A stretch of DNA of 64,000 nucleotides. It comes from Bacteroidota bacterium. Its GTDB lineage: Bacteria > Bacteroidota > Ignavibacteria > UBA10030. Of this stretch, positions 1-64,000 are shown one piece after another. The stretch lies in the NCBI GenBank assembly GCA_026416125.1, contig JAOAFT010000007.1:27468-91467 (forward strand), read 5' to 3'. A program made the position numbers and the translations under genes. Within the stretch, counting starts at the first letter, position 1; every line of letters starts with the position of its first letter. The notes under the pieces are model-generated. The model was not told the DNA's origin, searched no databases, and saw only the letters and a program-made list of their open reading frames with translations.

Positions 1-75
1 GCCCGAATAGTCAAACATTTTTGTAAGATGTACTTTAGATACAAGAGACCGTCTTTGCACTTTTTCAGCACTATG

Positions 76-876
76 TTACCATGGTTGTTCGAGGCCGACA
101 TTGAAGATGAAAGAATAGTCTGTAGACGATGATGTAAAGGTAATTGGAACAGCCATTCCACCAACAATATAAACATCTCCAATATCAAATGAGAATCGTA
201 TACCTGTGCAGAGAGTACGATTTGTAATTGATGTTGTACCGTGCGGCTGAATTTCATCAAAGTGTGAGCAGAGAAACTCGCATACAAAACTGCAATGGTG
301 GTGGAGTAACCATGCTGCATTGAAGCCTACCAACGCAGACTTGAGTGATTTTGTAATTGTACCCGTTGGGAATGATTTTTTTGCCTGTGGCAAGTAAGAG
401 ATTCCGATATTGGAATTTACCATAATTGCGTTCGAAACCCGTTTTGTAATAGGAAGTATAAACCCTAGTCCGAAAGTTCCGTGTCCGAGATCATTTTTAT
501 AATTTCCTGTTGGAAAAAAGAACGAAAAGTGTGGTGCAATCCATGCCCAGTCCTGTTCTCGACAGAGCTGGTATCGATAGTCGAGAGAAAGGTCACCTAT
601 CCCATGGACAGAGTTCTCGAGAGCATGAAAAGGAATTGTAAAGCCAAGCTGGTGAGTTTCACCAGCGAGTGGCCATTCCTGAGTGTAGATTGCAGTAAAT
701 TGGTCTGGAGATGCAATATCAAGAGTCATAGAGTGCCAAAGTGCACCATCGCTTTGATTGATTGCCTCTTCAAGTAAAAAGGAATTGTCTTCAATAGCAG
801 GTGTCCACTCTTGGGCATGTACCCATGGAATGAGAATGATACTACAAATGAATAGAATAACTCTAACCATATTCAT
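76..876 (-). CDS. Outer-membrane beta-barrel 'transporter' family protein (Phenol_MetA_deg-like)
   Basis: Within ORF 76..1041 an ATG at 876 follows AAAGGA and opens a signal peptide (MNMVRVILFICSIILIPWVHAQ); IEDNSFLLEEAINQ motif, GIGDLSLDYRYQ, FFPTG...LGHG, amphipathic strands, aromatic C-terminus. Confidence 0.65.
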   Translation of the reverse strand: MNMVRVILFICSIILIPWVHAQEWTPAIEDNSFLLEEAINQSDGALWHSMTLDIASPDQFTAIYTQEWPLAGETHQLGFTIPFHALENSVHGIGDLSLDYRYQLCREQDWAWIAPHFSFFFPTGNYKNDLGHGTFGLGFILPITKRVSNAIMVNSNIGISYLPQAKKSFPTGTITKSLKSALVGFNAAWLLHHHCSFVCEFLCSHFDEIQPHGTTSITNRTLCTGIRFSFDIGDVYIVGGMAVPITFTSSSTDYSFIFNVGLEQPW

Positions 877-1050
877 AGTATTTCCTTTGCATGTTTTGTT
901 GTTAGATGATTTCTTGATGATGAGTTTTGGAGTGCATGTACAGCACTGGTAGCTTGAGTTAATTTCCGAACGTATAAAACATAGTATCCCTCTCAATGCG
1001 AGGGCGACGATCATCATTGTTATGACATCAAAAACAGTCATAGACTCACT

Positions 1051-3117
1051 CTAAAGGAGATATAAACCAACGTTGTAGACAAGAAGTGCAACACCGTATG
1101 CGAGGATTGTGTAAAATGTGATAAAGAAAATAGTCCATTGCCAACTATTTGTTTCGCGTTGAATGACAGCGATTGTTGAAAGGCATTGTGGTGCAATTGC
1201 AAAGAAAATTAATACACTGAGAGCAGGGAGGGTAGGTAAGTTCTGGTTGATGTTGTTCAAGTGTTGATGTACCGACAACACCAAAAGGTCATTGCTCCCG
1301 ATGTTTGTGAGGGTGTTTATGGTACTGATAAACAATTCACGTTGTAAGAACGAACTTAACAATGCGACACCGATTTTCCAATCGTACCCTAGAGGAGCAA
1401 AAAGTGGTTCAAGGATACGACCGGCAGTCCCGAGGTAACTCATCGAGAGTTGTTCCGAAGGGGACGCAGTAGGAATCTGTGGATGTGTTGAAAAATACCA
1501 CAGAACAATTGATGCGAAGAGAATAATGGTGCCGGCACGCTTCAAAAAGATAAGAGATCGTTCCCACATGTTCATGAACACGTTTTTCATGAGTGGGAGA
1601 CGGTACGGAGGGAGTTCAATGAGAAGATCAGGTGATGGACCTTTAACCACAGATCGCCGAAGGAAAAAGGTAATGCAAAAAGCAAGTACTATTCCTAAGA
1701 AGTAGAGAGATGTGAGTACAAGGGCTTGAAGTGGGAGGAAGCCGACAACAACATTAGCTGGTATTGTGGCTGCTATTAACAACGTGTAGACTGGGAGTCG
1801 TGCGCTGCAGCTCATAAGCGGTGCAACGAAAAGAGTAATAATACGATCTCGTTGGTTTTCGAGTGTGCGTGTAGCTAATATACCTGGTACAGCGCATGCG
1901 AAAGAGCTCAGGAGGGGAATAAATGCTTTGCCTGGAAGTCCAACTTTTCTCATTACCTTGTCAAGGAGAAAAGCAGCTCGAGCCATATACCCACTTTCCT
2001 CAAGGACACTGAGTAAAAAAAACAGTATTGCAATTTGTGGGAGGAAAACAAGTACCGCTCCTGTACCCCCTAGTACACCATCGAGCAGAAGAGAACGAAA
2101 TGAACTCTCAGGGAGAAGGTCCATGAGAACTCTTCCACTCCACGAAATTCCCTCTTCAATCCATGTCATTGGATACGATGCCCATGTGTACACAGCTGAA
2201 AATAAGAGCACCATGGAAAGCGCGAAGAGAGGATAGCCAATAGATGGTGTCAGTAGCAATCGATCGAGGGAATCGATTGATGTTGTACTCTTTCGTGTTC
2301 GTGTGAGTACACCATCGCAGAGAGATCGTATCCAATCGATGCGTGATTGAATGAAGAGCGAGTGCCGATCATATCCCAATGCATCAAGGCGTTGATGATC
2401 TTGGAGAACGTGATCGAGAATGATTCTATCGAATACTTGAGTATGGGGGTTGGTAGATTGGTTCGTCGAAAGAAGCGTTGTAGCTTCAAACAGTGCACGC
2501 TCTTGCGGGATGTGTGCATGGTGAATTAAGAGAGAAGTTAGTTCGTTTACTTCTACTTCAACGTCGGCTGGTAATTTCCACTGGCGTACGGCAGGTGAGA
2601 TGCGAAGGGAAGTTCGAAGCGCCTCCCGTACATTGTCGATCCCAATGCCTTTATCAGCTATGGTAGGTACAATTCGGACACCAAGGCGTTGCTCGAGGAG
2701 TGGGATATTAATTGCGATACCGTTCTGGTGTGCGAGGTCTGTCATTGTGAGCACAATCAAAATGGGATATTGTTGGTCGATGATATGTGAAGCTAGATAC
2801 AAACCACGTTCGAGTGCTAATGCGCTTACAATACAGAGTATCCCATTTGGTTTTGTAATGCTTGGGTGTTTTCCTAATAGAATAGCACTTACGAGTGCCT
2901 CATCAGGCGAATGTGGAGAAAGACTATACGTACCGGGTAGATCAAGGAGTGTGATTGCAACGTCATCTGGGTAGATAACGCGCCCTTCTCGTCGTTCCAC
3001 TGTGACACCAGGATAGTTCCCAATTTTTTGGTTGAGTCCTGTGAGTTGATTAAAGAGAGTTGACTTTCCGGTATTGGGATTGCCAACAAGTGCGTACGTT
3101 ACTACTAGAGGATTCAT
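1051..3117 (-). CDS. feoB: Ferrous iron transport protein B
   Basis: GNPNTGKS, NYPGVTVE, DLPGTYSL GTPase motifs; LEESGYMARAAF, FACAVP, SCSARLPVY, ELPPYRLP membrane motifs. Confidence 0.96.
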   Translation of the reverse strand: MNPLVVTYALVGNPNTGKSTLFNQLTGLNQKIGNYPGVTVERREGRVIYPDDVAITLLDLPGTYSLSPHSPDEALVSAILLGKHPSITKPNGILCIVSALALERGLYLASHIIDQQYPILIVLTMTDLAHQNGIAINIPLLEQRLGVRIVPTIADKGIGIDNVREALRTSLRISPAVRQWKLPADVEVEVNELTSLLIHHAHIPQERALFEATTLLSTNQSTNPHTQVFDRIILDHVLQDHQRLDALGYDRHSLFIQSRIDWIRSLCDGVLTRTRKSTTSIDSLDRLLLTPSIGYPLFALSMVLLFSAVYTWASYPMTWIEEGISWSGRVLMDLLPESSFRSLLLDGVLGGTGAVLVFLPQIAILFFLLSVLEESGYMARAAFLLDKVMRKVGLPGKAFIPLLSSFACAVPGILATRTLENQRDRIITLFVAPLMSCSARLPVYTLLIAATIPANVVVGFLPLQALVLTSLYFLGIVLAFCITFFLRRSVVKGPSPDLLIELPPYRLPLMKNVFMNMWERSLIFLKRAGTIILFASIVLWYFSTHPQIPTASPSEQLSMSYLGTAGRILEPLFAPLGYDWKIGVALLSSFLQRELFISTINTLTNIGSNDLLVLSVHQHLNNINQNLPTLPALSVLIFFAIAPQCLSTIAVIQRETNSWQWTIFFITFYTILAYGVALLVYNVGLYLL

Positions 3118-3368
3118 TGTCTCACCCTATGTTCATCGATGGGTAATACTAAAATTGTTGATGCAATTGAACTATGCATCCCTATTCGTGTCATTTCTAT
3201 TTCGCAGACAATACGGTCGTGGGCTTTTAATGCCATTCGTACATTTGCATCTGGACAAAATCCGAGCTCGTAGAGCCGTTGACGAAGTGAAGGGATAGCT
3301 ACCACAGCAGTAATAACAGCTGTGTGTCCTTCTTCAATTTCTGTAAGTGGTCGAACTCTTTTTTTCAT
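3114..3368 (-). CDS. feoA: Ferrous iron transport protein A
   Basis: 84 aa SH3-like protein with RQRLYELGF motif; overlaps the feoB start by 4 nt. Confidence 0.88.
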   Translation of the reverse strand: MKKRVRPLTEIEEGHTAVITAVVAIPSLRQRLYELGFCPDANVRMALKAHDRIVCEIEMTRIGMHSSIASTILVLPIDEHRVRQ

Positions 3369-3404
3369 ACAATACTAATATAGGGAAGCAGAGAGATGTG
3401 AACA

Positions 3405-3422
3405 ATCCCTATTTGTAGGGAT
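3405..3422. promoter_or_regulatory. Palindromic operator ATCCCTA-TTTG-TAGGGAT, candidate LuxR/NarL-type site upstream of feoA
   Basis: Perfect 7-4-7 inverted repeat in the 55-bp gap between the LuxR gene and feoA. Confidence 0.55.
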
Positions 3423-3423
3423 A

Positions 3424-3987
3424 TTATTGTGTATCGCGTGGTGAAATTAGTTGGTTCATGAGGGCATAAAGGGTAAGTCCAGCAACGGTTTTTATGCCGA
3501 GTTTCCGAGTTATATTTTTTCGGTGAGAAATAACGGTGTGAAGGCTGATATTGAGTGTGTCCGCTATTTCTTTATTTAAGAATCCTTTTGCAATAAGTTT
3601 CAATACCTCAACTTCTCGTGGTGTGAGTGTATTCTCTGTGGGGTGAAATGTTCTGTTGCTTTGTGTGAATATATTCTCTAGGCGGTGAAGAATTTCGCTT
3701 TCGTGGAAAGTGTTACAGAGCTTAGGAATTGAACTTGGAATGGCTTTCTGTCTTTTACCATCATCGATGATAATGAGGTGTTTGTGGTACTGGTCAAACA
3801 ATGTCTTATGTTTCCTATAGAGCGTAGCTGAAACAAAAATATAGTCTGCTCGGTTCAGGTGATGCAACTCTGATACAGTAGTAATGGTAACGGTTATAGG
3901 TGAGTAATGTTCTTTCAGAATGCTTGCTAACCCATGTGCTTCGAGTTGGTTGAAGGAAACAATCACAACTGTGATACTGTTGAGCAT
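3424..3987 (-). CDS. LuxR-family HTH transcriptional regulator with degenerate receiver-like N-terminus
   Basis: LTPREVEVLKLIAKGFLNKEIADTLNISLHTVISHRKNITRKLG is a typical LuxR HTH. Confidence 0.92.
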   Translation of the reverse strand: MLNSITVVIVSFNQLEAHGLASILKEHYSPITVTITTVSELHHLNRADYIFVSATLYRKHKTLFDQYHKHLIIIDDGKRQKAIPSSIPKLCNTFHESEILHRLENIFTQSNRTFHPTENTLTPREVEVLKLIAKGFLNKEIADTLNISLHTVISHRKNITRKLGIKTVAGLTLYALMNQLISPRDTQ

Positions 3988-3990
3988 ACA

Positions 3991-4722
3991 TTACCGTTTC
4001 ATACATTTCAATGATTGTTCCATTTTTGCTACCAAGGGAAGTAGGATGGTGTTTTCAATTCTCGTGTGGTCTATGATATCTTTCTCTAAACGAAAGAGTT
4101 CAAAGATAATTGCATTGCACACGACTTCATCGTATTCACCGCTAATGTACTTTATAAGGATGTTCTTCAGGTCTAAGAGCTTTTCATCAATATTGGTATG
4201 TTCACGCTTGAACATCTTCATTGAATACTCTTTAGAAATGTTTCTGCGCTGATGGGTTGAGAGACCGTGATACGCGTAGTAGATCTGTTCAATGTATGGG
4301 AAGGTTACAGTATCCTCTTGTTTCAGGTGGTCAATAAGTTCCTTTTTATATTCACGAAAGTACCTTTTTACACTCTTCAAGCTTCTGTTATGTTGTGATC
4401 TGCTTTGAGCTAGTGTATCGATAAGTTGCTCGATGGTTGGTACAAGGGTCTGCAAGTAGTATGTGTGGGTACTGCGAAGGTAATTTACTATTGCAAGTAC
4501 ATTGAAAGTGTGTATTTCTTCTTCGGGGAAATAGTTCTCGTTGCTAAAGGTATTGAGCATAGCAACGAAGAAAGGAATATCAATGTTTTTTTCAATACAA
4601 ATATCGCGTACTGTTTTCTCACCAAAGCCAAGTTTGATACCAAAGCGACTCAGCACTGGGAGGAGGAGGTAATTGCTCTCTAATACTTCAGCCATTTTCA
4701 TTGATGGTGTGATCAACTTCAT
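3991..4722 (-). CDS. Hemerythrin-domain protein with ScdA/Ric-like N-terminus
   Basis: VLSRFGIKLGFGEKTVRDIC N-domain; YLRSTHTYYL, HLKQED..FP, REH, HTRIENTILLP metal-ligand motifs. Confidence 0.85.
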   Translation of the reverse strand: MKLITPSMKMAEVLESNYLLLPVLSRFGIKLGFGEKTVRDICIEKNIDIPFFVAMLNTFSNENYFPEEEIHTFNVLAIVNYLRSTHTYYLQTLVPTIEQLIDTLAQSRSQHNRSLKSVKRYFREYKKELIDHLKQEDTVTFPYIEQIYYAYHGLSTHQRRNISKEYSMKMFKREHTNIDEKLLDLKNILIKYISGEYDEVVCNAIIFELFRLEKDIIDHTRIENTILLPLVAKMEQSLKCMKR

Positions 4723-4770
4723 ATGGAGATCCTTTGGTGAGGATGGTAAACATTATGCATTAACGACGTC

Positions 4771-5517
4771 TTAACGTGGAACATTGAATATAAGTGAGAG
4801 AGGGATCCATAGTATCCAGAGGGCAAATGCTAATGTTAGTCCATAACCAAGAGATTTTTCTGAGAGCTTTGCTACTCCAATACCAATGACAGCAGTTTGC
4901 CAGAGAGAGAAAATGTTGAATGCGGCGAGAAGCCTATGCGAAATAGACGTTATATCAAAGGAATCGTAAATAAAAATAGAAAGAGCTGGCTGTGCGAATG
5001 GTGATCCAAAACTAATCATCATAAGTAGAGAGATAATATTCCCAAGTACCCCAATGAATGAAGCAAGACCGTAGACTTCGAGGTGTTGGATGTAACTTGC
5101 TTGTGATTTTAATAAAAGCTTGCTTGTGACCCAAAGAATTAGTGAGGCAATGAGAAAGTAGAGGCATGTAACGATGAAAACACCAACTGCACCAAAACCT
5201 ATAAAAAATGCAGGACTCATTGTGTCCATTCCTTCAAAAATGCGATCAGCTTGTTCTTTCGTGAGTTTTCCCTCTTCGACTTGTTTTTCGATAGAACGGC
5301 GTTGAATTTCGAGCATTTGGTAACGCAATGTCTCGTTTGTGTATGAGATAACAACTACCGCGATGCCGAGGATGATAGATGCTATAAGTGGTATAATCCA
5401 TAGTGAATGTCGTGGAGTAGTTTTCCTGCAATGTTCGAAAAGCTCACTCGGTGCAGTAAAAACGTCTAGAAGTGCTTCTCCTATCGTTGGAGCTGAAGTA
5501 GATTGTTGTTCGTCCAT
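4771..5517 (-). CDS. Yip1-family membrane protein
   Basis: N-terminal VFTAPSELF motif, about five hydrophobic helices, GGAGG RBS. Confidence 0.8.
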   Translation of the reverse strand: MDEQQSTSAPTIGEALLDVFTAPSELFEHCRKTTPRHSLWIIPLIASIILGIAVVVISYTNETLRYQMLEIQRRSIEKQVEEGKLTKEQADRIFEGMDTMSPAFFIGFGAVGVFIVTCLYFLIASLILWVTSKLLLKSQASYIQHLEVYGLASFIGVLGNIISLLMMISFGSPFAQPALSIFIYDSFDITSISHRLLAAFNIFSLWQTAVIGIGVAKLSEKSLGYGLTLAFALWILWIPLSLIFNVPR

Positions 5518-5537
5518 GGGACCTCCGTGTGGTTTGT

Positions 5538-5975
5538 TTAAAGAAAATATCGTATTCCTATTGATCCTTCGACATCAAATCCTGAAAAGTGTGTGAAGTA
5601 AAGTGCAGGTGCAAGTTGAACGTAGATATCAATTGGAATGCTCCGAGAGCACCATGTAATTCCACCGATGCCTCGAACACCAAGGTGTTCTGAGGCTATA
5701 AGTGAAACTCCGGCGCCAAAGTAAACAGGGAACCGTTCTGTTGAATGAATCACATCGTGGTAATGTTTTAGGTACTCAAGTGTAAGTCGTGAGTGTTCGT
5801 ACCGACTCCATCCGAGACTACCTTGTATTGCTTCGCTCCGTGAGATCCATGCTTTACCACTGAAACCAATTGGGTTGGCAAGAGAAAGACCCACCCCAAG
5901 ACCTTTTGTTTGTGATTTCATAGTCAAAGTTGAGAACATTAGAATAACGAAGAGATAGATGTAACGATTTTTCAT
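5538..5975 (-). CDS. Small outer-membrane beta-barrel protein (DUF3996-like)
   Basis: Signal peptide; GLGVG..NPIGFSGKAW, VYFGAG, GVRG, C-terminal GIRYFL. Confidence 0.6.
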   Translation of the reverse strand: MKNRYIYLFVILMFSTLTMKSQTKGLGVGLSLANPIGFSGKAWISRSEAIQGSLGWSRYEHSRLTLEYLKHYHDVIHSTERFPVYFGAGVSLIASEHLGVRGIGGITWCSRSIPIDIYVQLAPALYFTHFSGFDVEGSIGIRYFL

Positions 5976-6006
5976 ACCTAGCTCCAGAATATGTTAATGA
6001 TAGTAA

Positions 6007-6507
6007 TTACTCTGCTGGTGGTAAACCAAGTTCAAACCATTCTTCGTACGATGGTCCGTATACTCCTGGGACTTTTAAACCTGCTTGTCTCATGAGAATA
6101 GTCATTTGCCCTCGGTGGTGAATGAGATGCTTAACGAGCGAACAGAGTGACGAACCCCGTGTCCATTTTTCGCCATACATTTCTATTGTTTCGAGGAGTA
6201 ATACATCAGACCATTGTTCTTTAACTGCAATTCGAATAGAGTTCCCTGCTTTTTCATAAGCATCCACAATATCCTGTGCACATTGTGGTACTGGAGTTCC
6301 TTCTGGCGGTGTAACAACAATAAGGCCCATTTTTCCACCAATTTCCCCAAGGGAGAGAATTATATGCCATGCGAGGCTACCAAGTGTCCGTCCGTTAGGT
6401 GTCACTTCCTGTTTGAGAGATTTGTCGGTAAGGTATGAGAACACTTTTATCGTTGCTTGGTGCTCATTAGTCCAATCGTCGATAAATTCTTGTATTGAGT
6501 GGTACAT
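6007..6507 (-). CDS. DinB family protein
   Basis: RTLGSLAWHI, HLIHHRGQMTILMRQAGLKVPGVYGP. Confidence 0.9.
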   Translation of the reverse strand: MYHSIQEFIDDWTNEHQATIKVFSYLTDKSLKQEVTPNGRTLGSLAWHIILSLGEIGGKMGLIVVTPPEGTPVPQCAQDIVDAYEKAGNSIRIAVKEQWSDVLLLETIEMYGEKWTRGSSLCSLVKHLIHHRGQMTILMRQAGLKVPGVYGPSYEEWFELGLPPAE

Positions 6508-6662
6508 AACTTGGTTCTCCTTGCCTCTTGTTTAAGCAATAGTAACATACAAATTGATTCGAAAAAATAAAATAGAAAAGCAAGGTATAATGTGTTGTAA
6601 TTGTACTTGGAATAGAAAGAAAAGCTATGTATACTTTGTGTAGAAAAGTTAGGAGGGAATCT

Positions 6663-8690
6663 ATGAAATCGCTTTTTAGATCTTATGTACAAATTTGTCC
6701 GAATACTGGGAGAATACGAGGTCTTAATATCCCTAAGAAGAGTTGGCAGTATGTTTTTATTCCATTTATTGGTTTTATTGCTTTTATATGGATTCTCTTC
6801 CGTGTGATTCAAAAACCGAGTAGGCTTTCCTACCCATGTGTACAAACGGCATTACCATTCGCGTCGGGATTCCTTGCATACCTTCTCACTTTCGTGGTAT
6901 CGCTAGTAACGTTTTTACGTTCGAGGAAGGCATTGCGGTTTTACCCAATCTTTTTTACAGGGACATTTATTGTAGTCTCGTTCATGGGGTTTTACCTTGC
7001 TCATCAAAATGTGGTTACTCTTGAGAAGAACGTTGTGGTAAATCCAAATGAGCCAATAGGAGAAGCCCAAGGTATTTACCCAGGACGTGTTGTATGGGTT
7101 CATGATCCAAATGCAACGAATGAAAATTGTTCTCCTACAACATATGGGGACGGATGGTTCTTGCCAAAGAATAATAATCAAGCAGTGGTTGATCGAATGC
7201 TCTCACGGTCCTTGCAAGTATTGACAGGCCAAACAACGGATAGTGCTGCATGGGATGCTCTCTTCCGCTACCATAATAGTAAACGTGGTCGAGGAAATAT
7301 TCCTTATACCACTGGAGAAAAAATATTTATAAAAATCAATATTGTAAGTGCATGGAATGGAAATTTCAATACAACAGACTTATCGAAAGTAAACAATTCT
7401 TACTATGGTGTAGTTGAAACATCACCAGCGATAGTTATGGCTGTACTTCGTCAACTTGTAAACGTGGTAAAAGTTCGACAGCAAGACATATATGTTGGGG
7501 ATCCAATGCGTCATGTGTACAAACACATGTATGATTACTTACGTACTGAGTTTCCAAATATTCATTACTTAGACTATTCATACTCAACATTGGGACGTGA
7601 GCTTGCCCTGAAAGGGCAAGCTAGAATTTATTACTCTGACAATGATACAGTGTTACGACCAAATGTGTGGGGAGATCCATGGCATGGTCCTGATGGTACG
7701 GGGTCAATCTACCATGATTATCTGTATGCCATATTCGATAGTGCCAAGTACCTCATCAACATTCCAGCACTCAAAGGACACAAGCGTGCTGGTATGACGT
7801 TGTTTGCAAAAAATCACTTCGGTTCACATACGCGAGCTGATGCTTCTCACCTACACAATGGTCTAGTTGCACCACACGAAATGGAACGTGGGATTACGAG
7901 ATCTGGGTATAAACGTTATCGTGTCCAAGTTGACTTCATGGCACATTCATTGCTTGGTAAGAAGAATCTCGTATATATTCTTGACGCACTCTGGGCAACA
8001 GATCACGAACTTGGAACACCACAGAAATGGCAAATGCCGCCTTTCAATAACGATTACACATCTTCTCTCTTTGCATCACTTGATCCAGTAGCAATAGAAT
8101 CTGTGGGATATGACTTTTTACGTTCTGAGTTTACAATCCAACGAACACCACAAGCAGGCACTTACGTGCAAATGGAAGGCGTTGATGACTACCTTCACCA
8201 AGCAGCAGATTCATCGAACTGGCCTGTAGGTATTCGATATGATCCAGATAGCTGTGGTCAATATTTTAAAAGTCTTGGTGTACATGAACATTGGAATAAT
8301 GCAAACGAGAAAAAATACTCACGGAACTTACAACCTAACGGGATGGGTATCGAATTAGTGAAGATTGACCCGACAACGTCGGTAGCAATGGATCCGTTAA
8401 TCCAACCAGAACAGTTTTTTATTCTTACTTCAAACTATCCAAATCCATTCAATCCGTCGACAACAATTCAGTATCGACTCACACATCCGGCAAGCGTTAC
8501 AATCGATGTGTATGACATTCGAGGTCGCCATGTATCAACAATTATGAACGGACTGAAAACTGCAGGTACCTATACTGCAGACTTTGATGGTACTTCGCAC
8601 GCGAGTGGGATGTACATCGTCCGTTGTATAGCAAAGCGAAGTGAAGGAGAGGTTATTCAAACGGCAATGAAGATTATGCTAATAAAGTAG
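6663..8690 (+). CDS. DUF362-domain protein with N-terminal membrane segments and T9SS type A sorting domain
   Basis: ATG 6663 after AGGAGG; PGRVVWVHDP, GEKIFIKIN, INIPALKGH..GMTLFAKNHFG, DPVAIESVG; C-terminal NYPNPFNPSTTIQY...SGMYIVR...KIMLIK. Confidence 0.8.
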   Translation: MKSLFRSYVQICPNTGRIRGLNIPKKSWQYVFIPFIGFIAFIWILFRVIQKPSRLSYPCVQTALPFASGFLAYLLTFVVSLVTFLRSRKALRFYPIFFTGTFIVVSFMGFYLAHQNVVTLEKNVVVNPNEPIGEAQGIYPGRVVWVHDPNATNENCSPTTYGDGWFLPKNNNQAVVDRMLSRSLQVLTGQTTDSAAWDALFRYHNSKRGRGNIPYTTGEKIFIKINIVSAWNGNFNTTDLSKVNNSYYGVVETSPAIVMAVLRQLVNVVKVRQQDIYVGDPMRHVYKHMYDYLRTEFPNIHYLDYSYSTLGRELALKGQARIYYSDNDTVLRPNVWGDPWHGPDGTGSIYHDYLYAIFDSAKYLINIPALKGHKRAGMTLFAKNHFGSHTRADASHLHNGLVAPHEMERGITRSGYKRYRVQVDFMAHSLLGKKNLVYILDALWATDHELGTPQKWQMPPFNNDYTSSLFASLDPVAIESVGYDFLRSEFTIQRTPQAGTYVQMEGVDDYLHQAADSSNWPVGIRYDPDSCGQYFKSLGVHEHWNNANEKKYSRNLQPNGMGIELVKIDPTTSVAMDPLIQPEQFFILTSNYPNPFNPSTTIQYRLTHPASVTIDVYDIRGRHVSTIMNGLKTAGTYTADFDGTSHASGMYIVRCIAKRSEGEVIQTAMKIMLIK

Positions 8691-8709
8691 GTGGAGTAGA
8701 ACTATTTTC

Positions 8710-8745
8710 AAAAGGCATCCCCACGGGATGCCTTTTATTTTTTTT
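8710..8745. terminator. Bidirectional intrinsic terminator between convergent genes
   Basis: AAAAGGCATCCC-CAC-GGGATGCCTTTT followed by a T tract. Confidence 0.85.
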
Positions 8746-10118
8746 ATTGGTTTTTTGATCGGAGGGCAAGTTGGCCTAAGTGGGAAAAATTGATTGACTC
8801 AGCCAGGATTCGAAGAGCCTCTTCAGGTGCGTGGAAACCGGTTGAATTTTCGGCTTCTACAAAATCTAAGTAGAATTGGGCTTTGCGTTGATACCACCGT
8901 GCTTTGTTGAGTTGTTCAACAGAAATCTCAGATTTCTGAGCTTTCGAGAGTTCATTGATAAGATCAACAAGTGCATCCATTGCAAGGTTACGCATTTTGA
9001 ATGTTCTTTCTTGAATTGTTTTAACGCGTGCTTTCAATTCCTCCTCACTCCAATGATGACAGATTTGACATGATCGATTGATGTTGAGGAGAGGGCTTCG
9101 AATGTGATGATCACTTATCTTCATAGCTCCAACGCGTTTATGAGGCATGTGACAATCTGCACATGCAACTCCGGAACGCGCGTGAATACCCATGTTCCAA
9201 AGCTCAAATTCTGGGTGTTGTGCTTTTAAGAGTTCGGTACCTGTTTCTTTATGAATCCAGTCTTTTACAGCATACTCATCGTAGTAGCGCATGATACTAC
9301 CGATCAGAAGTCCTTTCGCCCATGGATAAGTCAATCGTTTTTCTTGCCCTCTGAAATAGTACTCAACGTGACATTGTGCGCAAACAAACGATCGAAGTTC
9401 CTGACGCGTAGCCATGGTATTGACATCAAAATTTTTAATTCCTTGGATCGCTTTGAGTGAACGAATACCTTCAATGAAAGCTGGTCGTGTAATGCGAAGT
9501 TGCATTGTATTCGGATCGTGACAATCAATGCAAGTGATAGGGCGTTGAACGTACTTCCGTGCTTCTGTAAATGGCATTTGGTTCATTCGTTCAAATCCAC
9601 GAAAGAGGTCATTCTTCCCAAGGATTGTATAGGGGACGTACACAGAAGCATGGCAGTGGAGACATGTTCCTGGTTGTTTGACAACAAGTTGTCGCTTGGT
9701 ATATGTTTGATCATCTAACATGTAGTCGTGACCTCGATCTTCACGGTAGTCAATTGCAAATGGGTACCCTGCCCACATTAGCTTAAGTCGTAGGTCTTCT
9801 TCCAATCGAGATTGTGCAGTGGTAGATCGCGGGTCGACATTCGTAGGGGTCCGCGGTAATGCTTCGCTCCCACCATACTTTGTACGAACCTGATCAACAG
9901 TGCGACGGTAATCGTCGTAATGTTGAGGAAAGTTCTTTCCCCAAAGCTCTGGATCTTCAGTTGTGTCAGTCAGGTCGACAACACGGTAGAAAGGATTCCG
10001 CGATTCCTGTTTCCGTTCAAATATTGTTACGATGAAGTAAGTAAGAATAAATGAATGCTGTTACAATGACGATAAGGAACGAAGTCCAGAGAGAAAAAGG
10101 GGATAATAATTTTTTCAT
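8744..10118 (-). pseudogene. nrfA: Ammonia-forming cytochrome c nitrite reductase catalytic subunit, frameshifted near 10050 (pseudogene or sequence error)
   Basis: Five CxxCH motifs and KAQHPEFE in ORF 8744..9805; the same frame runs upstream as IFERKQESRNPFYRVVDLTDTTEDPELWGKNFP; the ATG with GGGAGG RBS at 10118 is in another frame that stops after 33 codons. Confidence 0.88.
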
Positions 10119-10142
10119 ATCAGCCTCCCACTGTTATTAATA

Positions 10143-10589
10143 TTAATGACCGACCGTTGAATGACATTGTACACATGAAAGCGTCGTGGTATTGTTCTGA
10201 GTGTGTTCGAGAGCTTCTACAATGTCACCATGACAGTGACGACAAGCCCGCTCTAAAATGTTTTTCGTACGTTTGCGTGCAAGAATATTGTCTTGATAAG
10301 CTTCTGTTGTGAAGTACCACGAGTGCCAGAATCCATTTACAGCTTTTGTATAGTATTTCGATACGAATGTAGGGGGTGTATGGCAGTCATTACACACAGC
10401 AACGTGTCGGTGACTTCCTTTTAACCAAACGCTAAACTGAGAAGACATGCTATGACAATTTGCACAGGCCTCAGGGGAATCTGTGAAGTACATGTATCCA
10501 CGAGCGTAGATAAATGTGTATATGCCAATCCCACCAGTTAGTCCAACTGCAACAAGAAAAAGAACAACGCTTGGATTGTGCATACGCAA
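10143..10589 (-). CDS. nrfH: Cytochrome c nitrite reductase small subunit (tetraheme, NapC/NirT family)
   Basis: N-terminal TM helix, YARGYMYFTDSPEACANCH, CNDCH, CRHCH, CVQCHSTVGH; AAGGGAG RBS before TTG 10589 / ATG 10583. Confidence 0.93.
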   Translation of the reverse strand: MRMHNPSVVLFLVAVGLTGGIGIYTFIYARGYMYFTDSPEACANCHSMSSQFSVWLKGSHRHVAVCNDCHTPPTFVSKYYTKAVNGFWHSWYFTTEAYQDNILARKRTKNILERACRHCHGDIVEALEHTQNNTTTLSCVQCHSTVGH

Positions 10590-10630
10590 TGTTCTATCTC
10601 CCTTCTTGTTTACTAGTTTGTTGATTAAAT

Positions 10631-11545
10631 TCAAATTTTTGTGAGCGGGAGAATGTTCGCAAATGTAGCTTCAATTTCAGTATCAGTTGTTCCAAGTACA
10701 ACATCTTTCCAGAGATACCAGGTTTCAGTGTGCGAGACAGTTGCCTGTGGTTTTAATGCGACGAGTGGGCCAAGACTCTCCACTTCGAGCATACGGTGGT
10801 TTGTAAACAATTCAGCATTACACCCAAAGTCAGGATATTGAGCATCGGCAAAGCAAGGAAATAGTTTTAAGAAGAGGTGACCGTTATTGTAGTATGCAGC
10901 CCATCCTTGAGATATGCGAGCACCAACTTTTTGGGGTGCATGGAGAGTAGTGTCTTGACGGAGTTGTATGAATCGTGATCCCCAGGTCCAACGTTTATCT
11001 TGCATGTCTGTGTAACTCCAAAGTACAAGAGGACGGACCGGGAGAACACGTTGCGGGTGAGGGATAAATGGTTCCTGTGGAATAATAGCTCGTCCACCGG
11101 GTGCCATGACTGTAATTGCCCAGGGTGCAAGTACTCGTTCATACTCTCCAACATTCGTGATGGTGTGAATAACTTGAACCCGATTACGAGTTGAATCTAT
11201 TGAAAGTGTGATACTTTTTTGAAGTTTTGTTCTCGTTTCTGGTTGTGCTGTGCATGTTAGTAAGTTTGCATCCAGAGTCCAGGAAACTGGATTATTGTCA
11301 GGATGATTAGTCCATCCTTCTACTTCTGGTGCAACCCATAAACGATGTCCACCGTATGAGTGATAATTTCCATCATTCCGTAATGCTACGTGTTCTGGGT
11401 ACTCCTGGAATTCATTCCGATCCTCGATGAAACCAAAACGAATAATTCGAGGACCAACATCGAGGGTAATAATAAGTTCTATTTCGGTATTAGCAAGTCT
11501 CAAGCAGTGGTCCCATTGGTTATATGAACAGAGGGTATGTACCAT
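10631..11545 (-). CDS. Conserved hypothetical protein, galactose-mutarotase-like fold (DUF4380-like)
   Basis: DVGPRII, YGGHRLWVAPE, YPDFGCNAE, MLEVESLGPL; AAGGAGG RBS before ATG 11545. Confidence 0.65.
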   Translation of the reverse strand: MVHTLCSYNQWDHCLRLANTEIELIITLDVGPRIIRFGFIEDRNEFQEYPEHVALRNDGNYHSYGGHRLWVAPEVEGWTNHPDNNPVSWTLDANLLTCTAQPETRTKLQKSITLSIDSTRNRVQVIHTITNVGEYERVLAPWAITVMAPGGRAIIPQEPFIPHPQRVLPVRPLVLWSYTDMQDKRWTWGSRFIQLRQDTTLHAPQKVGARISQGWAAYYNNGHLFLKLFPCFADAQYPDFGCNAELFTNHRMLEVESLGPLVALKPQATVSHTETWYLWKDVVLGTTDTEIEATFANILPLTKI

Positions 11546-11596
11546 TGAGATAGCCTCCTTGAATAGGAAAGGCAAGTTTTGTTTGCTTGCCCGTAG

Positions 11597-13477
11597 TTAT
11601 TTTTTCATTGTTGTAAGAATTCTTTCCATTTCGTCGATAATGCGATTCATTTTTATCATTGTAAGTTCAAATGGTTCTGATGTTGTCATGTCGATACCAG
11701 CCTTTTTTAAGAGATTTATTGGATAGTCTGAACCACCGGAGGAAAGAAATTCAAGGTATTTCTGAGTAGATTGGTGATCACCAGCAAGAGTGCGTTCAGA
11801 AAGCGCCGCTGAAGCTGTGAATGCAGTGGCGTATTGGTACACATAGAAGTTATAGTAGAAATGCGGTATGAACATCCACTCAGCTTGAATAATGTCATCG
11901 ACAATACAAATACCAAGATCGTGTCCATAATACTTCCGAGTGATGTCGAGGTACAATTGATTGAGTACATCACCGGTTAGTGGTTGACCATTCTCGACCA
12001 TCTCATGAATTTTTAATTCAAACTCGGCAAATTGTGTCTGTCGGAAAACAGTTCCTTTAATATTTTCAAGGTAACTTCCAAGAAGGGAGAGACGGGTTGT
12101 GTTATCGCTAATTGTCTTTAACATGTACTCAATAAGTAAGGCTTCATTGAAAGTTGAAGCAACTTCAGCAACGAAGATCGGGTACTGAGCAAGTGGGTAG
12201 GGTTGCGTTGTGTTCGAAAGATAACTATGCATGGTATGACCAAGCTCATGGGCAAGTGTACTTACATCGTCATACTTTCCGTTGTAGTTCATGAGAATAT
12301 ATGGATGAACATCGTATGCAGAACCGTTCGAGTAAGCACCTGAGCGTTTCCCTTCATTAGGGAATACATCAATCCATCGTTCGTTGAATGCTCGCTGAAC
12401 TACTGCAACGTAATTTTCCCCAAGAGGTTGGAGTGATTTGAGAATGATTGTTTGTGCTTCTTCGTATGAGTAATGGAGATCGGCTTCTTTAACGAGGGGT
12501 GCATAGAGATCGTAATAGTGGAGTTGCTCAACGCCGAGAAGCCGTTGCCGTAACTTAAGGTAGCGGTGGAACGTTGGAAGATGTTTGTTCACATTCTCTA
12601 TGAGTGTTGTGTATACCTTTGTTGGAATGTTGTTTGCGTCGAGGGCACTCTCGAGGCATGATGAGTACTTACGGACGTTTCGGTAAAAAAGATCGCGTTT
12701 AATCTGTGCATTGAGTTGTGTACCGTAGGTTCTCCGGAATTCGTTGAGCTTTCCAAAAAAAGCATTGAACACCTTAATGCGATCATCTCTATTCGGTGAA
12801 GCTCGATGTAAACTGTACCCTGCATGGTCAAGTTTTACTGTTCTACCATCGCTGAGTGTAATTTGAGGGTAAGGGAAGTCGGCATTAGCAAAGATGCTGT
12901 GGATTGTTTCTGGCGCATCAGCCATCAAACTAGCTTCGGCAATAATGCGCTCCTCTCCTTCAGTTCCTGTATGTGCTTTTCTACGGAGAATGTCTCGGAG
13001 GTAGTGTTTGTATATTCCCAGCTTAGGTTCATCGCGGATGAACTGTTCAATACGAGCTGAATCAATTCTGAGAATCTCTGGTTCAATGAATGATGCACGG
13101 GCACTGAATTCAGATCCAATCTGACTCATTTCTGATTGCATCGCTAAGTATTTTTGTACTCGTGTATCTTGGTCAAGGCTCATTGATGCATATGAGTAAA
13201 GTCGCTCAAATTCTTTTGTAATACTTGAAACGAAGTGTAAACAATCGTAGAGTTGTTGTGCAGAAGTGCCTAGTGTTCCAGCAAACTTTGATATTTCAGG
13301 AATTTGACCCTTTACTACATCTTTTGCCTTTGTCCACTCTTCATCAGATGTATAAAGGTCCGTTAAATTCCACTTGTACTTCTCTGGTATTTTTGCTCTG
13401 TCTCGTTCTTGGGAACTTGCAGATGTTGATGTGGTAAGGGCAATACCAATTAAGGTCCATTTGAAAAATGTATTCAT
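11597..13477 (-). CDS. pepF: Oligoendopeptidase F (M3B) with N-terminal signal peptide
   Basis: KWNLTDLY, GKRSGAYS, HPYILMN, TLAHELGHTMHS, AEVAST, YVYQYAT. Confidence 0.93.
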   Translation of the reverse strand: MNTFFKWTLIGIALTTSTSASSQERDRAKIPEKYKWNLTDLYTSDEEWTKAKDVVKGQIPEISKFAGTLGTSAQQLYDCLHFVSSITKEFERLYSYASMSLDQDTRVQKYLAMQSEMSQIGSEFSARASFIEPEILRIDSARIEQFIRDEPKLGIYKHYLRDILRRKAHTGTEGEERIIAEASLMADAPETIHSIFANADFPYPQITLSDGRTVKLDHAGYSLHRASPNRDDRIKVFNAFFGKLNEFRRTYGTQLNAQIKRDLFYRNVRKYSSCLESALDANNIPTKVYTTLIENVNKHLPTFHRYLKLRQRLLGVEQLHYYDLYAPLVKEADLHYSYEEAQTIILKSLQPLGENYVAVVQRAFNERWIDVFPNEGKRSGAYSNGSAYDVHPYILMNYNGKYDDVSTLAHELGHTMHSYLSNTTQPYPLAQYPIFVAEVASTFNEALLIEYMLKTISDNTTRLSLLGSYLENIKGTVFRQTQFAEFELKIHEMVENGQPLTGDVLNQLYLDITRKYYGHDLGICIVDDIIQAEWMFIPHFYYNFYVYQYATAFTASAALSERTLAGDHQSTQKYLEFLSSGGSDYPINLLKKAGIDMTTSEPFELTMIKMNRIIDEMERILTTMKK

Positions 13478-13602
13478 ATCTTCACCGTTTGTGCCGTAGT
13501 ACATACATGGTTCCACTGTGTTTAATATCATCACACTCGTTTGTGTGAATGAATATCGTTGTTTTTCACTTTAAATGCTAAAAGTAGATAGATGGAGAGA
13601 GT

Positions 13603-14610
13603 TTATCGTTGTCGTCCACGTTCGGGTGTTCGATGCTGCTCTTGGTGTTTGCGTTCTTCTAGAGATCGACGACCTGGAGGAGGGATTGTTCGTGATCGTT
13701 CGTAACGTTCTATAAGCTCAAGCCGTCGTTCCCGTGGTGCCTGAGGTTGTCCAGGGGTTACATTGGGAGATTGTTCTTGGTGGTTATGGTAAATACGCCT
13801 TAAAGGTCGTCGTTCCGTACGATTTCGTTGCTGTTGGGCAAACATTTGCGAGTGTTCGAGGGGTGAAGATTCATTGATTTCCTCTTGGCTATCATCAGTT
13901 CCATTGGTGAAGTGATTGATGTTCTGTTGAACACCGAAAGTACGCCACTGTGTCTTTGTATGGCGGATAGATTTGTTTGTTTCTTGCAAAGTATAGCTTG
14001 GTGTGAAGGGTGAAGTATGAATATTGTGAAGACCTTTGTGAAATGGACGTTCGACTGATTGGCTTTTTTCGTAAATTTCCTGCACTTCATTAGCATTAAA
14101 ATCGCAAGAACGGAATCTATTGTAGAAATGATTGTGTCGAACAAATACCCATATAGAATGCGAGGGAATGAGTACCATGTGATGTACATCCACGACACTG
14201 TGTGTTGGTTGAAGTGGTGCCCATCCAATGAAATCGCCGTACACTCGCCACTCGACCCAAGCAGGACCCCATTCTGTATCTGGTATCCAGATCCAGCCGT
14301 GAATTGGATCGAAGTACCAACGCCCATAATGGTAAACAATCCATCCGAAAGGTTCGTCAGATTCCCAATACCATCCCCAGTGTGTCCATATCCAACGTCC
14401 TTCAGTATAGGGACGCCAACCTCTATGAACAAGTATCGGTTTCCACACGATGTGTTCTCCGGGTAATACAATCCACTGACCATAGGGTTGTAACGCAACA
14501 CGAAATGTTGTGTGGAGGCGAGGGTGAGTTGCTGAGCTTTTTATAGGAAGTAAGACAGTAACAAGGAGGAGAGTGAGTACTATAACCTTTTTGATTTTTG
14601 GGGGGATCAT
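13603..14610 (-). CDS. Exported Trp-rich protein (DUF6600-like) with Arg-rich disordered tail
   Basis: LQPYGQW, WRPYTEGRW, GWYWESDEPFGWIVYHYGRW, WGPAWVEWR, IGWAPL; AAAGGA before ATG 14610 followed by a signal peptide. Confidence 0.75.
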   Translation of the reverse strand: MIPPKIKKVIVLTLLLVTVLLPIKSSATHPRLHTTFRVALQPYGQWIVLPGEHIVWKPILVHRGWRPYTEGRWIWTHWGWYWESDEPFGWIVYHYGRWYFDPIHGWIWIPDTEWGPAWVEWRVYGDFIGWAPLQPTHSVVDVHHMVLIPSHSIWVFVRHNHFYNRFRSCDFNANEVQEIYEKSQSVERPFHKGLHNIHTSPFTPSYTLQETNKSIRHTKTQWRTFGVQQNINHFTNGTDDSQEEINESSPLEHSQMFAQQQRNRTERRPLRRIYHNHQEQSPNVTPGQPQAPRERRLELIERYERSRTIPPPGRRSLEERKHQEQHRTPERGRQR

Positions 14611-14804
14611 TGTAGTTGTCCTTTTCATCTTTATTATTCTCTTAGCAATCAATATGCCATTATTATTGATTGAATATTTACAGAAAAAGTATGATGGATT
14701 TACGATGGAATGTAGTCCACGCACTACAATGTGTTGAGTATGATATACACTTGCTGTTGCATCAATGTATAAAAATATCGATTTTACCAATTGAATTTTG
14801 AATG

Positions 14805-14905
14805 CGATGGCTTTTTCTAAAGAGGGGGCAAGAAGAAGCCATTCTCAGTGAGCGGTATGGTAGCCAACCTCGGTACATACCATCGATTTTGATTAATAAG
14901 GAGTT
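14805..14905 (+). ncRNA. Candidate cis-regulatory leader RNA (riboswitch-like) of the yhhQ-guaA operon
   Basis: 12-bp stem 14807-14818/14831-14842, second stem 14854-14859/14876-14881, complementary loops GAGG.GGC / GCC..CCTC; I do not recognise it as a known class. Confidence 0.4.
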
Positions 14906-14910
14906 AATGG

Positions 14911-15549
14911 ATGCGAAAAGCTGTAATTGTCATATCGGCGTATCTTGCAACGCAAATGTTGTCAAATATAACAAGCTTGAAAATTATACTCTTCTTTGGA
15001 TATTCAATGGATGCTGGGACCCTAATTTACCCGTTAACGTTCACCATTCGAGATCTTGTTCATAAATTACTTGGTAAAAAGGTAGCACAAACAGTGATCA
15101 TTGTTTCTGCTGTTGTGAATTTATGTATGGCAGTATTGCTTTGGACAGTGTCTATTATTCCAGGTGATCCAAGTGTTGGTCCACAAACAGCATTTGCAGA
15201 AGTACTCTCACCTGTATGGCGCTTAGTCTTTGCATCAATATTGGCTATGGTCCTTTCAGAGCTTGTTGATACTGAAGTGTATCATCAATGGGTTTGCAGA
15301 GTTGGTATGAAACATCAATGGGCTCGTGTTCTTGTAAGCAATTCTATTAGCATTCCTCTTGATAGTGTGTTGTTTGCATGGTTTGCGTTTGGTGGTGTAC
15401 ACAGTTCAGCTGTTGTGTGGGGAATAGTTATAAGTAATATCGGAGTGAAAGCAATTTCAACTTTTATCAGCATGCCGCTCATTTATACAGTACCAGAGAA
15501 GCGAGTTGAAATCGTAGAACACAGCACAATTATTCCAACAACTGCTTGA
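14911..15549 (+). CDS. yhhQ: Queuosine precursor transporter (YhhQ/VUT family)
   Basis: SNITSLK, DAGTLIYPLTFTIRDLV, RLVFASILA...SELVDTEVY, RVLVSNSISIPLDS; AAGGAG RBS. Confidence 0.85.
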   Translation: MRKAVIVISAYLATQMLSNITSLKIILFFGYSMDAGTLIYPLTFTIRDLVHKLLGKKVAQTVIIVSAVVNLCMAVLLWTVSIIPGDPSVGPQTAFAEVLSPVWRLVFASILAMVLSELVDTEVYHQWVCRVGMKHQWARVLVSNSISIPLDSVLFAWFAFGGVHSSAVVWGIVISNIGVKAISTFISMPLIYTVPEKRVEIVEHSTIIPTTA

Positions 15550-15561
15550 TAGTAAACAGCA

Positions 15562-17106
15562 ATGCGACACGGTGAAACAATACTTGTACTAGATTTTGGT
15601 TCGCAGTATACACAACTCATAGGTCGTAGAATTCGAGAGCTAGGGGTATATTCAGAAATCCATCCATATACTTATGCGATTGACAATATCAGGCGAATCA
15701 ATCCCATTGGTATTATTTTCTCGGGAGGTCCTTCTAGTGTGTATGAAGCTCAGGCACCAACACCAGATCCGAGAATTTTTGACCTTGGTATACCTATCCT
15801 CGGAATATGTTATGGGTTGCAGCTCATCGCTGCTCAGTTTGGCGGTGTGGTTGATGCTTCAGCTCGTCGAGAATACGGGAAGGCCGATTTGTTTATTGAC
15901 TCGTTTGAGGATCTTTTTGCCAACATTCAATCACCGACTACAGTATGGATGAGTCATGGGGATTCTTTACAGTCTTTACCACCTGGTTTTGAAGTAATAG
16001 CTCACACGGTAAATGCACCAATAGCAGCGATTCGAAACTCGGAGAGAACAGTCTTTGGTGTACAATTTCATCCGGAAGTTGTGCATACAAACTCTGGAAA
16101 AGAAATACTTGCGAACTTTGCGTTTCGGATTTGTAAAGCTAGTGGTCAATGGACACCACGTTCCTTTATCGAGGATGCCATTCAAAGCATTCGGGAAACA
16201 GTAGGATCATCGCATGTTCTCTGTGCTTTAAGCGGTGGTGTTGATTCCTCTGTGTTAGCAGTACTACTTTCACGAGCAATTGGCGAACAACTCCATTGCA
16301 TTCACATTAATAATGGCTTAATGCGCAAAAACGAAAGCGAGCAAGTGGTTGAAACGTTCCGGAATCACTTTCATATTCCATTAACGTACATCGATGCTAC
16401 TGAGAGGTTTCTCCATGAACTCAAGGGGGTAACCGATCCGGAACAGAAACGAAAGGTTATTGGTCGACTGTTCATTGAGGTATTTGAAGAAGAAGCAAAT
16501 AAACTCGTTGGGACTGTTGAATATCTAGCACAGGGTACTCTCTATCCTGATGTTATTGAATCTGTTTCGTTCAAAGGTCCATCGGTAACGATTAAGAGTC
16601 ACCATAACGTTGGGGGCTTACCCTCTACAATGAAGTTTAAATTAATCGAACCATTCCGTGAGTTGTTTAAGGATGAAGTACGAGCGATCGGAAGAGAATT
16701 AGGACTACCTGAAGAACTAATAGGGCGTCATCCGTTTCCAGGTCCTGGTTTAGCTGTGCGAATACTTGGGGAAGTCACAAAGGAAAAACTTGCACTCCTC
16801 CGCGAAGCCGATGCTATATTTGTTCAAGAACTTAAAAAGGCAAACCTCTATGATGAGATATGGCAAGCATTTGTTGTGTTGCTTCCTGTACGCTCAGTTG
16901 GTGTGATGGGTGATTGTCGGACATATCAAAATGCAGTTGTACTCCGTGCAGTTACGAGTGTCGATGGAATGACGGCTGACTGGGCACGAATTCCAAGCCA
17001 TGTTCTTGCAACAATTTCGAATCGAATTACAAATGAACTCAATGGAATTAATCGCGTTGTATATGATATAAGTTCAAAACCACCTGCTACCATTGAATGG
17101 GAGTGA
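15562..17106 (+). CDS. guaA: GMP synthase (glutamine-hydrolysing)
   Basis: [48 protein letters not shown]. Confidence 0.98.
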
Positions 17107-17118
17107 TATGTTCAAACT

Positions 17119-17841
17119 ATGATTGAATTAAAAAATGTTGTAAAAAAATTTGGTTCGTTCACCGCTGTCGATAGTGTAACATTGACGGTGCATGCAGGAG
17201 AATTCTTTGGATTTTTAGGACCAAATGGTGCTGGAAAAACGACGACGATTAAGATGATTGTAGGTCTCTTTACCCCAACATCAGGGGAAATCCTTGTTAA
17301 CGGGTATAACATAGTTCATCAACCTATCGAGGCTAAAAAGACGCTTGCGTATATTCCAGATCAACCGTACTTGTACGACAAGCTTACAGGTCGTGAATTT
17401 TTATACTTTCTTGGTGGATTATTCAATGTTTCAAAGGAAGTACTCCGCATTCGCATCGAGGAGCTCATAGACCATTTCGAAATTGGGACATGGATAGATC
17501 GCAGGATTGAGGATTATTCTCAAGGAATGCGTCAACGTGTTGTGATTGCATCGGCGTTACTCCATAAACCAAAGACAATAGTTATTGATGAGCCAATGGT
17601 TGGCTTAGATCCACGGAGTGCAAAGATTGTACGAGAGACGTTGCGAGAACAAGCACGTCAGGGGTGTTCAATATTTATGTCAACCCATAGTTTACCGATT
17701 GCTGAAGAACTCTGTGATCGAATTGGAGTCATTCATCATGGTAAACTTATTTTCCATGGGACGCGGATGGAAATGCTAAGGAGTGATGGTATAGAGAAAC
17801 GATCGCTTGAAGAAGTGTTTTTACAACTAACCCAGGAATAA
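17119..17841 (+). CDS. ABC transporter ATP-binding protein
   Basis: GPNGAGKTT, YSQGMRQR, IDEPMVGLDP. Confidence 0.93.
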   Translation: MIELKNVVKKFGSFTAVDSVTLTVHAGEFFGFLGPNGAGKTTTIKMIVGLFTPTSGEILVNGYNIVHQPIEAKKTLAYIPDQPYLYDKLTGREFLYFLGGLFNVSKEVLRIRIEELIDHFEIGTWIDRRIEDYSQGMRQRVVIASALLHKPKTIVIDEPMVGLDPRSAKIVRETLREQARQGCSIFMSTHSLPIAEELCDRIGVIHHGKLIFHGTRMEMLRSDGIEKRSLEEVFLQLTQE

Positions 17842-17844
17842 AGA

Positions 17845-19554
17845 GTGCGTTTATTTTTCCACATAGTAAAGTATAAAATTCTTTCATCCTTGAAATCTTC
17901 ATTTGATTTTAGTTTTAGTTCCACTGTGCGCAACCTTGGCTCAGCTCTTATGTATGGTACTTTTGCTTATGTTGCCTTTCGGTTTGCGTATGTGATTACA
18001 GACCTTATTATTACACAAACACATGTAGGTGTGTACTTGTACCACCAGTTTATATCGATTTTATTATTCGTTTTCTTTGTTGCTGTCAACTTAGGGAACA
18101 TCATTGTTGCATACGCTACTCTTTACAAATCACCAGAGGTGGGGTATCTTATGACGAAACCGTTACCTCATGCAACAGTGTTTCTCCTAAAATTTTTTGA
18201 TAACTTTTTCTACAGTTCAACTACATTGTTTCTTATGGGGTTTGCTGTACTTTTAGGATATGGATCTTTTTTTGGTCATTCCTGGCAATTTTATGTTAGT
18301 ACCATGTTGTTTGTGTTCCTTCCCTTTATGTTACTCGCAGCATGTTTTGCCGTCATTATACTGATGGTTGTAATGAAGGTAACTGCTCGGTTTGGTTTTC
18401 GAACTGTAATGGCGGGATTGTTTCTTCTCTACTTTGTTTTCATTTTTCTCTTTTTCCGAGTTATGAATCCAATAAAGCTTGTAGAACAAATCCAATTTAC
18501 ATATCCTCATATCGATGAGTATTTAGCAGGTCTTTCTTTTGGTTTTCTCGATTACCTTCCCAATGCATTGGTTGCTCGCTATTTATATTATAGTGCTCTA
18601 CAGAACTTTGAGTACGCAATACCATACGGCGGTGTATTGTTCTCGTTTACTGTGATAATGGTGCTCGTTCTCTATAGTATTGGGAAGAAATATTACTACA
18701 AAAGTTGGTTAGTTTCGCTAGCAATTCAACCATCAACACGACCACTTTATGGCCGTAAACGGTATCAGTGGTTCGATTTTCGTCGAAATAGTGTACTTCA
18801 ACAACAAACAGAAGTACTCTTGAAAAAAGAGTTTCTTCTTTTCTTTCGTGAACCAAGCCAGTGGATCCATGCGTTAGTGATGATTGTCCTTGTTGGAATT
18901 TTTGTCATTAGTACGTCTCAACTCAATCTTAGCCTCAAGGCTCCAACAATGCAATTACTCACATACATGTCACTCTTTGCATTTTCTGGATTCATGGTAA
19001 CTTCACTTGCTCTCCGATTTATTTTTCCTACTGTGGAACTTGAAGGGAAAGCATTATGGACAATACGAACCGCACCATTACACATGAGAAAGTGGGTGGT
19101 GGTAAAGTTGTTGTATTGGATAATTTTTATTATAGCTATTGGAGAACTGATCGCAGTTGCAACACATATCCCGTTTCTCCGAGCACGTCTTGAGCCGCAA
19201 CCATTGCTTCTGTGGATTGGTACATTTACAACGTTTTGGGTTGCAGTCACTGCAGTGTTTACTCATTTTGGATTTGGTGCATACTTTGCAAGGTATACTG
19301 AGAAAAATCCTATCCGCGCTGCTTCAACGCAAGGTGCTACACTAACATTTTTAGGAATGATGTTATACCTTATTGCTATTGTTCTTACGGTACTTATTCC
19401 TCTTTCAGGTTATTTTCAAGCTCTGTATCGAAAACATCTATTCGATCCAGTACTGTTCATCAATACCATTATCATAGTAGTTGTTCTATCATTCGGGATG
19501 TCTATTGGTAGTTTTTGTATTGGGTACCGTGCACTCCGAAGAGATTTTGTGTAA
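17845..19554 (+). CDS. Putative ABC exporter permease subunit
   Basis: About 12 TM segments; KKEFLLFFREPSQW, RFIFPTVELEGKALWTIRTAP; directly follows the ATPase. Confidence 0.8.
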   Translation: MRLFFHIVKYKILSSLKSSFDFSFSSTVRNLGSALMYGTFAYVAFRFAYVITDLIITQTHVGVYLYHQFISILLFVFFVAVNLGNIIVAYATLYKSPEVGYLMTKPLPHATVFLLKFFDNFFYSSTTLFLMGFAVLLGYGSFFGHSWQFYVSTMLFVFLPFMLLAACFAVIILMVVMKVTARFGFRTVMAGLFLLYFVFIFLFFRVMNPIKLVEQIQFTYPHIDEYLAGLSFGFLDYLPNALVARYLYYSALQNFEYAIPYGGVLFSFTVIMVLVLYSIGKKYYYKSWLVSLAIQPSTRPLYGRKRYQWFDFRRNSVLQQQTEVLLKKEFLLFFREPSQWIHALVMIVLVGIFVISTSQLNLSLKAPTMQLLTYMSLFAFSGFMVTSLALRFIFPTVELEGKALWTIRTAPLHMRKWVVVKLLYWIIFIIAIGELIAVATHIPFLRARLEPQPLLLWIGTFTTFWVAVTAVFTHFGFGAYFARYTEKNPIRAASTQGATLTFLGMMLYLIAIVLTVLIPLSGYFQALYRKHLFDPVLFINTIIIVVVLSFGMSIGSFCIGYRALRRDFV

Positions 19555-19567
19555 ATATTTGTAGTTA

Positions 19568-21574
19568 GTGGCGTTCAAGAAACCTATGAGACAAAAACTT
19601 CACAAAATTATGAACCTTGTGTTGCTGAGTGTAATGCTCGGTGTTTCATGTTCCTCCCAACAGAGAGATTCAGTTCACTATGATTATGCTGTTGAACAAG
19701 CGTTTGTAAAAGCTCGCACGTTCTACGAGAGAGGAGTGTATGATAGTTCAGCGCTGGTTTTAACCCAATTGTTAAAGCAATACCCACGGAATCACCGAGC
19801 GACAGCAGCATATATCATGGGAGCAAAAGCATACTATCACCTCAATGAGTATCGGACTTCAATCCAACTCTTAAAAGATTTATTCGATCTTTACCCACAG
19901 TCGCTTTACTGTGCGGAAGGGTACTATACACTGGGGTTGAATTACATCCAACTACGGCGGTACGACGATGCTGCACGTGCGCTAATACAAGCTATCGAGA
20001 GAACATCAAGTCACAAAATTCAAGACTATAGTACAAAAGCCCTCGAGTTTCTTTGCAATGAGAAATTAAGGTTCGATGAGCTTGAAGTACTTGAACACGA
20101 AACCAACCATGATTTTACTCGCTCGTGTGTACGCTACTATCTTGCAGAAAAGACATATCGGAATGGCAATGTACTTGGTGCCCAGCGATTACTAGAGTCT
20201 ATTCTTGAGCTTCCACGTAAGAATAAGTACGTACCCCAGGCGATCTCGTTTCTGGAGGCGATTCGGAAGCGTGGACTAGTGAAAATCGGCGTTGTATTGC
20301 CTTTGATGCTAAAATCAGAACGGCCATCTCTCAGAGAAATTGGAGTTGAATTCTTGGAGGGTATTCAGTGTGCAATTGAAGAGTATAACCGCAACGCACT
20401 CGTACACGTTACTTTGGAACTTCGGGATAGTGAACGAGATCCTACAGTTGCTGCTCGTCATGTTGCGGACCTTACAGCAGATGAAGCTGTAAGCGTTATC
20501 ATTGGACCTATTTCAAGTAATGAAGTCATTGCAAGTGTTGGTATAGCGAATGAACGTGGTGTACCTCTCATCACCCCTACTGCAACAGCAAATGGTATTA
20601 CAACGATTGGTCCATACATATTTCAGGCAAATCCCGATTACGAAGTACGAGGTCGAATAGCTGCCTACTATGCTTCAACGACTTTGCAAGCAAAGCGGTT
20701 TGCTGTCCTTGCACCGAACGATAATATTGGCAAACAGCTTGTTGATGGGTTTCTTGCAGAAGTAAAAAAACAGGGTGGTACAATTGTCGCACAACAATGG
20801 TATGCACCAAATGCAGACGACGTCAGGAATGAACTCGAGTCAATCAGAAGAACAGCAATGGCACTCCAAGAGACAACGTACATCGACTTTAGTATGAAAA
20901 TGAAGCGTTCACAAATTGAATCTCTTCAAAAACTTGTGGTATCTCATGCACTCCTTGATTCGGTGTTAGAACGTCAACGTGCAGTACCTGTTGAGCTCTT
21001 GTTGGGTCCACGAGGAAAGTATCTTGCCGATTCTTTAGGGTTACCAGTTGCAGTTGCAGTACCGAAATATGATAGTCTCCAGTATCCAGTAACTACCATC
21101 GATGCGATCTTCATTCCTATTACCAATTCCGATGAAATCCCTATCATAAGTTCGCAATTGAAGTACTACAATATCCAAACTCAAATTCTTGGCACTGGTG
21201 ATTGGTACGACATTAATGAACTTGATCAGAATAGACAATATACCGACGGTGTGATTTTCTTTGTCGATTCATACATTGATATGACGAGTCCGCAGTACCT
21301 GGAATTTGTGAATCGTTATAAACAGAGTATGAAAGGAAAAGTTCCGACAACAAACACCATTATTGCGTACGATGTTACATCAATGGTACTCCAAACATTT
21401 CTTGAGGGATCGACACGCCGTGCCGATGTTGCTGTGTCATTGGCGCGGCGGACATACGATGGTATTCATAGTCGAATTGTCTTTTCGAAGAATCGTGTTA
21501 ACTGTGCAATGAATATACTTCAATATAAGAACCGCTCTTTACAACACTATGGGGTTGTACAACTACCTGAATGA
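19568..21574 (+). CDS. TPR plus type-1 periplasmic-binding-fold lipoprotein (LpoA/LppC-like)
   Basis: Lipobox GVSC, TPR repeats, then KIGVVLPL...IIGPI...PLITPTAT; start may be ATG 19586. Confidence 0.7.
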   Translation: MAFKKPMRQKLHKIMNLVLLSVMLGVSCSSQQRDSVHYDYAVEQAFVKARTFYERGVYDSSALVLTQLLKQYPRNHRATAAYIMGAKAYYHLNEYRTSIQLLKDLFDLYPQSLYCAEGYYTLGLNYIQLRRYDDAARALIQAIERTSSHKIQDYSTKALEFLCNEKLRFDELEVLEHETNHDFTRSCVRYYLAEKTYRNGNVLGAQRLLESILELPRKNKYVPQAISFLEAIRKRGLVKIGVVLPLMLKSERPSLREIGVEFLEGIQCAIEEYNRNALVHVTLELRDSERDPTVAARHVADLTADEAVSVIIGPISSNEVIASVGIANERGVPLITPTATANGITTIGPYIFQANPDYEVRGRIAAYYASTTLQAKRFAVLAPNDNIGKQLVDGFLAEVKKQGGTIVAQQWYAPNADDVRNELESIRRTAMALQETTYIDFSMKMKRSQIESLQKLVVSHALLDSVLERQRAVPVELLLGPRGKYLADSLGLPVAVAVPKYDSLQYPVTTIDAIFIPITNSDEIPIISSQLKYYNIQTQILGTGDWYDINELDQNRQYTDGVIFFVDSYIDMTSPQYLEFVNRYKQSMKGKVPTTNTIIAYDVTSMVLQTFLEGSTRRADVAVSLARRTYDGIHSRIVFSKNRVNCAMNILQYKNRSLQHYGVVQLPE

Positions 21575-22302
21575 TAACAATGAAGAAACGAAGAAATGAG
21601 AACGCACATACCCCTGAACCGACATTCTATCGAACAACGATAAAAGAGTGGCCTCGCAGTGAGCGACCACGAGAAAAATTACTTCAAGTAGGTTCTCAGG
21701 CACTAAGCGATGCTGAACTTCTCGCAATTTTAATACGAACAGGTGTGAAAGGAATTACCGCTGTCGATATTGCTAAAAAACTCATTGCCGAGTCTCGAAC
21801 CCTTCAAACCCTTGCGAAGCTGTCACCTCATGAATTGCAACGATTTGGACTAGGAATGAGCAAGGCTGTAACACTTGCCGCAGCGTTCGAGCTTGCACGA
21901 CGGTTATCGCAGCAAGGTAGTGATACACTCACTATTCATGGACCAGAAGATGTGGTTGCATTCATGTCGCCACTCTTACGCGACCTTCGCCAGGAGGAGT
22001 TTTGGGTTGTTCTCCTGTCTTCATCGAATAGGGTGATTGATAGGAAAAGGATTACTGTTGGACTGTTAAATTCATCACTCGTGCATCCACGTGAATGTTA
22101 CGCTGATGCACTTGTGCAACGTGCTGCATCAGTTATTTTTGTTCACAATCATCCGAGTGGAAATCCAGAACCAAGTAACGATGATATTGAAATTACAAAG
22201 CAACTATCCGATGCAGGGAAAATCCTTGGGATAACACTCCACGATCATGTTATCATTGCTGGTTCTTTATATACAAGTTTAGCACAACGAAATATTGTAT
22301 AA
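21571..22302 (+). CDS. radC: RadC / JAB-domain protein
   Basis: ERPREKL, LSDAELLAIL, VHPRE, HNHPSGNPEPS..D, DHVII. Confidence 0.95.
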   Translation: MITMKKRRNENAHTPEPTFYRTTIKEWPRSERPREKLLQVGSQALSDAELLAILIRTGVKGITAVDIAKKLIAESRTLQTLAKLSPHELQRFGLGMSKAVTLAAAFELARRLSQQGSDTLTIHGPEDVVAFMSPLLRDLRQEEFWVVLLSSSNRVIDRKRITVGLLNSSLVHPRECYADALVQRAASVIFVHNHPSGNPEPSNDDIEITKQLSDAGKILGITLHDHVIIAGSLYTSLAQRNIV

Positions 22303-22440
22303 AGGACGCATACTTAAGTACGAAGAATGGTTGACCTATGGTTGAAAATGAAATATATTGTATAAAGTAAATCAACATTCCTTCAGAATTTAAACTATTG
22401 GGGTGAAACGGTTTTTGTACATCAACGGACTCCATTTCCA

Positions 22441-25155
22441 ATGAAAAGAACAGAACCAAGAAAGAAATCCATAGAGGTAAAAAGTTCAAAAGCAAGCGTT
22501 GGGTCACAGAAGAAGCTCGAAGCTTATAAACTCCAATATCAAACTCTTACGGAACATGCACCTGTCGGAATTTTCCGAACAGATCCATCTGGTTCCACTA
22601 CCTACGTGAATCCAAAATGGACAGAAATTGCTGGTATAAGTGCTGAAGAGGCACTGGGAACAGGGTGGTACAAAGTTGTTCATCCGGATGATTTTAAACG
22701 AATATGTCTAGATTGGGAACAACGAGCAAAACTGGGAGAAGTTTCATCTGCTGAATATCGATTTCTTCGACCCGATGGTACAATTCGTTGGGTGCTAGGA
22801 AAAGCAGTACCAGAAAAAGATGCAAACGGAAATTTACTCGGTTACGTTGGAACTATTACTGATATAACAGAACTTAAACATACGGAAGAAATTTTACAAC
22901 GGTTTTCTAAACTTCTTCAAGGGTCTGAAAAGGTTGCTCGGTTAGGATACTTTGAGTACGATTTCCAAAAAGGGTTTACTAATTGCTCAGAATCGTTCTA
23001 TGAGATCCTTGGAATACAAAAAGATTCACTGAAACATATTTCGGATTGGGATTTTTGTGCACATCCCAATGATAGTCGAGTAATACAAGAATTTTACAAG
23101 AAAGTATTTCGTATTGGTGGGTACTATGAACGCGAATACCGCATTCATCGTCAGAGTGATGGTGCAATTCGCTGGGTTCGAAGCGCTGGATTCGTAGAAT
23201 TAGACAAAGGGGGAAAACCTCACAGAGTACTTGGTTTTTTCCAAGATATTACTGAACAAAAACTTCAACAAGAGGACCTTCTTCGACGTCAAGAACAGTT
23301 TCAACAGCTCTTTAATAATATGGCAGAAGGGGTTGCACTCCATGAATTAATTTACGATCACAATGGTACTCCCATAGATTATAAAATTCTAGGGTGTAAT
23401 CCAGCGTATGAGCGGATACTTGGAATTTCTGCAGATAGTGTATGTAATAGGTATGCAACAGAGGTTTATAAGGTAGAAAAAGCACCGTTTCTCGATGAAT
23501 ACGCAACTGTCGTCAATACAAAGACTACAAAGCAGATGGATGTATACTACCAACCAATGAAGAAACATTTTCACATTTCCGTTATTCCTTGGAATACACA
23601 TGGCTTTGCGACGATTTTTTTTGATATAACTGAACAAAAAGAAGCTGAGCGTATTCTTCGAGAAAGTGAACAACGCTACCGCTCGCTCTTTGAAAATGCG
23701 ATTGAAGGATTATTCCGATTAACCAGTAACGGTACGATAGAAGCTGTTAATCCGGCATGTGCAAAAATTTTTGGTTATGCTACTCCTAGCGAGATGAAAC
23801 TAGCAATTACCGATATAGGTTCACAACTATTTGTACGAAAGAATGATTATGAAACACTGTGCTCTCAGATACAACAATACGGAGAAATAAAAGATTTTAC
23901 ACTCGAAGTACAGCATAGAACAAAGCAACGAGCATGGATCAAGCTTAACGTGAAAGCAGTAAAAGATGCAAGTGGAACTATCATTCACTATGAAGGTAAT
24001 ATTGAGGATATTACAGAGAAGCGTCGCATTGAGGAACAATTCCTTGAAGCACAGAAGATGGAAAGTGTTGGTACCCTAGCAGGAGGTATTGCACACGATT
24101 TTAATAATATTCTTGGGATCATTCTAGGATACGTTACACTTTTAAGGAATGAGTCGCTTCCGCGTGAAAAAGTACTTGAATGCCTAAATACAATCGAAAA
24201 GAACATCGAACGTGGTGCAACCTTGGTACGGCAAGTGCTTACCTTTGCACGGAAGGCAGAGGTTGTTCTTCAGCCGTTAAATGTTAATGATGCACTCACC
24301 GATTTAGCAGAGATGCTAGGGAAAACATTCCCCAAAACAATTGACATTGTTCTGCAACTCGAACGTTCAATTCCTGTGTTAGAAATGGATCATACGCAAT
24401 TCAACCAAATTATACTGAATTTGTGCGTCAATGCACGCGATGCTATGAATGACCAAGGTACTTTGACTCTCGCAACAAAACTTGTAAGTGGCAAGGAGTT
24501 GGAGCATCGTGATCCTTCCCTTATTCACTCAACATTCCTACGTGTTAGTGTTTCCGACACTGGAATGGGGATACCAGCGAATATTCGTGATAAGATTTTC
24601 GAACCCTTTTTTACAACGAAAGAAAAAGGGAAAGGAACAGGATTAGGTCTCTCAGTTGTTTACGGTGTTGTGAAATCACACAATGGGTATATTGAGATTC
24701 AAACATCCTTAGGGAAGGGAACGACGTTCCATCTCTATTTCCCTGTAACGAATCGATCTGATGTGACGCTATCAAATAAGCCTCTGGTTGAATCCTCCGT
24801 GCTTGGTGGCGATGAAGTAATATTGTTGGTAGAAGATGAAAAGGAATTCCGTACTATAACAAAACAGATACTTGAATCAGCAGGGTATACAGTCCTCACG
24901 GCAAACGATGGTGTTGTTGCAATGCAGATGCTCGAAATCAGCGGTGACCGAGTTGATCTTCTTCTTACAGATATTAATATGCCACGTCTTTCAGGGCTTG
25001 ATGTTGTTGCGAGTGTACGTGAATCGTACCCACATATCAAAATTTTGCTGACGAGTGGTTTTGTCACTGATGAATATCGTGAGGAACACTTCATCCAAAA
25101 ACCTTTCACCCGAGAGCAACTCCTTCGTAAAGTACGTCAAGTGTTGGATTCCTAG
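22441..25155 (+). CDS. Multi-PAS hybrid sensor histidine kinase/response regulator
   Basis: Four PAS/PAC repeats, [38 protein letters not shown]-terminal receiver with LLTDINMP. Confidence 0.93.
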
Positions 25156-25191
25156 TCGTACAGTGTAAATTTTGCAACACGCATAAACTCT

Positions 25192-26535
25192 ATGCAACTT
25201 GAATCTCTTATTGGTCATACATTTGAGGTGCTTCTCCAGATTATTGCTCAACTCCGCCGACCACAAGGCATACCACCTGATAATCTCCTCGATTCTTTTT
25301 TTCGTGCTCGCAAGTATTTAGGTTCAAATGATCGTAAGTTCATTGCTGGTAATGTCTATGCAGCGTTACGGTTTTACTACCAAGCTGAACATCGTGTTTC
25401 GTATGCCCTGAAGAATTTTCACGGTGAAATATTTGAAGAGGATCGACTGTTCCTCATCCTCATGACAACAATGTCAAGCGAAAGTGTATCATACTCACAG
25501 TGGGAACCTCTCTGTATGAAATTTCTAAGAGGATCTCATGTCCGCCAGTATGTTCCAAAACTCATAGAAGTTCTTAAGCACTACGAAGTACCATCGTTTT
25601 TGAATATTATCGATGAGATAGCACTTACTTATTCATATCCTCATTGGATGGTTGAGCGATTTCTGAGTCAGTATGGAGAAGATGGAACTCGAAAGTTATG
25701 TGCTGCTTTGAACGAGCCGGCACCGATTACAATTCGAGTGAATACATTGAAAACGACAGTAGAACAGTGCCGTGAACGATTATTGTCTGAAGGTGTTTAT
25801 ACTGAACGTACTCAGTACACACCACACGGGTTATACTTGATGAAACGAATAAGTGCCTTTTCCCTTCAAACATTCCGCGATGGTTGGTTCGAGGTACAGG
25901 ATGAAGGAAGTCAACTCGTAGCATACTGTGTGAATCCAAAACCCACAGAAAAAGTTCTTGATGCGTGTGCTGGGGCTGGTGGAAAGACATTAGCGTTTGC
26001 CGCATTGATGGAAAATCGAGGTGAAATTATTGCTACTGATATCAACCCTATTCGTTTGCAGGAATTACGGAAACGTGCTCGACGCGCTGGTGTTCATAAT
26101 GTTCGCATTATCGAGATTAACACGTTGGAAGAGCTCCATGGCACCTTTAGAGAGTATTTTTCGATTGTCTTTGTAGATGCACCCTGTACAGGACTCGGTA
26201 CAATACGGAGAAATCCAGGGTTAAAACTCAGCGTGACTCCAGAGACGGTCATCGAAGTACAAGAAAAGCAACGAGCGATTCTAACAGCAGTTGCACCACT
26301 AGTTCGAGTCAACGGTGTACTCGTCTATGCAACGTGCAGTATCCTCAAGGAGGAAAACGAAAATCAAATTGGGTGGTTTATTGAACGGAATCGGAATTTT
26401 GTACCTCATTCACCAACAGTGAGTAGATTGTGTGCAACACTTCAGAGCATTAGTGACACTTCGCACTACTTGTTACTACCACATATTCATGCAACTGATG
26501 GATTTTACATTGCATGGATGCGACGAGTTCGTTGA
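25192..26535 (+). CDS. RsmB/NOP-family RNA m5C methyltransferase
   Basis: EVQDEGSQL, DACAGAGGKT, VDAPCTGLG, YATCS..EENE, DGFY. Confidence 0.92.
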   Translation: MQLESLIGHTFEVLLQIIAQLRRPQGIPPDNLLDSFFRARKYLGSNDRKFIAGNVYAALRFYYQAEHRVSYALKNFHGEIFEEDRLFLILMTTMSSESVSYSQWEPLCMKFLRGSHVRQYVPKLIEVLKHYEVPSFLNIIDEIALTYSYPHWMVERFLSQYGEDGTRKLCAALNEPAPITIRVNTLKTTVEQCRERLLSEGVYTERTQYTPHGLYLMKRISAFSLQTFRDGWFEVQDEGSQLVAYCVNPKPTEKVLDACAGAGGKTLAFAALMENRGEIIATDINPIRLQELRKRARRAGVHNVRIIEINTLEELHGTFREYFSIVFVDAPCTGLGTIRRNPGLKLSVTPETVIEVQEKQRAILTAVAPLVRVNGVLVYATCSILKEENENQIGWFIERNRNFVPHSPTVSRLCATLQSISDTSHYLLLPHIHATDGFYIAWMRRVR

Positions 26536-26604
26536 TTCTGCAAATATCTTTTCATACAATTGACATAGAATAGAGTGAAATTGTTTAACAAATGGGACGG
26601 AACT

Positions 26605-27117
26605 ATGCGTTATAGCGTTATCATTCTAAGTGTTTTACTTTTTATGTGCGGTTGTACACAGCCATCTGCTGAACAACTGTTTGAAAAAGCACAAGGTGCT
26701 CAAAAAGCACAGCTCATAGATGAAGCACTCGAAACATACATTGAATTGATTCGCTTGTACCCTGATAGTACACAAACACCAGATGCATACTATGCAGTTG
26801 GATTTTTATACCAGAATTATAAGAACGATGTTCGTACGGCACTTACTTACTACAAAACGTTGGTTGAGAAATTTCCATCACATCCAACTGCATCAAATGC
26901 TGCGTTCATTATTGGATTCCTTTATGCAAATGAGTTAAAGCAGTACGATTCTGCAAAACTTGCATATGAACTATTTTTAGAGCGTTATCCCGATAGTCCT
27001 GTAGGCCTAATAGAATCTGCACGGGAAGAACTGAAGAACCTCGGTAAAGATCCTACGACGATATTGAGTGAAGCACAACAATCAAAACATCAAACATCGA
27101 AACGGCTCAAGAAGTAA
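26605..27117 (+). CDS. TPR lipoprotein
   Basis: Lipobox MCGC, three TPR units ending YP/FP. Confidence 0.78.
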   Translation: MRYSVIILSVLLFMCGCTQPSAEQLFEKAQGAQKAQLIDEALETYIELIRLYPDSTQTPDAYYAVGFLYQNYKNDVRTALTYYKTLVEKFPSHPTASNAAFIIGFLYANELKQYDSAKLAYELFLERYPDSPVGLIESAREELKNLGKDPTTILSEAQQSKHQTSKRLKK

Positions 27118-28014
27118 ATGGAAGAGTACATACAGTACCTTCGCCCTGAAACAATTGCACAGATAACGTCGATGGAACTCCGCGCTCGTTTTGTGGTCGA
27201 AGGTTTTATTACGGGATTGCACCGCAGTCCGTACCATGGGTTTAGCGTTGAGTTCTCTGAGCATCGGCAGTACCTTCCCGGCGATGAACTTAAACGAATC
27301 GATTGGAAAGTGTATGCGAAAACAGATCGATTTTTCGTGAAACAGTATGAAGAAGAAACAAATGTTAAAACATACATCGTTCTCGATGCAAGTCGCTCCA
27401 TGGCATACGCCTCAGAAGGACGAATAACGAAATTTCAGTATGCAACATACCTTGCTGCTGCACTTGCATACTTAATGATGGAACAAAGAGATGCAGTTGG
27501 ACTTACGTTATTCGATGATCGTCTTCGATTATCGTTACCACCACGTGGTACGAAGGTGTACCTGAAACAAATTCTCATTGAGCTTGAACGCGCCATTCCT
27601 TCAAGTTCGACAGAAACAGCCAAAGCGCTCCATACGTTAGCAGAACAAATTCGTCGGCGCGGCTTAGTCGTTGTACTCAGCGATTTATTCGATGAACCGA
27701 CGAGTATTATTCGTGCACTGAAGCATTTTCGATACAAAGGGAATGAAGTTATTGTACTGCAAGTGATCGATCCTCTGGAACGAAGTTTTGCGTTTGGTGC
27801 AGATGCTGTGTTTCGTGATATGGAAACACAAGAAGAACTCATGACACAACCATGGCACATACAACATGCATATCAACATGCTTTGAAAGAACATATCGAT
27901 CAGATTCAGCAAGCGTGTCGAGATGTTTCTATTGATTACGTTCTGCTCGAGACGACAGTTCCATTTAATGTGGCACTTCTTGAGTATCTTCATAAGAGGA
28001 TACGTATGCAATAG
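27118..28014 (+). CDS. DUF58 (vWA-like) protein
   Basis: GLHRSPYHGFSVEFSEHRQYLPGDELKRIDWK, KQYEEET, LDASRSM. Confidence 0.92.
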   Translation: MEEYIQYLRPETIAQITSMELRARFVVEGFITGLHRSPYHGFSVEFSEHRQYLPGDELKRIDWKVYAKTDRFFVKQYEEETNVKTYIVLDASRSMAYASEGRITKFQYATYLAAALAYLMMEQRDAVGLTLFDDRLRLSLPPRGTKVYLKQILIELERAIPSSSTETAKALHTLAEQIRRRGLVVVLSDLFDEPTSIIRALKHFRYKGNEVIVLQVIDPLERSFAFGADAVFRDMETQEELMTQPWHIQHAYQHALKEHIDQIQQACRDVSIDYVLLETTVPFNVALLEYLHKRIRMQ

Positions 28015-28077
28015 TGAGCATCGACTGAACAAAACGATGCATCGTACGTATGTGATTTTATTTATGAAAGGAATAGT

Positions 28078-29025
28078 ATGAATAACAGCCAGTACCGCAA
28101 ACTCATTATTGTAGGTTCGGGGCCTGCTGGTTTAACAGCAGCGTTATATGCAGCACGCGCTAATTTGACTCCGCTTGTGTTTGAAGGAATTCAACCTGGA
28201 GGTCAACTTACAATTACAACAGAAGTCGAAAATTTCCCCGGTTTTCCTGATGGTATTACAGGTCCTGAACTAATGGATCGTCTTCGAAGACAGGCTATAA
28301 AATTTGGTGCAGAAACAGTCTTTAAATCAGTAGAGAGCGTAGATTTTTCCAAGCGCCCATTTACCCTCGTTGCAGAAGGGAAGTCGTACATAGCAGATGC
28401 TGTGATCGTTGCTACAGGGGCAAGTGCAAAATTTCTTGGATTGCCATCAGAAAAAGAATACATGGGCTATGGTGTATCAGCGTGTGCAACATGCGATGGC
28501 TTCTTTTTTAAGAATCAACATGTAGCAGTAGTGGGTGGTGGTGATACGGCAATGGAAGAAGCACTCTACCTCACGCGACACGCAGCAAAAGTTACTGTCA
28601 TTCACAGGAGGAATGAACTTCGTGCATCAAAAGTTATGCAAGAGCGGGCAAAGAAAAATCCTAAGATTGAGTTTCTCTGGGATACAATTGTGGAAGAAGT
28701 ACTCGGAACTACAACTGCAGGTCAAAAACGTTTAACAGGACTTCGGTTAAAGAATGTAAAAACAGGGGTACTCACTGATTTTCAGTGTGATGGGCTTTTT
28801 CTCGCAATAGGTCATCAACCAAATACATCGTTATTCCAAGGCCAATTGGAATTAACTCCGTTAGGTTATATCGTCACTAAACCACACAGTACTGAAACGA
28901 GTGTTCCAGGTATTTTTGCAGCAGGAGATGTTGCAGATCCAAAGTACCGTCAAGCTGTGAGTGCTGCAGGTACAGGTTGTATGGCAGCACTAGATGCGGA
29001 ACGCTTTCTTGCAGAACACGAGTAA
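28078..29025 (+). CDS. trxB: Thioredoxin-disulfide reductase
   Basis: GSGPAG, CATCDG, GGGDTAMEEA, AAGDV, YRQAVSAAG. Confidence 0.97.
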   Translation: MNNSQYRKLIIVGSGPAGLTAALYAARANLTPLVFEGIQPGGQLTITTEVENFPGFPDGITGPELMDRLRRQAIKFGAETVFKSVESVDFSKRPFTLVAEGKSYIADAVIVATGASAKFLGLPSEKEYMGYGVSACATCDGFFFKNQHVAVVGGGDTAMEEALYLTRHAAKVTVIHRRNELRASKVMQERAKKNPKIEFLWDTIVEEVLGTTTAGQKRLTGLRLKNVKTGVLTDFQCDGLFLAIGHQPNTSLFQGQLELTPLGYIVTKPHSTETSVPGIFAAGDVADPKYRQAVSAAGTGCMAALDAERFLAEHE

Positions 29026-29091
29026 TTTTACTCTTGATCTTCGCACAGCTACCCCACCACTGGTCAAACTTGATTGCTTTCTTTTTTCACG

Positions 29092-29118
29092 TTGACTTTC
29101 CAACCTCTATTTTATAAT
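29092..29118 (+). promoter_or_regulatory. Putative housekeeping promoter for sppA
   Basis: TTGACT-N15-TATAAT about 60 bp upstream of the start; spacer is short. Confidence 0.35.
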
Positions 29119-29180
29119 TTGTTCGAAAATATTGCGTTCGTTTAGTTCCAATCTTAACAGATATATCATCAAAGGATTCT

Positions 29181-30083
29181 ATGGCAATGTCGAAGACAAC
29201 GAAGTGGATTCTAGGTATTCTGAGTGCTTTCTTTCTTTGTACGGTGCTTCTCGTAACTTTTCTTGTAGTTTCAATTTTTGAAGAGGATGATGATGAATCA
29301 CTAGCAACAACTGGTAGTAAAGTTGCAATCGTTGAAGTTAAAGAAACCATCGTGTCACCAGAGGAGACGGTGCGACTGTTGAAAAAGTATCGCGAGCATT
29401 CGTCAGTAAAAGCGATCGTTTTACGTGTCGAATCACCAGGTGGTGGTGTGGCAGCGAGCCAAGAAATCTATGAAGAAGTAAAAAAAACACGATCTTTCAA
29501 GCCAGTCGTTGTTTCGATGGGCTCTATTGCAGCAAGTGGTGGGTACTACATTTCCTGTGGTGCTACTAAAATCGTAGCTAATCCTGGAACAATCACAGGT
29601 AGTATAGGTGTTATTATAAATTTTATTCACTTCAAAGAGTTGCTTGAGAAAATCGGCATCGATGAAACAACAATAAAGTCAGGAAAACTTAAGGATGCAG
29701 GATCACCATTTCGAAAGATGACAGAAGAAGAAAAGAAATTTTTTGGTGAGTTACTTACTGATGTGTATGAGCAATTTGTTGCAGTTGTAGTGGAAGAACG
29801 CAAATTGCCACGAGCCACTGTTCTAAAGTATGCTGATGGTCGTGTATTTACTGGCAAGCAAGCGTACGCCTATGGCTTTGTCGATACACTTGGTACTCTC
29901 GAAGATGCAATTACAATTGCAGCTGGTTTAGGTGGAATTGAAGGGAAACCAAAAGTTATTAAAGAACAAAAACGGAAATCGTTGCTCGAGCGACTCCTTG
30001 GTGATGCGACTTCGAGCTTCCAACACCTTAAAAGTGAAATTGTGTACCAACCAATTCTTCAGTATAAATTTATTGCTCCGTGA
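29181..30083 (+). CDS. sppA: Signal peptide peptidase SppA (short, 36K type)
   Basis: ESPGGGV, AASGGYY, TITGSIGV, KSGKLKD, DGRVFTG. Confidence 0.94.
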   Translation: MAMSKTTKWILGILSAFFLCTVLLVTFLVVSIFEEDDDESLATTGSKVAIVEVKETIVSPEETVRLLKKYREHSSVKAIVLRVESPGGGVAASQEIYEEVKKTRSFKPVVVSMGSIAASGGYYISCGATKIVANPGTITGSIGVIINFIHFKELLEKIGIDETTIKSGKLKDAGSPFRKMTEEEKKFFGELLTDVYEQFVAVVVEERKLPRATVLKYADGRVFTGKQAYAYGFVDTLGTLEDAITIAAGLGGIEGKPKVIKEQKRKSLLERLLGDATSSFQHLKSEIVYQPILQYKFIAP

Positions 30084-30099
30084 GTGAGAAGGAGGACCT

Positions 30100-30408
30100 G
30101 TGACAAAAGCAGACATTGTAGATGTTATTGCATCAGCAACTGGACTGACGAAAGTAGAGACTGAAGCAGTGGTCGATGGGTTTATTCAAACTGTTATTCA
30201 AGCAATGAAAGAGGGTAAGAACATTGAAATACGTGGATTTGGGAGTTTCAAGGTAAAGAAACGGAAAGGGCGCATAGCACGGAATCCTCGAACAGGTGAA
30301 CAAGTGAAAGTTGATGATCACTATGTACCATACTTCAAAGTTTCAAAGGAGATGAAGCAGGTTGTGAATGAGAGTATGAAGCGACTCAACGAGTCAAAAC
30401 AATTATAG
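30100..30408 (+). CDS. HU/IHF-family DNA-binding protein
   Basis: TKADIV, IEIRGFGSF, ARNPRTGE; AGGAGG RBS with GTG start. Confidence 0.95.
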   Translation: MTKADIVDVIASATGLTKVETEAVVDGFIQTVIQAMKEGKNIEIRGFGSFKVKKRKGRIARNPRTGEQVKVDDHYVPYFKVSKEMKQVVNESMKRLNESKQL

Positions 30409-30461
30409 TACTAGCGCTTGCTGAAGAATACAAATTCACTAACTGAAAGGAGACGAACACT

Positions 30462-30557
30462 ATGCCTTGTGGTCGGAAACGTAAACGGCACAAGATGGCG
30501 ACGCATAAGCGGAAAAAGCGATTACGGAAGATGCGTCATAAAAAGAAGATCCGTTAG
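30462..30557 (+). CDS. 30S ribosomal protein bS22 (AURKAIP1/COX24 domain), 31 aa, absent from the ORF track
   Basis: Translates to MPCGRKRKRHKMATHKRKKRLRKMRHKKKIR after AAAGGAGA. Confidence 0.9.
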   Translation: MPCGRKRKRHKMATHKRKKRLRKMRHKKKIR

Positions 30558-30661
30558 TGTGGGTAAGGGGTTGTTTCCTGCCTTCTGCACCTAACAGCGT
30601 GGTAACAGCCCCTCACGTCAAGTATTTTTCGAAACTATTAATTTTGTATATGGAGGTTATT

Positions 30662-30988
30662 ATGGCTGACGATAACAATGGAATGGCAAAGGGACTCATT
30701 ATTGGGTTTATAGCAGGAAGTATTGTTGGTGCAGCAATTGCATTACTCTATGCACCAAAATCTGGAAAAGAGCTTCGTGCTGATATACGCGAGAAAGCAA
30801 GTGATATTCTCGACGATGCTCGAGAATACACAGAGCGTGCAAAAGCTAAAGCGGTCGAAATTATCAACGAAGGGAAAGAAAAGGCAGCATCGCTCATTGA
30901 TGATGCTCGGCGACGTGCTAACGATATAATGGATGATGCTGAACGCATTTTAAAGGATGCGCGTAACAGAGAGGAAAAGAATGCTTAA
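30662..30988 (+). CDS. YtxH-domain protein
   Basis: GFIAGSIVGAAIALLYAPKSGKELRADI; GGAGG RBS before ATG 30662. Confidence 0.9.
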   Translation: MADDNNGMAKGLIIGFIAGSIVGAAIALLYAPKSGKELRADIREKASDILDDAREYTERAKAKAVEIINEGKEKAASLIDDARRRANDIMDDAERILKDARNREEKNA

Positions 30989-31030
30989 TTCACCTACTCG
31001 AACGCATACCACGACAAGAAAGGACAAACC

Positions 31031-31411
31031 GTGGACACATTAATCCAAGGAGCAACACTTGTTGCACTCACGTGTGTCTCTGCACTCTGTATATACCTTA
31101 TCGTTGTACTTAGGAAAATCAAAACGGTGTTGGAATTACTCCACACCGAACTTGCAGAGCTATCCCAACGACTTAAACCGTTGTTAGAGAATTTAACAAT
31201 AGCATCAGAGAAATTCCGTTCTGTAGCATCGAAAATCGACGACCAAGTAACTATGGTTCATGGTGTTTTTGTGTCGCTTCGTAAAATCGTAAACAACGTT
31301 CAACTTTTTGAAGAACGGATCTTAAATATACTTGAAGAACCGTTTCGAAGCGTTAGTTCTGTGTTCAGTACGATTTTGAAGTACCTAGGTTTCATATTCG
31401 GGAAGCGATAG
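31031..31411 (+). CDS. DUF948-like membrane-anchored coiled-coil protein
   Basis: N-terminal TM helix then heptad pattern; usual neighbour of ytxH; AAAGGA RBS. Confidence 0.7.
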   Translation: MDTLIQGATLVALTCVSALCIYLIVVLRKIKTVLELLHTELAELSQRLKPLLENLTIASEKFRSVASKIDDQVTMVHGVFVSLRKIVNNVQLFEERILNILEEPFRSVSSVFSTILKYLGFIFGKR

Positions 31412-31540
31412 CAATGTAGGTAGTAGGAGTTGAGTAAGTTCATCTTCGAACGGTGCTGCGTATCCATAATATATACACGCTGCAGGCATTTACTAGTATT
31501 TTCATTGTCTTATAAATTTTTTTGTTGAGGAGGAAAAGCC

Positions 31541-33649
31541 TTGTCTAAAACAATCGCAAAGGAATACACTGTCGATAAAATTCGCAACATTGCACTCATA
31601 GGTCATGGTGGTTCCGGAAAGACAACGATGACTGAATCAATGTTGTTTGTGTCAGGAACGATAACACGCATGGGACGTGTTGATGATGGTACTACAATTT
31701 CAGATTACCATCCTGATGAAATCGAGAGGAAAATATCAATCAACACCTCATTGCTGTTTACAGATTGGCATGGTGTGAAGATTAATATTCTCGACACCCC
31801 TGGATACACAGACTTTATTGGTGAGGTTATTGGTGCGCTTCGAGTTACCGATCTTGCTGTAATTCTTACGAAAGCTGTCGAAGGAGTTGAAGTTGGAACA
31901 GAAATAGTATGGGAGTACACTAAACAAAACGCTATTCCGGCACTATTTGTTGTAAATAGGCTAGATAATGAAAATGCAGAGTTCGATCGTGTTGTCTCAA
32001 TGGCAAAGGAACGATTTGGTCATGACGTTGTCGTTGCACAGTTCCCTGTGAATCAAGGGTTACCATTCGATACAGTGATTGATGTGGTTCGCATGAAGCT
32101 CTTGAAGTTTCAACGCGATGGGAGTGGAAGGTTCACTGAAACCGACATTCCCGATGAATTCAAAGAAAAAGCATCGCACCTCCATGAAGAGCTTATTGAA
32201 AAAGTTGCTGAAACAGATGAAGAGTTAATGAATAAATTTTTTGAAGTTGGAACGTTAGAAGGTAATGATTTAGAAGTTGGCTTACGGCGTGCTTTGTTGC
32301 AGCGAAAAATATTCCCAATGTTTTGTACTTCTGCAGTCCTCGGAATTGGTATTGCTCCACTCCTCCAATTTATAGCACATTACGGTCCTTCTCCAAAAGA
32401 TCGCGGTCCTGTTAAAGCAGTACGACCAGTAGACAAGTCGGATGTCCTGGTCGATATGGAAAAAGTCCAGGATCCATCTCTCTTTGTCTTTAAAACAGTT
32501 GCAGAGGAACATGTGGGCGAATTTTCGTTTTTTAGAGTATATAGTGGTGTAATTACTCCGGGGATCGATTTAGTCAACCAATCGAATGGAAAACCTGAAC
32601 GTCTTGGGCAGATTTTTGTTATGCGTGGGAAGGAACGAATTGAAGTGCCTAAATTGCATGCTGGTGATTTAGGTGCTGTTGTAAAATTGAAAGATACACA
32701 TACAAATAATACACTCAGCAATTCTGCCTTCCCTGTGCTTTACCCTGCAATTACCTTTCCAGAACCAGTCATCCGTATGGCAATTAAGTCAAAGGCTAAG
32801 GGAGATGAAGACAAGATTGCTAATGGCCTTCATGCGCTGCATGAAGAAGATCCGACTTTTGTAGTAACTGTCGATGGGAAGTTGAATCAAACACTCATCG
32901 CTGGGCAAGGCGAGTTACATCTCCTCATTGTTACAAAGCGTTTAAAAGAACGGTTTGGTGTTGACGTTGAATTAACGGAGCCAAAAATTCCATACAAAGA
33001 AGCGATTCGTGCAGTAGTCCCAGATGCTGAGTACAAGCACAAAAAGCAAACAGGTGGCCGAGGGCAGTATGGCCATGTCCATTTGAAATTGGAGCCATTA
33101 CCACGTGGCAAAGGATTTGAATTTGTTGATGCTATTGTTGGTGGTGTTGTTCCAGGACGATTTGTACCAGCAGTTGAGAAAGGTGTCCTCGAAGCAATGC
33201 AGAAAGGTGTCCTTGCTGGGTATGAGGTTGTTGATGTTCGCGTAACGCTCTTTGATGGTACGTATCACTCCGTTGATTCCGATGAGCACTCATTTAAAAT
33301 AGCTGGTTCGATGGCTTTTAAGAAAGGATTCATGGAAGGGAAACCGGTTTTGCTTGAACCAATTAATGAGGTCGAAGTAATCGTACCAGAAGAGTACATG
33401 GGGGATGTGATGGGTGACCTTTCGAGTCGTCGTGGGAAAATTCAAGGGATGGAAGCTGAAGGACACTTCCAAAAAATTAAAGCGCTCGTACCAATGTCAG
33501 AACTCCATAAGTATTCAACAGTCCTTCGTTCAATGACACAAGGACGCGGCTTCTATAGGACGAAATTTTCACACTACGATGAAATGCCAAAAGAACTTGC
33601 TGAAAAAGTAATTGAAGCTAGTGAGAAAGCGAAAGAAGAAGAAGAATAG
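31541..33649 (+). CDS. fusA: Elongation factor G paralogue (EF-G2 type)
   Basis: IRNIALIGHGGSGKTT, DTPGYTDF, GQGELHL, KKQTGGRGQYGHV, VDSDE; not in an rpsL-rpsG-tuf context; TTG start after GAGGAGG. Confidence 0.93.
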   Translation: MSKTIAKEYTVDKIRNIALIGHGGSGKTTMTESMLFVSGTITRMGRVDDGTTISDYHPDEIERKISINTSLLFTDWHGVKINILDTPGYTDFIGEVIGALRVTDLAVILTKAVEGVEVGTEIVWEYTKQNAIPALFVVNRLDNENAEFDRVVSMAKERFGHDVVVAQFPVNQGLPFDTVIDVVRMKLLKFQRDGSGRFTETDIPDEFKEKASHLHEELIEKVAETDEELMNKFFEVGTLEGNDLEVGLRRALLQRKIFPMFCTSAVLGIGIAPLLQFIAHYGPSPKDRGPVKAVRPVDKSDVLVDMEKVQDPSLFVFKTVAEEHVGEFSFFRVYSGVITPGIDLVNQSNGKPERLGQIFVMRGKERIEVPKLHAGDLGAVVKLKDTHTNNTLSNSAFPVLYPAITFPEPVIRMAIKSKAKGDEDKIANGLHALHEEDPTFVVTVDGKLNQTLIAGQGELHLLIVTKRLKERFGVDVELTEPKIPYKEAIRAVVPDAEYKHKKQTGGRGQYGHVHLKLEPLPRGKGFEFVDAIVGGVVPGRFVPAVEKGVLEAMQKGVLAGYEVVDVRVTLFDGTYHSVDSDEHSFKIAGSMAFKKGFMEGKPVLLEPINEVEVIVPEEYMGDVMGDLSSRRGKIQGMEAEGHFQKIKALVPMSELHKYSTVLRSMTQGRGFYRTKFSHYDEMPKELAEKVIEASEKAKEEEE

Positions 33650-33674
33650 TTTCGTCAAAGTATTTCAAGAAGAG

Positions 33675-33717
33675 AGGGACTGTGTAGTCGCTCCATGCGA
33701 CACATAGTCCTTTTTTT
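33675..33717 (+). terminator. Intrinsic terminator after fusA
   Basis: GGACTGTGT-a-GTCGC-tccat-GCGAC-ACATAGTCC followed by T7. Confidence 0.8.
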
Positions 33718-33730
33718 ATAGTAATTTTTT

Positions 33731-35046
33731 ATGAAGAAACGTTGGATAGTTACAGCAATTGTTGTTTACCAATGGACACATCTTAGTGCTCAGTGGACTT
33801 TTTCACTCACCGAAGCTCGGACAGACATTCAAGTACTCACATCACCAGAATATGGAGGACGTGGACACTATAAGAACGGTGCTCGTCGTGCAGCATCGTA
33901 TGTTGAACGTCGTTTTCAGGTGATTGGTCTTCAACCAGTGAATGGAACGTATATGCAAAAGTTCCCATTGAAGGTTAATAGGATTATTGGGAAGCCGTTC
34001 CTTGCTATAAATGGGAGAGAGTTTCGATTAGGCATAGATTTTTTACCACACTCCTTGACCTCGTCGGGGTTTTACTGTGGTTCTATCAAGGCATTCTATG
34101 TAAAGTCAGGATTGCTCATTTCTGAAAAGGGAATCAATGACTTTGCAACAGTTACTGAGCAACATTGTGCTTTGCTTATTGATGACGATATTCCAGAAGC
34201 GATACGTAATGATACAACGGTTGATGTACAACGTACGTTGCGTGAGGTAAGGATAGAAAATGCTAAGAAGAACATCCCTCGTGTTGTTCTAGTTCTTCAA
34301 AAGAATCTGCATATTACGTCACCGCATATTTCAATGGGAGTACCACTTTTCAGTGTCAGGAAAACTCAATTGCCACCAGTTGTTGACTCTCTTGTATTTC
34401 ACGTTGTTTCTCTATTCGATACTGTTGAATCTGTGAACATTGTTGGACTTGTTCGTGGCACTGTGTATCCCGATTCTTTCCTTATTCTCTGTGCTCACTA
34501 CGACCATCACAGTGGCTACAATGACTCGTTGTACTTTCCTGGTGCCAATGATAATGCAAGTGGTGTTGCACTTTTATTACAACTAGCAAGTACGTTTATT
34601 CATAAACCATTAGCTTACTCAGTACTCTTCATAGCGTTTGGAGGTGAAGAAGTAGGATTAGTAGGATCTCGATACTTTATTGAACACCCACTTGTACAAC
34701 TCTCGAATATTGTTTCCGTATTCAATTTTGATATGGTTGCATCGGGGGATTGTAGTATTGAGGTTGGGGGGGAAGAAGATTTCTCATGGGAATATGCATT
34801 TTTTAGTTCAGTAAACGCTTCCAGTGGAGTACAACTCAATGCAACAAAAACATCACTGGGAAGTAATCACTACCCATTTGTCCAGAATGGAATACGAGCA
34901 TTCTTTTTGATACAAAGAACGGTAAGCAACCATACCACACATTAGATGATAAACAGACAACGCTTGACTAGAAAGCGTTCGAAAATATGTATGTGGTCAT
35001 TACGAGGTACATGAAGAAGCGGTGGAATTTAGAAGGAAGACACTAA
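33731..35046 (+). pseudogene. M28-family peptidase disrupted near its 3' end
   Basis: AHYDH, GANDNASG, GEEVGLVGS, NFDMV present; the terminal PYHT.DD motif is in a shifted frame after 34909 and is followed by an in-frame TAG at 34969. Confidence 0.75.
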
Positions 35047-35048
35047 GA

Positions 35049-35399
35049 ATGAATACTATTTTTGTTCACAGTGAAAACCGAGAATGGGAATCACTCGGTA
35101 GTGGGTTACGAAGAAAAATTCTAGGATATGACGAACAATTGATGATGGTATGTGTTGAGTTTAGTACAGCAGGGGCCGTTGGTGCACTTCATAAGCATGT
35201 TCATCGTCAAGTAACATACGTTGCAGAGGGAGTATTTGAAGTTACAATTGGCATGGAAAAACAAGTGCTTAGAAAGGGAGATTCGTTTTTTGTTCCACCG
35301 AATGTTGAACACGGCGTTGTTGCATTGGAGGGAGGTATGTTAATTGATGTTTTTACTCCAGCACGTGAGGATTTTCTGAAATGCGAGAATATACGATGA
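35049..35399 (+). CDS. Cupin-domain protein (KdgF-like)
   Basis: RRKILGYDEQLMMV, HKHVHRQVTYV, HGVVALE, DVFTPAREDFL. Confidence 0.85.
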   Translation: MNTIFVHSENREWESLGSGLRRKILGYDEQLMMVCVEFSTAGAVGALHKHVHRQVTYVAEGVFEVTIGMEKQVLRKGDSFFVPPNVEHGVVALEGGMLIDVFTPAREDFLKCENIR

Positions 35400-36589
35400 G
35401 AGAAAACAAAAATCCTACACAGTTCTTAACAAGAACAATAGTTATTCTTTCAGCTGTGAGTTTGTTCACCGATGTTGCAAGCGAGATGCTCTATCCGGTA
35501 ATGCCGTTATACTTAACGAGTATTGGTTTTTCTGTAGCTTTCATTGGTGTACTTGAGGGAATAGCAGAAGCAACTGCTGGTATAAGTAAAGGATTCTTTG
35601 GATATCTTTCTGATCAACTCGGTACACGGAAACCTTTTGTTCAGGTAGGATATTCGTTGAGTGCTATAGCAAAGCCCATGATAGGACTGTGGACAGCACC
35701 TGTATGGATTTTTATTGCTCGTACACTTGAACGTTTGGGAAAAGGTATTCGGACGGGCGCTCGTGATGCTATGCTATCTGATGAATCGAAGTACGAAACT
35801 AAGGGTCGGGTTTTTGGATTCCATCGAGCCTTCGATACGCTAGGAGCAGCGTTGGGGCCGCTGATAGCGCTTTTTTATTTGTTGTACTATCCTATGGATT
35901 ATCGGATGTTGTTTTTTCTCGCTTTTATTCCTGGCCTCATTGCTAGTATTTTAACATTCTTTCTCCGTGAAGGTGCTTCGAAACCATTAACCAGAGGAAT
36001 GAATATCTCGTATAATCCTATTCGGTACCTTGCGTATTGGAAAGAAGCACCTACCATATACAAACGACTAGTAATTGCGTTGCTTGCGTTTGCAGTTGTC
36101 AATAGTTCCGATGTGTTTTTACTCTTGGCAATGAAACAGCAAAGGATGAACGATACAGCTATTATTGGTGTATATATATTTTACAACCTTATCTATGCTT
36201 TCACATCGTACCCATTTGGAGCATTAGCAGATAGAATCGGGTTGAAAACTACATTTCTTCTTGGTTTATTTTTCTTTGCCCTCGTTTATAGTGGTATGGC
36301 AATCGCAACTTCATGGCAGGGATTTATTTTTTTATTCTTTTTCTATGGTATGTATGCTGCTGCAACAGAAGGTATTTCAAGAGCTTGGATTTCGAATTCA
36401 GTTGAACCATACCACGTTGCTACTGCCATTGGGTTCTACACTTCATTACAAAGTATTTCGACACTTCTTGCAAGCTCCATTGCAGGGATTCTTTGGGTAA
36501 CTTTTGGACCAAAAATCGTTTTTATAAGTACAGCAATTGTTGTCTATATTATCATACTTTACATTATGATTGCAATAAACGAAAGGTAA
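35396..36589 (+). CDS. MFS transporter
   Basis: VSLFTDVASEM, GYLSDQLGTRKP, ERLGKGIR..RDA, GALADRIG; about 12 TM. Confidence 0.92.
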   Translation: MRENKNPTQFLTRTIVILSAVSLFTDVASEMLYPVMPLYLTSIGFSVAFIGVLEGIAEATAGISKGFFGYLSDQLGTRKPFVQVGYSLSAIAKPMIGLWTAPVWIFIARTLERLGKGIRTGARDAMLSDESKYETKGRVFGFHRAFDTLGAALGPLIALFYLLYYPMDYRMLFFLAFIPGLIASILTFFLREGASKPLTRGMNISYNPIRYLAYWKEAPTIYKRLVIALLAFAVVNSSDVFLLLAMKQQRMNDTAIIGVYIFYNLIYAFTSYPFGALADRIGLKTTFLLGLFFFALVYSGMAIATSWQGFIFLFFFYGMYAAATEGISRAWISNSVEPYHVATAIGFYTSLQSISTLLASSIAGILWVTFGPKIVFISTAIVVYIIILYIMIAINER

Positions 36590-36599
36590 TAAAAAAAAG

Positions 36600-37805
36600 A
36601 TGAAAAACTGTATAAAAGTATTTTTGTATGTAGCTCTCAGCATAGTATCGACACTAGTAGCTATTCCACAGGTACTTGGACCTCAGTCTTATAAACTCGA
36701 TACACTTGCAGTAGGATTAAAGCAACCAGAAGGTCCACTCTGGGTTGAGGGAGTAGGACTGCTTTTTAGTGACATTATGGCGAATAAGATTTATTTGTGG
36801 TCGCCAAATACACAATCTATCACGGTGTTTCTTGCACCATCAGATAGTTCAAATGGATTAACACTCGACCGTGAACGTCGTTTAGTACTAACTCAGATGG
36901 CAAAGCGACGGGTAGTTCGTCGTGAACATGATGGAACTCTTGTTCCACTTGCTGAAACATTCCGTGGGAAAAAATTCAACAGTCCCAATGATCTTGTTGT
37001 AAAGTCGGATGGTTCGGTATTCTTTACTGATCCAGATTTCAATGTACCTTTTGGTCAGCAAAAGGAATTGACTTTTAAAGGTATTTATAGAATTAGTACA
37101 TCGGGACATATAACACTCCTTGATAGTACTTTCGACAAACCAAATGGTATTTGTTTTTCCCCTGATGAACGCAGATTGTATGTTAATGAATCTGCTCAAC
37201 GGAAAATATATGTATGGGATGTAGTAAATGATTCTGTCATTACAAATAAACGCTTGTTTTATACAATACCACAAAGTGGATACGCTGATGGTATGAAAAC
37301 TGATTCATTTGGGAATCTCTACTGTACAGGACCAGGTGGTGTTTGGATTCTCTCGCCTGAGGGTACGGTACTGGGGAAAATATCAACACCTCTAAATCCG
37401 TCGAATTGTACATGGGGCGATGTTGATCGTAAAACGCTTTTTATCACTGCAGGTTATGGTCAAGGTGTTCTGTATCGAGTTCGTGTACAATCAACTTCTA
37501 ATGTCGACAGAAATGCATTGCAACCTGAAATCATGGAACTTTTCCAGAACTATCCTAATCCTTGCAATCCATCGACTACAATCATGTATCGACTGAATCA
37601 AGAAAGCATCGTAACACTTGATATCTTTGATAGTAATGGTCGATCTCTCACAACGCTGATCCGTAGATGTCTCCAGGGAAGAGGGGTTCATACTGTACCA
37701 TTCAACACTCAACAATACGCAAGTGGAGTATATTACTATCGATTAAGTGTGAATGTCGGGACGATGGCTTTAACACAAACTCGTTCCTTTGTTGTTGTCA
37801 AGTAG
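36600..37805 (+). CDS. SMP-30/gluconolactonase-family protein with T9SS type A sorting domain
   Basis: PEGPLW, SNGLT, NSPNDL, FTDP, PNGICFSPDE, DGMKTD; C-terminal NYPNPCNPSTTI...SGVYYYRL. Confidence 0.9.
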   Translation: MKNCIKVFLYVALSIVSTLVAIPQVLGPQSYKLDTLAVGLKQPEGPLWVEGVGLLFSDIMANKIYLWSPNTQSITVFLAPSDSSNGLTLDRERRLVLTQMAKRRVVRREHDGTLVPLAETFRGKKFNSPNDLVVKSDGSVFFTDPDFNVPFGQQKELTFKGIYRISTSGHITLLDSTFDKPNGICFSPDERRLYVNESAQRKIYVWDVVNDSVITNKRLFYTIPQSGYADGMKTDSFGNLYCTGPGGVWILSPEGTVLGKISTPLNPSNCTWGDVDRKTLFITAGYGQGVLYRVRVQSTSNVDRNALQPEIMELFQNYPNPCNPSTTIMYRLNQESIVTLDIFDSNGRSLTTLIRRCLQGRGVHTVPFNTQQYASGVYYYRLSVNVGTMALTQTRSFVVVK

Positions 37806-37905
37806 GAATCCATAGGCTCACAGCTCTCTGCATCCTAATGGAAAGAGTGAAAAAAACGTTGTACTTTAAAGTATAATATTAAATTTTCTGAAAGGAACGG
37901 ATTCT

Positions 37906-39534
37906 ATGGGGTTACAACTGCAACAATTAAAGAATTTTTCACCACGGAAAGGCCCGTTACTCCTTATCATTATGGATGGAATTGGGTTTGGAAAACCATA
38001 CGAAGGAAATGCTGTCTATAAAGCGAAAACACCAACGTTAGATACATTGTTTCAAGCGAAACTCTTTACCACTCTGCAAGCACATGGTACAGCTGTAGGG
38101 TTACCTTCAGACGATGATATGGGCAATAGCGAAGTTGGCCACAATGCACTGGGTGCAGGTCGCGTTTTTGCTCAGGGTGCAAAACGAGTGAACCAAGCAA
38201 TTGCTGATGGCAGTATTTTTACCACACAGATATGGAAAGAATTGGTAGGGAATGTTCTTAAAAACAATGCTACAATTCACTTTATTGGGTTACTCTCAGA
38301 TGGAAATGTTCATTCGCACATTGAACATTTAATCGCGTTACTCCATCAGTCAGTACGAGAAGGCATTACAAAAGCTCGTGTTCATGCCCTTCTCGATGGG
38401 CGGGATGTTCCAGAAAAATCTGCCCTCACTTATATCGATCGAATTGAAAAGGTCCTTGCCGAACTCTCGCAATCGTATGGGGTTGATTATTGCATTGCTT
38501 CCGGTGGGGGAAGAATGGTTACAACAATGGATCGGTACTTTGCTGATTGGTCCATTGTCAAACGTGGGTGGGATGCACACGTGTTAGGGAAAGGTCGCCT
38601 TTTCACTTCAGCACGCGAAGCAGTTGAAACGTACTATGCCGAGAATCCCAAAATCACAGACCAATACCTTCCTTCTTTTGTTATTGCACGAAATGGTGTA
38701 CCCTGTGGTACGATTGAAGATGGTGACAGTGTCGTGTTTTACAACTTCAGAGGCGATCGAGCTATTGAGTTGACAATGGCATTTGAGCTTGACAACTTTA
38801 CAGGGTTTGATCGTGAACGTCGGCCAAAAGTTGTGTATGCAGGAATGATGCAATACGATGGCGATCTTCTACTTCCGACAAAATTTTTAGTACAACCTCC
38901 GGCTATCGATCGTACAGTGAGTGAGTATCTCTGTGCTGCTGGTGTTCGGTCGTTTGCAATCTCGGAAACACAAAAGTATGGACACGTTACGTATTTTTGG
39001 AATGGAAACCGTTCAGGGTACATCGATGAGTCGTTGGAAACGTATGTCGAAATACCATCTGATAAAATTCAGTTTGACAAAGCTCCCAAGATGAAAGCAT
39101 ATGAAATTACCGAGAAGACAATTGAACTCCTCCGTAGCGGTAAGTATCAGTGGGGACGATTAAATTTTGCAAATGGCGATATGGTAGGCCATACGGGAGT
39201 GATGGAAGCTGCAATTGAAGCTGTCGAAACAGTTGATGCGTGTGTAGCGCGGTTACTCGAAGAAGTGAAAAAACTAAAGGGTATCGCTATTGTAACAGCT
39301 GACCACGGCAATGCCGATGAAATGTTTATTGAGAAAAATGGCAAACGCGAAGTAAAAACATCGCACACACTCAATCCGGTGCCATTTACCATCGTTGATT
39401 ATCAATATAACAACGAATATAGAATCAGAGCCCTAGACAAACGAGGGCTTTCAAACGTTGCAGCAACACTCCTCAATCTTCTCGGTTTTGAAAAACCCGA
39501 AGAGTACGATCCTTCGCTCATTGAATTTATGTAA
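37906..39534 (+). CDS. gpmI: 2,3-bisphosphoglycerate-independent phosphoglycerate mutase
   Basis: IMDGIG, MGNSEVGH, SDGNVHSH, DGRD, NFRGDRA, ETQKYGHVT, DMVGHTG, TADHGN. Confidence 0.97.
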   Translation: MGLQLQQLKNFSPRKGPLLLIIMDGIGFGKPYEGNAVYKAKTPTLDTLFQAKLFTTLQAHGTAVGLPSDDDMGNSEVGHNALGAGRVFAQGAKRVNQAIADGSIFTTQIWKELVGNVLKNNATIHFIGLLSDGNVHSHIEHLIALLHQSVREGITKARVHALLDGRDVPEKSALTYIDRIEKVLAELSQSYGVDYCIASGGGRMVTTMDRYFADWSIVKRGWDAHVLGKGRLFTSAREAVETYYAENPKITDQYLPSFVIARNGVPCGTIEDGDSVVFYNFRGDRAIELTMAFELDNFTGFDRERRPKVVYAGMMQYDGDLLLPTKFLVQPPAIDRTVSEYLCAAGVRSFAISETQKYGHVTYFWNGNRSGYIDESLETYVEIPSDKIQFDKAPKMKAYEITEKTIELLRSGKYQWGRLNFANGDMVGHTGVMEAAIEAVETVDACVARLLEEVKKLKGIAIVTADHGNADEMFIEKNGKREVKTSHTLNPVPFTIVDYQYNNEYRIRALDKRGLSNVAATLLNLLGFEKPEEYDPSLIEFM

Positions 39535-39540
39535 TCAATC

Positions 39541-39575
39541 CTGTGGGTATGTGATTATAATGCACATACCCACAG
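39541..39575. repeat. Perfect 13-bp inverted repeat downstream of gpmI
   Basis: CTGTGGGTATGTG-ATTATAATG-CACATACCCACAG; no T tract. Confidence 0.75.
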
Positions 39576-39670
39576 TGTCCTCAACAGTGCTATTAGACGC
39601 ATAAATTGATTTTCCTTCTAATTCAAGCTATATTGATTTTTAAGTGTGATTTTTAAATAAAGGAGTATTT

Positions 39671-40012
39671 ATGTTGAAAGGTGGTTTACCAAATATGCAG
39701 CAGCTCATGAAACAAATTCAGAAAATGCAAGAGCAAATGGAAAAAGTTCAAGCGGAATTAGAGAACACAACCATAACTGCCGATGCTGGTGGAGGTATGG
39801 TACGAGTCACTGCAAATGGAAAACAACAGATTATTAAAGTGGAAATTGAGAAAGAAGTTATCAATCCGGATGATAAGGAAATGCTTGAAGATCTTGTGAC
39901 TGCAGCTGTAAACCAGGCACTCGAAAAAGCTGCGTCTCTTGCACAAACAGAGATGCAAAAAATTACCGGTGGTTTACCCAATATTCCTGGATTAAAAATA
40001 CCAGGATTGTAA
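39671..40012 (+). CDS. ybaB: YbaB/EbfC nucleoid-associated protein
   Basis: MKQIQKMQ, AGGGMVRV, EMLEDLVTAAVNQA; upstream of recR. Confidence 0.94.
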   Translation: MLKGGLPNMQQLMKQIQKMQEQMEKVQAELENTTITADAGGGMVRVTANGKQQIIKVEIEKEVINPDDKEMLEDLVTAAVNQALEKAASLAQTEMQKITGGLPNIPGLKIPGL

Positions 40013-40015
40013 TTT

Positions 40016-40615
40016 ATGGTATTTACAGCAACATCGCTAGAAGAATTAGCTGAACACTTCGCTCAATTACCTGGCATCGGGAGGAAAACGGCTCACCGCT
40101 TGGCATTGTACATCTTAAAAATGCCCCACGAAGAAGTATCAGCTCTAGCAAATGCTTTACTAACTGTTAAGGAAAAAGTACGGTACTGTTCACTTTGTGC
40201 TAATATTACTGAGAATGATCCATGTATTATTTGTTCAGATCCAAAGCGTGACCATTCGCTCATTTGTGTGGTTGAGGAACCAAACGATGTTCTTGCTATT
40301 GAGAAAACGAACGAGTACCATGGGCTTTACCATGTTCTTGGGGGGGTATTATCACCCTTGGATGGCATTGGTCCTGAAGAATTAAAAATTAAGGAACTTT
40401 TGCATCGTGTTAGTACAACACATATTGATGAGGTAATTCTTGCACTGAATCCAAACGTCGAAGGTGAAGCAACAACACTTTATCTTGCGAAATTGTTAAA
40501 GCCATTTGGGATGAAAGTAACACGCATAGCGCGTGGTCTCCCTGTTGGAGCAGATTTAGAGTTCGCTGACGAAGCAACTGTTACCCGTGCACTTGAAGGT
40601 CGAATTGTTATATAG
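40016..40615 (+). CDS. recR: Recombination mediator RecR
   Basis: [14 protein letters not shown]4 zinc finger, ICVVE, YHVLGG, EGEAT. Confidence 0.97.
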
Positions 40616-41168
40616 TGTCATTTTTATGCAGGTTATACTGTGGAATTGTTTCCTGCAAGGGTGTGATGTTTTTCAAACGCGTACACCAGAAGAGCCAGAA
40701 GTTAGTAGTGCTTCTTACGTACCAGCAACCGAACCCTCAATTGTATTCCAAAATGTAAGGAATGCATTTACTGAAAAGAACGTAGTAAACTACGGAAAAG
40801 CATTTTCTGATTCGGCTTACACGTTTGTTGCCAGTCCTCAAGCACAATTGCTGTATGGACCAATTTTCCAATCTTGGAACAAAGCAAGTGAAGAGCAGTA
40901 CTTTACAACCGTATGTAATCGATCATCACCTCGGGTTGAATGGCTTTCGGTACAAGAGCAAGCTAGAACCTCGACAACGGTTCAGTACGAAGTTACTTAT
41001 AAGATAGTGGGGTTACCACAGGGCGATGTTGCAGAAGGACGATCACTTTTTACTCTGAAAGTTACACCAACACAACTTTGGGTAATCGAGCGCTGGATCG
41101 ATTATGAGCTCAATGCTAGTAGTAAACAAAGTACATGGAGCACTGTGAAAGCTCTCAATGCACAATGA
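40587..41168 (+). CDS. Hypothetical lipoprotein
   Basis: Lipobox LQGC followed by [11 protein letters not shown]; ends W.IERWID; start uncertain. Confidence 0.6.
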
Positions 41169-41686
41169 AATGTATAGAACAACCTTGGTGGATAGTACTG
41201 TGCTTAGTAGGTATCATCACTGGATGTAATCCCTTTGCTCCTGCACTTGATGAGAGCGATGGGGCAAGTACACCGATACTCTCAGATACCCGTACATACG
41301 AAGGTGTTTTTGAGAATATTAAGTATGCATATACGTTCCGCGATACAGTAGTGTATTCACAACTTCTCGATAATGCATTCATTTTTCACTACATGGATTA
41401 CGATCGAGGAGGTGAAGTTATGTGGGGCCGAGAAGAAGAGATGCGTATAACTTACGAACTGTTTCAGCACGTTACGAGACTCGACTTGGTGTGGAATCAG
41501 ATTGTAGCGCTATCAATCGATAGTGCAGCAACCGCAATGAATGTAAGTAGGGGGTTTACATTGACTGTAACCTTTAACCCAAGCGATGTTGTGCGTGTCG
41601 ATGGGTATGCAAATTTATTCCTTACACGACGTTCGAGTGTTGAGCCATGGCGTATAGTCCGATGGAAAGATGAGTCGAACTATTAA
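41165..41686 (+). CDS. Hypothetical lipoprotein
   Basis: Lipobox ITGC-NPFAP; ends WRIVRWKDESNY; ATGA overlap with the previous gene. Confidence 0.65.
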   Translation: MKCIEQPWWIVLCLVGIITGCNPFAPALDESDGASTPILSDTRTYEGVFENIKYAYTFRDTVVYSQLLDNAFIFHYMDYDRGGEVMWGREEEMRITYELFQHVTRLDLVWNQIVALSIDSAATAMNVSRGFTLTVTFNPSDVVRVDGYANLFLTRRSSVEPWRIVRWKDESNY

Positions 41687-41701
41687 TTAAATGAGGTTAC
41701 A

Positions 41702-42541
41702 ATGGAGAAGTTTCAAGTTGCATACCAAGGTGAACCTGGAGCCTTTAGCGAACAGGCAGTACTGCGTTATTTTGGGAATAAAGTAATCCCAGTACCTCAG
41801 CAAACATTTCGGGATGCATTCATTTTTGCTGAACGACATAGGAACGCATATGCAGTAGTACCGATCGAAAACTCAGTGTATGGAAGCATTCATCAAGTGT
41901 ATGACTTACTCTTACGTCACACGCTCTTTATTGTTGGCGAAGTAAAGTTACGTATTGAGCTTCACCTTATGGCACTCAAGGGAGTACGATTTAAGGATGT
42001 AAGAACAATTTATTCACAACCGCAAGCGTTGGGACAATGCGATACATTTTTGAATTCTCTGAAAAATGTGAGAGTTGAGGCATTCCACGATACAGCAGCT
42101 GCAGCAAAACTCATTAGAACTGATCAACGGCGGGATGCTGCAGCTATTGCAAGTGCTTTTGCAGCAAAACAGTATGGGTTAACGATACTTCGAAGGAATG
42201 TGGAAAGCGATCACCAAAATTTTACACGGTTCATAGTCCTTTCAAAGAAACAATCGCTTCCGAAAAACGACGGAAAAACATCTCTTGTCTTTGCTGTTAA
42301 GAATATTCCAGGAGCACTTTTTAAGGCTATTGCTGTATTTGCACTCCGCGACATTAATCTTCTTAAAATTGAATCTCGCCCCTATAGAGGGAAACCATGG
42401 CAATATTTATTTTACCTTGATGTTCAAGGTCGGCCAAATGCAACACCACTGAAGGAAGCACTCAACCACCTTGCGGAAGTGAGCATGTTTGTAAAACTTC
42501 TGGGGAGTTACTTACCATCACAGAGTGACAGAGAGGAGTGA
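41702..42541 (+). CDS. pheA: Prephenate dehydratase
   Basis: VAYQGEPGAFSE, VPIENS, SQPQALGQC, NFTRF, ACT domain with KIESRP. Confidence 0.95.
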   Translation: MEKFQVAYQGEPGAFSEQAVLRYFGNKVIPVPQQTFRDAFIFAERHRNAYAVVPIENSVYGSIHQVYDLLLRHTLFIVGEVKLRIELHLMALKGVRFKDVRTIYSQPQALGQCDTFLNSLKNVRVEAFHDTAAAAKLIRTDQRRDAAAIASAFAAKQYGLTILRRNVESDHQNFTRFIVLSKKQSLPKNDGKTSLVFAVKNIPGALFKAIAVFALRDINLLKIESRPYRGKPWQYLFYLDVQGRPNATPLKEALNHLAEVSMFVKLLGSYLPSQSDREE

Positions 42542-43425
42542 TTTCAATGCAAGTGCTCTATGTACTTCGTGAAGGATTCTCTGGGTTTAAAAGAACGAAA
42601 GTACCAATGATCATTGCAATTGTAACAATAAGCATTTCGCTCCTCCTCCTCAGTTTCTTTGCGATTCTGCTTTTCAATGTTGAAGCGCTCATTGAGGAGA
42701 TACGTAGTAAGGTCGAGTTAGAAACCTTTCTTAGTGAGTATTTATCTGATGAGGAAGTTGTGAAACTAAAAGCACAAATCGAGCGCATCGATGGAGTGAA
42801 GGAAGTTCAGTACATTTCAAAGGAAGATGCCGCACAAATATTTTATGATGAATTTGGAGAAGATATTTACAAAGTGTTGAACTTCAATCCATTACCAGCT
42901 TCCTTCAAGATAAAACTATATAATGAATACAAAACGCTCGAAAAGGTTCAAAGTATCTACTATAAAATCAAGACAATCAAAGGAGTTGACGATGTTATTT
43001 ATCGTAAGAAATTGCTTGAGGTACTCGATCAACAAGCTCGTGGTTATCTGTGGATTCTCTTTGGTATCGGAGTGTTTGTCGCGCTCTCTGCAATACTCCT
43101 TGTAGCAAATACGATACGTCTTACAATCTATGCAAAACGTACAATTATCCAGACAATGAAATTAATAGGAGCAACACGTGGTTTTATTCGTACACCATTT
43201 ATCATCGAAGGTTTATTACAAGGTTTCTGTGGCGGCTTGATTGCAGTAGCTGTTGTGTTTCTCGTTGTTGAAAATCTACAGACATTCCTTACAGTACCAG
43301 TCTTTGATCTCATCAAGGTGAAACCGTACTATTACGTTGTGATTCTTAGCACTGGTTGTTTTCTTGGTGTCTTAGGAAGCCTGATATCGGTTCGGCGATT
43401 TATTAAGACAACGGTGGTACAGTAA
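42538..43425 (+). CDS. ftsX: Cell division permease-like protein FtsX
   Basis: YISKEDA, NPLPASF, NTIRLTIYAKR..IQTMKLIGATRGFIRTPFIIEG. Confidence 0.93.
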   Translation: MISMQVLYVLREGFSGFKRTKVPMIIAIVTISISLLLLSFFAILLFNVEALIEEIRSKVELETFLSEYLSDEEVVKLKAQIERIDGVKEVQYISKEDAAQIFYDEFGEDIYKVLNFNPLPASFKIKLYNEYKTLEKVQSIYYKIKTIKGVDDVIYRKKLLEVLDQQARGYLWILFGIGVFVALSAILLVANTIRLTIYAKRTIIQTMKLIGATRGFIRTPFIIEGLLQGFCGGLIAVAVVFLVVENLQTFLTVPVFDLIKVKPYYYVVILSTGCFLGVLGSLISVRRFIKTTVVQ

Positions 43426-43483
43426 AATATTTTAACACAAAAGATGTATTTAAACTTGTAATAAATCAAATTACTTTTTATAG

Positions 43484-43497
43484 TGAATGACAATTCA
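43484..43497. promoter_or_regulatory. Candidate TetR autoregulatory operator TGAAT-GACA-ATTCA
   Basis: 5-4-5 palindrome 17 bp upstream of the TetR start. Confidence 0.45.
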
Positions 43498-43514
43498 GCT
43501 GTGTAGAGATATCT

Positions 43515-44105
43515 ATGAGAAAGAAAGAAGGAAATAAGGAACAAGCGATACTCAATGCGGCGATACAAGTATTTGCACAGTATGGTTACCATAAAGCAAA
43601 AGTAACAGATATTGCTGAACTTGCTGGCGTAGCAACAGGGAGTGTATATCTCTACTACGAGAACAAGGAAGCACTCCTCACAACAATCTTTGAGCAACTA
43701 TGGCAAGCATACACCGCTGTTCTCCGCGAAACAGTGAAACGAACAGATATCGACCCACTTCAGAAAATCGATGCTATTGTGGATCTCTTTTTTAGCATGT
43801 TTATTTCAAATCCATCTTTAGCACTTGTGTTTGTCAACGAACACCACCAACTAGTGAAGAATAAACGTGGAACTGTTGCTAAGTACTTTGCAGGCTTCCT
43901 TGAACTTGCTGAAGAAATTTATCGTGAAGGAGTACGAAAACACCTTTTTGATGCATCGATAGATGTAAGAATCTTTCGTGACTTTCTTACCGGAGGAATG
44001 CGAAACGTGCTCCGTCAGTGGGCGGATCATGCAACTACAACACCGTTGGATCGTATTCGTGATAATGTGAAACATTTTATCAAGCACGGGCTTATAAAGC
44101 GATAG
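43515..44105 (+). CDS. TetR/AcrR-family regulator (Bacillus FadR/YsiA-like)
   Basis: ILNAAIQVFAQYGYHKAKVTDIAELAGVATGSVYLYYENKEALL. Confidence 0.92.
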   Translation: MRKKEGNKEQAILNAAIQVFAQYGYHKAKVTDIAELAGVATGSVYLYYENKEALLTTIFEQLWQAYTAVLRETVKRTDIDPLQKIDAIVDLFFSMFISNPSLALVFVNEHHQLVKNKRGTVAKYFAGFLELAEEIYREGVRKHLFDASIDVRIFRDFLTGGMRNVLRQWADHATTTPLDRIRDNVKHFIKHGLIKR

Positions 44106-44251
44106 AGAGATGTGATTGAATCACAACTCTACTGTGCATTGAATTGTATCGTTTTTCTATTCTCTACTCCTTTTCGTATATTACAATCTATATTGTTTCA
44201 GTATTGATGGAGTAGCATTCTGTAGGGTTGGAATAATTACTCATTGCAACG

Positions 44252-46669
44252 ATGAGACGGTCTGTTGCGATAATCATTGGAATTTGTTCAGTCCTAGTGA
44301 TAGTTTGTGTTGCAGCCACTATCCTGGCGTTACAGCTTATACGACGTTCTTTCCCAACCGTTGATGGATACGAGCATGTAACTTCAATTAATCAAAGGAT
44401 TAAGATTGCCCGCGATACATATGGAGTACCTCATATCGAAGCAGGTACAGAGTACGATGGTTTTTTCGCTGTAGGATATGTCCATGCTCAAGATAGGCTT
44501 TGGCAAATGGAACTTCAACGGCGGGCAGGAATGGGACGACTCTCAGAGGTCCTAGGTAAAGATGCTCTAGGAATCGATAAAATGTTCAAGACACTCGGTT
44601 TTGCTCGAATTGCTCGTGAGCTCGAATCGGTGCTTGATTCTTCTACGAGGAATGCCCTTCAGGCATATACCAATGGTGTAAATGAATATATTCGCACTCA
44701 TAAAGGAAAGTATCCACTTGAATTTGATATCCTTAGGTATGAACCTGAACCATGGTCCCTCCAACATTCACTTATTATGAGCCGATTGATGGCATGGGAA
44801 TTGAACTATGCACGCTGGGTTGATTTAACGTGTGCAGCACTTGTTGCTCGAGTTGGATACGACATGGCAAGTGAAGCGTTTCCGTACTGGGAACCGACGG
44901 CACCATTCATTCTACAGCAGCATAAGCTATCAAATGCGACTATATCTCAGCTTAAATCGTTTTTTGATGGTGACGTTAGGTATCGAAGTCTTTGGGGAGG
45001 AGTATCGATTGCTGTTGGAAGTAATGCCTGGGTTATCGCAGGTTCGAAAAGTACTACAGGGAAACCAATTCTTGCGAATGATCCACATCTGTTGCTTATG
45101 GTGCCAGCACGGTGGTACGAGCTTCACCTAACCACACCACATCTCGATGTTGCAGGAATGACAATCCCTGGTGTCCCCTTTGTTATAATTGGAAGAAATA
45201 GAAGTATTGCATGGGGAGTAACCAATGCAATGCTCGACGATGCTGACTTTTATATTGAAGAAGTTGATACAATACCATATCCTAGAAAGTATCGTACAGG
45301 GACTGGATGGGCACCATTGATTGTACAGGAGGATACAATTTTCATTAAAGATGATGTACCGCATGTTTTCACAATACTTAAGACAGAGAGGGGACCTATT
45401 ATTAACAACTATGAACCAGGTGCAAAATTTTTCAATGAGTTAATTTCACTCCGATGGACAGGGTTTGAACGGACAAATGAACCAGGGGCGTTTTATCGCT
45501 TGAATAAAGCTACTACTTGGAGTGAGTTCACGAGTGCTTTACAGTCATTTGGAGTGCCAGCACAAAATTTTGTATATGCTGATACTGTAGGAAATATTGG
45601 ATACATCATGGCTGGTGCAATTCCACTTCGAACTTACCGTGGTGTTACACTACCGTCGAATGGGTGGGAAGCTCAGAATCAATGGAAAGGTATAGTCTCT
45701 TTTGAACACAATCCACGCCTCTTCAATCCACGAGATGGGTTGATTATTACAGCGAACAATAAAATTGTAGGTGATGAATACCCATACTACCTTTCGAGTC
45801 ACTGGGAACCTCCATGGCGTTCGAAACGAATCTGGAAGTGTATATCTCTGGAAGAGAAAATATCACCAGAAACCGTGGAACGTATACAAAATGATGTTTA
45901 TTCATTACAAGCAGAGGAGTATGTTCCCATAATTCTTCAGGCATTCGACACTGTTACAGTACACAATCGTAGTCTGAAACTGGTGCTTGAGTATTTTCGA
46001 AGTTGGAACTACGAAACACGGAAAGAAGATGTTGCAACTACTCTCTTCGAGGTAACTCATTACTTCCTCTTACGGAATACGTTCGCTGATGAAATGGGTG
46101 AAGAACTCTTCCAGCTCTACCTTACATTGGCAAGTACACCACTGACAGCCATCCAACGTGTCTTGGGAAATCCACAGTCACGTTGGTTCGACGATTGTAC
46201 AACTTCAACAATAGAAACGAGGGACGATATTGTACGGAAGAGTGTAGGTGATGCACTTGCATTTTTAGAAAGCAAACTTGGTGGTGAAGTAAAAGAGTGG
46301 CAATGGGGGCGAATACATACCATTACGTTCAATCATATCTTCTCTGTTCATTCGCTGTTAGCTCGTGTGTTTAATATTGGCGCATTTGAAGTTGGGGGTA
46401 CACACTCGACTATCAATGTTGGATACTACACATTAACGAACCCATTTGCCTGTTCCGTTGGTCCATCTATGCGTCAGATAATAAATCTTGCAGATGTGAA
46501 TGATACCCGTGTTGTTCTTCCGCCAGGTGAATCCGGACAAGTATTCCATCCACACTACAGTGATCAAGTACACCTCTGGTTGAATGGAGTGTATCGCCGA
46601 CGGTGGATGGATCGGGAAATATCAACTCGAGAATGTATTCACACACTCATATTGGAGCCTAATAAATGA
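44252..46669 (+). CDS. Penicillin acylase family (Ntn-hydrolase, S45) protein
   Basis: RDTYGVPHI, HAQDRLWQME, GSNAW nucleophile, ANDPHL, WYE, TANN, PGESG. Confidence 0.93.
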   Translation: MRRSVAIIIGICSVLVIVCVAATILALQLIRRSFPTVDGYEHVTSINQRIKIARDTYGVPHIEAGTEYDGFFAVGYVHAQDRLWQMELQRRAGMGRLSEVLGKDALGIDKMFKTLGFARIARELESVLDSSTRNALQAYTNGVNEYIRTHKGKYPLEFDILRYEPEPWSLQHSLIMSRLMAWELNYARWVDLTCAALVARVGYDMASEAFPYWEPTAPFILQQHKLSNATISQLKSFFDGDVRYRSLWGGVSIAVGSNAWVIAGSKSTTGKPILANDPHLLLMVPARWYELHLTTPHLDVAGMTIPGVPFVIIGRNRSIAWGVTNAMLDDADFYIEEVDTIPYPRKYRTGTGWAPLIVQEDTIFIKDDVPHVFTILKTERGPIINNYEPGAKFFNELISLRWTGFERTNEPGAFYRLNKATTWSEFTSALQSFGVPAQNFVYADTVGNIGYIMAGAIPLRTYRGVTLPSNGWEAQNQWKGIVSFEHNPRLFNPRDGLIITANNKIVGDEYPYYLSSHWEPPWRSKRIWKCISLEEKISPETVERIQNDVYSLQAEEYVPIILQAFDTVTVHNRSLKLVLEYFRSWNYETRKEDVATTLFEVTHYFLLRNTFADEMGEELFQLYLTLASTPLTAIQRVLGNPQSRWFDDCTTSTIETRDDIVRKSVGDALAFLESKLGGEVKEWQWGRIHTITFNHIFSVHSLLARVFNIGAFEVGGTHSTINVGYYTLTNPFACSVGPSMRQIINLADVNDTRVVLPPGESGQVFHPHYSDQVHLWLNGVYRRRWMDREISTRECIHTLILEPNK

Positions 46670-47406
46670 AAATATCACCTACGTTGAATGAAAAACTTGC
46701 TACGGTCCAGCGTGTTTGTATTTTAACAGGTGCTGGTGTATCGGCAGAAAGTGGCGTTCCAACATTTCGCGGTGAGGATGGCCTCTGGTCAAAATTAAAA
46801 CCTGAAGAATTAGCAAGTTTTGAAGGGTTTATGAAAAATCCACGGAATGTATGGGCATGGTACAACCATCGAAAAGAAATTATGCATTCCGTAGAACCGA
46901 ATGCGGCTCACTACGCACTTGCTACCATGGAATCCTTCTATTCCGAGTTCACCCTTGTAACTCAGAATATAGATAACCTTCATCAGCGAGCTGGAAGTAA
47001 GCATGTGCTTGAACTCCACGGTAATATTGAACGGAGTTACTGCATGGAGTGTGGAAAGTATTTCACAGATATTACAGTTACAGAAGAGGCTTCTGTTCCA
47101 CGGTGTTCTTGCGGAGGCCTGGTACGACCAGATGTTGTATGGTTTGGTGAAAATTTACCTGAATATGAGTACAAAGAAGCAATACGTGCAGCAAGCAACT
47201 GTGAATTATTCTTCAGCGTTGGAACCTCAGCAGTTGTGTATCCTGCAGCATGGCTTCCACACGTTGCAAAGCAGCATGGTGCATACCTCGTTGAGATAAA
47301 CATGGAGCGTACTGAATTGTCCCAATATGTGGATGAGTTGCTCCTTGGAAAAGCAGGAGAAATTTTACCATACGTAGTTGAATGTATTAAGAAAGTACGG
47401 AGTTAA
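46666..47406 (+). CDS. cobB: NAD-dependent protein deacylase (sirtuin)
   Basis: GAGVSAESGVPTFRG, TQNIDNLH, LHGN, RPDVVWFGE, GTSAVVYPA. Confidence 0.95.
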   Translation: MKISPTLNEKLATVQRVCILTGAGVSAESGVPTFRGEDGLWSKLKPEELASFEGFMKNPRNVWAWYNHRKEIMHSVEPNAAHYALATMESFYSEFTLVTQNIDNLHQRAGSKHVLELHGNIERSYCMECGKYFTDITVTEEASVPRCSCGGLVRPDVVWFGENLPEYEYKEAIRAASNCELFFSVGTSAVVYPAAWLPHVAKQHGAYLVEINMERTELSQYVDELLLGKAGEILPYVVECIKKVRS

Positions 47407-47409
47407 TCA

Positions 47410-48846
47410 ATGGCAACGAAAAATAGAAGTGGACGAACAAAAATAATTTGTACGATTGGTCCTTCAACAGAAGCAATAGATCAAATTGTCCAACTTATTG
47501 ATGCAGGCATGGATGTTGCACGATTAAATTTTTCACATGGTACACACGATCTCCACGAGAAAATGATTAAAAATGTTCGTGAGGCTAGCAAACAACGAAA
47601 TGAACACATTGCATTATTGCAGGATCTCTGTGGACCTAAGATACGAACAGGGAGACTGAAAAAATCGCCAATTACTCTGACACCGAACTCAGAAATTACT
47701 TTCACAATCGAAGATATCCTTGGCGATGAGAATTGCCTCACAACAACTTATAAACAACTCCCGCACGATGTACAAGCAGGTGATGTCATTCTCCTTGACG
47801 ATGGGAAATTACGTGTTGAGGTCATTTCTACAACGATGACAGAAGTACGGTGTCGTGTACGTGTTGGAGGTCTACTTGGTGAGAACAAAGGGATGAACCT
47901 TCCGGGTGTTAAACTGAGCACACCATCACTAACGGAGAAGGACCTTGAAGATCTCGAGTTTGGTGTCCAGCACGGGATTGATTACGTAGCGCTTTCGTTT
48001 GTACGTTCTGCTGATGATATACGACTACTACGAGCACATTTACAGAAGATTGCTGAATACTATATACCAATCATTGCGAAAATTGAGATGCGCGAGGCTA
48101 TTCTCGCAATCGATGAAATCATCGCTGAGTCGGACGCAATCATGGTTGCCCGAGGTGATCTTGGTGTTGAAATGCCAGCAGAAGAAGTGCCAATGTTACA
48201 GAAAATGATTGTTCGGAAGTGTAATGAGCAAGGGAAACCGGTTATTATTGCAACTCAAATGCTCGAAACAATGATCGAAAATCCCCGCCCAACACGTGCA
48301 GAAGCGAGTGATATTGCAAATGCTGTTCTTGATGGTGCTGATGCTGTAATGCTCAGTGGAGAAACGTCTGTAGGGAAATATCCTATTGAGGCAGTCCGGA
48401 TGATGGATACCATTATTCGGACAACAGAGGAGTATATTTTTACAAAACGGAAGGAATATCGGTGCAGTTTAAATACAGGAAATGTACTCGATGCTATTGC
48501 ACAATCTGCATGTTTGCTTGCCGAACACGTCAATGCCGCGGCTATTATACCAATTACCCATTCAGGAGGAACTGCACGTCGGATTAGCAGATTTCGTCCT
48601 TCATCTAAGATTATTGCTGTAACAGGTGAAACACGTGTTTTACGGAGGCTCAATTTGGTGTGGGGTGTTCAGGGAATTGTTATTTCTGATTACATTGGGA
48701 ATGCAGATGCAACACTTCAACGAGTAAAAGAGCAATTGAAAGCTCAAGGGTTTATTAAAAGCGGAGATTACATCGTTTTCACAATGGGTATTCCACTCAT
48801 GGCACGTGGGATGACCGATACTATAAATGTAGAACGTGTCGAGTAA
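47410..48846 (+). CDS. pyk: Pyruvate kinase
   Basis: TKIICTIGP, RLNFSHG, AKIE, MVARGDLGVE, ATQML, DAVMLSGET. Confidence 0.98.
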   Translation: MATKNRSGRTKIICTIGPSTEAIDQIVQLIDAGMDVARLNFSHGTHDLHEKMIKNVREASKQRNEHIALLQDLCGPKIRTGRLKKSPITLTPNSEITFTIEDILGDENCLTTTYKQLPHDVQAGDVILLDDGKLRVEVISTTMTEVRCRVRVGGLLGENKGMNLPGVKLSTPSLTEKDLEDLEFGVQHGIDYVALSFVRSADDIRLLRAHLQKIAEYYIPIIAKIEMREAILAIDEIIAESDAIMVARGDLGVEMPAEEVPMLQKMIVRKCNEQGKPVIIATQMLETMIENPRPTRAEASDIANAVLDGADAVMLSGETSVGKYPIEAVRMMDTIIRTTEEYIFTKRKEYRCSLNTGNVLDAIAQSACLLAEHVNAAAIIPITHSGGTARRISRFRPSSKIIAVTGETRVLRRLNLVWGVQGIVISDYIGNADATLQRVKEQLKAQGFIKSGDYIVFTMGIPLMARGMTDTINVERVE

Positions 48847-49328
48847 AATACGATTACTTTACGATAGTAAACAATCTGTCAATTTACTCTTATGGTGTCG
48901 TTTAAAATCGATACAGCTTTCTATGAAGGATAGTTGTGTTGCAATAATTATATTCATGAAACTATAAGTCTGATCGTCAGTCCACCACCAGAACTCGTGA
49001 ATCAGATGTTCGTTAGTTGATTAAAGAAAGAATTCCTGTGACTTCACTGATTCACACCAGCTTCACAAAATACTTTCTTTATTGGTGTTTACCACTAGAG
49101 AATAAAATTATAAGCATGCTGGTCAATCTTTACTTACCAGTTCAATTTTATTTTTCATGGATTATAGGGTAATGGATTAAAAACGTTCTTCAATACACAG
49201 TGGATTCTATAATTCATGTGTTCTTTACAGGGACTTTTTTTATATATTCTTGTAGACTAGAATTATCTCCTGTGGGATTAGAGAGAAGCTCATTTCGGCA
49301 AGGCAACAAAGTGGAGGCTATGGATTGA

Positions 49329-50693
49329 GTGGGGGTGTACAGTATGTTATCGAATACATTTAATAAAACACCGTTGTGGTTCATTGTAGTTTTTATAACA
49401 CTACTTGCTATTCTTATTGTAATTTATATGCCGTTTCAAATTCACGTTTTCGATGAGACTGATGTTAAGAAAATATACTACGTTGATAACATATCCCCCG
49501 CACATCAACTTCTTATTAGTCGCTTTAACGAAATGTATAGAGGTTCGATTGAGGTAGTTCCAGTCAATCTTCCATTTCATCAGTTTACAACAAATGATCG
49601 GAAAGAGATTCTCACACGGTCGTTGAGGAGTCGTAGTGATGCAATTGATGTTTTTGCGGTGGATCTGATTTGGATCCCTCGTTTTGCGAAGTGGGCGTAT
49701 CCACTCAATCAGCTAATATCATCTGATGTTCTACCTACAATAAATAGTAATGCACTAAGTGTGTGTTACCAAGATGATAAATTAGTTGCCTTCCCACTAT
49801 TCCTTGACATTGGAATTCTCTATTACCGTTGTGACATTTTATGCACCATACCAGGGGGGAAGGAGTTCGAAAGAAAATTAGTAAATGGTATGACGTGGGA
49901 TGATTTTATTGCTTTTGGGCGAAAGTGGTGGCGGCGCACACAAGCACCATTCTATATTTTTGCTGGTGGTGAATACGAAGGAATGATTTGTTCATTCTAT
50001 GATATGGTTCCAGAATATGAATACCTTTCAATGTTTACGGCGGGGGAGGTAAATCTTTATACACCTCGAGCTCGACGTGCATTGCAACATCTTGTTGATT
50101 GTATTCATAAGCATCGTTTTACACCGATTGAAGTTACAACATTCGATGAGTTTGCAAGTTATCTCTACGCAAATGAACATAATGTACTTTTCTTACGGGG
50201 GTGGGTCGGATTTCATAAGCAATATAAAATGTTTCTAAAGGATACTTCTCACCTTAAGTACTTCGAAATTGCTCCACTCCCACATTTTCAAGGGTGTAAT
50301 ACCTCTACTGTCTTTGGTGGTTGGAGTCTTATGATTTCCAAGCATTCAAACCGTGTTGAAGAGGCATTGAAGTTTATTCAATTTATGTATGAGAAAGAGA
50401 GCCAGGAAATATTGTACAATTACGGTGGGTATTTACCAGTTAACATGGCTGTGTATAGTGATAGTGTCTATATTCGACGGCACCCAGAGCTTAAAAAACT
50501 TCTTTGCTTTATGGCATGGGGACATCACCGACCAATGTTGGAGAACTACACACGAATATCAGAAATTATGGCTCATACATTCCATCGGGCTTTGAAGAAT
50601 GAGTTCTCTGTTGATACAGCGCTTATACGCGCAACACACCAAATCAATGAAGAACGAGTGCTTCTTCGGTCTGAAAAGGAGGAAGTACCATGA
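49329..50693 (+). CDS. Membrane-anchored extracellular solute-binding protein (sugar type)
   Basis: N-terminal TM, DVFAVDLIWIPRFA, AFPLFLDIGILYYR, GEYEGMIC, FLRGW, GGWSLMISKHS; start GTG 49329 or ATG 49344. Confidence 0.85.
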   Translation: MGVYSMLSNTFNKTPLWFIVVFITLLAILIVIYMPFQIHVFDETDVKKIYYVDNISPAHQLLISRFNEMYRGSIEVVPVNLPFHQFTTNDRKEILTRSLRSRSDAIDVFAVDLIWIPRFAKWAYPLNQLISSDVLPTINSNALSVCYQDDKLVAFPLFLDIGILYYRCDILCTIPGGKEFERKLVNGMTWDDFIAFGRKWWRRTQAPFYIFAGGEYEGMICSFYDMVPEYEYLSMFTAGEVNLYTPRARRALQHLVDCIHKHRFTPIEVTTFDEFASYLYANEHNVLFLRGWVGFHKQYKMFLKDTSHLKYFEIAPLPHFQGCNTSTVFGGWSLMISKHSNRVEEALKFIQFMYEKESQEILYNYGGYLPVNMAVYSDSVYIRRHPELKKLLCFMAWGHHRPMLENYTRISEIMAHTFHRALKNEFSVDTALIRATHQINEERVLLRSEKEEVP

Positions 50694-52162
50694 AATCGAA
50701 ACCAAGATTGAAAACATTTCATTTCAATTGGAAACACTTTCTTGTTATTTTTATTGTACTTCTTGCATTTCAAATAGTTATTTCACAGCTCGAGCGAAAT
50801 ACCTTACGAGAGTTACTCTCCGATACGATGGACTGGTACAAGCAAAATTCTGCAGAACAGATTGCGAACTTAACAACAGTATCGATTGAGGTTTTGCTTG
50901 AAAGCGACCCTCTTGGAAGCTCACAGAACAATAATTCTAAGGTTAAAGCACTTGTCCACGCATTGAATAGTATTCTCAAGCAACCGCTTATGAAGCGCAA
51001 TGTGGAAGCAATGTGTATTATTCTCCCACACAAAGATACGTTTATTGCTGTTGACCATGGGAAGGACCTCTATTCATACTTTTTTGAACGTACTATACAC
51101 ACTGCATCACTTGTACCATCGTACCAGTCAGTTGTTGAACAGTATGCTCAACTTCACCACTCAATGATGAAAACAGAACTTATTACAAGTATTCAAGAAG
51201 GTGAAAGCGTATTTCATGTTTTTGTACCGCTTGTCCCCTATGGGGAATATGTTGGTGCTGTATACCTCAGAATTCATCCTGATGTGTCTTCTATTAGTCA
51301 ACAAATTGTTTCAAGCTTCAATAAAACTGTCTTTATTTTTTCTATTCTCATTCTTTTAGGTCTCCTTGCACTTTTCTATCTCTCAACGTATACAATTATG
51401 GAACGAGACGAAGCATGGGAACTATTAGCTCGAGAACGAGAAGAACACGCCCGAGAACAAATAGCTCAGAAAAAAGAACGGTTGTTTACACAGCGTATTT
51501 ACCACACTCATCACAAAGCAGAAAAGGTTATGGGATTCATTAACGAAGATATTGAAAAGCTTGCTCCCTCCAATATTGTGGAGTTAAAGCACAGAATTGC
51601 AAAGTATGCGAATTTCATTGCTCGTGTTATCTACGACATGAAGTGGTACAATCCGCCATTGAGTACAATGCGTGGACCATTCTACAACACAAATTTAAAT
51701 GATGTCCTTCGCTTTATTATTGAAAATATTTTCTTACGTGTTTCATATCCTGTGGGCACAATTCAATTTCAGTACGACCTTGATGATTCACTTCCACCTG
51801 TGAATGTAAATGAGTTTGTTATTTGGGAAATTGTTGAACCTCTCATTCAGAATGCAATCGATCACTCTGGTACCGATCTTGTTGTAATTACAATCCAAAC
51901 GCGTTACAATTCAACTGATCGATGTGGTATAGTGCGTATTCGAGATAATGGAAAAGGGATACGCTCAGACTTACTTGAAAAAGATGAGAATGGAACTAGG
52001 AAACTCTTTTTAGAGCATATAACAACAAAAGGGGAAGACCGCCATTCTGGATATGGATGTTATCTTGCATACGAAGTTGCGAAACGTTGTGGTTGGGACC
52101 TTGATGCATTTAATATGGATGACGGAGGATGTTCTTTTGTGCTTTCAATACAGTACCAGTAA
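50690..52162 (+). CDS. Membrane sensor histidine kinase with atypical H-box
   Basis: Two TM helices flanking a periplasmic domain; LIQNAIDH, IRDNGKGI, ITTK, HSGYGCYLA. Confidence 0.85.
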   Translation: MKSKPRLKTFHFNWKHFLVIFIVLLAFQIVISQLERNTLRELLSDTMDWYKQNSAEQIANLTTVSIEVLLESDPLGSSQNNNSKVKALVHALNSILKQPLMKRNVEAMCIILPHKDTFIAVDHGKDLYSYFFERTIHTASLVPSYQSVVEQYAQLHHSMMKTELITSIQEGESVFHVFVPLVPYGEYVGAVYLRIHPDVSSISQQIVSSFNKTVFIFSILILLGLLALFYLSTYTIMERDEAWELLAREREEHAREQIAQKKERLFTQRIYHTHHKAEKVMGFINEDIEKLAPSNIVELKHRIAKYANFIARVIYDMKWYNPPLSTMRGPFYNTNLNDVLRFIIENIFLRVSYPVGTIQFQYDLDDSLPPVNVNEFVIWEIVEPLIQNAIDHSGTDLVVITIQTRYNSTDRCGIVRIRDNGKGIRSDLLEKDENGTRKLFLEHITTKGEDRHSGYGCYLAYEVAKRCGWDLDAFNMDDGGCSFVLSIQYQ

Positions 52163-52217
52163 TGGTACATTTCTTGCTATAGTTATTATCGAGTACATAG
52201 TACATTGAGGATATACC

Positions 52218-53666
52218 ATGGAAACAAAAGCTCCAATTAACTTACTTGTAATTGAAGATGAATCGTATGACGTACATCGCATAAAGCGGACACTTGAGCC
52301 TTTTAGTGATCGAATTGTGATTCGTGAAGTAGTAGCCGATGGACATAGCGCTGTTACATTCCTTTCAACCCATGAAGATGACATTGATGTTATTATCATG
52401 GATTATCAGATTGCAGGACCACTCACAGGTGAAAACCTTATTCGAAAACTCAAAGCAGTTGATCCAAATGTGCAGATCATTGTTGTAACGAAGATGACTA
52501 TTAATGTGACGAACTATGACTTTGCGAGCCGACTCATTGAGGCTGGAGCAATGTGGTTTTGCACAAAGTATCCTGCAGATATTAAGGAGTTTATTTATCA
52601 ACCAACGGATTTAATACTTTCTATTTTCAATGCCTATGAACAAAAACAGCTAAAGAAGGAAAAACTTACTTCGCGGCGTCAGCTCACACAATCAATAAAT
52701 AACATTCTCCATGAAAAGAAAATTGTTGGAGAATCTCCAGTATTAAAACAACTTCTCAAACATATAGAAAAAGCAGCACAACAAGATGCTACTGTGTTAA
52801 TTTGTGGTGCGTCTGGAACTGGTAAGGAATTGGTTGCTACACATATCCATTACCTTAGTAAGAGAAAGTATGAGAATTTTGTCAGTATCAATGCTGGGAG
52901 TATTCCTGAAGATCTTGTAGAAAGCGAGCTCTTTGGATTTACAAAGGGATCGTTCACTGGTGCAAATACACATAAAAAGGGATTATTTGAAATTGCTCAC
53001 CGAGGAACAATATTCCTCGATGAGATTAGTGAACTACCACTTTCAGCTCAGGTAAAGTTGCTCCGTGTACTCCAAGAAGGAGAAATCGATAAAATTGGTC
53101 GTACAGAGAGCATCAAAGTTGATGTTCGTGTTATAGCTGCCAGCAATGTGGATCTTGAACATGCTGTTCAAGCCAACAAATTTAGAGAGGATCTTTTTTA
53201 TCGTCTCAATGTTATTTACATTTACGTGCCAACACTACGGGAGCGAAAGGAAGATATTCCACTACTTGTTCATTACTTCCTTGAGAAGTACGCTACACAA
53301 ATGGCTCTACCCAAGCCCGATGTCACTGATGAAGCTCTCGATGCTCTCATGGCGTATGAATGGCCTGGCAATATTCGGGAACTCCAGAACATTGTACAAC
53401 GATTACTAATTAGCTGCGAAACAAATATTACAAAGAATGATGTTCATAATATTCTTGGAACGCGACGAATAGGTTCTGTACGTGGACCAGAATTTTGGTT
53501 TGGAGATTCAATTTTACCTTGGAAAGAAATGGAGAACCTCTTTCGTATCCGATATTTTACCTATGTACGAGAAAAGGTCCGTTCTGATTCGGAAGCAGCG
53601 CGGCTTCTTGGGATGGCACCGCCAAATTTCTACCGCCTCTGTCATAAACTTGGCTTGAAGAAATAA
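52218..53666 (+). CDS. Sigma54-dependent response regulator (NtrC family)
   Basis: Receiver (VIED, IMD), GASGTGKE, ESELFG..KGSFTGA, FLDEI, FREDLFYRL, WPGNIRELQN, C-terminal HTH. Confidence 0.95.
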   Translation: METKAPINLLVIEDESYDVHRIKRTLEPFSDRIVIREVVADGHSAVTFLSTHEDDIDVIIMDYQIAGPLTGENLIRKLKAVDPNVQIIVVTKMTINVTNYDFASRLIEAGAMWFCTKYPADIKEFIYQPTDLILSIFNAYEQKQLKKEKLTSRRQLTQSINNILHEKKIVGESPVLKQLLKHIEKAAQQDATVLICGASGTGKELVATHIHYLSKRKYENFVSINAGSIPEDLVESELFGFTKGSFTGANTHKKGLFEIAHRGTIFLDEISELPLSAQVKLLRVLQEGEIDKIGRTESIKVDVRVIAASNVDLEHAVQANKFREDLFYRLNVIYIYVPTLRERKEDIPLLVHYFLEKYATQMALPKPDVTDEALDALMAYEWPGNIRELQNIVQRLLISCETNITKNDVHNILGTRRIGSVRGPEFWFGDSILPWKEMENLFRIRYFTYVREKVRSDSEAARLLGMAPPNFYRLCHKLGLKK

Positions 53667-53751
53667 TGCTTTTTACTCTATAACACCTTTTAGAGTTCCC
53701 TCCAATATTAATTCAAGTTTATCTTTTTTATAAAACTCCAACCGCTCATCT

Positions 53752-53768
53752 TATATCATTTTGATATA
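53752..53768. promoter_or_regulatory. Candidate upstream activator site TATATCA-TTT-TGATATA
   Basis: Perfect 7-3-7 palindrome about 40 bp upstream of the -24 element; degenerate copy at 53718-53734. Confidence 0.55.
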
Positions 53769-53809
53769 GCGAAGGGTACTCCTACATAAAATCTAAAGAA
53801 AACATACAG

Positions 53810-53824
53810 TGGCACGTTTATTGA
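53810..53824 (+). promoter_or_regulatory. Sigma54 (-24/-12) promoter
   Basis: TGGCAC-GTTTA-TTGA matches TGGCAC-N5-TTGC except the last base; lies just downstream of a sigma54 activator gene. Confidence 0.7.
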
Positions 53825-53890
53825 AAAAAGACCGATGTCGAAGGGTTTCTTGTATTTAGTGTCGATGGAATAGTAGGGAAGGGTAGTCCC

Positions 53891-55273
53891 TTGTACTTTT
53901 GGATTGTTGTTGGAATTTTTTTTCTTGCTCTTTTCGTATTTCGGAGTAAAGAAGCAACTTCGGAGAATTATTTTTTTGGGGGAAGAAAAATACACTGGTA
54001 CTTGCTATTGTGTGCATTGTTCTCAATATGGTGGATTCATGCTTTTCTATTAGTACTGTGGTTAAAAGCATTCACAATTTTTACGGTTTGTTCATATCTC
54101 ATTCTCATTCTTTTGTTCTCATATGTTGCAAACATGTTTATAGTACATGGATGTGAAACAGTTGGTGATTTTTTTGGAAAGCGTTTAGGAAATGTTTCAT
54201 GCAGATACTTTATTGCATCGGCAAGTATTCTCCTCTCTGTAATGGTTAAATTGACACTTGTTATCGTGATCGGGAACGCACTGCTAAGTTCAATATTAGA
54301 AGCAGATGCTTACTCAGTACTATTACTTCTTATTGTTACTGTCGGTTTATATGTTGTTGTTGGTGGTTTCGGTGCTGAGTTGTATGCTCAGGCAATCCAT
54401 TCTACAACTATGATGCTCGTTGGTATAGTTGCAACAGTTCTCCTTGTGAGTTGGAACTGGTTCAATGGTATTCAAGCTCTTCCTGCAATATTTCCTGAGT
54501 ATATACCCCTAAACAATTGGAGTACTGTGGTAACAGGTGTTCCTTTCTATGCTCTGTGGAGTTTTCTCGCAGATGGTGGAGCAGTACAAAAAGTTGCTAG
54601 TGCGGGTTCGTTGAGAACATTACGGAAATCTGTACTGATTACCAGTGTTATTCTAGCAATTGTTGGGATAGTACTTATTGGTGGTGGACTTGTAGCACAA
54701 TCCTTCGTTGTGGTGCAAGAAGGTGTTTCTAAATTGCTTTCTTTGTATACGAATGTGACTCTTTTGGTAGTAGTAGCAATAAGCATTATGGGAGCAAGTG
54801 CAACCATTTTTAACAGTGTTGCTGTTTCAATTACATACGATTTTTTTAAGACGATCCATCAAAATAGTTCAGGAAGGACACTTGTACTCGTTGGTCGTGT
54901 TACAACAATTGTTGTCTTAGTATATACAATTATTGTCATGCCATTCATTCTGTTATTTGCTCCATCGTTCTACCCCAATTTACTAACAATGCTTTTTCAT
55001 TGTTCAGCTGTACTGGGAGCGATGCTGTTCTCTTTATTTGTTGTAAGTACAATGACTGCTAAAGGTATTCTTCTTGGAGGAGTAGTTGGTTTAACTATTG
55101 CTCTCATTCGTTTTGTTGTTGTGGTTATAGGTAGTCAAGGTGTTAAAGAATATGTTGCTATTCTCATCAATAGTGGTGAGGGTTCACTGGCGTTATTCCT
55201 CCTCACATTCTGCGTAAGTTTTGTAACATGGAGTGTACAAAGGAAAAAAACTGCAACCAGTGTACATTCATGA
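53891..55273 (+). CDS. Divergent sodium:solute symporter family protein
   Basis: YFFGGRKIHW, FFGKRLG, YVVVGGF.A..Y, VQKVASA, FNSVAVSITYDFF, LVLVGR; start codon uncertain. Confidence 0.75.
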   Translation: MYFWIVVGIFFLALFVFRSKEATSENYFFGGRKIHWYLLLCALFSIWWIHAFLLVLWLKAFTIFTVCSYLILILLFSYVANMFIVHGCETVGDFFGKRLGNVSCRYFIASASILLSVMVKLTLVIVIGNALLSSILEADAYSVLLLLIVTVGLYVVVGGFGAELYAQAIHSTTMMLVGIVATVLLVSWNWFNGIQALPAIFPEYIPLNNWSTVVTGVPFYALWSFLADGGAVQKVASAGSLRTLRKSVLITSVILAIVGIVLIGGGLVAQSFVVVQEGVSKLLSLYTNVTLLVVVAISIMGASATIFNSVAVSITYDFFKTIHQNSSGRTLVLVGRVTTIVVLVYTIIVMPFILLFAPSFYPNLLTMLFHCSAVLGAMLFSLFVVSTMTAKGILLGGVVGLTIALIRFVVVVIGSQGVKEYVAILINSGEGSLALFLLTFCVSFVTWSVQRKKTATSVHS

Positions 55274-55310
55274 GAACTATGAATTAACAACGTGAATTGG
55301 AGATCGACGT

Positions 55311-58300
55311 ATGATAAAACGACGAACGTTGCGTATCTATGGAAGTATTTTCTATGTATTCTTTCTCTATACTGGCATACTAATTGCCGGCACGACAGGA
55401 AAAATAACAGGGAGGGTTGTGGATAAGAATACGAAAGAGCCACTTCCCTCAGTCAATGTCTCTATCAAGGGAACATCGTTAGGAGCATCGACGGATATTG
55501 ATGGCTACTATACAATACTTCATGTTCCCCCAGGAGAATATACACTTGCAGCAAGCTACGTTGGGTATGCGACAGTAACCATTTCGAATGTGCGTGTACG
55601 AGTAGATCAGACAACAGTTGTTGATATAGAGATGGAGGAACAAACAATAGAAACAGCTGGTGTTACAGTGGTTGCGGAGAGGAATATTGTGAAGAAGGAC
55701 GTGTCAACGAGTGTAACATCTGTTCAGCAGGATGAAATACGTTCAATGCCAATTACTGCATTAGATAACATTGTAGGCTTACAAGCGGGTGTAGAAGAAG
55801 GCCTTAAGATTCGAGGTGGTGAAATTAATCAGCTTCTCCTACAACTTGATGGAGCAACACTTCGAGACCCTCGAAACAACCAACCGATCACCTTACTAGC
55901 TCTAAGCGGTATTCAGGAAATTTCGATTGAGAAGGGGGGATTCAATGCAGAGTATGGACAGGTACGTTCAGGAATTGTAAATGTCATCGGACGAGAAGGG
56001 GATGCCAAACAATACTTTGCTTCCGCCACCGTACGGTATAGCCCACCAACACCAAAGCATTTTGGTGTCTCTGTGTATGATCCTAATTCGATGTGGAATC
56101 GTCCCTACCTTGATCCAGAAGTGTGTTGGACAGGAACAGATGGTGAGCCATTTGTTGATCTCGATAGCAACACAGTTTACACACCAGGGGAGCCTTACAC
56201 GGATGTGAATAATGATGGTCGGTGGACTGGATGGGATTATTACACAAAGCGTCAGTATCCAAAGTTTGAAGGATGGAATGCAATTTCACAAGCATTATTA
56301 CAAGATAGTGATCCTACTAATGATTTAACACCAGCGGCTGCGCAACGTGTATGGCAGTGGGAACGTCGACGAAGACCAACAAAAGCACCAGATTATGACA
56401 TTGATGCCGGTTTTGGTGGCCCAATACCATATATTGGGAAATCACTTGGAAACCTTCGTTTCTTTACAACATACCGTTTTCTCCGCGAAATGTTACTGAT
56501 TCCTCTCTCACGCGATGATTACAGAGAGGAAGCATGGTCGTTTAAACTTAACTCTGATGTTGCAAGTGGTGTTACACTGATGATGAATGTTGGCGCTGGG
56601 AGAACATACAACGTTGCAATCAATGCAGATGACCGTCAATTCAATAACCCAGCATGGGGTATTAACGGTGTTCAGTTTTGGGATCCAACAGATTATATGC
56701 GTACTCCATATCAAATTGCAGAAATAACGAATGAGCAACGGCCATCTCGTATTTTTACAAATTCGTGGTATAGTGAAGCACTCGTTGATCATCGTACGGT
56801 GAGTGCAAAGTTGACACATGCTCTAAGCCCAAAAACATTCTACGAAATAGGATTTGAACACGTTCACAGAAAGTATAAAACAGGACCAATACGTCGTCGA
56901 AATTTAGCAAAAGTCTACGAGGTGGTACCATGGTATTTCGTTGATGAAGCACCATTCGGTTGGGATCCAACACCTACTTCTGGATTAACGGGAATGTTTT
57001 TTGGTGGACATTCAGCAACTGCACGAGATTCAAGTAAGGTGAGTTCGTACTTACTGAAGGCAAATATTACAAGTCAAGTCTCACTTGAGCACCTTGTGAA
57101 GGCTGGCATTGAAGTAACATTCTATAACCTCAATCTCGACTATGGTTTGGTGAATCCATTTTTCAGTGATGTGAATTACGTGAAAGAACGATGGAAGCCA
57201 TACCAAATTTCAGCATATATCCAGGATAAAATCGAAGCGTATGGCTTTGTGGCTAATATTGGTCTCCGAATGGATGTGAGCAATCCTAATACGGAATGGT
57301 ATGACATTATTGAAAATTATGATAAGGATTTTTATGCATACTACGATCCAGCAAAAAATTACCCGAAGAAACGAGTTAAATCAGATATTTCATTCAGTCC
57401 AAGATTAGGAATATCGCATCCTATTACCGAGAATTCAAAACTCTACTTCAACTACGGACACTTTAAGCAAATGCCAGAGTATGAAGAAATCTTTCGCTTA
57501 GGACGCGATTTGCTTTCGAGGAAAATTCGAAATATTGGTGATCCAACTTTGAAGCAAGCAAAAACAATTTCCTACGAGTTGGGGTACGATCAAGCGCTTT
57601 TTTCAATGTTTCTGCTACAAGTTGCTGCATTCTACAATGATATAACAAACGAACAATCATATACAAATTATGTAAGCGACTATGCAAATTATTTCAAAGC
57701 TAATAACAACAGTTACCGCGATATCCGTGGATTTGAAGTAACACTCCGAAAGTCAGACGGTGACTGGGTACGAGGATTCATTAATTATACATACCAAGTA
57801 CAAACGCAGGGAAGCTTCGGAAAACAAACAATCTACGAAAGTATTAGCGATCAACGTGACTACGACCGTAATACACAACTAGCATATCAACAGAAGCCTA
57901 CACCACAACCACGTGCAAACTGTGGGTTGACGATCTTTACACCGAATACACTCACACCACAACTCTTGCTCGCTGGATGGAGTATGAACATTCTTGCAAT
58001 GTGGCGAGCAGGGGAGTGGATTAACTACAATCCGAAGAATGCCCCAGAGTATGGTACAATTATTCAAAACGTTCAAACGACAGACTACTACAATGTTGAT
58101 ATGCGAATCAATAAAACAGTGTCGCTTAATTCGGTAGAATGTACATTTTTTGTTGACATTAAGAATCTTTTTAACTTCAAACGTCTCTCTGGTGCAAGTT
58201 TTTACGATATTCATGACCAACGTTATTACCTTGAATCCTTACATCTTCCTAAAAGCACGGCATACGATAATATACCAGGAAACGATCGCATCGGCGATGT

Positions 58301-58580
58301 TCGAAAGGGAGGTGTACCGTATCAACCGATAGAGCAGGTAACGAATGTGTATAGTCTCTCTCAACGGAACATTATACCCGGCACAATTTACTACGATAAA
58401 TCGACCAAAAAGTACATGGAATATGATTACACAACGAAAACATGGAACGAAGTAAATCATGCACGGATGAAAAAGATATTAGATGATAAGGCATATATCG
58501 ACATGCCAAATAATAGTTCATTTGATTTTCTAAACCCACGACAGGTGTTTTTCGGTGTTACTGTGTCTGTGAAGTTTTAA
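55311..58580 (+). CDS. TonB-dependent receptor with N-terminal carboxypeptidase-regulatory-like domain
   Basis: AGTTGKITGRVVD, plug motifs IRGG and GGFNAEYG...SGIVNV, FSPRLGISHPI, C-terminal PRQVFFGVTVSVKF. Confidence 0.92.
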   Translation: MIKRRTLRIYGSIFYVFFLYTGILIAGTTGKITGRVVDKNTKEPLPSVNVSIKGTSLGASTDIDGYYTILHVPPGEYTLAASYVGYATVTISNVRVRVDQTTVVDIEMEEQTIETAGVTVVAERNIVKKDVSTSVTSVQQDEIRSMPITALDNIVGLQAGVEEGLKIRGGEINQLLLQLDGATLRDPRNNQPITLLALSGIQEISIEKGGFNAEYGQVRSGIVNVIGREGDAKQYFASATVRYSPPTPKHFGVSVYDPNSMWNRPYLDPEVCWTGTDGEPFVDLDSNTVYTPGEPYTDVNNDGRWTGWDYYTKRQYPKFEGWNAISQALLQDSDPTNDLTPAAAQRVWQWERRRRPTKAPDYDIDAGFGGPIPYIGKSLGNLRFFTTYRFLREMLLIPLSRDDYREEAWSFKLNSDVASGVTLMMNVGAGRTYNVAINADDRQFNNPAWGINGVQFWDPTDYMRTPYQIAEITNEQRPSRIFTNSWYSEALVDHRTVSAKLTHALSPKTFYEIGFEHVHRKYKTGPIRRRNLAKVYEVVPWYFVDEAPFGWDPTPTSGLTGMFFGGHSATARDSSKVSSYLLKANITSQVSLEHLVKAGIEVTFYNLNLDYGLVNPFFSDVNYVKERWKPYQISAYIQDKIEAYGFVANIGLRMDVSNPNTEWYDIIENYDKDFYAYYDPAKNYPKKRVKSDISFSPRLGISHPITENSKLYFNYGHFKQMPEYEEIFRLGRDLLSRKIRNIGDPTLKQAKTISYELGYDQALFSMFLLQVAAFYNDITNEQSYTNYVSDYANYFKANNNSYRDIRGFEVTLRKSDGDWVRGFINYTYQVQTQGSFGKQTIYESISDQRDYDRNTQLAYQQKPTPQPRANCGLTIFTPNTLTPQLLLAGWSMNILAMWRAGEWINYNPKNAPEYGTIIQNVQTTDYYNVDMRINKTVSLNSVECTFFVDIKNLFNFKRLSGASFYDIHDQRYYLESLHLPKSTAYDNIPGNDRIGDVRKGGVPYQPIEQVTNVYSLSQRNIIPGTIYYDKSTKKYMEYDYTTKTWNEVNHARMKKILDDKAYIDMPNNSSFDFLNPRQVFFGVTVSVKF

Positions 58581-58607
58581 CGATAATGATCAAGAAGGGA
58601 TAAACGT

Positions 58608-60809
58608 ATGAAGAAAGTAAGCTGCTCATTTGGATGGACACTAATGGTAGCAATTGCACTTTGGATGGTTGCTAGCGTACAACTGATCGAGGCACAGGTA
58701 CAAGGTCATCAAGAAATTCGTTGGATGCGGGTGAGCTCGTTGCACCACTGGTTTTCAAATGGTGTAGTAGAAATTGAATACGGCCGACGCAGTCGGAGCC
58801 AATTAACAACCGATCAACTTGATGGGTTGAATTGGCCTGGGGAATACACACTCAATAAGGGTGTTAATGTCGGAAAGTCATTGTGGATTGGGACAACGAA
58901 TTTCAAAGACCCTGTTACGAATCAAACATATCCCTACAAGGTTGTATCGTTAGGGAGGCTCAATTTATACATTGACTCAGATGTATTTCCTGTTGAATTC
59001 AAACTTATAGGGAAGTTTCCGCATCCTAGTGTTATCGTCGATGGGGTAAAAGCGACGGAACGTGATATCGATGATGTTGTGGATGAATACAATCCCAATT
59101 TGCCATGCGATCGCATGATCTACAATCGAGCCCACACGTCAATAGGCATTACAATTACTCGACGGGTCTATGCCTTTACACAGCAATATCATGATAATTA
59201 CTTCATCTATGAGTATGAATTTGTAAATACAGGAATTATTGATAACAAAGGTACAAAGATGAATCCGCACCCAACCCTTACGGGTGTTGTGTTCCATTGG
59301 CAACATCGGTATGGTTTTGCAGGTGAGTCGTATCAAGACCAGCCACCATGGGCACCAACAGGTGCGAGTTGGGGATTAAATACCATCAATGATGCTGTAG
59401 GGCAAGACCCTTCACACACACTCCCACCACCGAATAACTTTCGAGCTGTTTTGTCATACTATGGTCCAGTATCGACTGAAGGAACAGTAGATGAAGATAT
59501 TGGACGACCCAATCCTTACAATGGAAAGACAATGGCAGGTACATGTTTTGCTGGTGTTGTTGTTCTCCATGCAGATAAAAGCAGCACGGATCACTCAGAT
59601 GATCCAAAACAACCAACAACAACGCGTTTTATGGGATCAGATAAGGACGCACAAACAGTAAATCAATACGATGCAGCTCTCATGACACTGAAATATCAAT
59701 ATATGACAGCCGGGCACCCAACTCAAACTCACGCTGAGCAGATTGGAAAGAACCAGTGGGGATGGCCTACAGGATTTGCAAATACCTGGGGTGGTGATCC
59801 TGGTGGGTATGCAGCCGCGCAGGGGTTTGGTCCATACACAATGGCTCCGAATGATACAATCCGCATTATTTTTGCTGAAGGTGTTGCTGGAATTATGAAT
59901 GATCGGGCCTTGGTTAATGAAATTGCTCAGAGTTGGTTCAAAAAAACTCCACCCCGTGGACTTAATGCGTACCCATTACCACCGAACGCACCAACTCCAA
60001 CAACAACGGATAGAAATGAATACAAGAATTGGTGGGTTTTTACTGGCAAAGATTCTCTTTTTCAAACATTTAGGCGGGCAATCGAAAATTTTAAATCAGG
60101 CTATTCAATACCACAACCACCACCCCCACCAAGTAAGTTCATGGTGCAATCTGGTGGGAAGCAAATAACGTTAACGTGGGAGGGACCAGAAGCTGAAGCA
60201 CATCCGAATTTTGATGGCTATGAAGTATATCGATCAGAGGGAAGAACTGATACAACATTTTCAAAAATCTTTTCATGTAACAAGAGTAATCTTACGCATA
60301 CCTTTGTTGATCGTACGGCACGCCGCGGGTTTAATTATTACTACTACATTGTTTCCAAAGATGATGGAACAAGGAACACAGTTCAACCAGGTGTACCGTT
60401 AGTCAGTAGTAAGTTTTATACGATGACGAATACACCAGCATACCTTACACGTCTCCCTGGTGAGCGCCTTTCCGATATTCGTATTGTACCGAACCCATGG
60501 AACATCAGAAGTCGTAGTTTATATTTCGGCCTTGATCCAACATCACAGGATCGTTTGGTTTTCTACGAATTACCACCATACTGTGTTATTCGCATCTACA
60601 CAGAAACAGGTGATTTAATAGAAACTATTAACCACACTGATGGGAGTGGTGTTGAATTCTGGCATTCCTTAACATCGTCGCGTCAGGTTGTTGTGAGTGG
60701 TGTTTACATCGCATATATCGAAGTAACAAGTGATTACTACAATGACCAAGGAGAATTGGTGTTTAAAAAAGGAGATAACGTCTTTAAGAAATTTATCATC
60801 ATACGATAA
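58608..60809 (+). CDS. Secreted protein with FN3-like domain and T9SS-like C-terminal domain
   Basis: Signal peptide; PQPPPPP linker, ITLTW...FDGYEVYR...YYYYIV; IRIVPNP...IRIYTETGDLI...SGVYI...KKFIIIR. Confidence 0.78.
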   Translation: MKKVSCSFGWTLMVAIALWMVASVQLIEAQVQGHQEIRWMRVSSLHHWFSNGVVEIEYGRRSRSQLTTDQLDGLNWPGEYTLNKGVNVGKSLWIGTTNFKDPVTNQTYPYKVVSLGRLNLYIDSDVFPVEFKLIGKFPHPSVIVDGVKATERDIDDVVDEYNPNLPCDRMIYNRAHTSIGITITRRVYAFTQQYHDNYFIYEYEFVNTGIIDNKGTKMNPHPTLTGVVFHWQHRYGFAGESYQDQPPWAPTGASWGLNTINDAVGQDPSHTLPPPNNFRAVLSYYGPVSTEGTVDEDIGRPNPYNGKTMAGTCFAGVVVLHADKSSTDHSDDPKQPTTTRFMGSDKDAQTVNQYDAALMTLKYQYMTAGHPTQTHAEQIGKNQWGWPTGFANTWGGDPGGYAAAQGFGPYTMAPNDTIRIIFAEGVAGIMNDRALVNEIAQSWFKKTPPRGLNAYPLPPNAPTPTTTDRNEYKNWWVFTGKDSLFQTFRRAIENFKSGYSIPQPPPPPSKFMVQSGGKQITLTWEGPEAEAHPNFDGYEVYRSEGRTDTTFSKIFSCNKSNLTHTFVDRTARRGFNYYYYIVSKDDGTRNTVQPGVPLVSSKFYTMTNTPAYLTRLPGERLSDIRIVPNPWNIRSRSLYFGLDPTSQDRLVFYELPPYCVIRIYTETGDLIETINHTDGSGVEFWHSLTSSRQVVVSGVYIAYIEVTSDYYNDQGELVFKKGDNVFKKFIIIR

Positions 60810-60820
60810 CGGGAGGAGTA

Positions 60821-61582
60821 GTGAGAATGGATACGAAAACAATGAAGTCATTGATGCTACTGTGTTTATGTGTAGGTATTATAGTAGGGATAACGATTGG
60901 TTGCGATATGATAATTCCCGAAGAATTTAAAGAAAAGATCTACAGTAGTCCTGCTGAAGAGCAATACATTTGTTCTCTGTTTATGAAACCGATTACCACC
61001 ACTGCTTCTCCACGTCAGGTGAGTGATTCAACAGTATATCTTGTCTCAGGCAGAGCACTCTCAAGTTTTGCGTTCATACCTCAGCAGGAGCTAGATACGA
61101 TGACCGATAATAAACTATTGAAAAAGTACTATACACAAATTGTCGATAGTCTTCCAAATATTCCTAAAAATTCTCTTGTATTTTTTGAGTACGCAAAACG
61201 CCCAGCTGATGCTCCTAAAACGATCTACGCAAAACTTGTTGTTCCAACACAAGCAACATACACAATCTATGTTAGTTTGGAATTTTATTTCACGAGTACA
61301 ACATCCAACCTTGGTGAAAATGTTCTTCCTGAAGTTCTTCGGAGTGATACATCTTCGATACCGCTGAAAGATGTGATTACAAATGAACAACTCTCAGCAT
61401 GTTCGCAGACAGTCACAGGTGCAGGTACAACGACCCGCGTACTTACCATAAAAGGTCGCTATGAAGCAACACTCGATCAAGGTACATACGTTGTACGCTT
61501 CACATTAACAAAACCTGAAGAGATGGTAAACCCGACAACGAGAGGGTTGTTCTATTTCAAACTCTACATTCGTTCAAAATGA
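60821..61582 (+). CDS. Hypothetical lipoprotein
   Basis: Lipobox TIGC; GGGAGG RBS; beta-rich C-terminal half. Confidence 0.65.
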   Translation: MRMDTKTMKSLMLLCLCVGIIVGITIGCDMIIPEEFKEKIYSSPAEEQYICSLFMKPITTTASPRQVSDSTVYLVSGRALSSFAFIPQQELDTMTDNKLLKKYYTQIVDSLPNIPKNSLVFFEYAKRPADAPKTIYAKLVVPTQATYTIYVSLEFYFTSTTSNLGENVLPEVLRSDTSSIPLKDVITNEQLSACSQTVTGAGTTTRVLTIKGRYEATLDQGTYVVRFTLTKPEEMVNPTTRGLFYFKLYIRSK

Positions 61583-61605
61583 ATAATGGAAAGGAGTAGC
61601 AAACA

Positions 61606-62619
61606 GTGAAACAGAGACAACGACGATTGTGGTTGTGCTTGGGGGTAGTAGTTTTTGTTAATATTCAGTGTATGCAAGCACAAGTTAAATGGGCACAAAC
61701 AGGGTTTAACTTCTTAAGTGTGTCTTCTGATGCACGCGCTGGAGGAATGGGTGAAGCAGTTACGTCACTGGGGGGCTACCGTGGTGCACTTTTCCATAAT
61801 CCAGCAACGATGGCAGAAATGGATGCTTTTCTAAATGCTTCGGTGAGTATGAACTCATGGATTGCGGATATCAGACATATTACAGCAAGCATTCTCCTTG
61901 CACCATTCGCAGGAAATTACGGTGTTGTTGGGGTCAGTTTTCAGAGTGTTGATTATGGTGAGATTGAAGGGACTATGAGATTTGATAACCCCAAGGGGTA
62001 CATCAATACAGAAATTCTCAAACCCTCAGCGTTAGCGGTGGGTTTCGGATATGCGAAGATGATTTCCGATAGATTCAGTGTTGGAGGGCAAGTAAAATTC
62101 GCTTACCAATCTCTAGGGAAAAGCATTGTTCCACACGATGATGGTTTCATTACAAAACGAAACGTCGCAAAAGGTATTGCGTTTGATTTTGGCACATTAT
62201 TTAAAACAGGGGTAAAGAGTTTAGCATTTGGCATGTCGATCCGTAACTACTCAAAAGAGGTAAAGTATGAAATAGAAGGGTTTCAGTTACCTCTCAATTT
62301 CATTGTTGGTATCTCAGCGAATATTCTCGATTTCTTTACACAGAGTGAAAATCATTCACTTGTTGTAGCAATTGATGCAACCCATCCACGCTCACACCCT
62401 GAGCAATTGAAGTTTGGAGCAGAGTACACGGTGCTAAAAGCCTTTGCGTTTCGTTGTGGGTATGTAACAAATAATAGTGAGGATAATATAACCTTTGGTG
62501 TCGGTGTTTCTACTCGTGGGTTAGGACTTGGTATGGCGAATATTGAGTGCGACTACTCGTATACGCCGTTTGGTGTATTTAATAATGTGCAACGCTTAAC
62601 CGTACGTATTGAACTATAA
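61606..62619 (+). CDS. PorV/PorQ-family outer-membrane barrel
   Basis: FLSVSSDARAGGMGEA, ALFHNPATMA, AFDFGTLF, LPLNFIVG, GAEY, FGVG, DYSY. Confidence 0.88.
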   Translation: MKQRQRRLWLCLGVVVFVNIQCMQAQVKWAQTGFNFLSVSSDARAGGMGEAVTSLGGYRGALFHNPATMAEMDAFLNASVSMNSWIADIRHITASILLAPFAGNYGVVGVSFQSVDYGEIEGTMRFDNPKGYINTEILKPSALAVGFGYAKMISDRFSVGGQVKFAYQSLGKSIVPHDDGFITKRNVAKGIAFDFGTLFKTGVKSLAFGMSIRNYSKEVKYEIEGFQLPLNFIVGISANILDFFTQSENHSLVVAIDATHPRSHPEQLKFGAEYTVLKAFAFRCGYVTNNSEDNITFGVGVSTRGLGLGMANIECDYSYTPFGVFNNVQRLTVRIEL

Positions 62620-62649
62620 TCCGTTTCACATTTTACGAATGGTGCAACT

Positions 62650-63930
62650 ATGAATTCAAAATATAAACAATACATTTATGAACTTGGTATACTTCTTGTT
62701 TTGTTTTTGAATGGATGTGTTGAGTTCAAGGATCCTGGTATAATATATGACGAGAAAGCAACATATCCACCATCACCATCGATTACAGCAATTATCCCAG
62801 CTGATTCTGCGGAAGCCGGGGTACGGGAAATTGAAATTCGAGGGAGTAATTTTTCAACTACGCTGCACAACAATTTTGTGTTCTTCGATAAACGACCAGC
62901 ATACATCAAAAGTGCATTAGTAGACAAACTTATTCTGTATAGACCACCAATATATGGGGATAGTATTACACTTGTGCTCGAAGTAGCTGGTTCTCTCCAA
63001 ATGGTGAAACGAACCTATAAAATTAAACAACCATATGTAGCGTACAGTTCGGATGCTATACGAACGGTGCGGCCAAGTGATCCACTTATGGCTGTTGAAG
63101 TTGATAAAAATGAAGTAGTGTACATTGCAAAATCATACTTCATTTACAAACTGACGTCTGATGAGACCGTTGAAATATTTAAAAGGCATAGTGGGGGTGA
63201 CTTTACGAGAATTTATGATATAAAATTTGGTCCTGGGGGATATCTTTACATTGCAGCAAGTAAAACAAAAATATGGCGCACATTGGGTGAAAATGATACA
63301 AAAGCGTACGAGTATGTTAGTTTACCAAGTAGCGCAGGGGTAGTGGAGAAAATCGAGTTTGATCGTTATGGAAATCTTTTTACAGGTAAAACTCGTGGGA
63401 TTTTTGTTGTGAAGCACAATCGAACAGTTCTCAACACAGGGAAATACAGCACGAATTTTACAATAACAGATCTTAGAATTTATAATGATGAACTTTACGT
63501 GAATGCAACATACACAGGTACTGATGTAGCGATTCCGAAACAAGCGATTTGGAAAAATACGATTTATAGAACAGGTACGCTCGTCGATTCACTTGGAGTG
63601 GGTTCAGTAGTATTTAACATCGGTTCACTACCTAGTTTTACGAATGCAGAAATCACTTCTTTCACATTCGATGTTGATGGAATGTTATATCTTTGTGTGA
63701 AATTTCCATCGAGCCAATTGTATTCATTTTATACTTTAGAAGGTGGGGCGTTAGTACCATTCTACACTGATTACATATTACCCATGAAGATCGATCAAGT
63801 AGTATGGGGTAATGCAACGACGCTCTATCTGAATCGAGGAAGAACGAGTTTCATTTCAGGTGATTCTGCACAGCTCTATCGTGTGCCTACACTGAAACAG
63901 GGTGCTCCTTACTGGGGACGAATATTGTAA
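62650..63930 (+). CDS. IPT/TIG-domain lipoprotein with propeller-like C-terminal part
   Basis: Lipobox LNGC; PSITAIIP...IEIRGSNFS...NFVFF; repeats VDKNEVVY, FGPGGYLY, FDRYGNLF, FDVDGMLY. Confidence 0.8.
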   Translation: MNSKYKQYIYELGILLVLFLNGCVEFKDPGIIYDEKATYPPSPSITAIIPADSAEAGVREIEIRGSNFSTTLHNNFVFFDKRPAYIKSALVDKLILYRPPIYGDSITLVLEVAGSLQMVKRTYKIKQPYVAYSSDAIRTVRPSDPLMAVEVDKNEVVYIAKSYFIYKLTSDETVEIFKRHSGGDFTRIYDIKFGPGGYLYIAASKTKIWRTLGENDTKAYEYVSLPSSAGVVEKIEFDRYGNLFTGKTRGIFVVKHNRTVLNTGKYSTNFTITDLRIYNDELYVNATYTGTDVAIPKQAIWKNTIYRTGTLVDSLGVGSVVFNIGSLPSFTNAEITSFTFDVDGMLYLCVKFPSSQLYSFYTLEGGALVPFYTDYILPMKIDQVVWGNATTLYLNRGRTSFISGDSAQLYRVPTLKQGAPYWGRIL

Positions 63931-64000
63931 AGTAGATGTTGAACATATAGAGGAGGGTCTAATGGCATAAATCGTATGGTTCTTTTACTACTACGTAAAT

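Follow-up and report, generated by a model that had tools for sequence, protein, structure and literature searches.

A recurrent outer-membrane gene set in a member of the Ignavibacteria that joins a TonB-dependent receptor to a T9SS-type secreted protein and its own PorV/PorQ-family barrel, and that may serve SusD-independent glycan uptake

The closest described counterpart of the locus analysed here is the SusC/SusD (RagA/RagB) pair with its SGBPs, where the gene of a TonB-dependent transporter is followed by genes of carbohydrate-binding-type surface proteins, and in Bacteroidota PULs such sets occur together with CAZymes, sugar transporters of the inner membrane and a regulator of their own. 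In Porphyromonas gingivalis the barrels PorQ and PorV are each paired with one particular CTD protein, and a passage of PMC5562754 states that PorZ and PorU keep their CTDs with PorQ and PorV as the anchors. In the SprB-SprF system of Flavobacterium johnsoniae, which has a type B CTD, the cargo gene adjoins the gene of a cognate outer-membrane barrel, and for type B cargo it has been proposed, as put in one section of PMC10202324, that a PorP/SprF-like barrel is the anchor and that the CTD stays uncleaved. A further point of comparison is the beta-supersandwich of galactose mutarotase, which also forms the N-terminal, non-catalytic domains found in enzymes of GH15, GH65 and GH94. The locus has something of each of these, and our literature search found no description of such a module.

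The window, that is the whole 64-kb stretch of DNA that was analysed, carries at 55311-63930 five genes, all on the + strand, that encode a receptor, a secreted protein of 733 residues (F733), a lipoprotein of 253 residues, a PorV/PorQ-family barrel and an IPT/beta-propeller lipoprotein. The initial annotation had described them as tightly packed and co-directional, and the ORFs agree with this: the gaps inside the set are 27, 11, 23 and 30 nt, and 37 nt separate the symporter gene from the receptor gene. The features of the locus are as follows.

49329..50693, + strand: solute-binding-protein-like gene, 454 aa, putative first gene of the upstream sensor set (SBP_bac_8 51.2 bits, SBP_bac_1 44.4 bits)
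50690..52162, + strand: histidine kinase, 490 aa (HATPase_c 43.2 bits)
52218..53666, + strand: sigma54-dependent response regulator, 482 aa (Sigma54_activat 230.8 bits, Response_reg 43.4 bits)
53810..53825, + strand: sigma54-type -24/-12 promoter-like element TGGCACGTTTATTGAA
53891..55273, + strand: inner-membrane transporter of the sodium:solute symporter family, 460 aa (SSF 56 bits)
55311..58580, + strand: TonB-dependent receptor, 1089 aa (CarbopepD_reg_2 80.8 bits, Plug 30.3 bits)
58608..60809, + strand: F733, secreted, 733 aa, with signal peptide, supersandwich, FN3 and T9SS CTD (model pLDDT 92.4, pTM 0.89)
58698..60122, + strand: galactose-mutarotase-like beta-supersandwich of F733, residues 31-505 (VIA-align of the model)
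60129..60407, + strand: FN3 domain of F733, residues about 508-600 (Foldseek matches mostly tandem FN3; model strands 510-585)
60465..60806, + strand: divergent T9SS CTD of F733, residues about 620-733 (iterated search, PorZ-like model)
60821..61582, + strand: predicted lipoprotein, 253 aa, encoded between the F733 and barrel genes (lipobox-like TIGC near the N-terminus)
61606..62619, + strand: PorV/PorQ-family outer-membrane barrel, 337 aa (NF033709 190.2 bits, cut-off 90)
62650..63930, + strand: IPT/TIG and six-bladed beta-propeller surface lipoprotein, 426 aa (TIG 21.3 bits; model pLDDT 88.4)

The histidine kinase gene overlaps the solute-binding-protein-like gene before it by 4 nt. By its adjacency the latter may take part in the module's regulation. 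The consensus of sigma54 -24/-12 promoters is TGGCAC-N5-TTGCW. For the promoter of this type that had been annotated upstream there is a candidate, TGGCACGTTTATTGAA, which has 1 mismatch to the consensus and lies after the regulator gene and 66 nt before the symporter start, but at up to 2 mismatches the window has 48 matches against 30.6 expected and therefore the motif alone is weak evidence. In L066 and L092, which with L093 are among the closest orthologous loci, a sigma54 activator is likewise found just upstream of the receptor, and SSF genes also flank the modules of all three and the paralogous module of this genome.

The receptor begins with a carboxypeptidase-regulatory-like domain and no sequence-related solved receptor was found for it. 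Unlike SusC it falls outside the SusC family, as TIGR04056 (SusC/RagA) scored only 79.7 bits (cut-off 368.25), with a match limited to residues 31-154. It had been noted that no SusD-like lipoprotein follows the receptor and this is correct, but the absence is not specific to the locus, as there were 0 matches to PF07980 and PF14322 in the whole genome, which is 98.65% complete. The contig continues for 14.8 kb past the window end, and the next gene encodes a protein with CBM9 and Por_Secre_tail, followed by a GDSL/TPR protein gene; no SusD and no glycoside hydrolase is encoded by these two. The downstream reading for CAZymes that had been proposed thus gave the CBM9 protein, and glycoside hydrolases were found neither in the 64-kb window nor in the 14.8 kb beyond it, so the local substrate need not be a polysaccharide.

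In place of the SusD lipoprotein the putative partner here is a T9SS cargo with a supersandwich and its own barrel. F733 has no Pfam or NCBIfam match. Its family counts 2120 representatives at E<=1e-3, or 309 when the threshold is E<=1e-30, all of them unnamed or 'hypothetical' proteins. The supersandwich matched dextran dextrinase 9ju0 (VIA-align Z 18.1, rmsd 3.5, 256 aligned), cellodextrin phosphorylase 5nz7 (Z 18.1) and glucoamylase 1lf6 (Z 17.9), in each case on the N-terminal sandwich domain of the enzyme; it models as a carbohydrate-binding type. Across the GH15, GH65 and GH94 domains and galactose mutarotase the likeness is one of fold, over F733 residues 31-550 (Z 17-18, 245-285 aligned residues), at 7-10% identity, and unlike those enzymes F733 has no (alpha/alpha)6 or other recognisable catalytic domain in the model comparison and is a free surface protein with FN3 and CTD. 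On this evidence the annotated role, against which an ordinary released enzyme would have spoken, is not refuted, though this is not proof of a non-enzymatic role. The CTD had no direct PF18962 or TIGR04183 match. A jackhmmer search from residues 596-733 converged on 66 ORFs of the genome, with the domain at the extreme C-terminus in 63, and the set includes Pfam-confirmed Por_Secre_tail proteins. In model comparison the CTD fold is PorZ-like (5m11: Z 12.5, rmsd 2.0, 91 aligned, 22% identity). Although it makes up only 114 of the 733 residues, the CTD holds 7 of the 15 invariant columns of the family and is the most conserved part of F733.

The barrel belongs to the PorV/PorQ family and scored below the equivalog cut-offs of both PorV (87.6 bits, cut-off 250) and PorQ (84.2 bits, cut-off 220); it is also not of the PorP/SprF type (TIGR03519 20.8 bits, cut-off 90.55), unlike the barrel of SprB-SprF. 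The genome has its own PorU (907 bits) and PorV (274.4 bits, cut-off 250) as a pair on contig C8, PorQ on C22 (234.2 bits, cut-off 220), SprA and 66 CTD proteins. It has 14 PorV-family matches, 8 of them above the cut-off, and one member of this family matches FadL. A search for GldM gave no match in the genome, and the control of that search likewise matched nowhere. In the barrel tree the locus barrel and 38 further F733-linked barrels form one group (SH-aLRT 94), to which the PorV and PorQ of the genome do not belong. A dedicated PorV paralogue, as the initial annotation had supposed, is thus indeed present beside the housekeeping proteins. The 253-aa lipoprotein has no family match in profile searches; a small gene occupies this place in 37 of 73 named loci, and in an iterated search of that small set 34 of 36 intervening ORFs were related to it, 29 having a lipobox-like motif. 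In the 426-aa lipoprotein the lipobox residue Cys23 is invariant in 32/32 homologues, the propeller matches lactonase 8djf (Z 26.8), and the whole two-domain architecture matches 3hrp and BT_3476 of B. thetaiotaomicron (3tc9: Z 22.8, 341 aligned, rmsd 7.6), an 'auxiliary nutrient binding protein', an architecture that the locus thus shares with a Bacteroides PUL.

Receptor, F733 and barrel stand in this order in 39 of 40 loci, which come from 40 other genomes of the phylum. Among 80 named loci 61 have room on both sides and are thereby assessable, and in 60 of these, with Ignavibacteria, KSB1, Calditrichota, Fidelibacterota and WOR-3 represented, receptor and barrel are both present. Among named loci with room on the relevant side the receptor is upstream of F733 in 65/65 and the barrel downstream in 73/74, and the TIG lipoprotein is present in 31 of the 40 loci of the phylum set and in 56 of 61 named loci. 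The triad is also repeated within the genome, on C21, where an F733 paralogue of 45% identity and its module sit between LacI-SSF-GalK-GalT and CBM9-like, GH31 and GH13 genes. The conservation of the triad on which the annotated idea depended is therefore real. Three looser variants in the genome (C33, C24 and C7) have a CarbopepD_reg receptor, another CTD protein and a PorV-family barrel; genes for two GH28 proteins, a pectinesterase and a GDSL protein accompany the C33 variant. On C33 and on C24 the CTD of the protein matches the C-terminal part of the PorZ model, with 29 and 43.5 bits respectively. In other genomes the module has as its neighbours CTD-bearing genes of the GHL10, GH18, GH39, GH28 and CBM9 types as well as SSF genes, an arrangement like that of PULs. 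The receptor, F733 and barrel trees, which it had been suggested to compare, give identical nearest neighbours for both copies of this genome, but physically linked genes would be expected to co-diverge regardless of contact between their products.

When the complex of F733 and barrel was modelled from our own alignments, ipSAE was 0.89 in 3/3 runs, a mark that 58 of 80 solved complexes attain and 2 of 110 mismatched pairs, and 0.00 in the best of 3 controls with unrelated proteins. The runs share at least 94% of contacts with a partner pLDDT of 75-81, and the contacts of the barrel all fall in F733 625-733, including 6 of the 7 invariant residues of the CTD. Among F733-linked barrels conservation reaches 80% or more at 22 of the 53 interface positions and at 67 of the 257 other positions; of these the housekeeping PorV shares only 6 of the 22, compared to 35 of the 67. 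The model thus suggests that the F733 CTD binds its cognate barrel, in the manner of PorQ-PorZ, but its score may reflect memory of solved PorV-CTD or PorQ-PorZ-type complexes.

The explanation that we favour, and consider fairly probable, is that the locus encodes the core of a complex that captures and takes up a nutrient, most probably a glycan, without SusD, its dedicated barrel keeping a T9SS-exported binding protein at the receptor. The signal peptide of F733 would take it across the inner membrane, and its CTD would direct it through the T9SS over the outer membrane. The usual fate of a CTD is handover to the housekeeping PorV and cleavage by PorU; here the barrel of the neighbouring gene would instead bind the divergent CTD of F733 and retain it, as PorQ does with PorZ and PorV with PorU, and the supersandwich-FN3 part would thereby be tethered at the cell surface beside the receptor. 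It has been suggested, in a part of the review PMC10202324, that cognate PorV-like barrels shield CTDs from cleavage. F733 and the IPT/propeller lipoprotein, with the small lipoprotein in half of the loci, would capture the substrate for TonB-driven import, the symporter would move the products over the inner membrane, and a sigma54 two-component switch would be the control. The initial annotation had proposed that the PorV paralogue holds the cargo as the capture partner of the receptor, for which the barrel-CTD model and the conserved triad lend support; we infer that the CTD is retained, that F733 touches the receptor and that its ligand is a glycan, and likewise what this copy takes up. 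The conserved set probably does in these bacteria the job of the SusC/SusD pair in Bacteroides. Unlike in PorQ-PorZ and PorV-PorU, F733 would then not be a T9SS component, as it is found in nutrient-uptake loci beside a TonB-dependent receptor, and the pair is multiplied per genome with differing cargos. Unlike in SprB-SprF the function would be tied to the receptor and not to gliding, and iterated search ties the CTD to type A and not type B CTDs.

The barrel could instead be an export helper only, a cognate shuttle or secretion factor that F733 needs to pass or leave the T9SS translocon, in the way that PorP/SprF-like barrels serve type B CTD cargo, so that F733 is cleaved and then released or lipid-linked, no stable F733-barrel-receptor complex forms and the linkage reflects co-expression for one substrate. 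We regard this as unlikely, even though PorV serves most cargo as a transient shuttle according to PMC5562754, cargo genes usually cluster with cognate PorP/SprF genes according to one of PMC10202324, transient binding would give the same complex model and the PorU of the genome could cleave the CTD. The conservation of the CTD is more in keeping with a durable interface than with a signal to be discarded, its fold is like that of the CTD which PorZ retains, and the CBM9-CTD and GHL10-CTD proteins of the same loci have an ordinary Por_Secre_tail without a barrel of their own, although none of these points is decisive. It is more doubtful still that F733 is a surface-displayed enzyme, with catalysis by the supersandwich, which would represent a family of glycoside hydrolases, lyases or epimerases not yet described; the barrel would then anchor or export it and the receptor would import its products, an architecture like that of the favoured explanation but without F733 in the role of a SusD-like binding partner. 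The supersandwich fold does also serve as a catalytic or catalysis-supporting domain, with galactose mutarotases, the GH174 fucanase (9k1g, Z 13.6) and lyase domains among the relatives; D168, N207, T208, Q335 and Y410 are each at least 90% conserved in the family as polar motifs, one member (P0089) is a fusion with GH5 and Por_Secre_tail, and F733 is the sole candidate for an enzyme at the window locus. However, the best fold matches are the non-catalytic N-terminal domains, the family alignment has no invariant acidic or histidine pair and its N-domain invariant columns are mostly Gly and Pro, and ordinary CAZymes beside the paralogous and orthologous modules could do the cutting.

Least probable, and in our estimate very unlikely, is that the system imports another scarce or large nutrient, such as a peptide, a metal chelate or a lipid-like molecule through a FadL-like barrel, or that it exports. 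A CarbopepD_reg N-terminus, as the receptor has, is typical of Oar-like receptors, and the Oar receptor of Myxococcus reportedly works in export; PorV-family barrels share the FadL-like type, as the one genome member illustrates, and the window locus has no CAZyme. Against this, CAZymes or CBM9 proteins flank the paralogous module and that of many other genomes, sugar-type SSF symporters and GalK/GalT adjoin modules, and the F733 and lipoprotein folds are of carbohydrate-binding and PUL-auxiliary type. As regards the SusD-independent glycan-uptake complex that we favour, the module and SusD coexist in other lineages: in the family f28 F733 is present in 33/49 and SusD in 48/49, and the families f18 (5/5 for each) and f22 (3/3 for each) have both; the module does not strictly take the place of SusD.

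The five genes that the initial annotation had read as one module were recovered as open reading frames at exactly the coordinates it gave, all on the + strand. They are separated by 27, 11, 23 and 30 nt, and 37 nt separate the symporter gene from the receptor gene.

Features of the locus (window coordinates)
53810-53825: sigma54-type -24/-12 match, TGGCACGTTTATTGAA, 1 mismatch, between the response regulator and symporter genes
53891-55273: sodium:solute symporter gene, upstream neighbour of the receptor gene
55311-58580, +: TonB-dependent receptor, 1089 aa (ORF listing)
58608-60809, +: F733, the 733-aa secreted protein (ORF listing)
60821-61582, +: putative lipoprotein, 253 aa (ORF listing, lipobox-like TIGC)
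61606-62619, +: PorV/PorQ-family barrel, 337 aa (NF033709)
62650-63930, +: IPT/propeller lipoprotein, 426 aa (lipobox, model)

In the domain search, a solute-binding-protein-like gene, a histidine kinase and a sigma54-dependent response regulator were found 5' of the symporter. The sigma54 promoter claimed initially is favoured by the 1-mismatch match lying beside this activator gene, but the motif alone weighs little, since the window has 48 such matches at up to 2 mismatches against 30.6 expected, and therefore it counts only with the adjoining activator gene. A second sigma54-type match, TGGTACATTTCTTGCT at 52163-52178 with 1 mismatch, lies 40 nt before the response regulator gene, and this sequence hints at autoregulation of the regulator.

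The receptor has CarbopepD_reg and Plug domains. It was rejected as SusC/RagA because TIGR04056 scored 79.7 bits, well short of the cut-off of 368.25, and matched residues 31-154 only, which is the N-terminal CarbopepD_reg part. Among solved structures its sequence matched just two, both weakly and both in the N-terminal domain, so that none of the solved receptors is a close relative and it could be given no structural template class. No protein of the window locus matched the SusD family, and PF07980 (SusD_RagB) and PF14322 (SusD-like_3) had 0 matches in the source genome, which is 98.65% complete, while a Bacteroides control was positive. The absence of a SusD after the receptor, as reported initially, thus holds at the locus, just downstream and elsewhere in this genome. 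A SusC/SusD-type PUL has a SusC-family receptor with an adjacent SusD lipoprotein, whereas the window locus has neither. Such a PUL is also a CAZyme cluster for one glycan; at the window locus, by comparison, no glycoside hydrolase was found and the 3' neighbours are only CBM9-CTD and GDSL/TPR genes (CTD, T9SS C-terminal domain), and a paralogous module on contig C21 of the same genome has GH31 and GH13, while GHL10, GH18, GH39 or GH28 accompany it in other genomes.

When a 301-genome sample of the phylum was searched with F733, 131 genomes had a match at E<=1e-20 and about 71 had a full-length F733 (best E<=1e-120, hand count), the remaining matches being FN3-CTD or CTD-only. In a first set of loci, one each from 40 genomes, with ORFs scored with profiles from the paralogues of the source genome, the receptor, F733 and barrel genes were co-directional in that order in 39 loci and the TIG lipoprotein was present in 31. 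A contig end cuts the receptor in locus L083, in L095 a distant F733-like gene is separated from the receptor by an extra CTD gene, and in L067 the F733 match has an internal stop and there is neither receptor nor barrel. A second, independent set of 80 loci was taken from named records, and by record title, where MAG labels may be imprecise, it comprised 12 Ignavibacteria/Melioribacteraceae, 19 Calditrichota, 7 KSB1, 8 Neomarinimicrobiota/Fidelibacterota, 7 unspecified Bacteroidota, 4 Cytophagia/Chitinophagaceae, 20 labelled plainly as bacterium, and 1 each of WOR-3, Lentisphaeria and Deferribacteres. Here the receptor was present in all 65 loci with upstream room, the barrel in 73 of the 74 with downstream room, and both in 60 of the 61 with room on both sides, the one without a barrel being L178; in L136 the ORF caller missed the F733 frame. 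The triad singled out initially is therefore conserved in both sets and in several phyla, with Ignavibacteria, Calditrichota and KSB1 among the carriers. Since the TIG lipoprotein occurred in 56 of 61 loci of the second set and a small gene between F733 and the barrel in 37 of 73, the exact five-gene form is widespread too. Of 36 such intervening ORFs, which were searched iteratively as one small set, 34 were akin to the 253-aa protein of the window, and a lipobox-like motif was present in 29; the 253-aa protein itself had no family match.

In the same 301 genomes SusD_RagB was found in 166. Some families of the phylum are rich in SusD and free of F733, such as f16 (SusD in 15/16, F733 in 0/16), f21 (22/22 and 0/22), f24 and f27, whereas families of the class and order of the window have F733 with little or no SusD, namely f3 (F733 in 7/7, SusD in 0/7), f12 (5/5 and 0/5) and f2 (7/7 and 1/7). 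A strict rule of SusD or F733 but never both is ruled out by f28 (F733 in 33/49, SusD in 48/49), f18 and f22, which have both, and in f20, represented by 63 genomes of about 1.8-2.6 Mb, neither was found (0/63 each). These counts include kin that are not independent and are given with no statistic. From this pattern the module is an alternative to SusD, prevailing in families with few SusD genes, and not an exclusive replacement.

F733 matched nothing in Pfam or NCBIfam, and the curated CTD models PF18962 and TIGR04183 did not match it at E<=0.01. Its N-terminus is a plain signal peptide with no lipobox. An AlphaFold model built from alignment A1 of 69 sequences (pLDDT 92.4, pTM 0.89) gave mainly FN3 tandems and little on the N-domain when the whole of it was used in Foldseek, and it was a wide VIA search that placed residues 31-550 as a galactose-mutarotase-like supersandwich (Z 18.1 to 9ju0, rmsd 3.5, 256 aligned; Z 18.1 to 5nz7; Z 17.9 to 1lf6; mutarotases Z 12-13). 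GH15, GH94 and GH65 enzymes have this fold as their N-terminal carbohydrate-binding domain, and the N-domain as modelled is thus of the carbohydrate-binding type. Foldseek showed an FN3 domain C-terminal to it. The last ~110 residues matched the CTD of PorZ (5m11; Z 12.5, rmsd 2.0, 91 aligned, 22% identity), and jackhmmer started from residues 596-733 over the ORFs of the genome found four or five partners at first and converged on 66, of which 63 have a CTD-type domain at the extreme C-terminus and which include Pfam Por_Secre_tail proteins, with the caveat that iterated profiles can drift. From the likeness to the PorZ CTD and the tie to Por_Secre_tail proteins, in a genome with SprA, PorU, PorV and PorQ, F733 is a T9SS-type cargo with a divergent CTD. 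The family has no name, and it is large, with 1029 matches among 90%-identity clusters and, among 50%-identity clusters, 2120 representatives that pass E<=1e-3, 309 of which pass E<=1e-30, with Ignavibacteria, KSB1 and Calditrichaceae among the source names. In the protein atlas the matches were only unnamed clusters from Fidelibacterota, Zixiibacteriota and Gemmatimonadota (scores 0.93-0.95). Some members (P0089, P0106; proteins of 1200-1600 aa) have an ordinary Por_Secre_tail in place of the F733-type CTD, a GH5 fusion or very long C-terminal extensions, and such members are natural experiments on whether the special CTD and the barrel go together.

The barrel belongs to the PorV/PorQ family: its NF033709 match scores 190.2 bits (cut-off 90) and spans positions 1-325 of the 326 in the model. 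As PorV proper (NF033710, 87.6 against 250), as PorQ (NF033711, 84.2 against 220) and as PorP/SprF, the partner of type B CTD cargo (TIGR03519, 20.8 against 90.55), it was rejected. No C25 peptidase was found at the window locus, that is, the barrel gene has no porU neighbour. The genome has 14 PorV-family matches, 8 of them above the cut-off. On contig C8 there is PorU (NF033707, 907 bits; Peptidase_C25) directly followed by a true PorV (274.4 against 250), on C22 a true PorQ (234.2 against 220) and on C5 a PorV2-like protein. The sole SprA_N match (169.7 bits, G000:C75:17904-19163) is in a 2295-aa frame that lies about 9.5 kb upstream of the window, and hence the T9SS translocon gene shares the contig with the module; the GldM profile TIGR03517 had no match in the genome, but none in the control either, which makes this result void. 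Because PorU-PorV, PorQ and SprA are found separately, there is a housekeeping set distinct from the barrel of the window, which bears out the initial view that the module has a PorV paralogue of its own.

In a tree of the PorV family, the 39 F733-linked barrels formed one group (SH-aLRT 94) apart from PorV, PorQ and the barrels on contigs C33, C24 and C7 of the genome; this was a quick search with long branches, in which the deep order is unsafe. The barrel of the window grouped with those of L066, L092 and L093 (99) and the C21 barrel with that of L094 (99), and the same nearest neighbours came out when F733 and the receptor were each placed in a FastTree tree. The co-divergence that had been looked to initially is seen in all three genes, and the module thus duplicates and diverges as a unit, but this is expected of linked genes and in itself is no proof of contact. 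When the barrel (alignment A2, 41 rows) and residues 505-733 of F733 (A1) were modelled together, both with alignments made for this analysis, ipSAE was 0.89 in 3/3 runs and 0.00 in the best of three controls, which were unrelated proteins, two in place of the partner and one in place of the barrel. The mark used for ipSAE was reached by 58/80 solved complexes and 2/110 mismatched pairs. The contacts agreed between runs to at least 94%, the partner pLDDT was 75-81, and all confident contacts of F733 fell within residues 625-733, including 6 of the 7 invariant CTD residues (P628, N629, P630, G668, G698, K728). Binding of the F733 CTD by the barrel is accordingly predicted, possibly aided by likeness to solved complexes. 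Among the F733-linked barrels, 22 of the 53 interface positions were at least 80% conserved compared to 67 of the 257 others, and of these conserved positions 6/22 at the interface against 35/67 elsewhere were common to the housekeeping PorV, and 6/22 against 32/67 to PorQ. On the modelled interface, and in small numbers, this pattern fits a docking surface specific to the subfamily.

The 426-aa protein is a lipoprotein in which Cys23 is kept in 32/32 homologues, and its model (pLDDT 88.4) combines an IPT domain with a six-bladed propeller. Its overall structure is like that of two B. thetaiotaomicron proteins, 3tc9, deposited as an auxiliary nutrient binding protein (BT_3476-like; Z 22.8, 341 aligned), and 3hrp (Z 23.0, 342 aligned); the rmsd is high (7.6 and 11.9, respectively) because the domains are set differently.

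The source genome has related modules. The C21 module, whose F733 paralogue is 45% identical, reads LacI, SSF, GalK, GalT, receptor (1079 aa), F733-like protein (721 aa), PorV-family barrel (345 aa), TIG lipoprotein (441 aa), CBM9-like, GH31 and GH13. Three more PorV-family barrels lie behind CarbopepD_reg receptors. The pectin module on C33 reads GH28, receptor, 793-aa CTD protein, barrel, 519-aa BamG-like barrel, GDSL, GH28 and pectinesterase; that on C24 reads receptor, 1140-aa CTD protein, barrel, GWxTD protein and NHL protein; and that on C7 reads CTD proteins, receptor, barrel and NHL protein. The C33 and C24 proteins have CTDs that match the PorZ model in its C-terminal part. The BamG-like protein of the pectin module (L021:11068-12627; a weak match, 54.9 bits against a cut-off of 250), a second barrel type, stands where the window has the TIG lipoprotein. 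On C11 (L027:9312-12732) a 524-aa CTD protein is directly followed by two weak PorV-family barrels in tandem, which score 80.3 and 77.2 bits and stay below the cut-off, and the ORF list of that stretch has no receptor.

Pfam was run on 37 flanking proteins from 13 loci, and many of them proved to be enzymes or binders of the T9SS cargo type. Since the in-house CBM9 profile contains a CTD and marks mostly any CTD protein, its matches were not counted as CBM9. The commonest downstream partners, in L061, L071, L072, L088 and L100, were, on the one hand, proteins of ~440-480 aa with an NHL-like or unassigned N-terminal part and a CTD and, on the other, a GHL10 (PF02638) protein of 660-820 aa with Por_Secre_tail in four of these five loci and no CTD match in L100. 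The GHL10 family is glycosidase-like and little characterised, and this frequent partner may thus point to the main substrate class. GH18 (L064), GH39 (L094), GH28 (L086) and NHL-CTD proteins were also found. In L066, L092 and L093, the closest relatives of the window, a double-CBM9-CTD protein and an SSF symporter accompany the module, a sigma54 activator lies upstream, and the stretches fetched have no glycoside hydrolase.

A probable explanation, which we hold with some reserve, is that T9SS-exported F733 is tethered by its cognate barrel and captures substrate for the TonB receptor. F733 would be exported via Sec and the T9SS, and the barrel would capture and keep its divergent CTD, in parallel to PorZ-PorQ and PorU-PorV of P. 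gingivalis, in which, according to one paper (PMC5562754), the CTD is retained and acts as an anchor. In a review (PMC10202324) it is suggested that CTDs are protected from cleavage by cognate PorV-like barrels, and clustering of type B cargo genes with their PorP/SprF barrels is described. The tethered supersandwich, the IPT/propeller lipoprotein and the small lipoprotein would then bind substrate at the receptor, and TonB-driven import and the SSF symporter would complete uptake. The alternatives differ in which step of this mechanism fails. It is unlikely that the barrel is an export helper and nothing more. That F733 is instead an enzyme we consider distinctly improbable; its N-domain has conserved polar positions and a likeness to mutarotases, and its best structural matches are of the carbohydrate-binding type. 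That the system handles no glycan is very unlikely; glycoside hydrolases are missing beside the window module and, in the stretches fetched, beside its closest relatives, and are present beside the C21 module and beside modules of other genomes.

Neither the components nor the concept that a CTD protein can be anchored by a cognate barrel is new. What appear undescribed are the coupling with a TonB-dependent receptor, in an uptake module conserved across several phyla, the F733 family, and the PorV/PorQ subfamily dedicated to it. Our literature search gave no description of a receptor-CTD protein-PorV-like module, though subscription journals lay mostly outside it and prior mention is possible, and passages from a 2026 review of glycoside transporters (PMC13543919) contain no 'type IX', 'PorV' or 'Ignavibacteri'.

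Polysaccharide uptake in Bacteroidota is usually explained and predicted by the SusC/SusD pair, on which PUL finders key. The module would explain glycan uptake by abundant SusD-poor degraders in sediments, springs and soils (Ignavibacteria, Calditrichota, KSB1, Fidelibacterota), and it would serve as a marker by which their utilisation loci can be found. A family of >2000 unnamed protein clusters would gain a function, and PorV/PorQ-type barrels would have a second role, in which they are dedicated to anchoring nutrient-capture proteins. The module is a natural system, testable directly in cultured carriers, for how a barrel chooses its CTD and how the CTD is protected from the PorU sortase, and is of high interest to PUL and T9SS specialists. 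A wider reading, which we rate as somewhat less likely than not, is that glycan uptake in the FCB group (Ignavibacteria, Rhodothermia-like, KSB1, Calditrichota, Fidelibacterota, WOR-3) has a general second principle, in which the receptor is served by T9SS-exported binders, each docked non-covalently via its retained CTD to its own PorV/PorQ-type barrel. If this is true, the members of the T9SS 'shuttle' family would act as surface anchors that can be exchanged, and nutrient-uptake complexes would be put together by the T9SS as on an assembly line. F733, the pectin-locus protein and others would then be substrate-specific heads, interchangeable within a single architecture that could predate or parallel SusC/SusD.

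The window has further T9SS cargo genes, a DUF362 protein with Por_Secre_tail at 6627-8690 and an SMP-30/gluconolactonase-like protein at 36600-37805 whose C-terminus was matched by the CTD profile. An 805-aa penicillin-amidase-family gene (44252-46669, 737 bits) beside a TetR regulator, a Sir2 deacetylase and pyruvate kinase is unrelated to the module. The contig continues for 14.8 kb beyond the window, where the module is followed by the CBM9 protein with Por_Secre_tail (40.5 bits), the GDSL/TPR protein, and then an unrelated carbamoyltransferase and T2SS/T4P-like genes. This last cluster (L019:7973-16393) consists of T2SSF, two T2SSE ATPases, two ORFs without assignment and a secretin, and after it, at the contig end, there is a CarboxypepD_reg and Big_1 protein.
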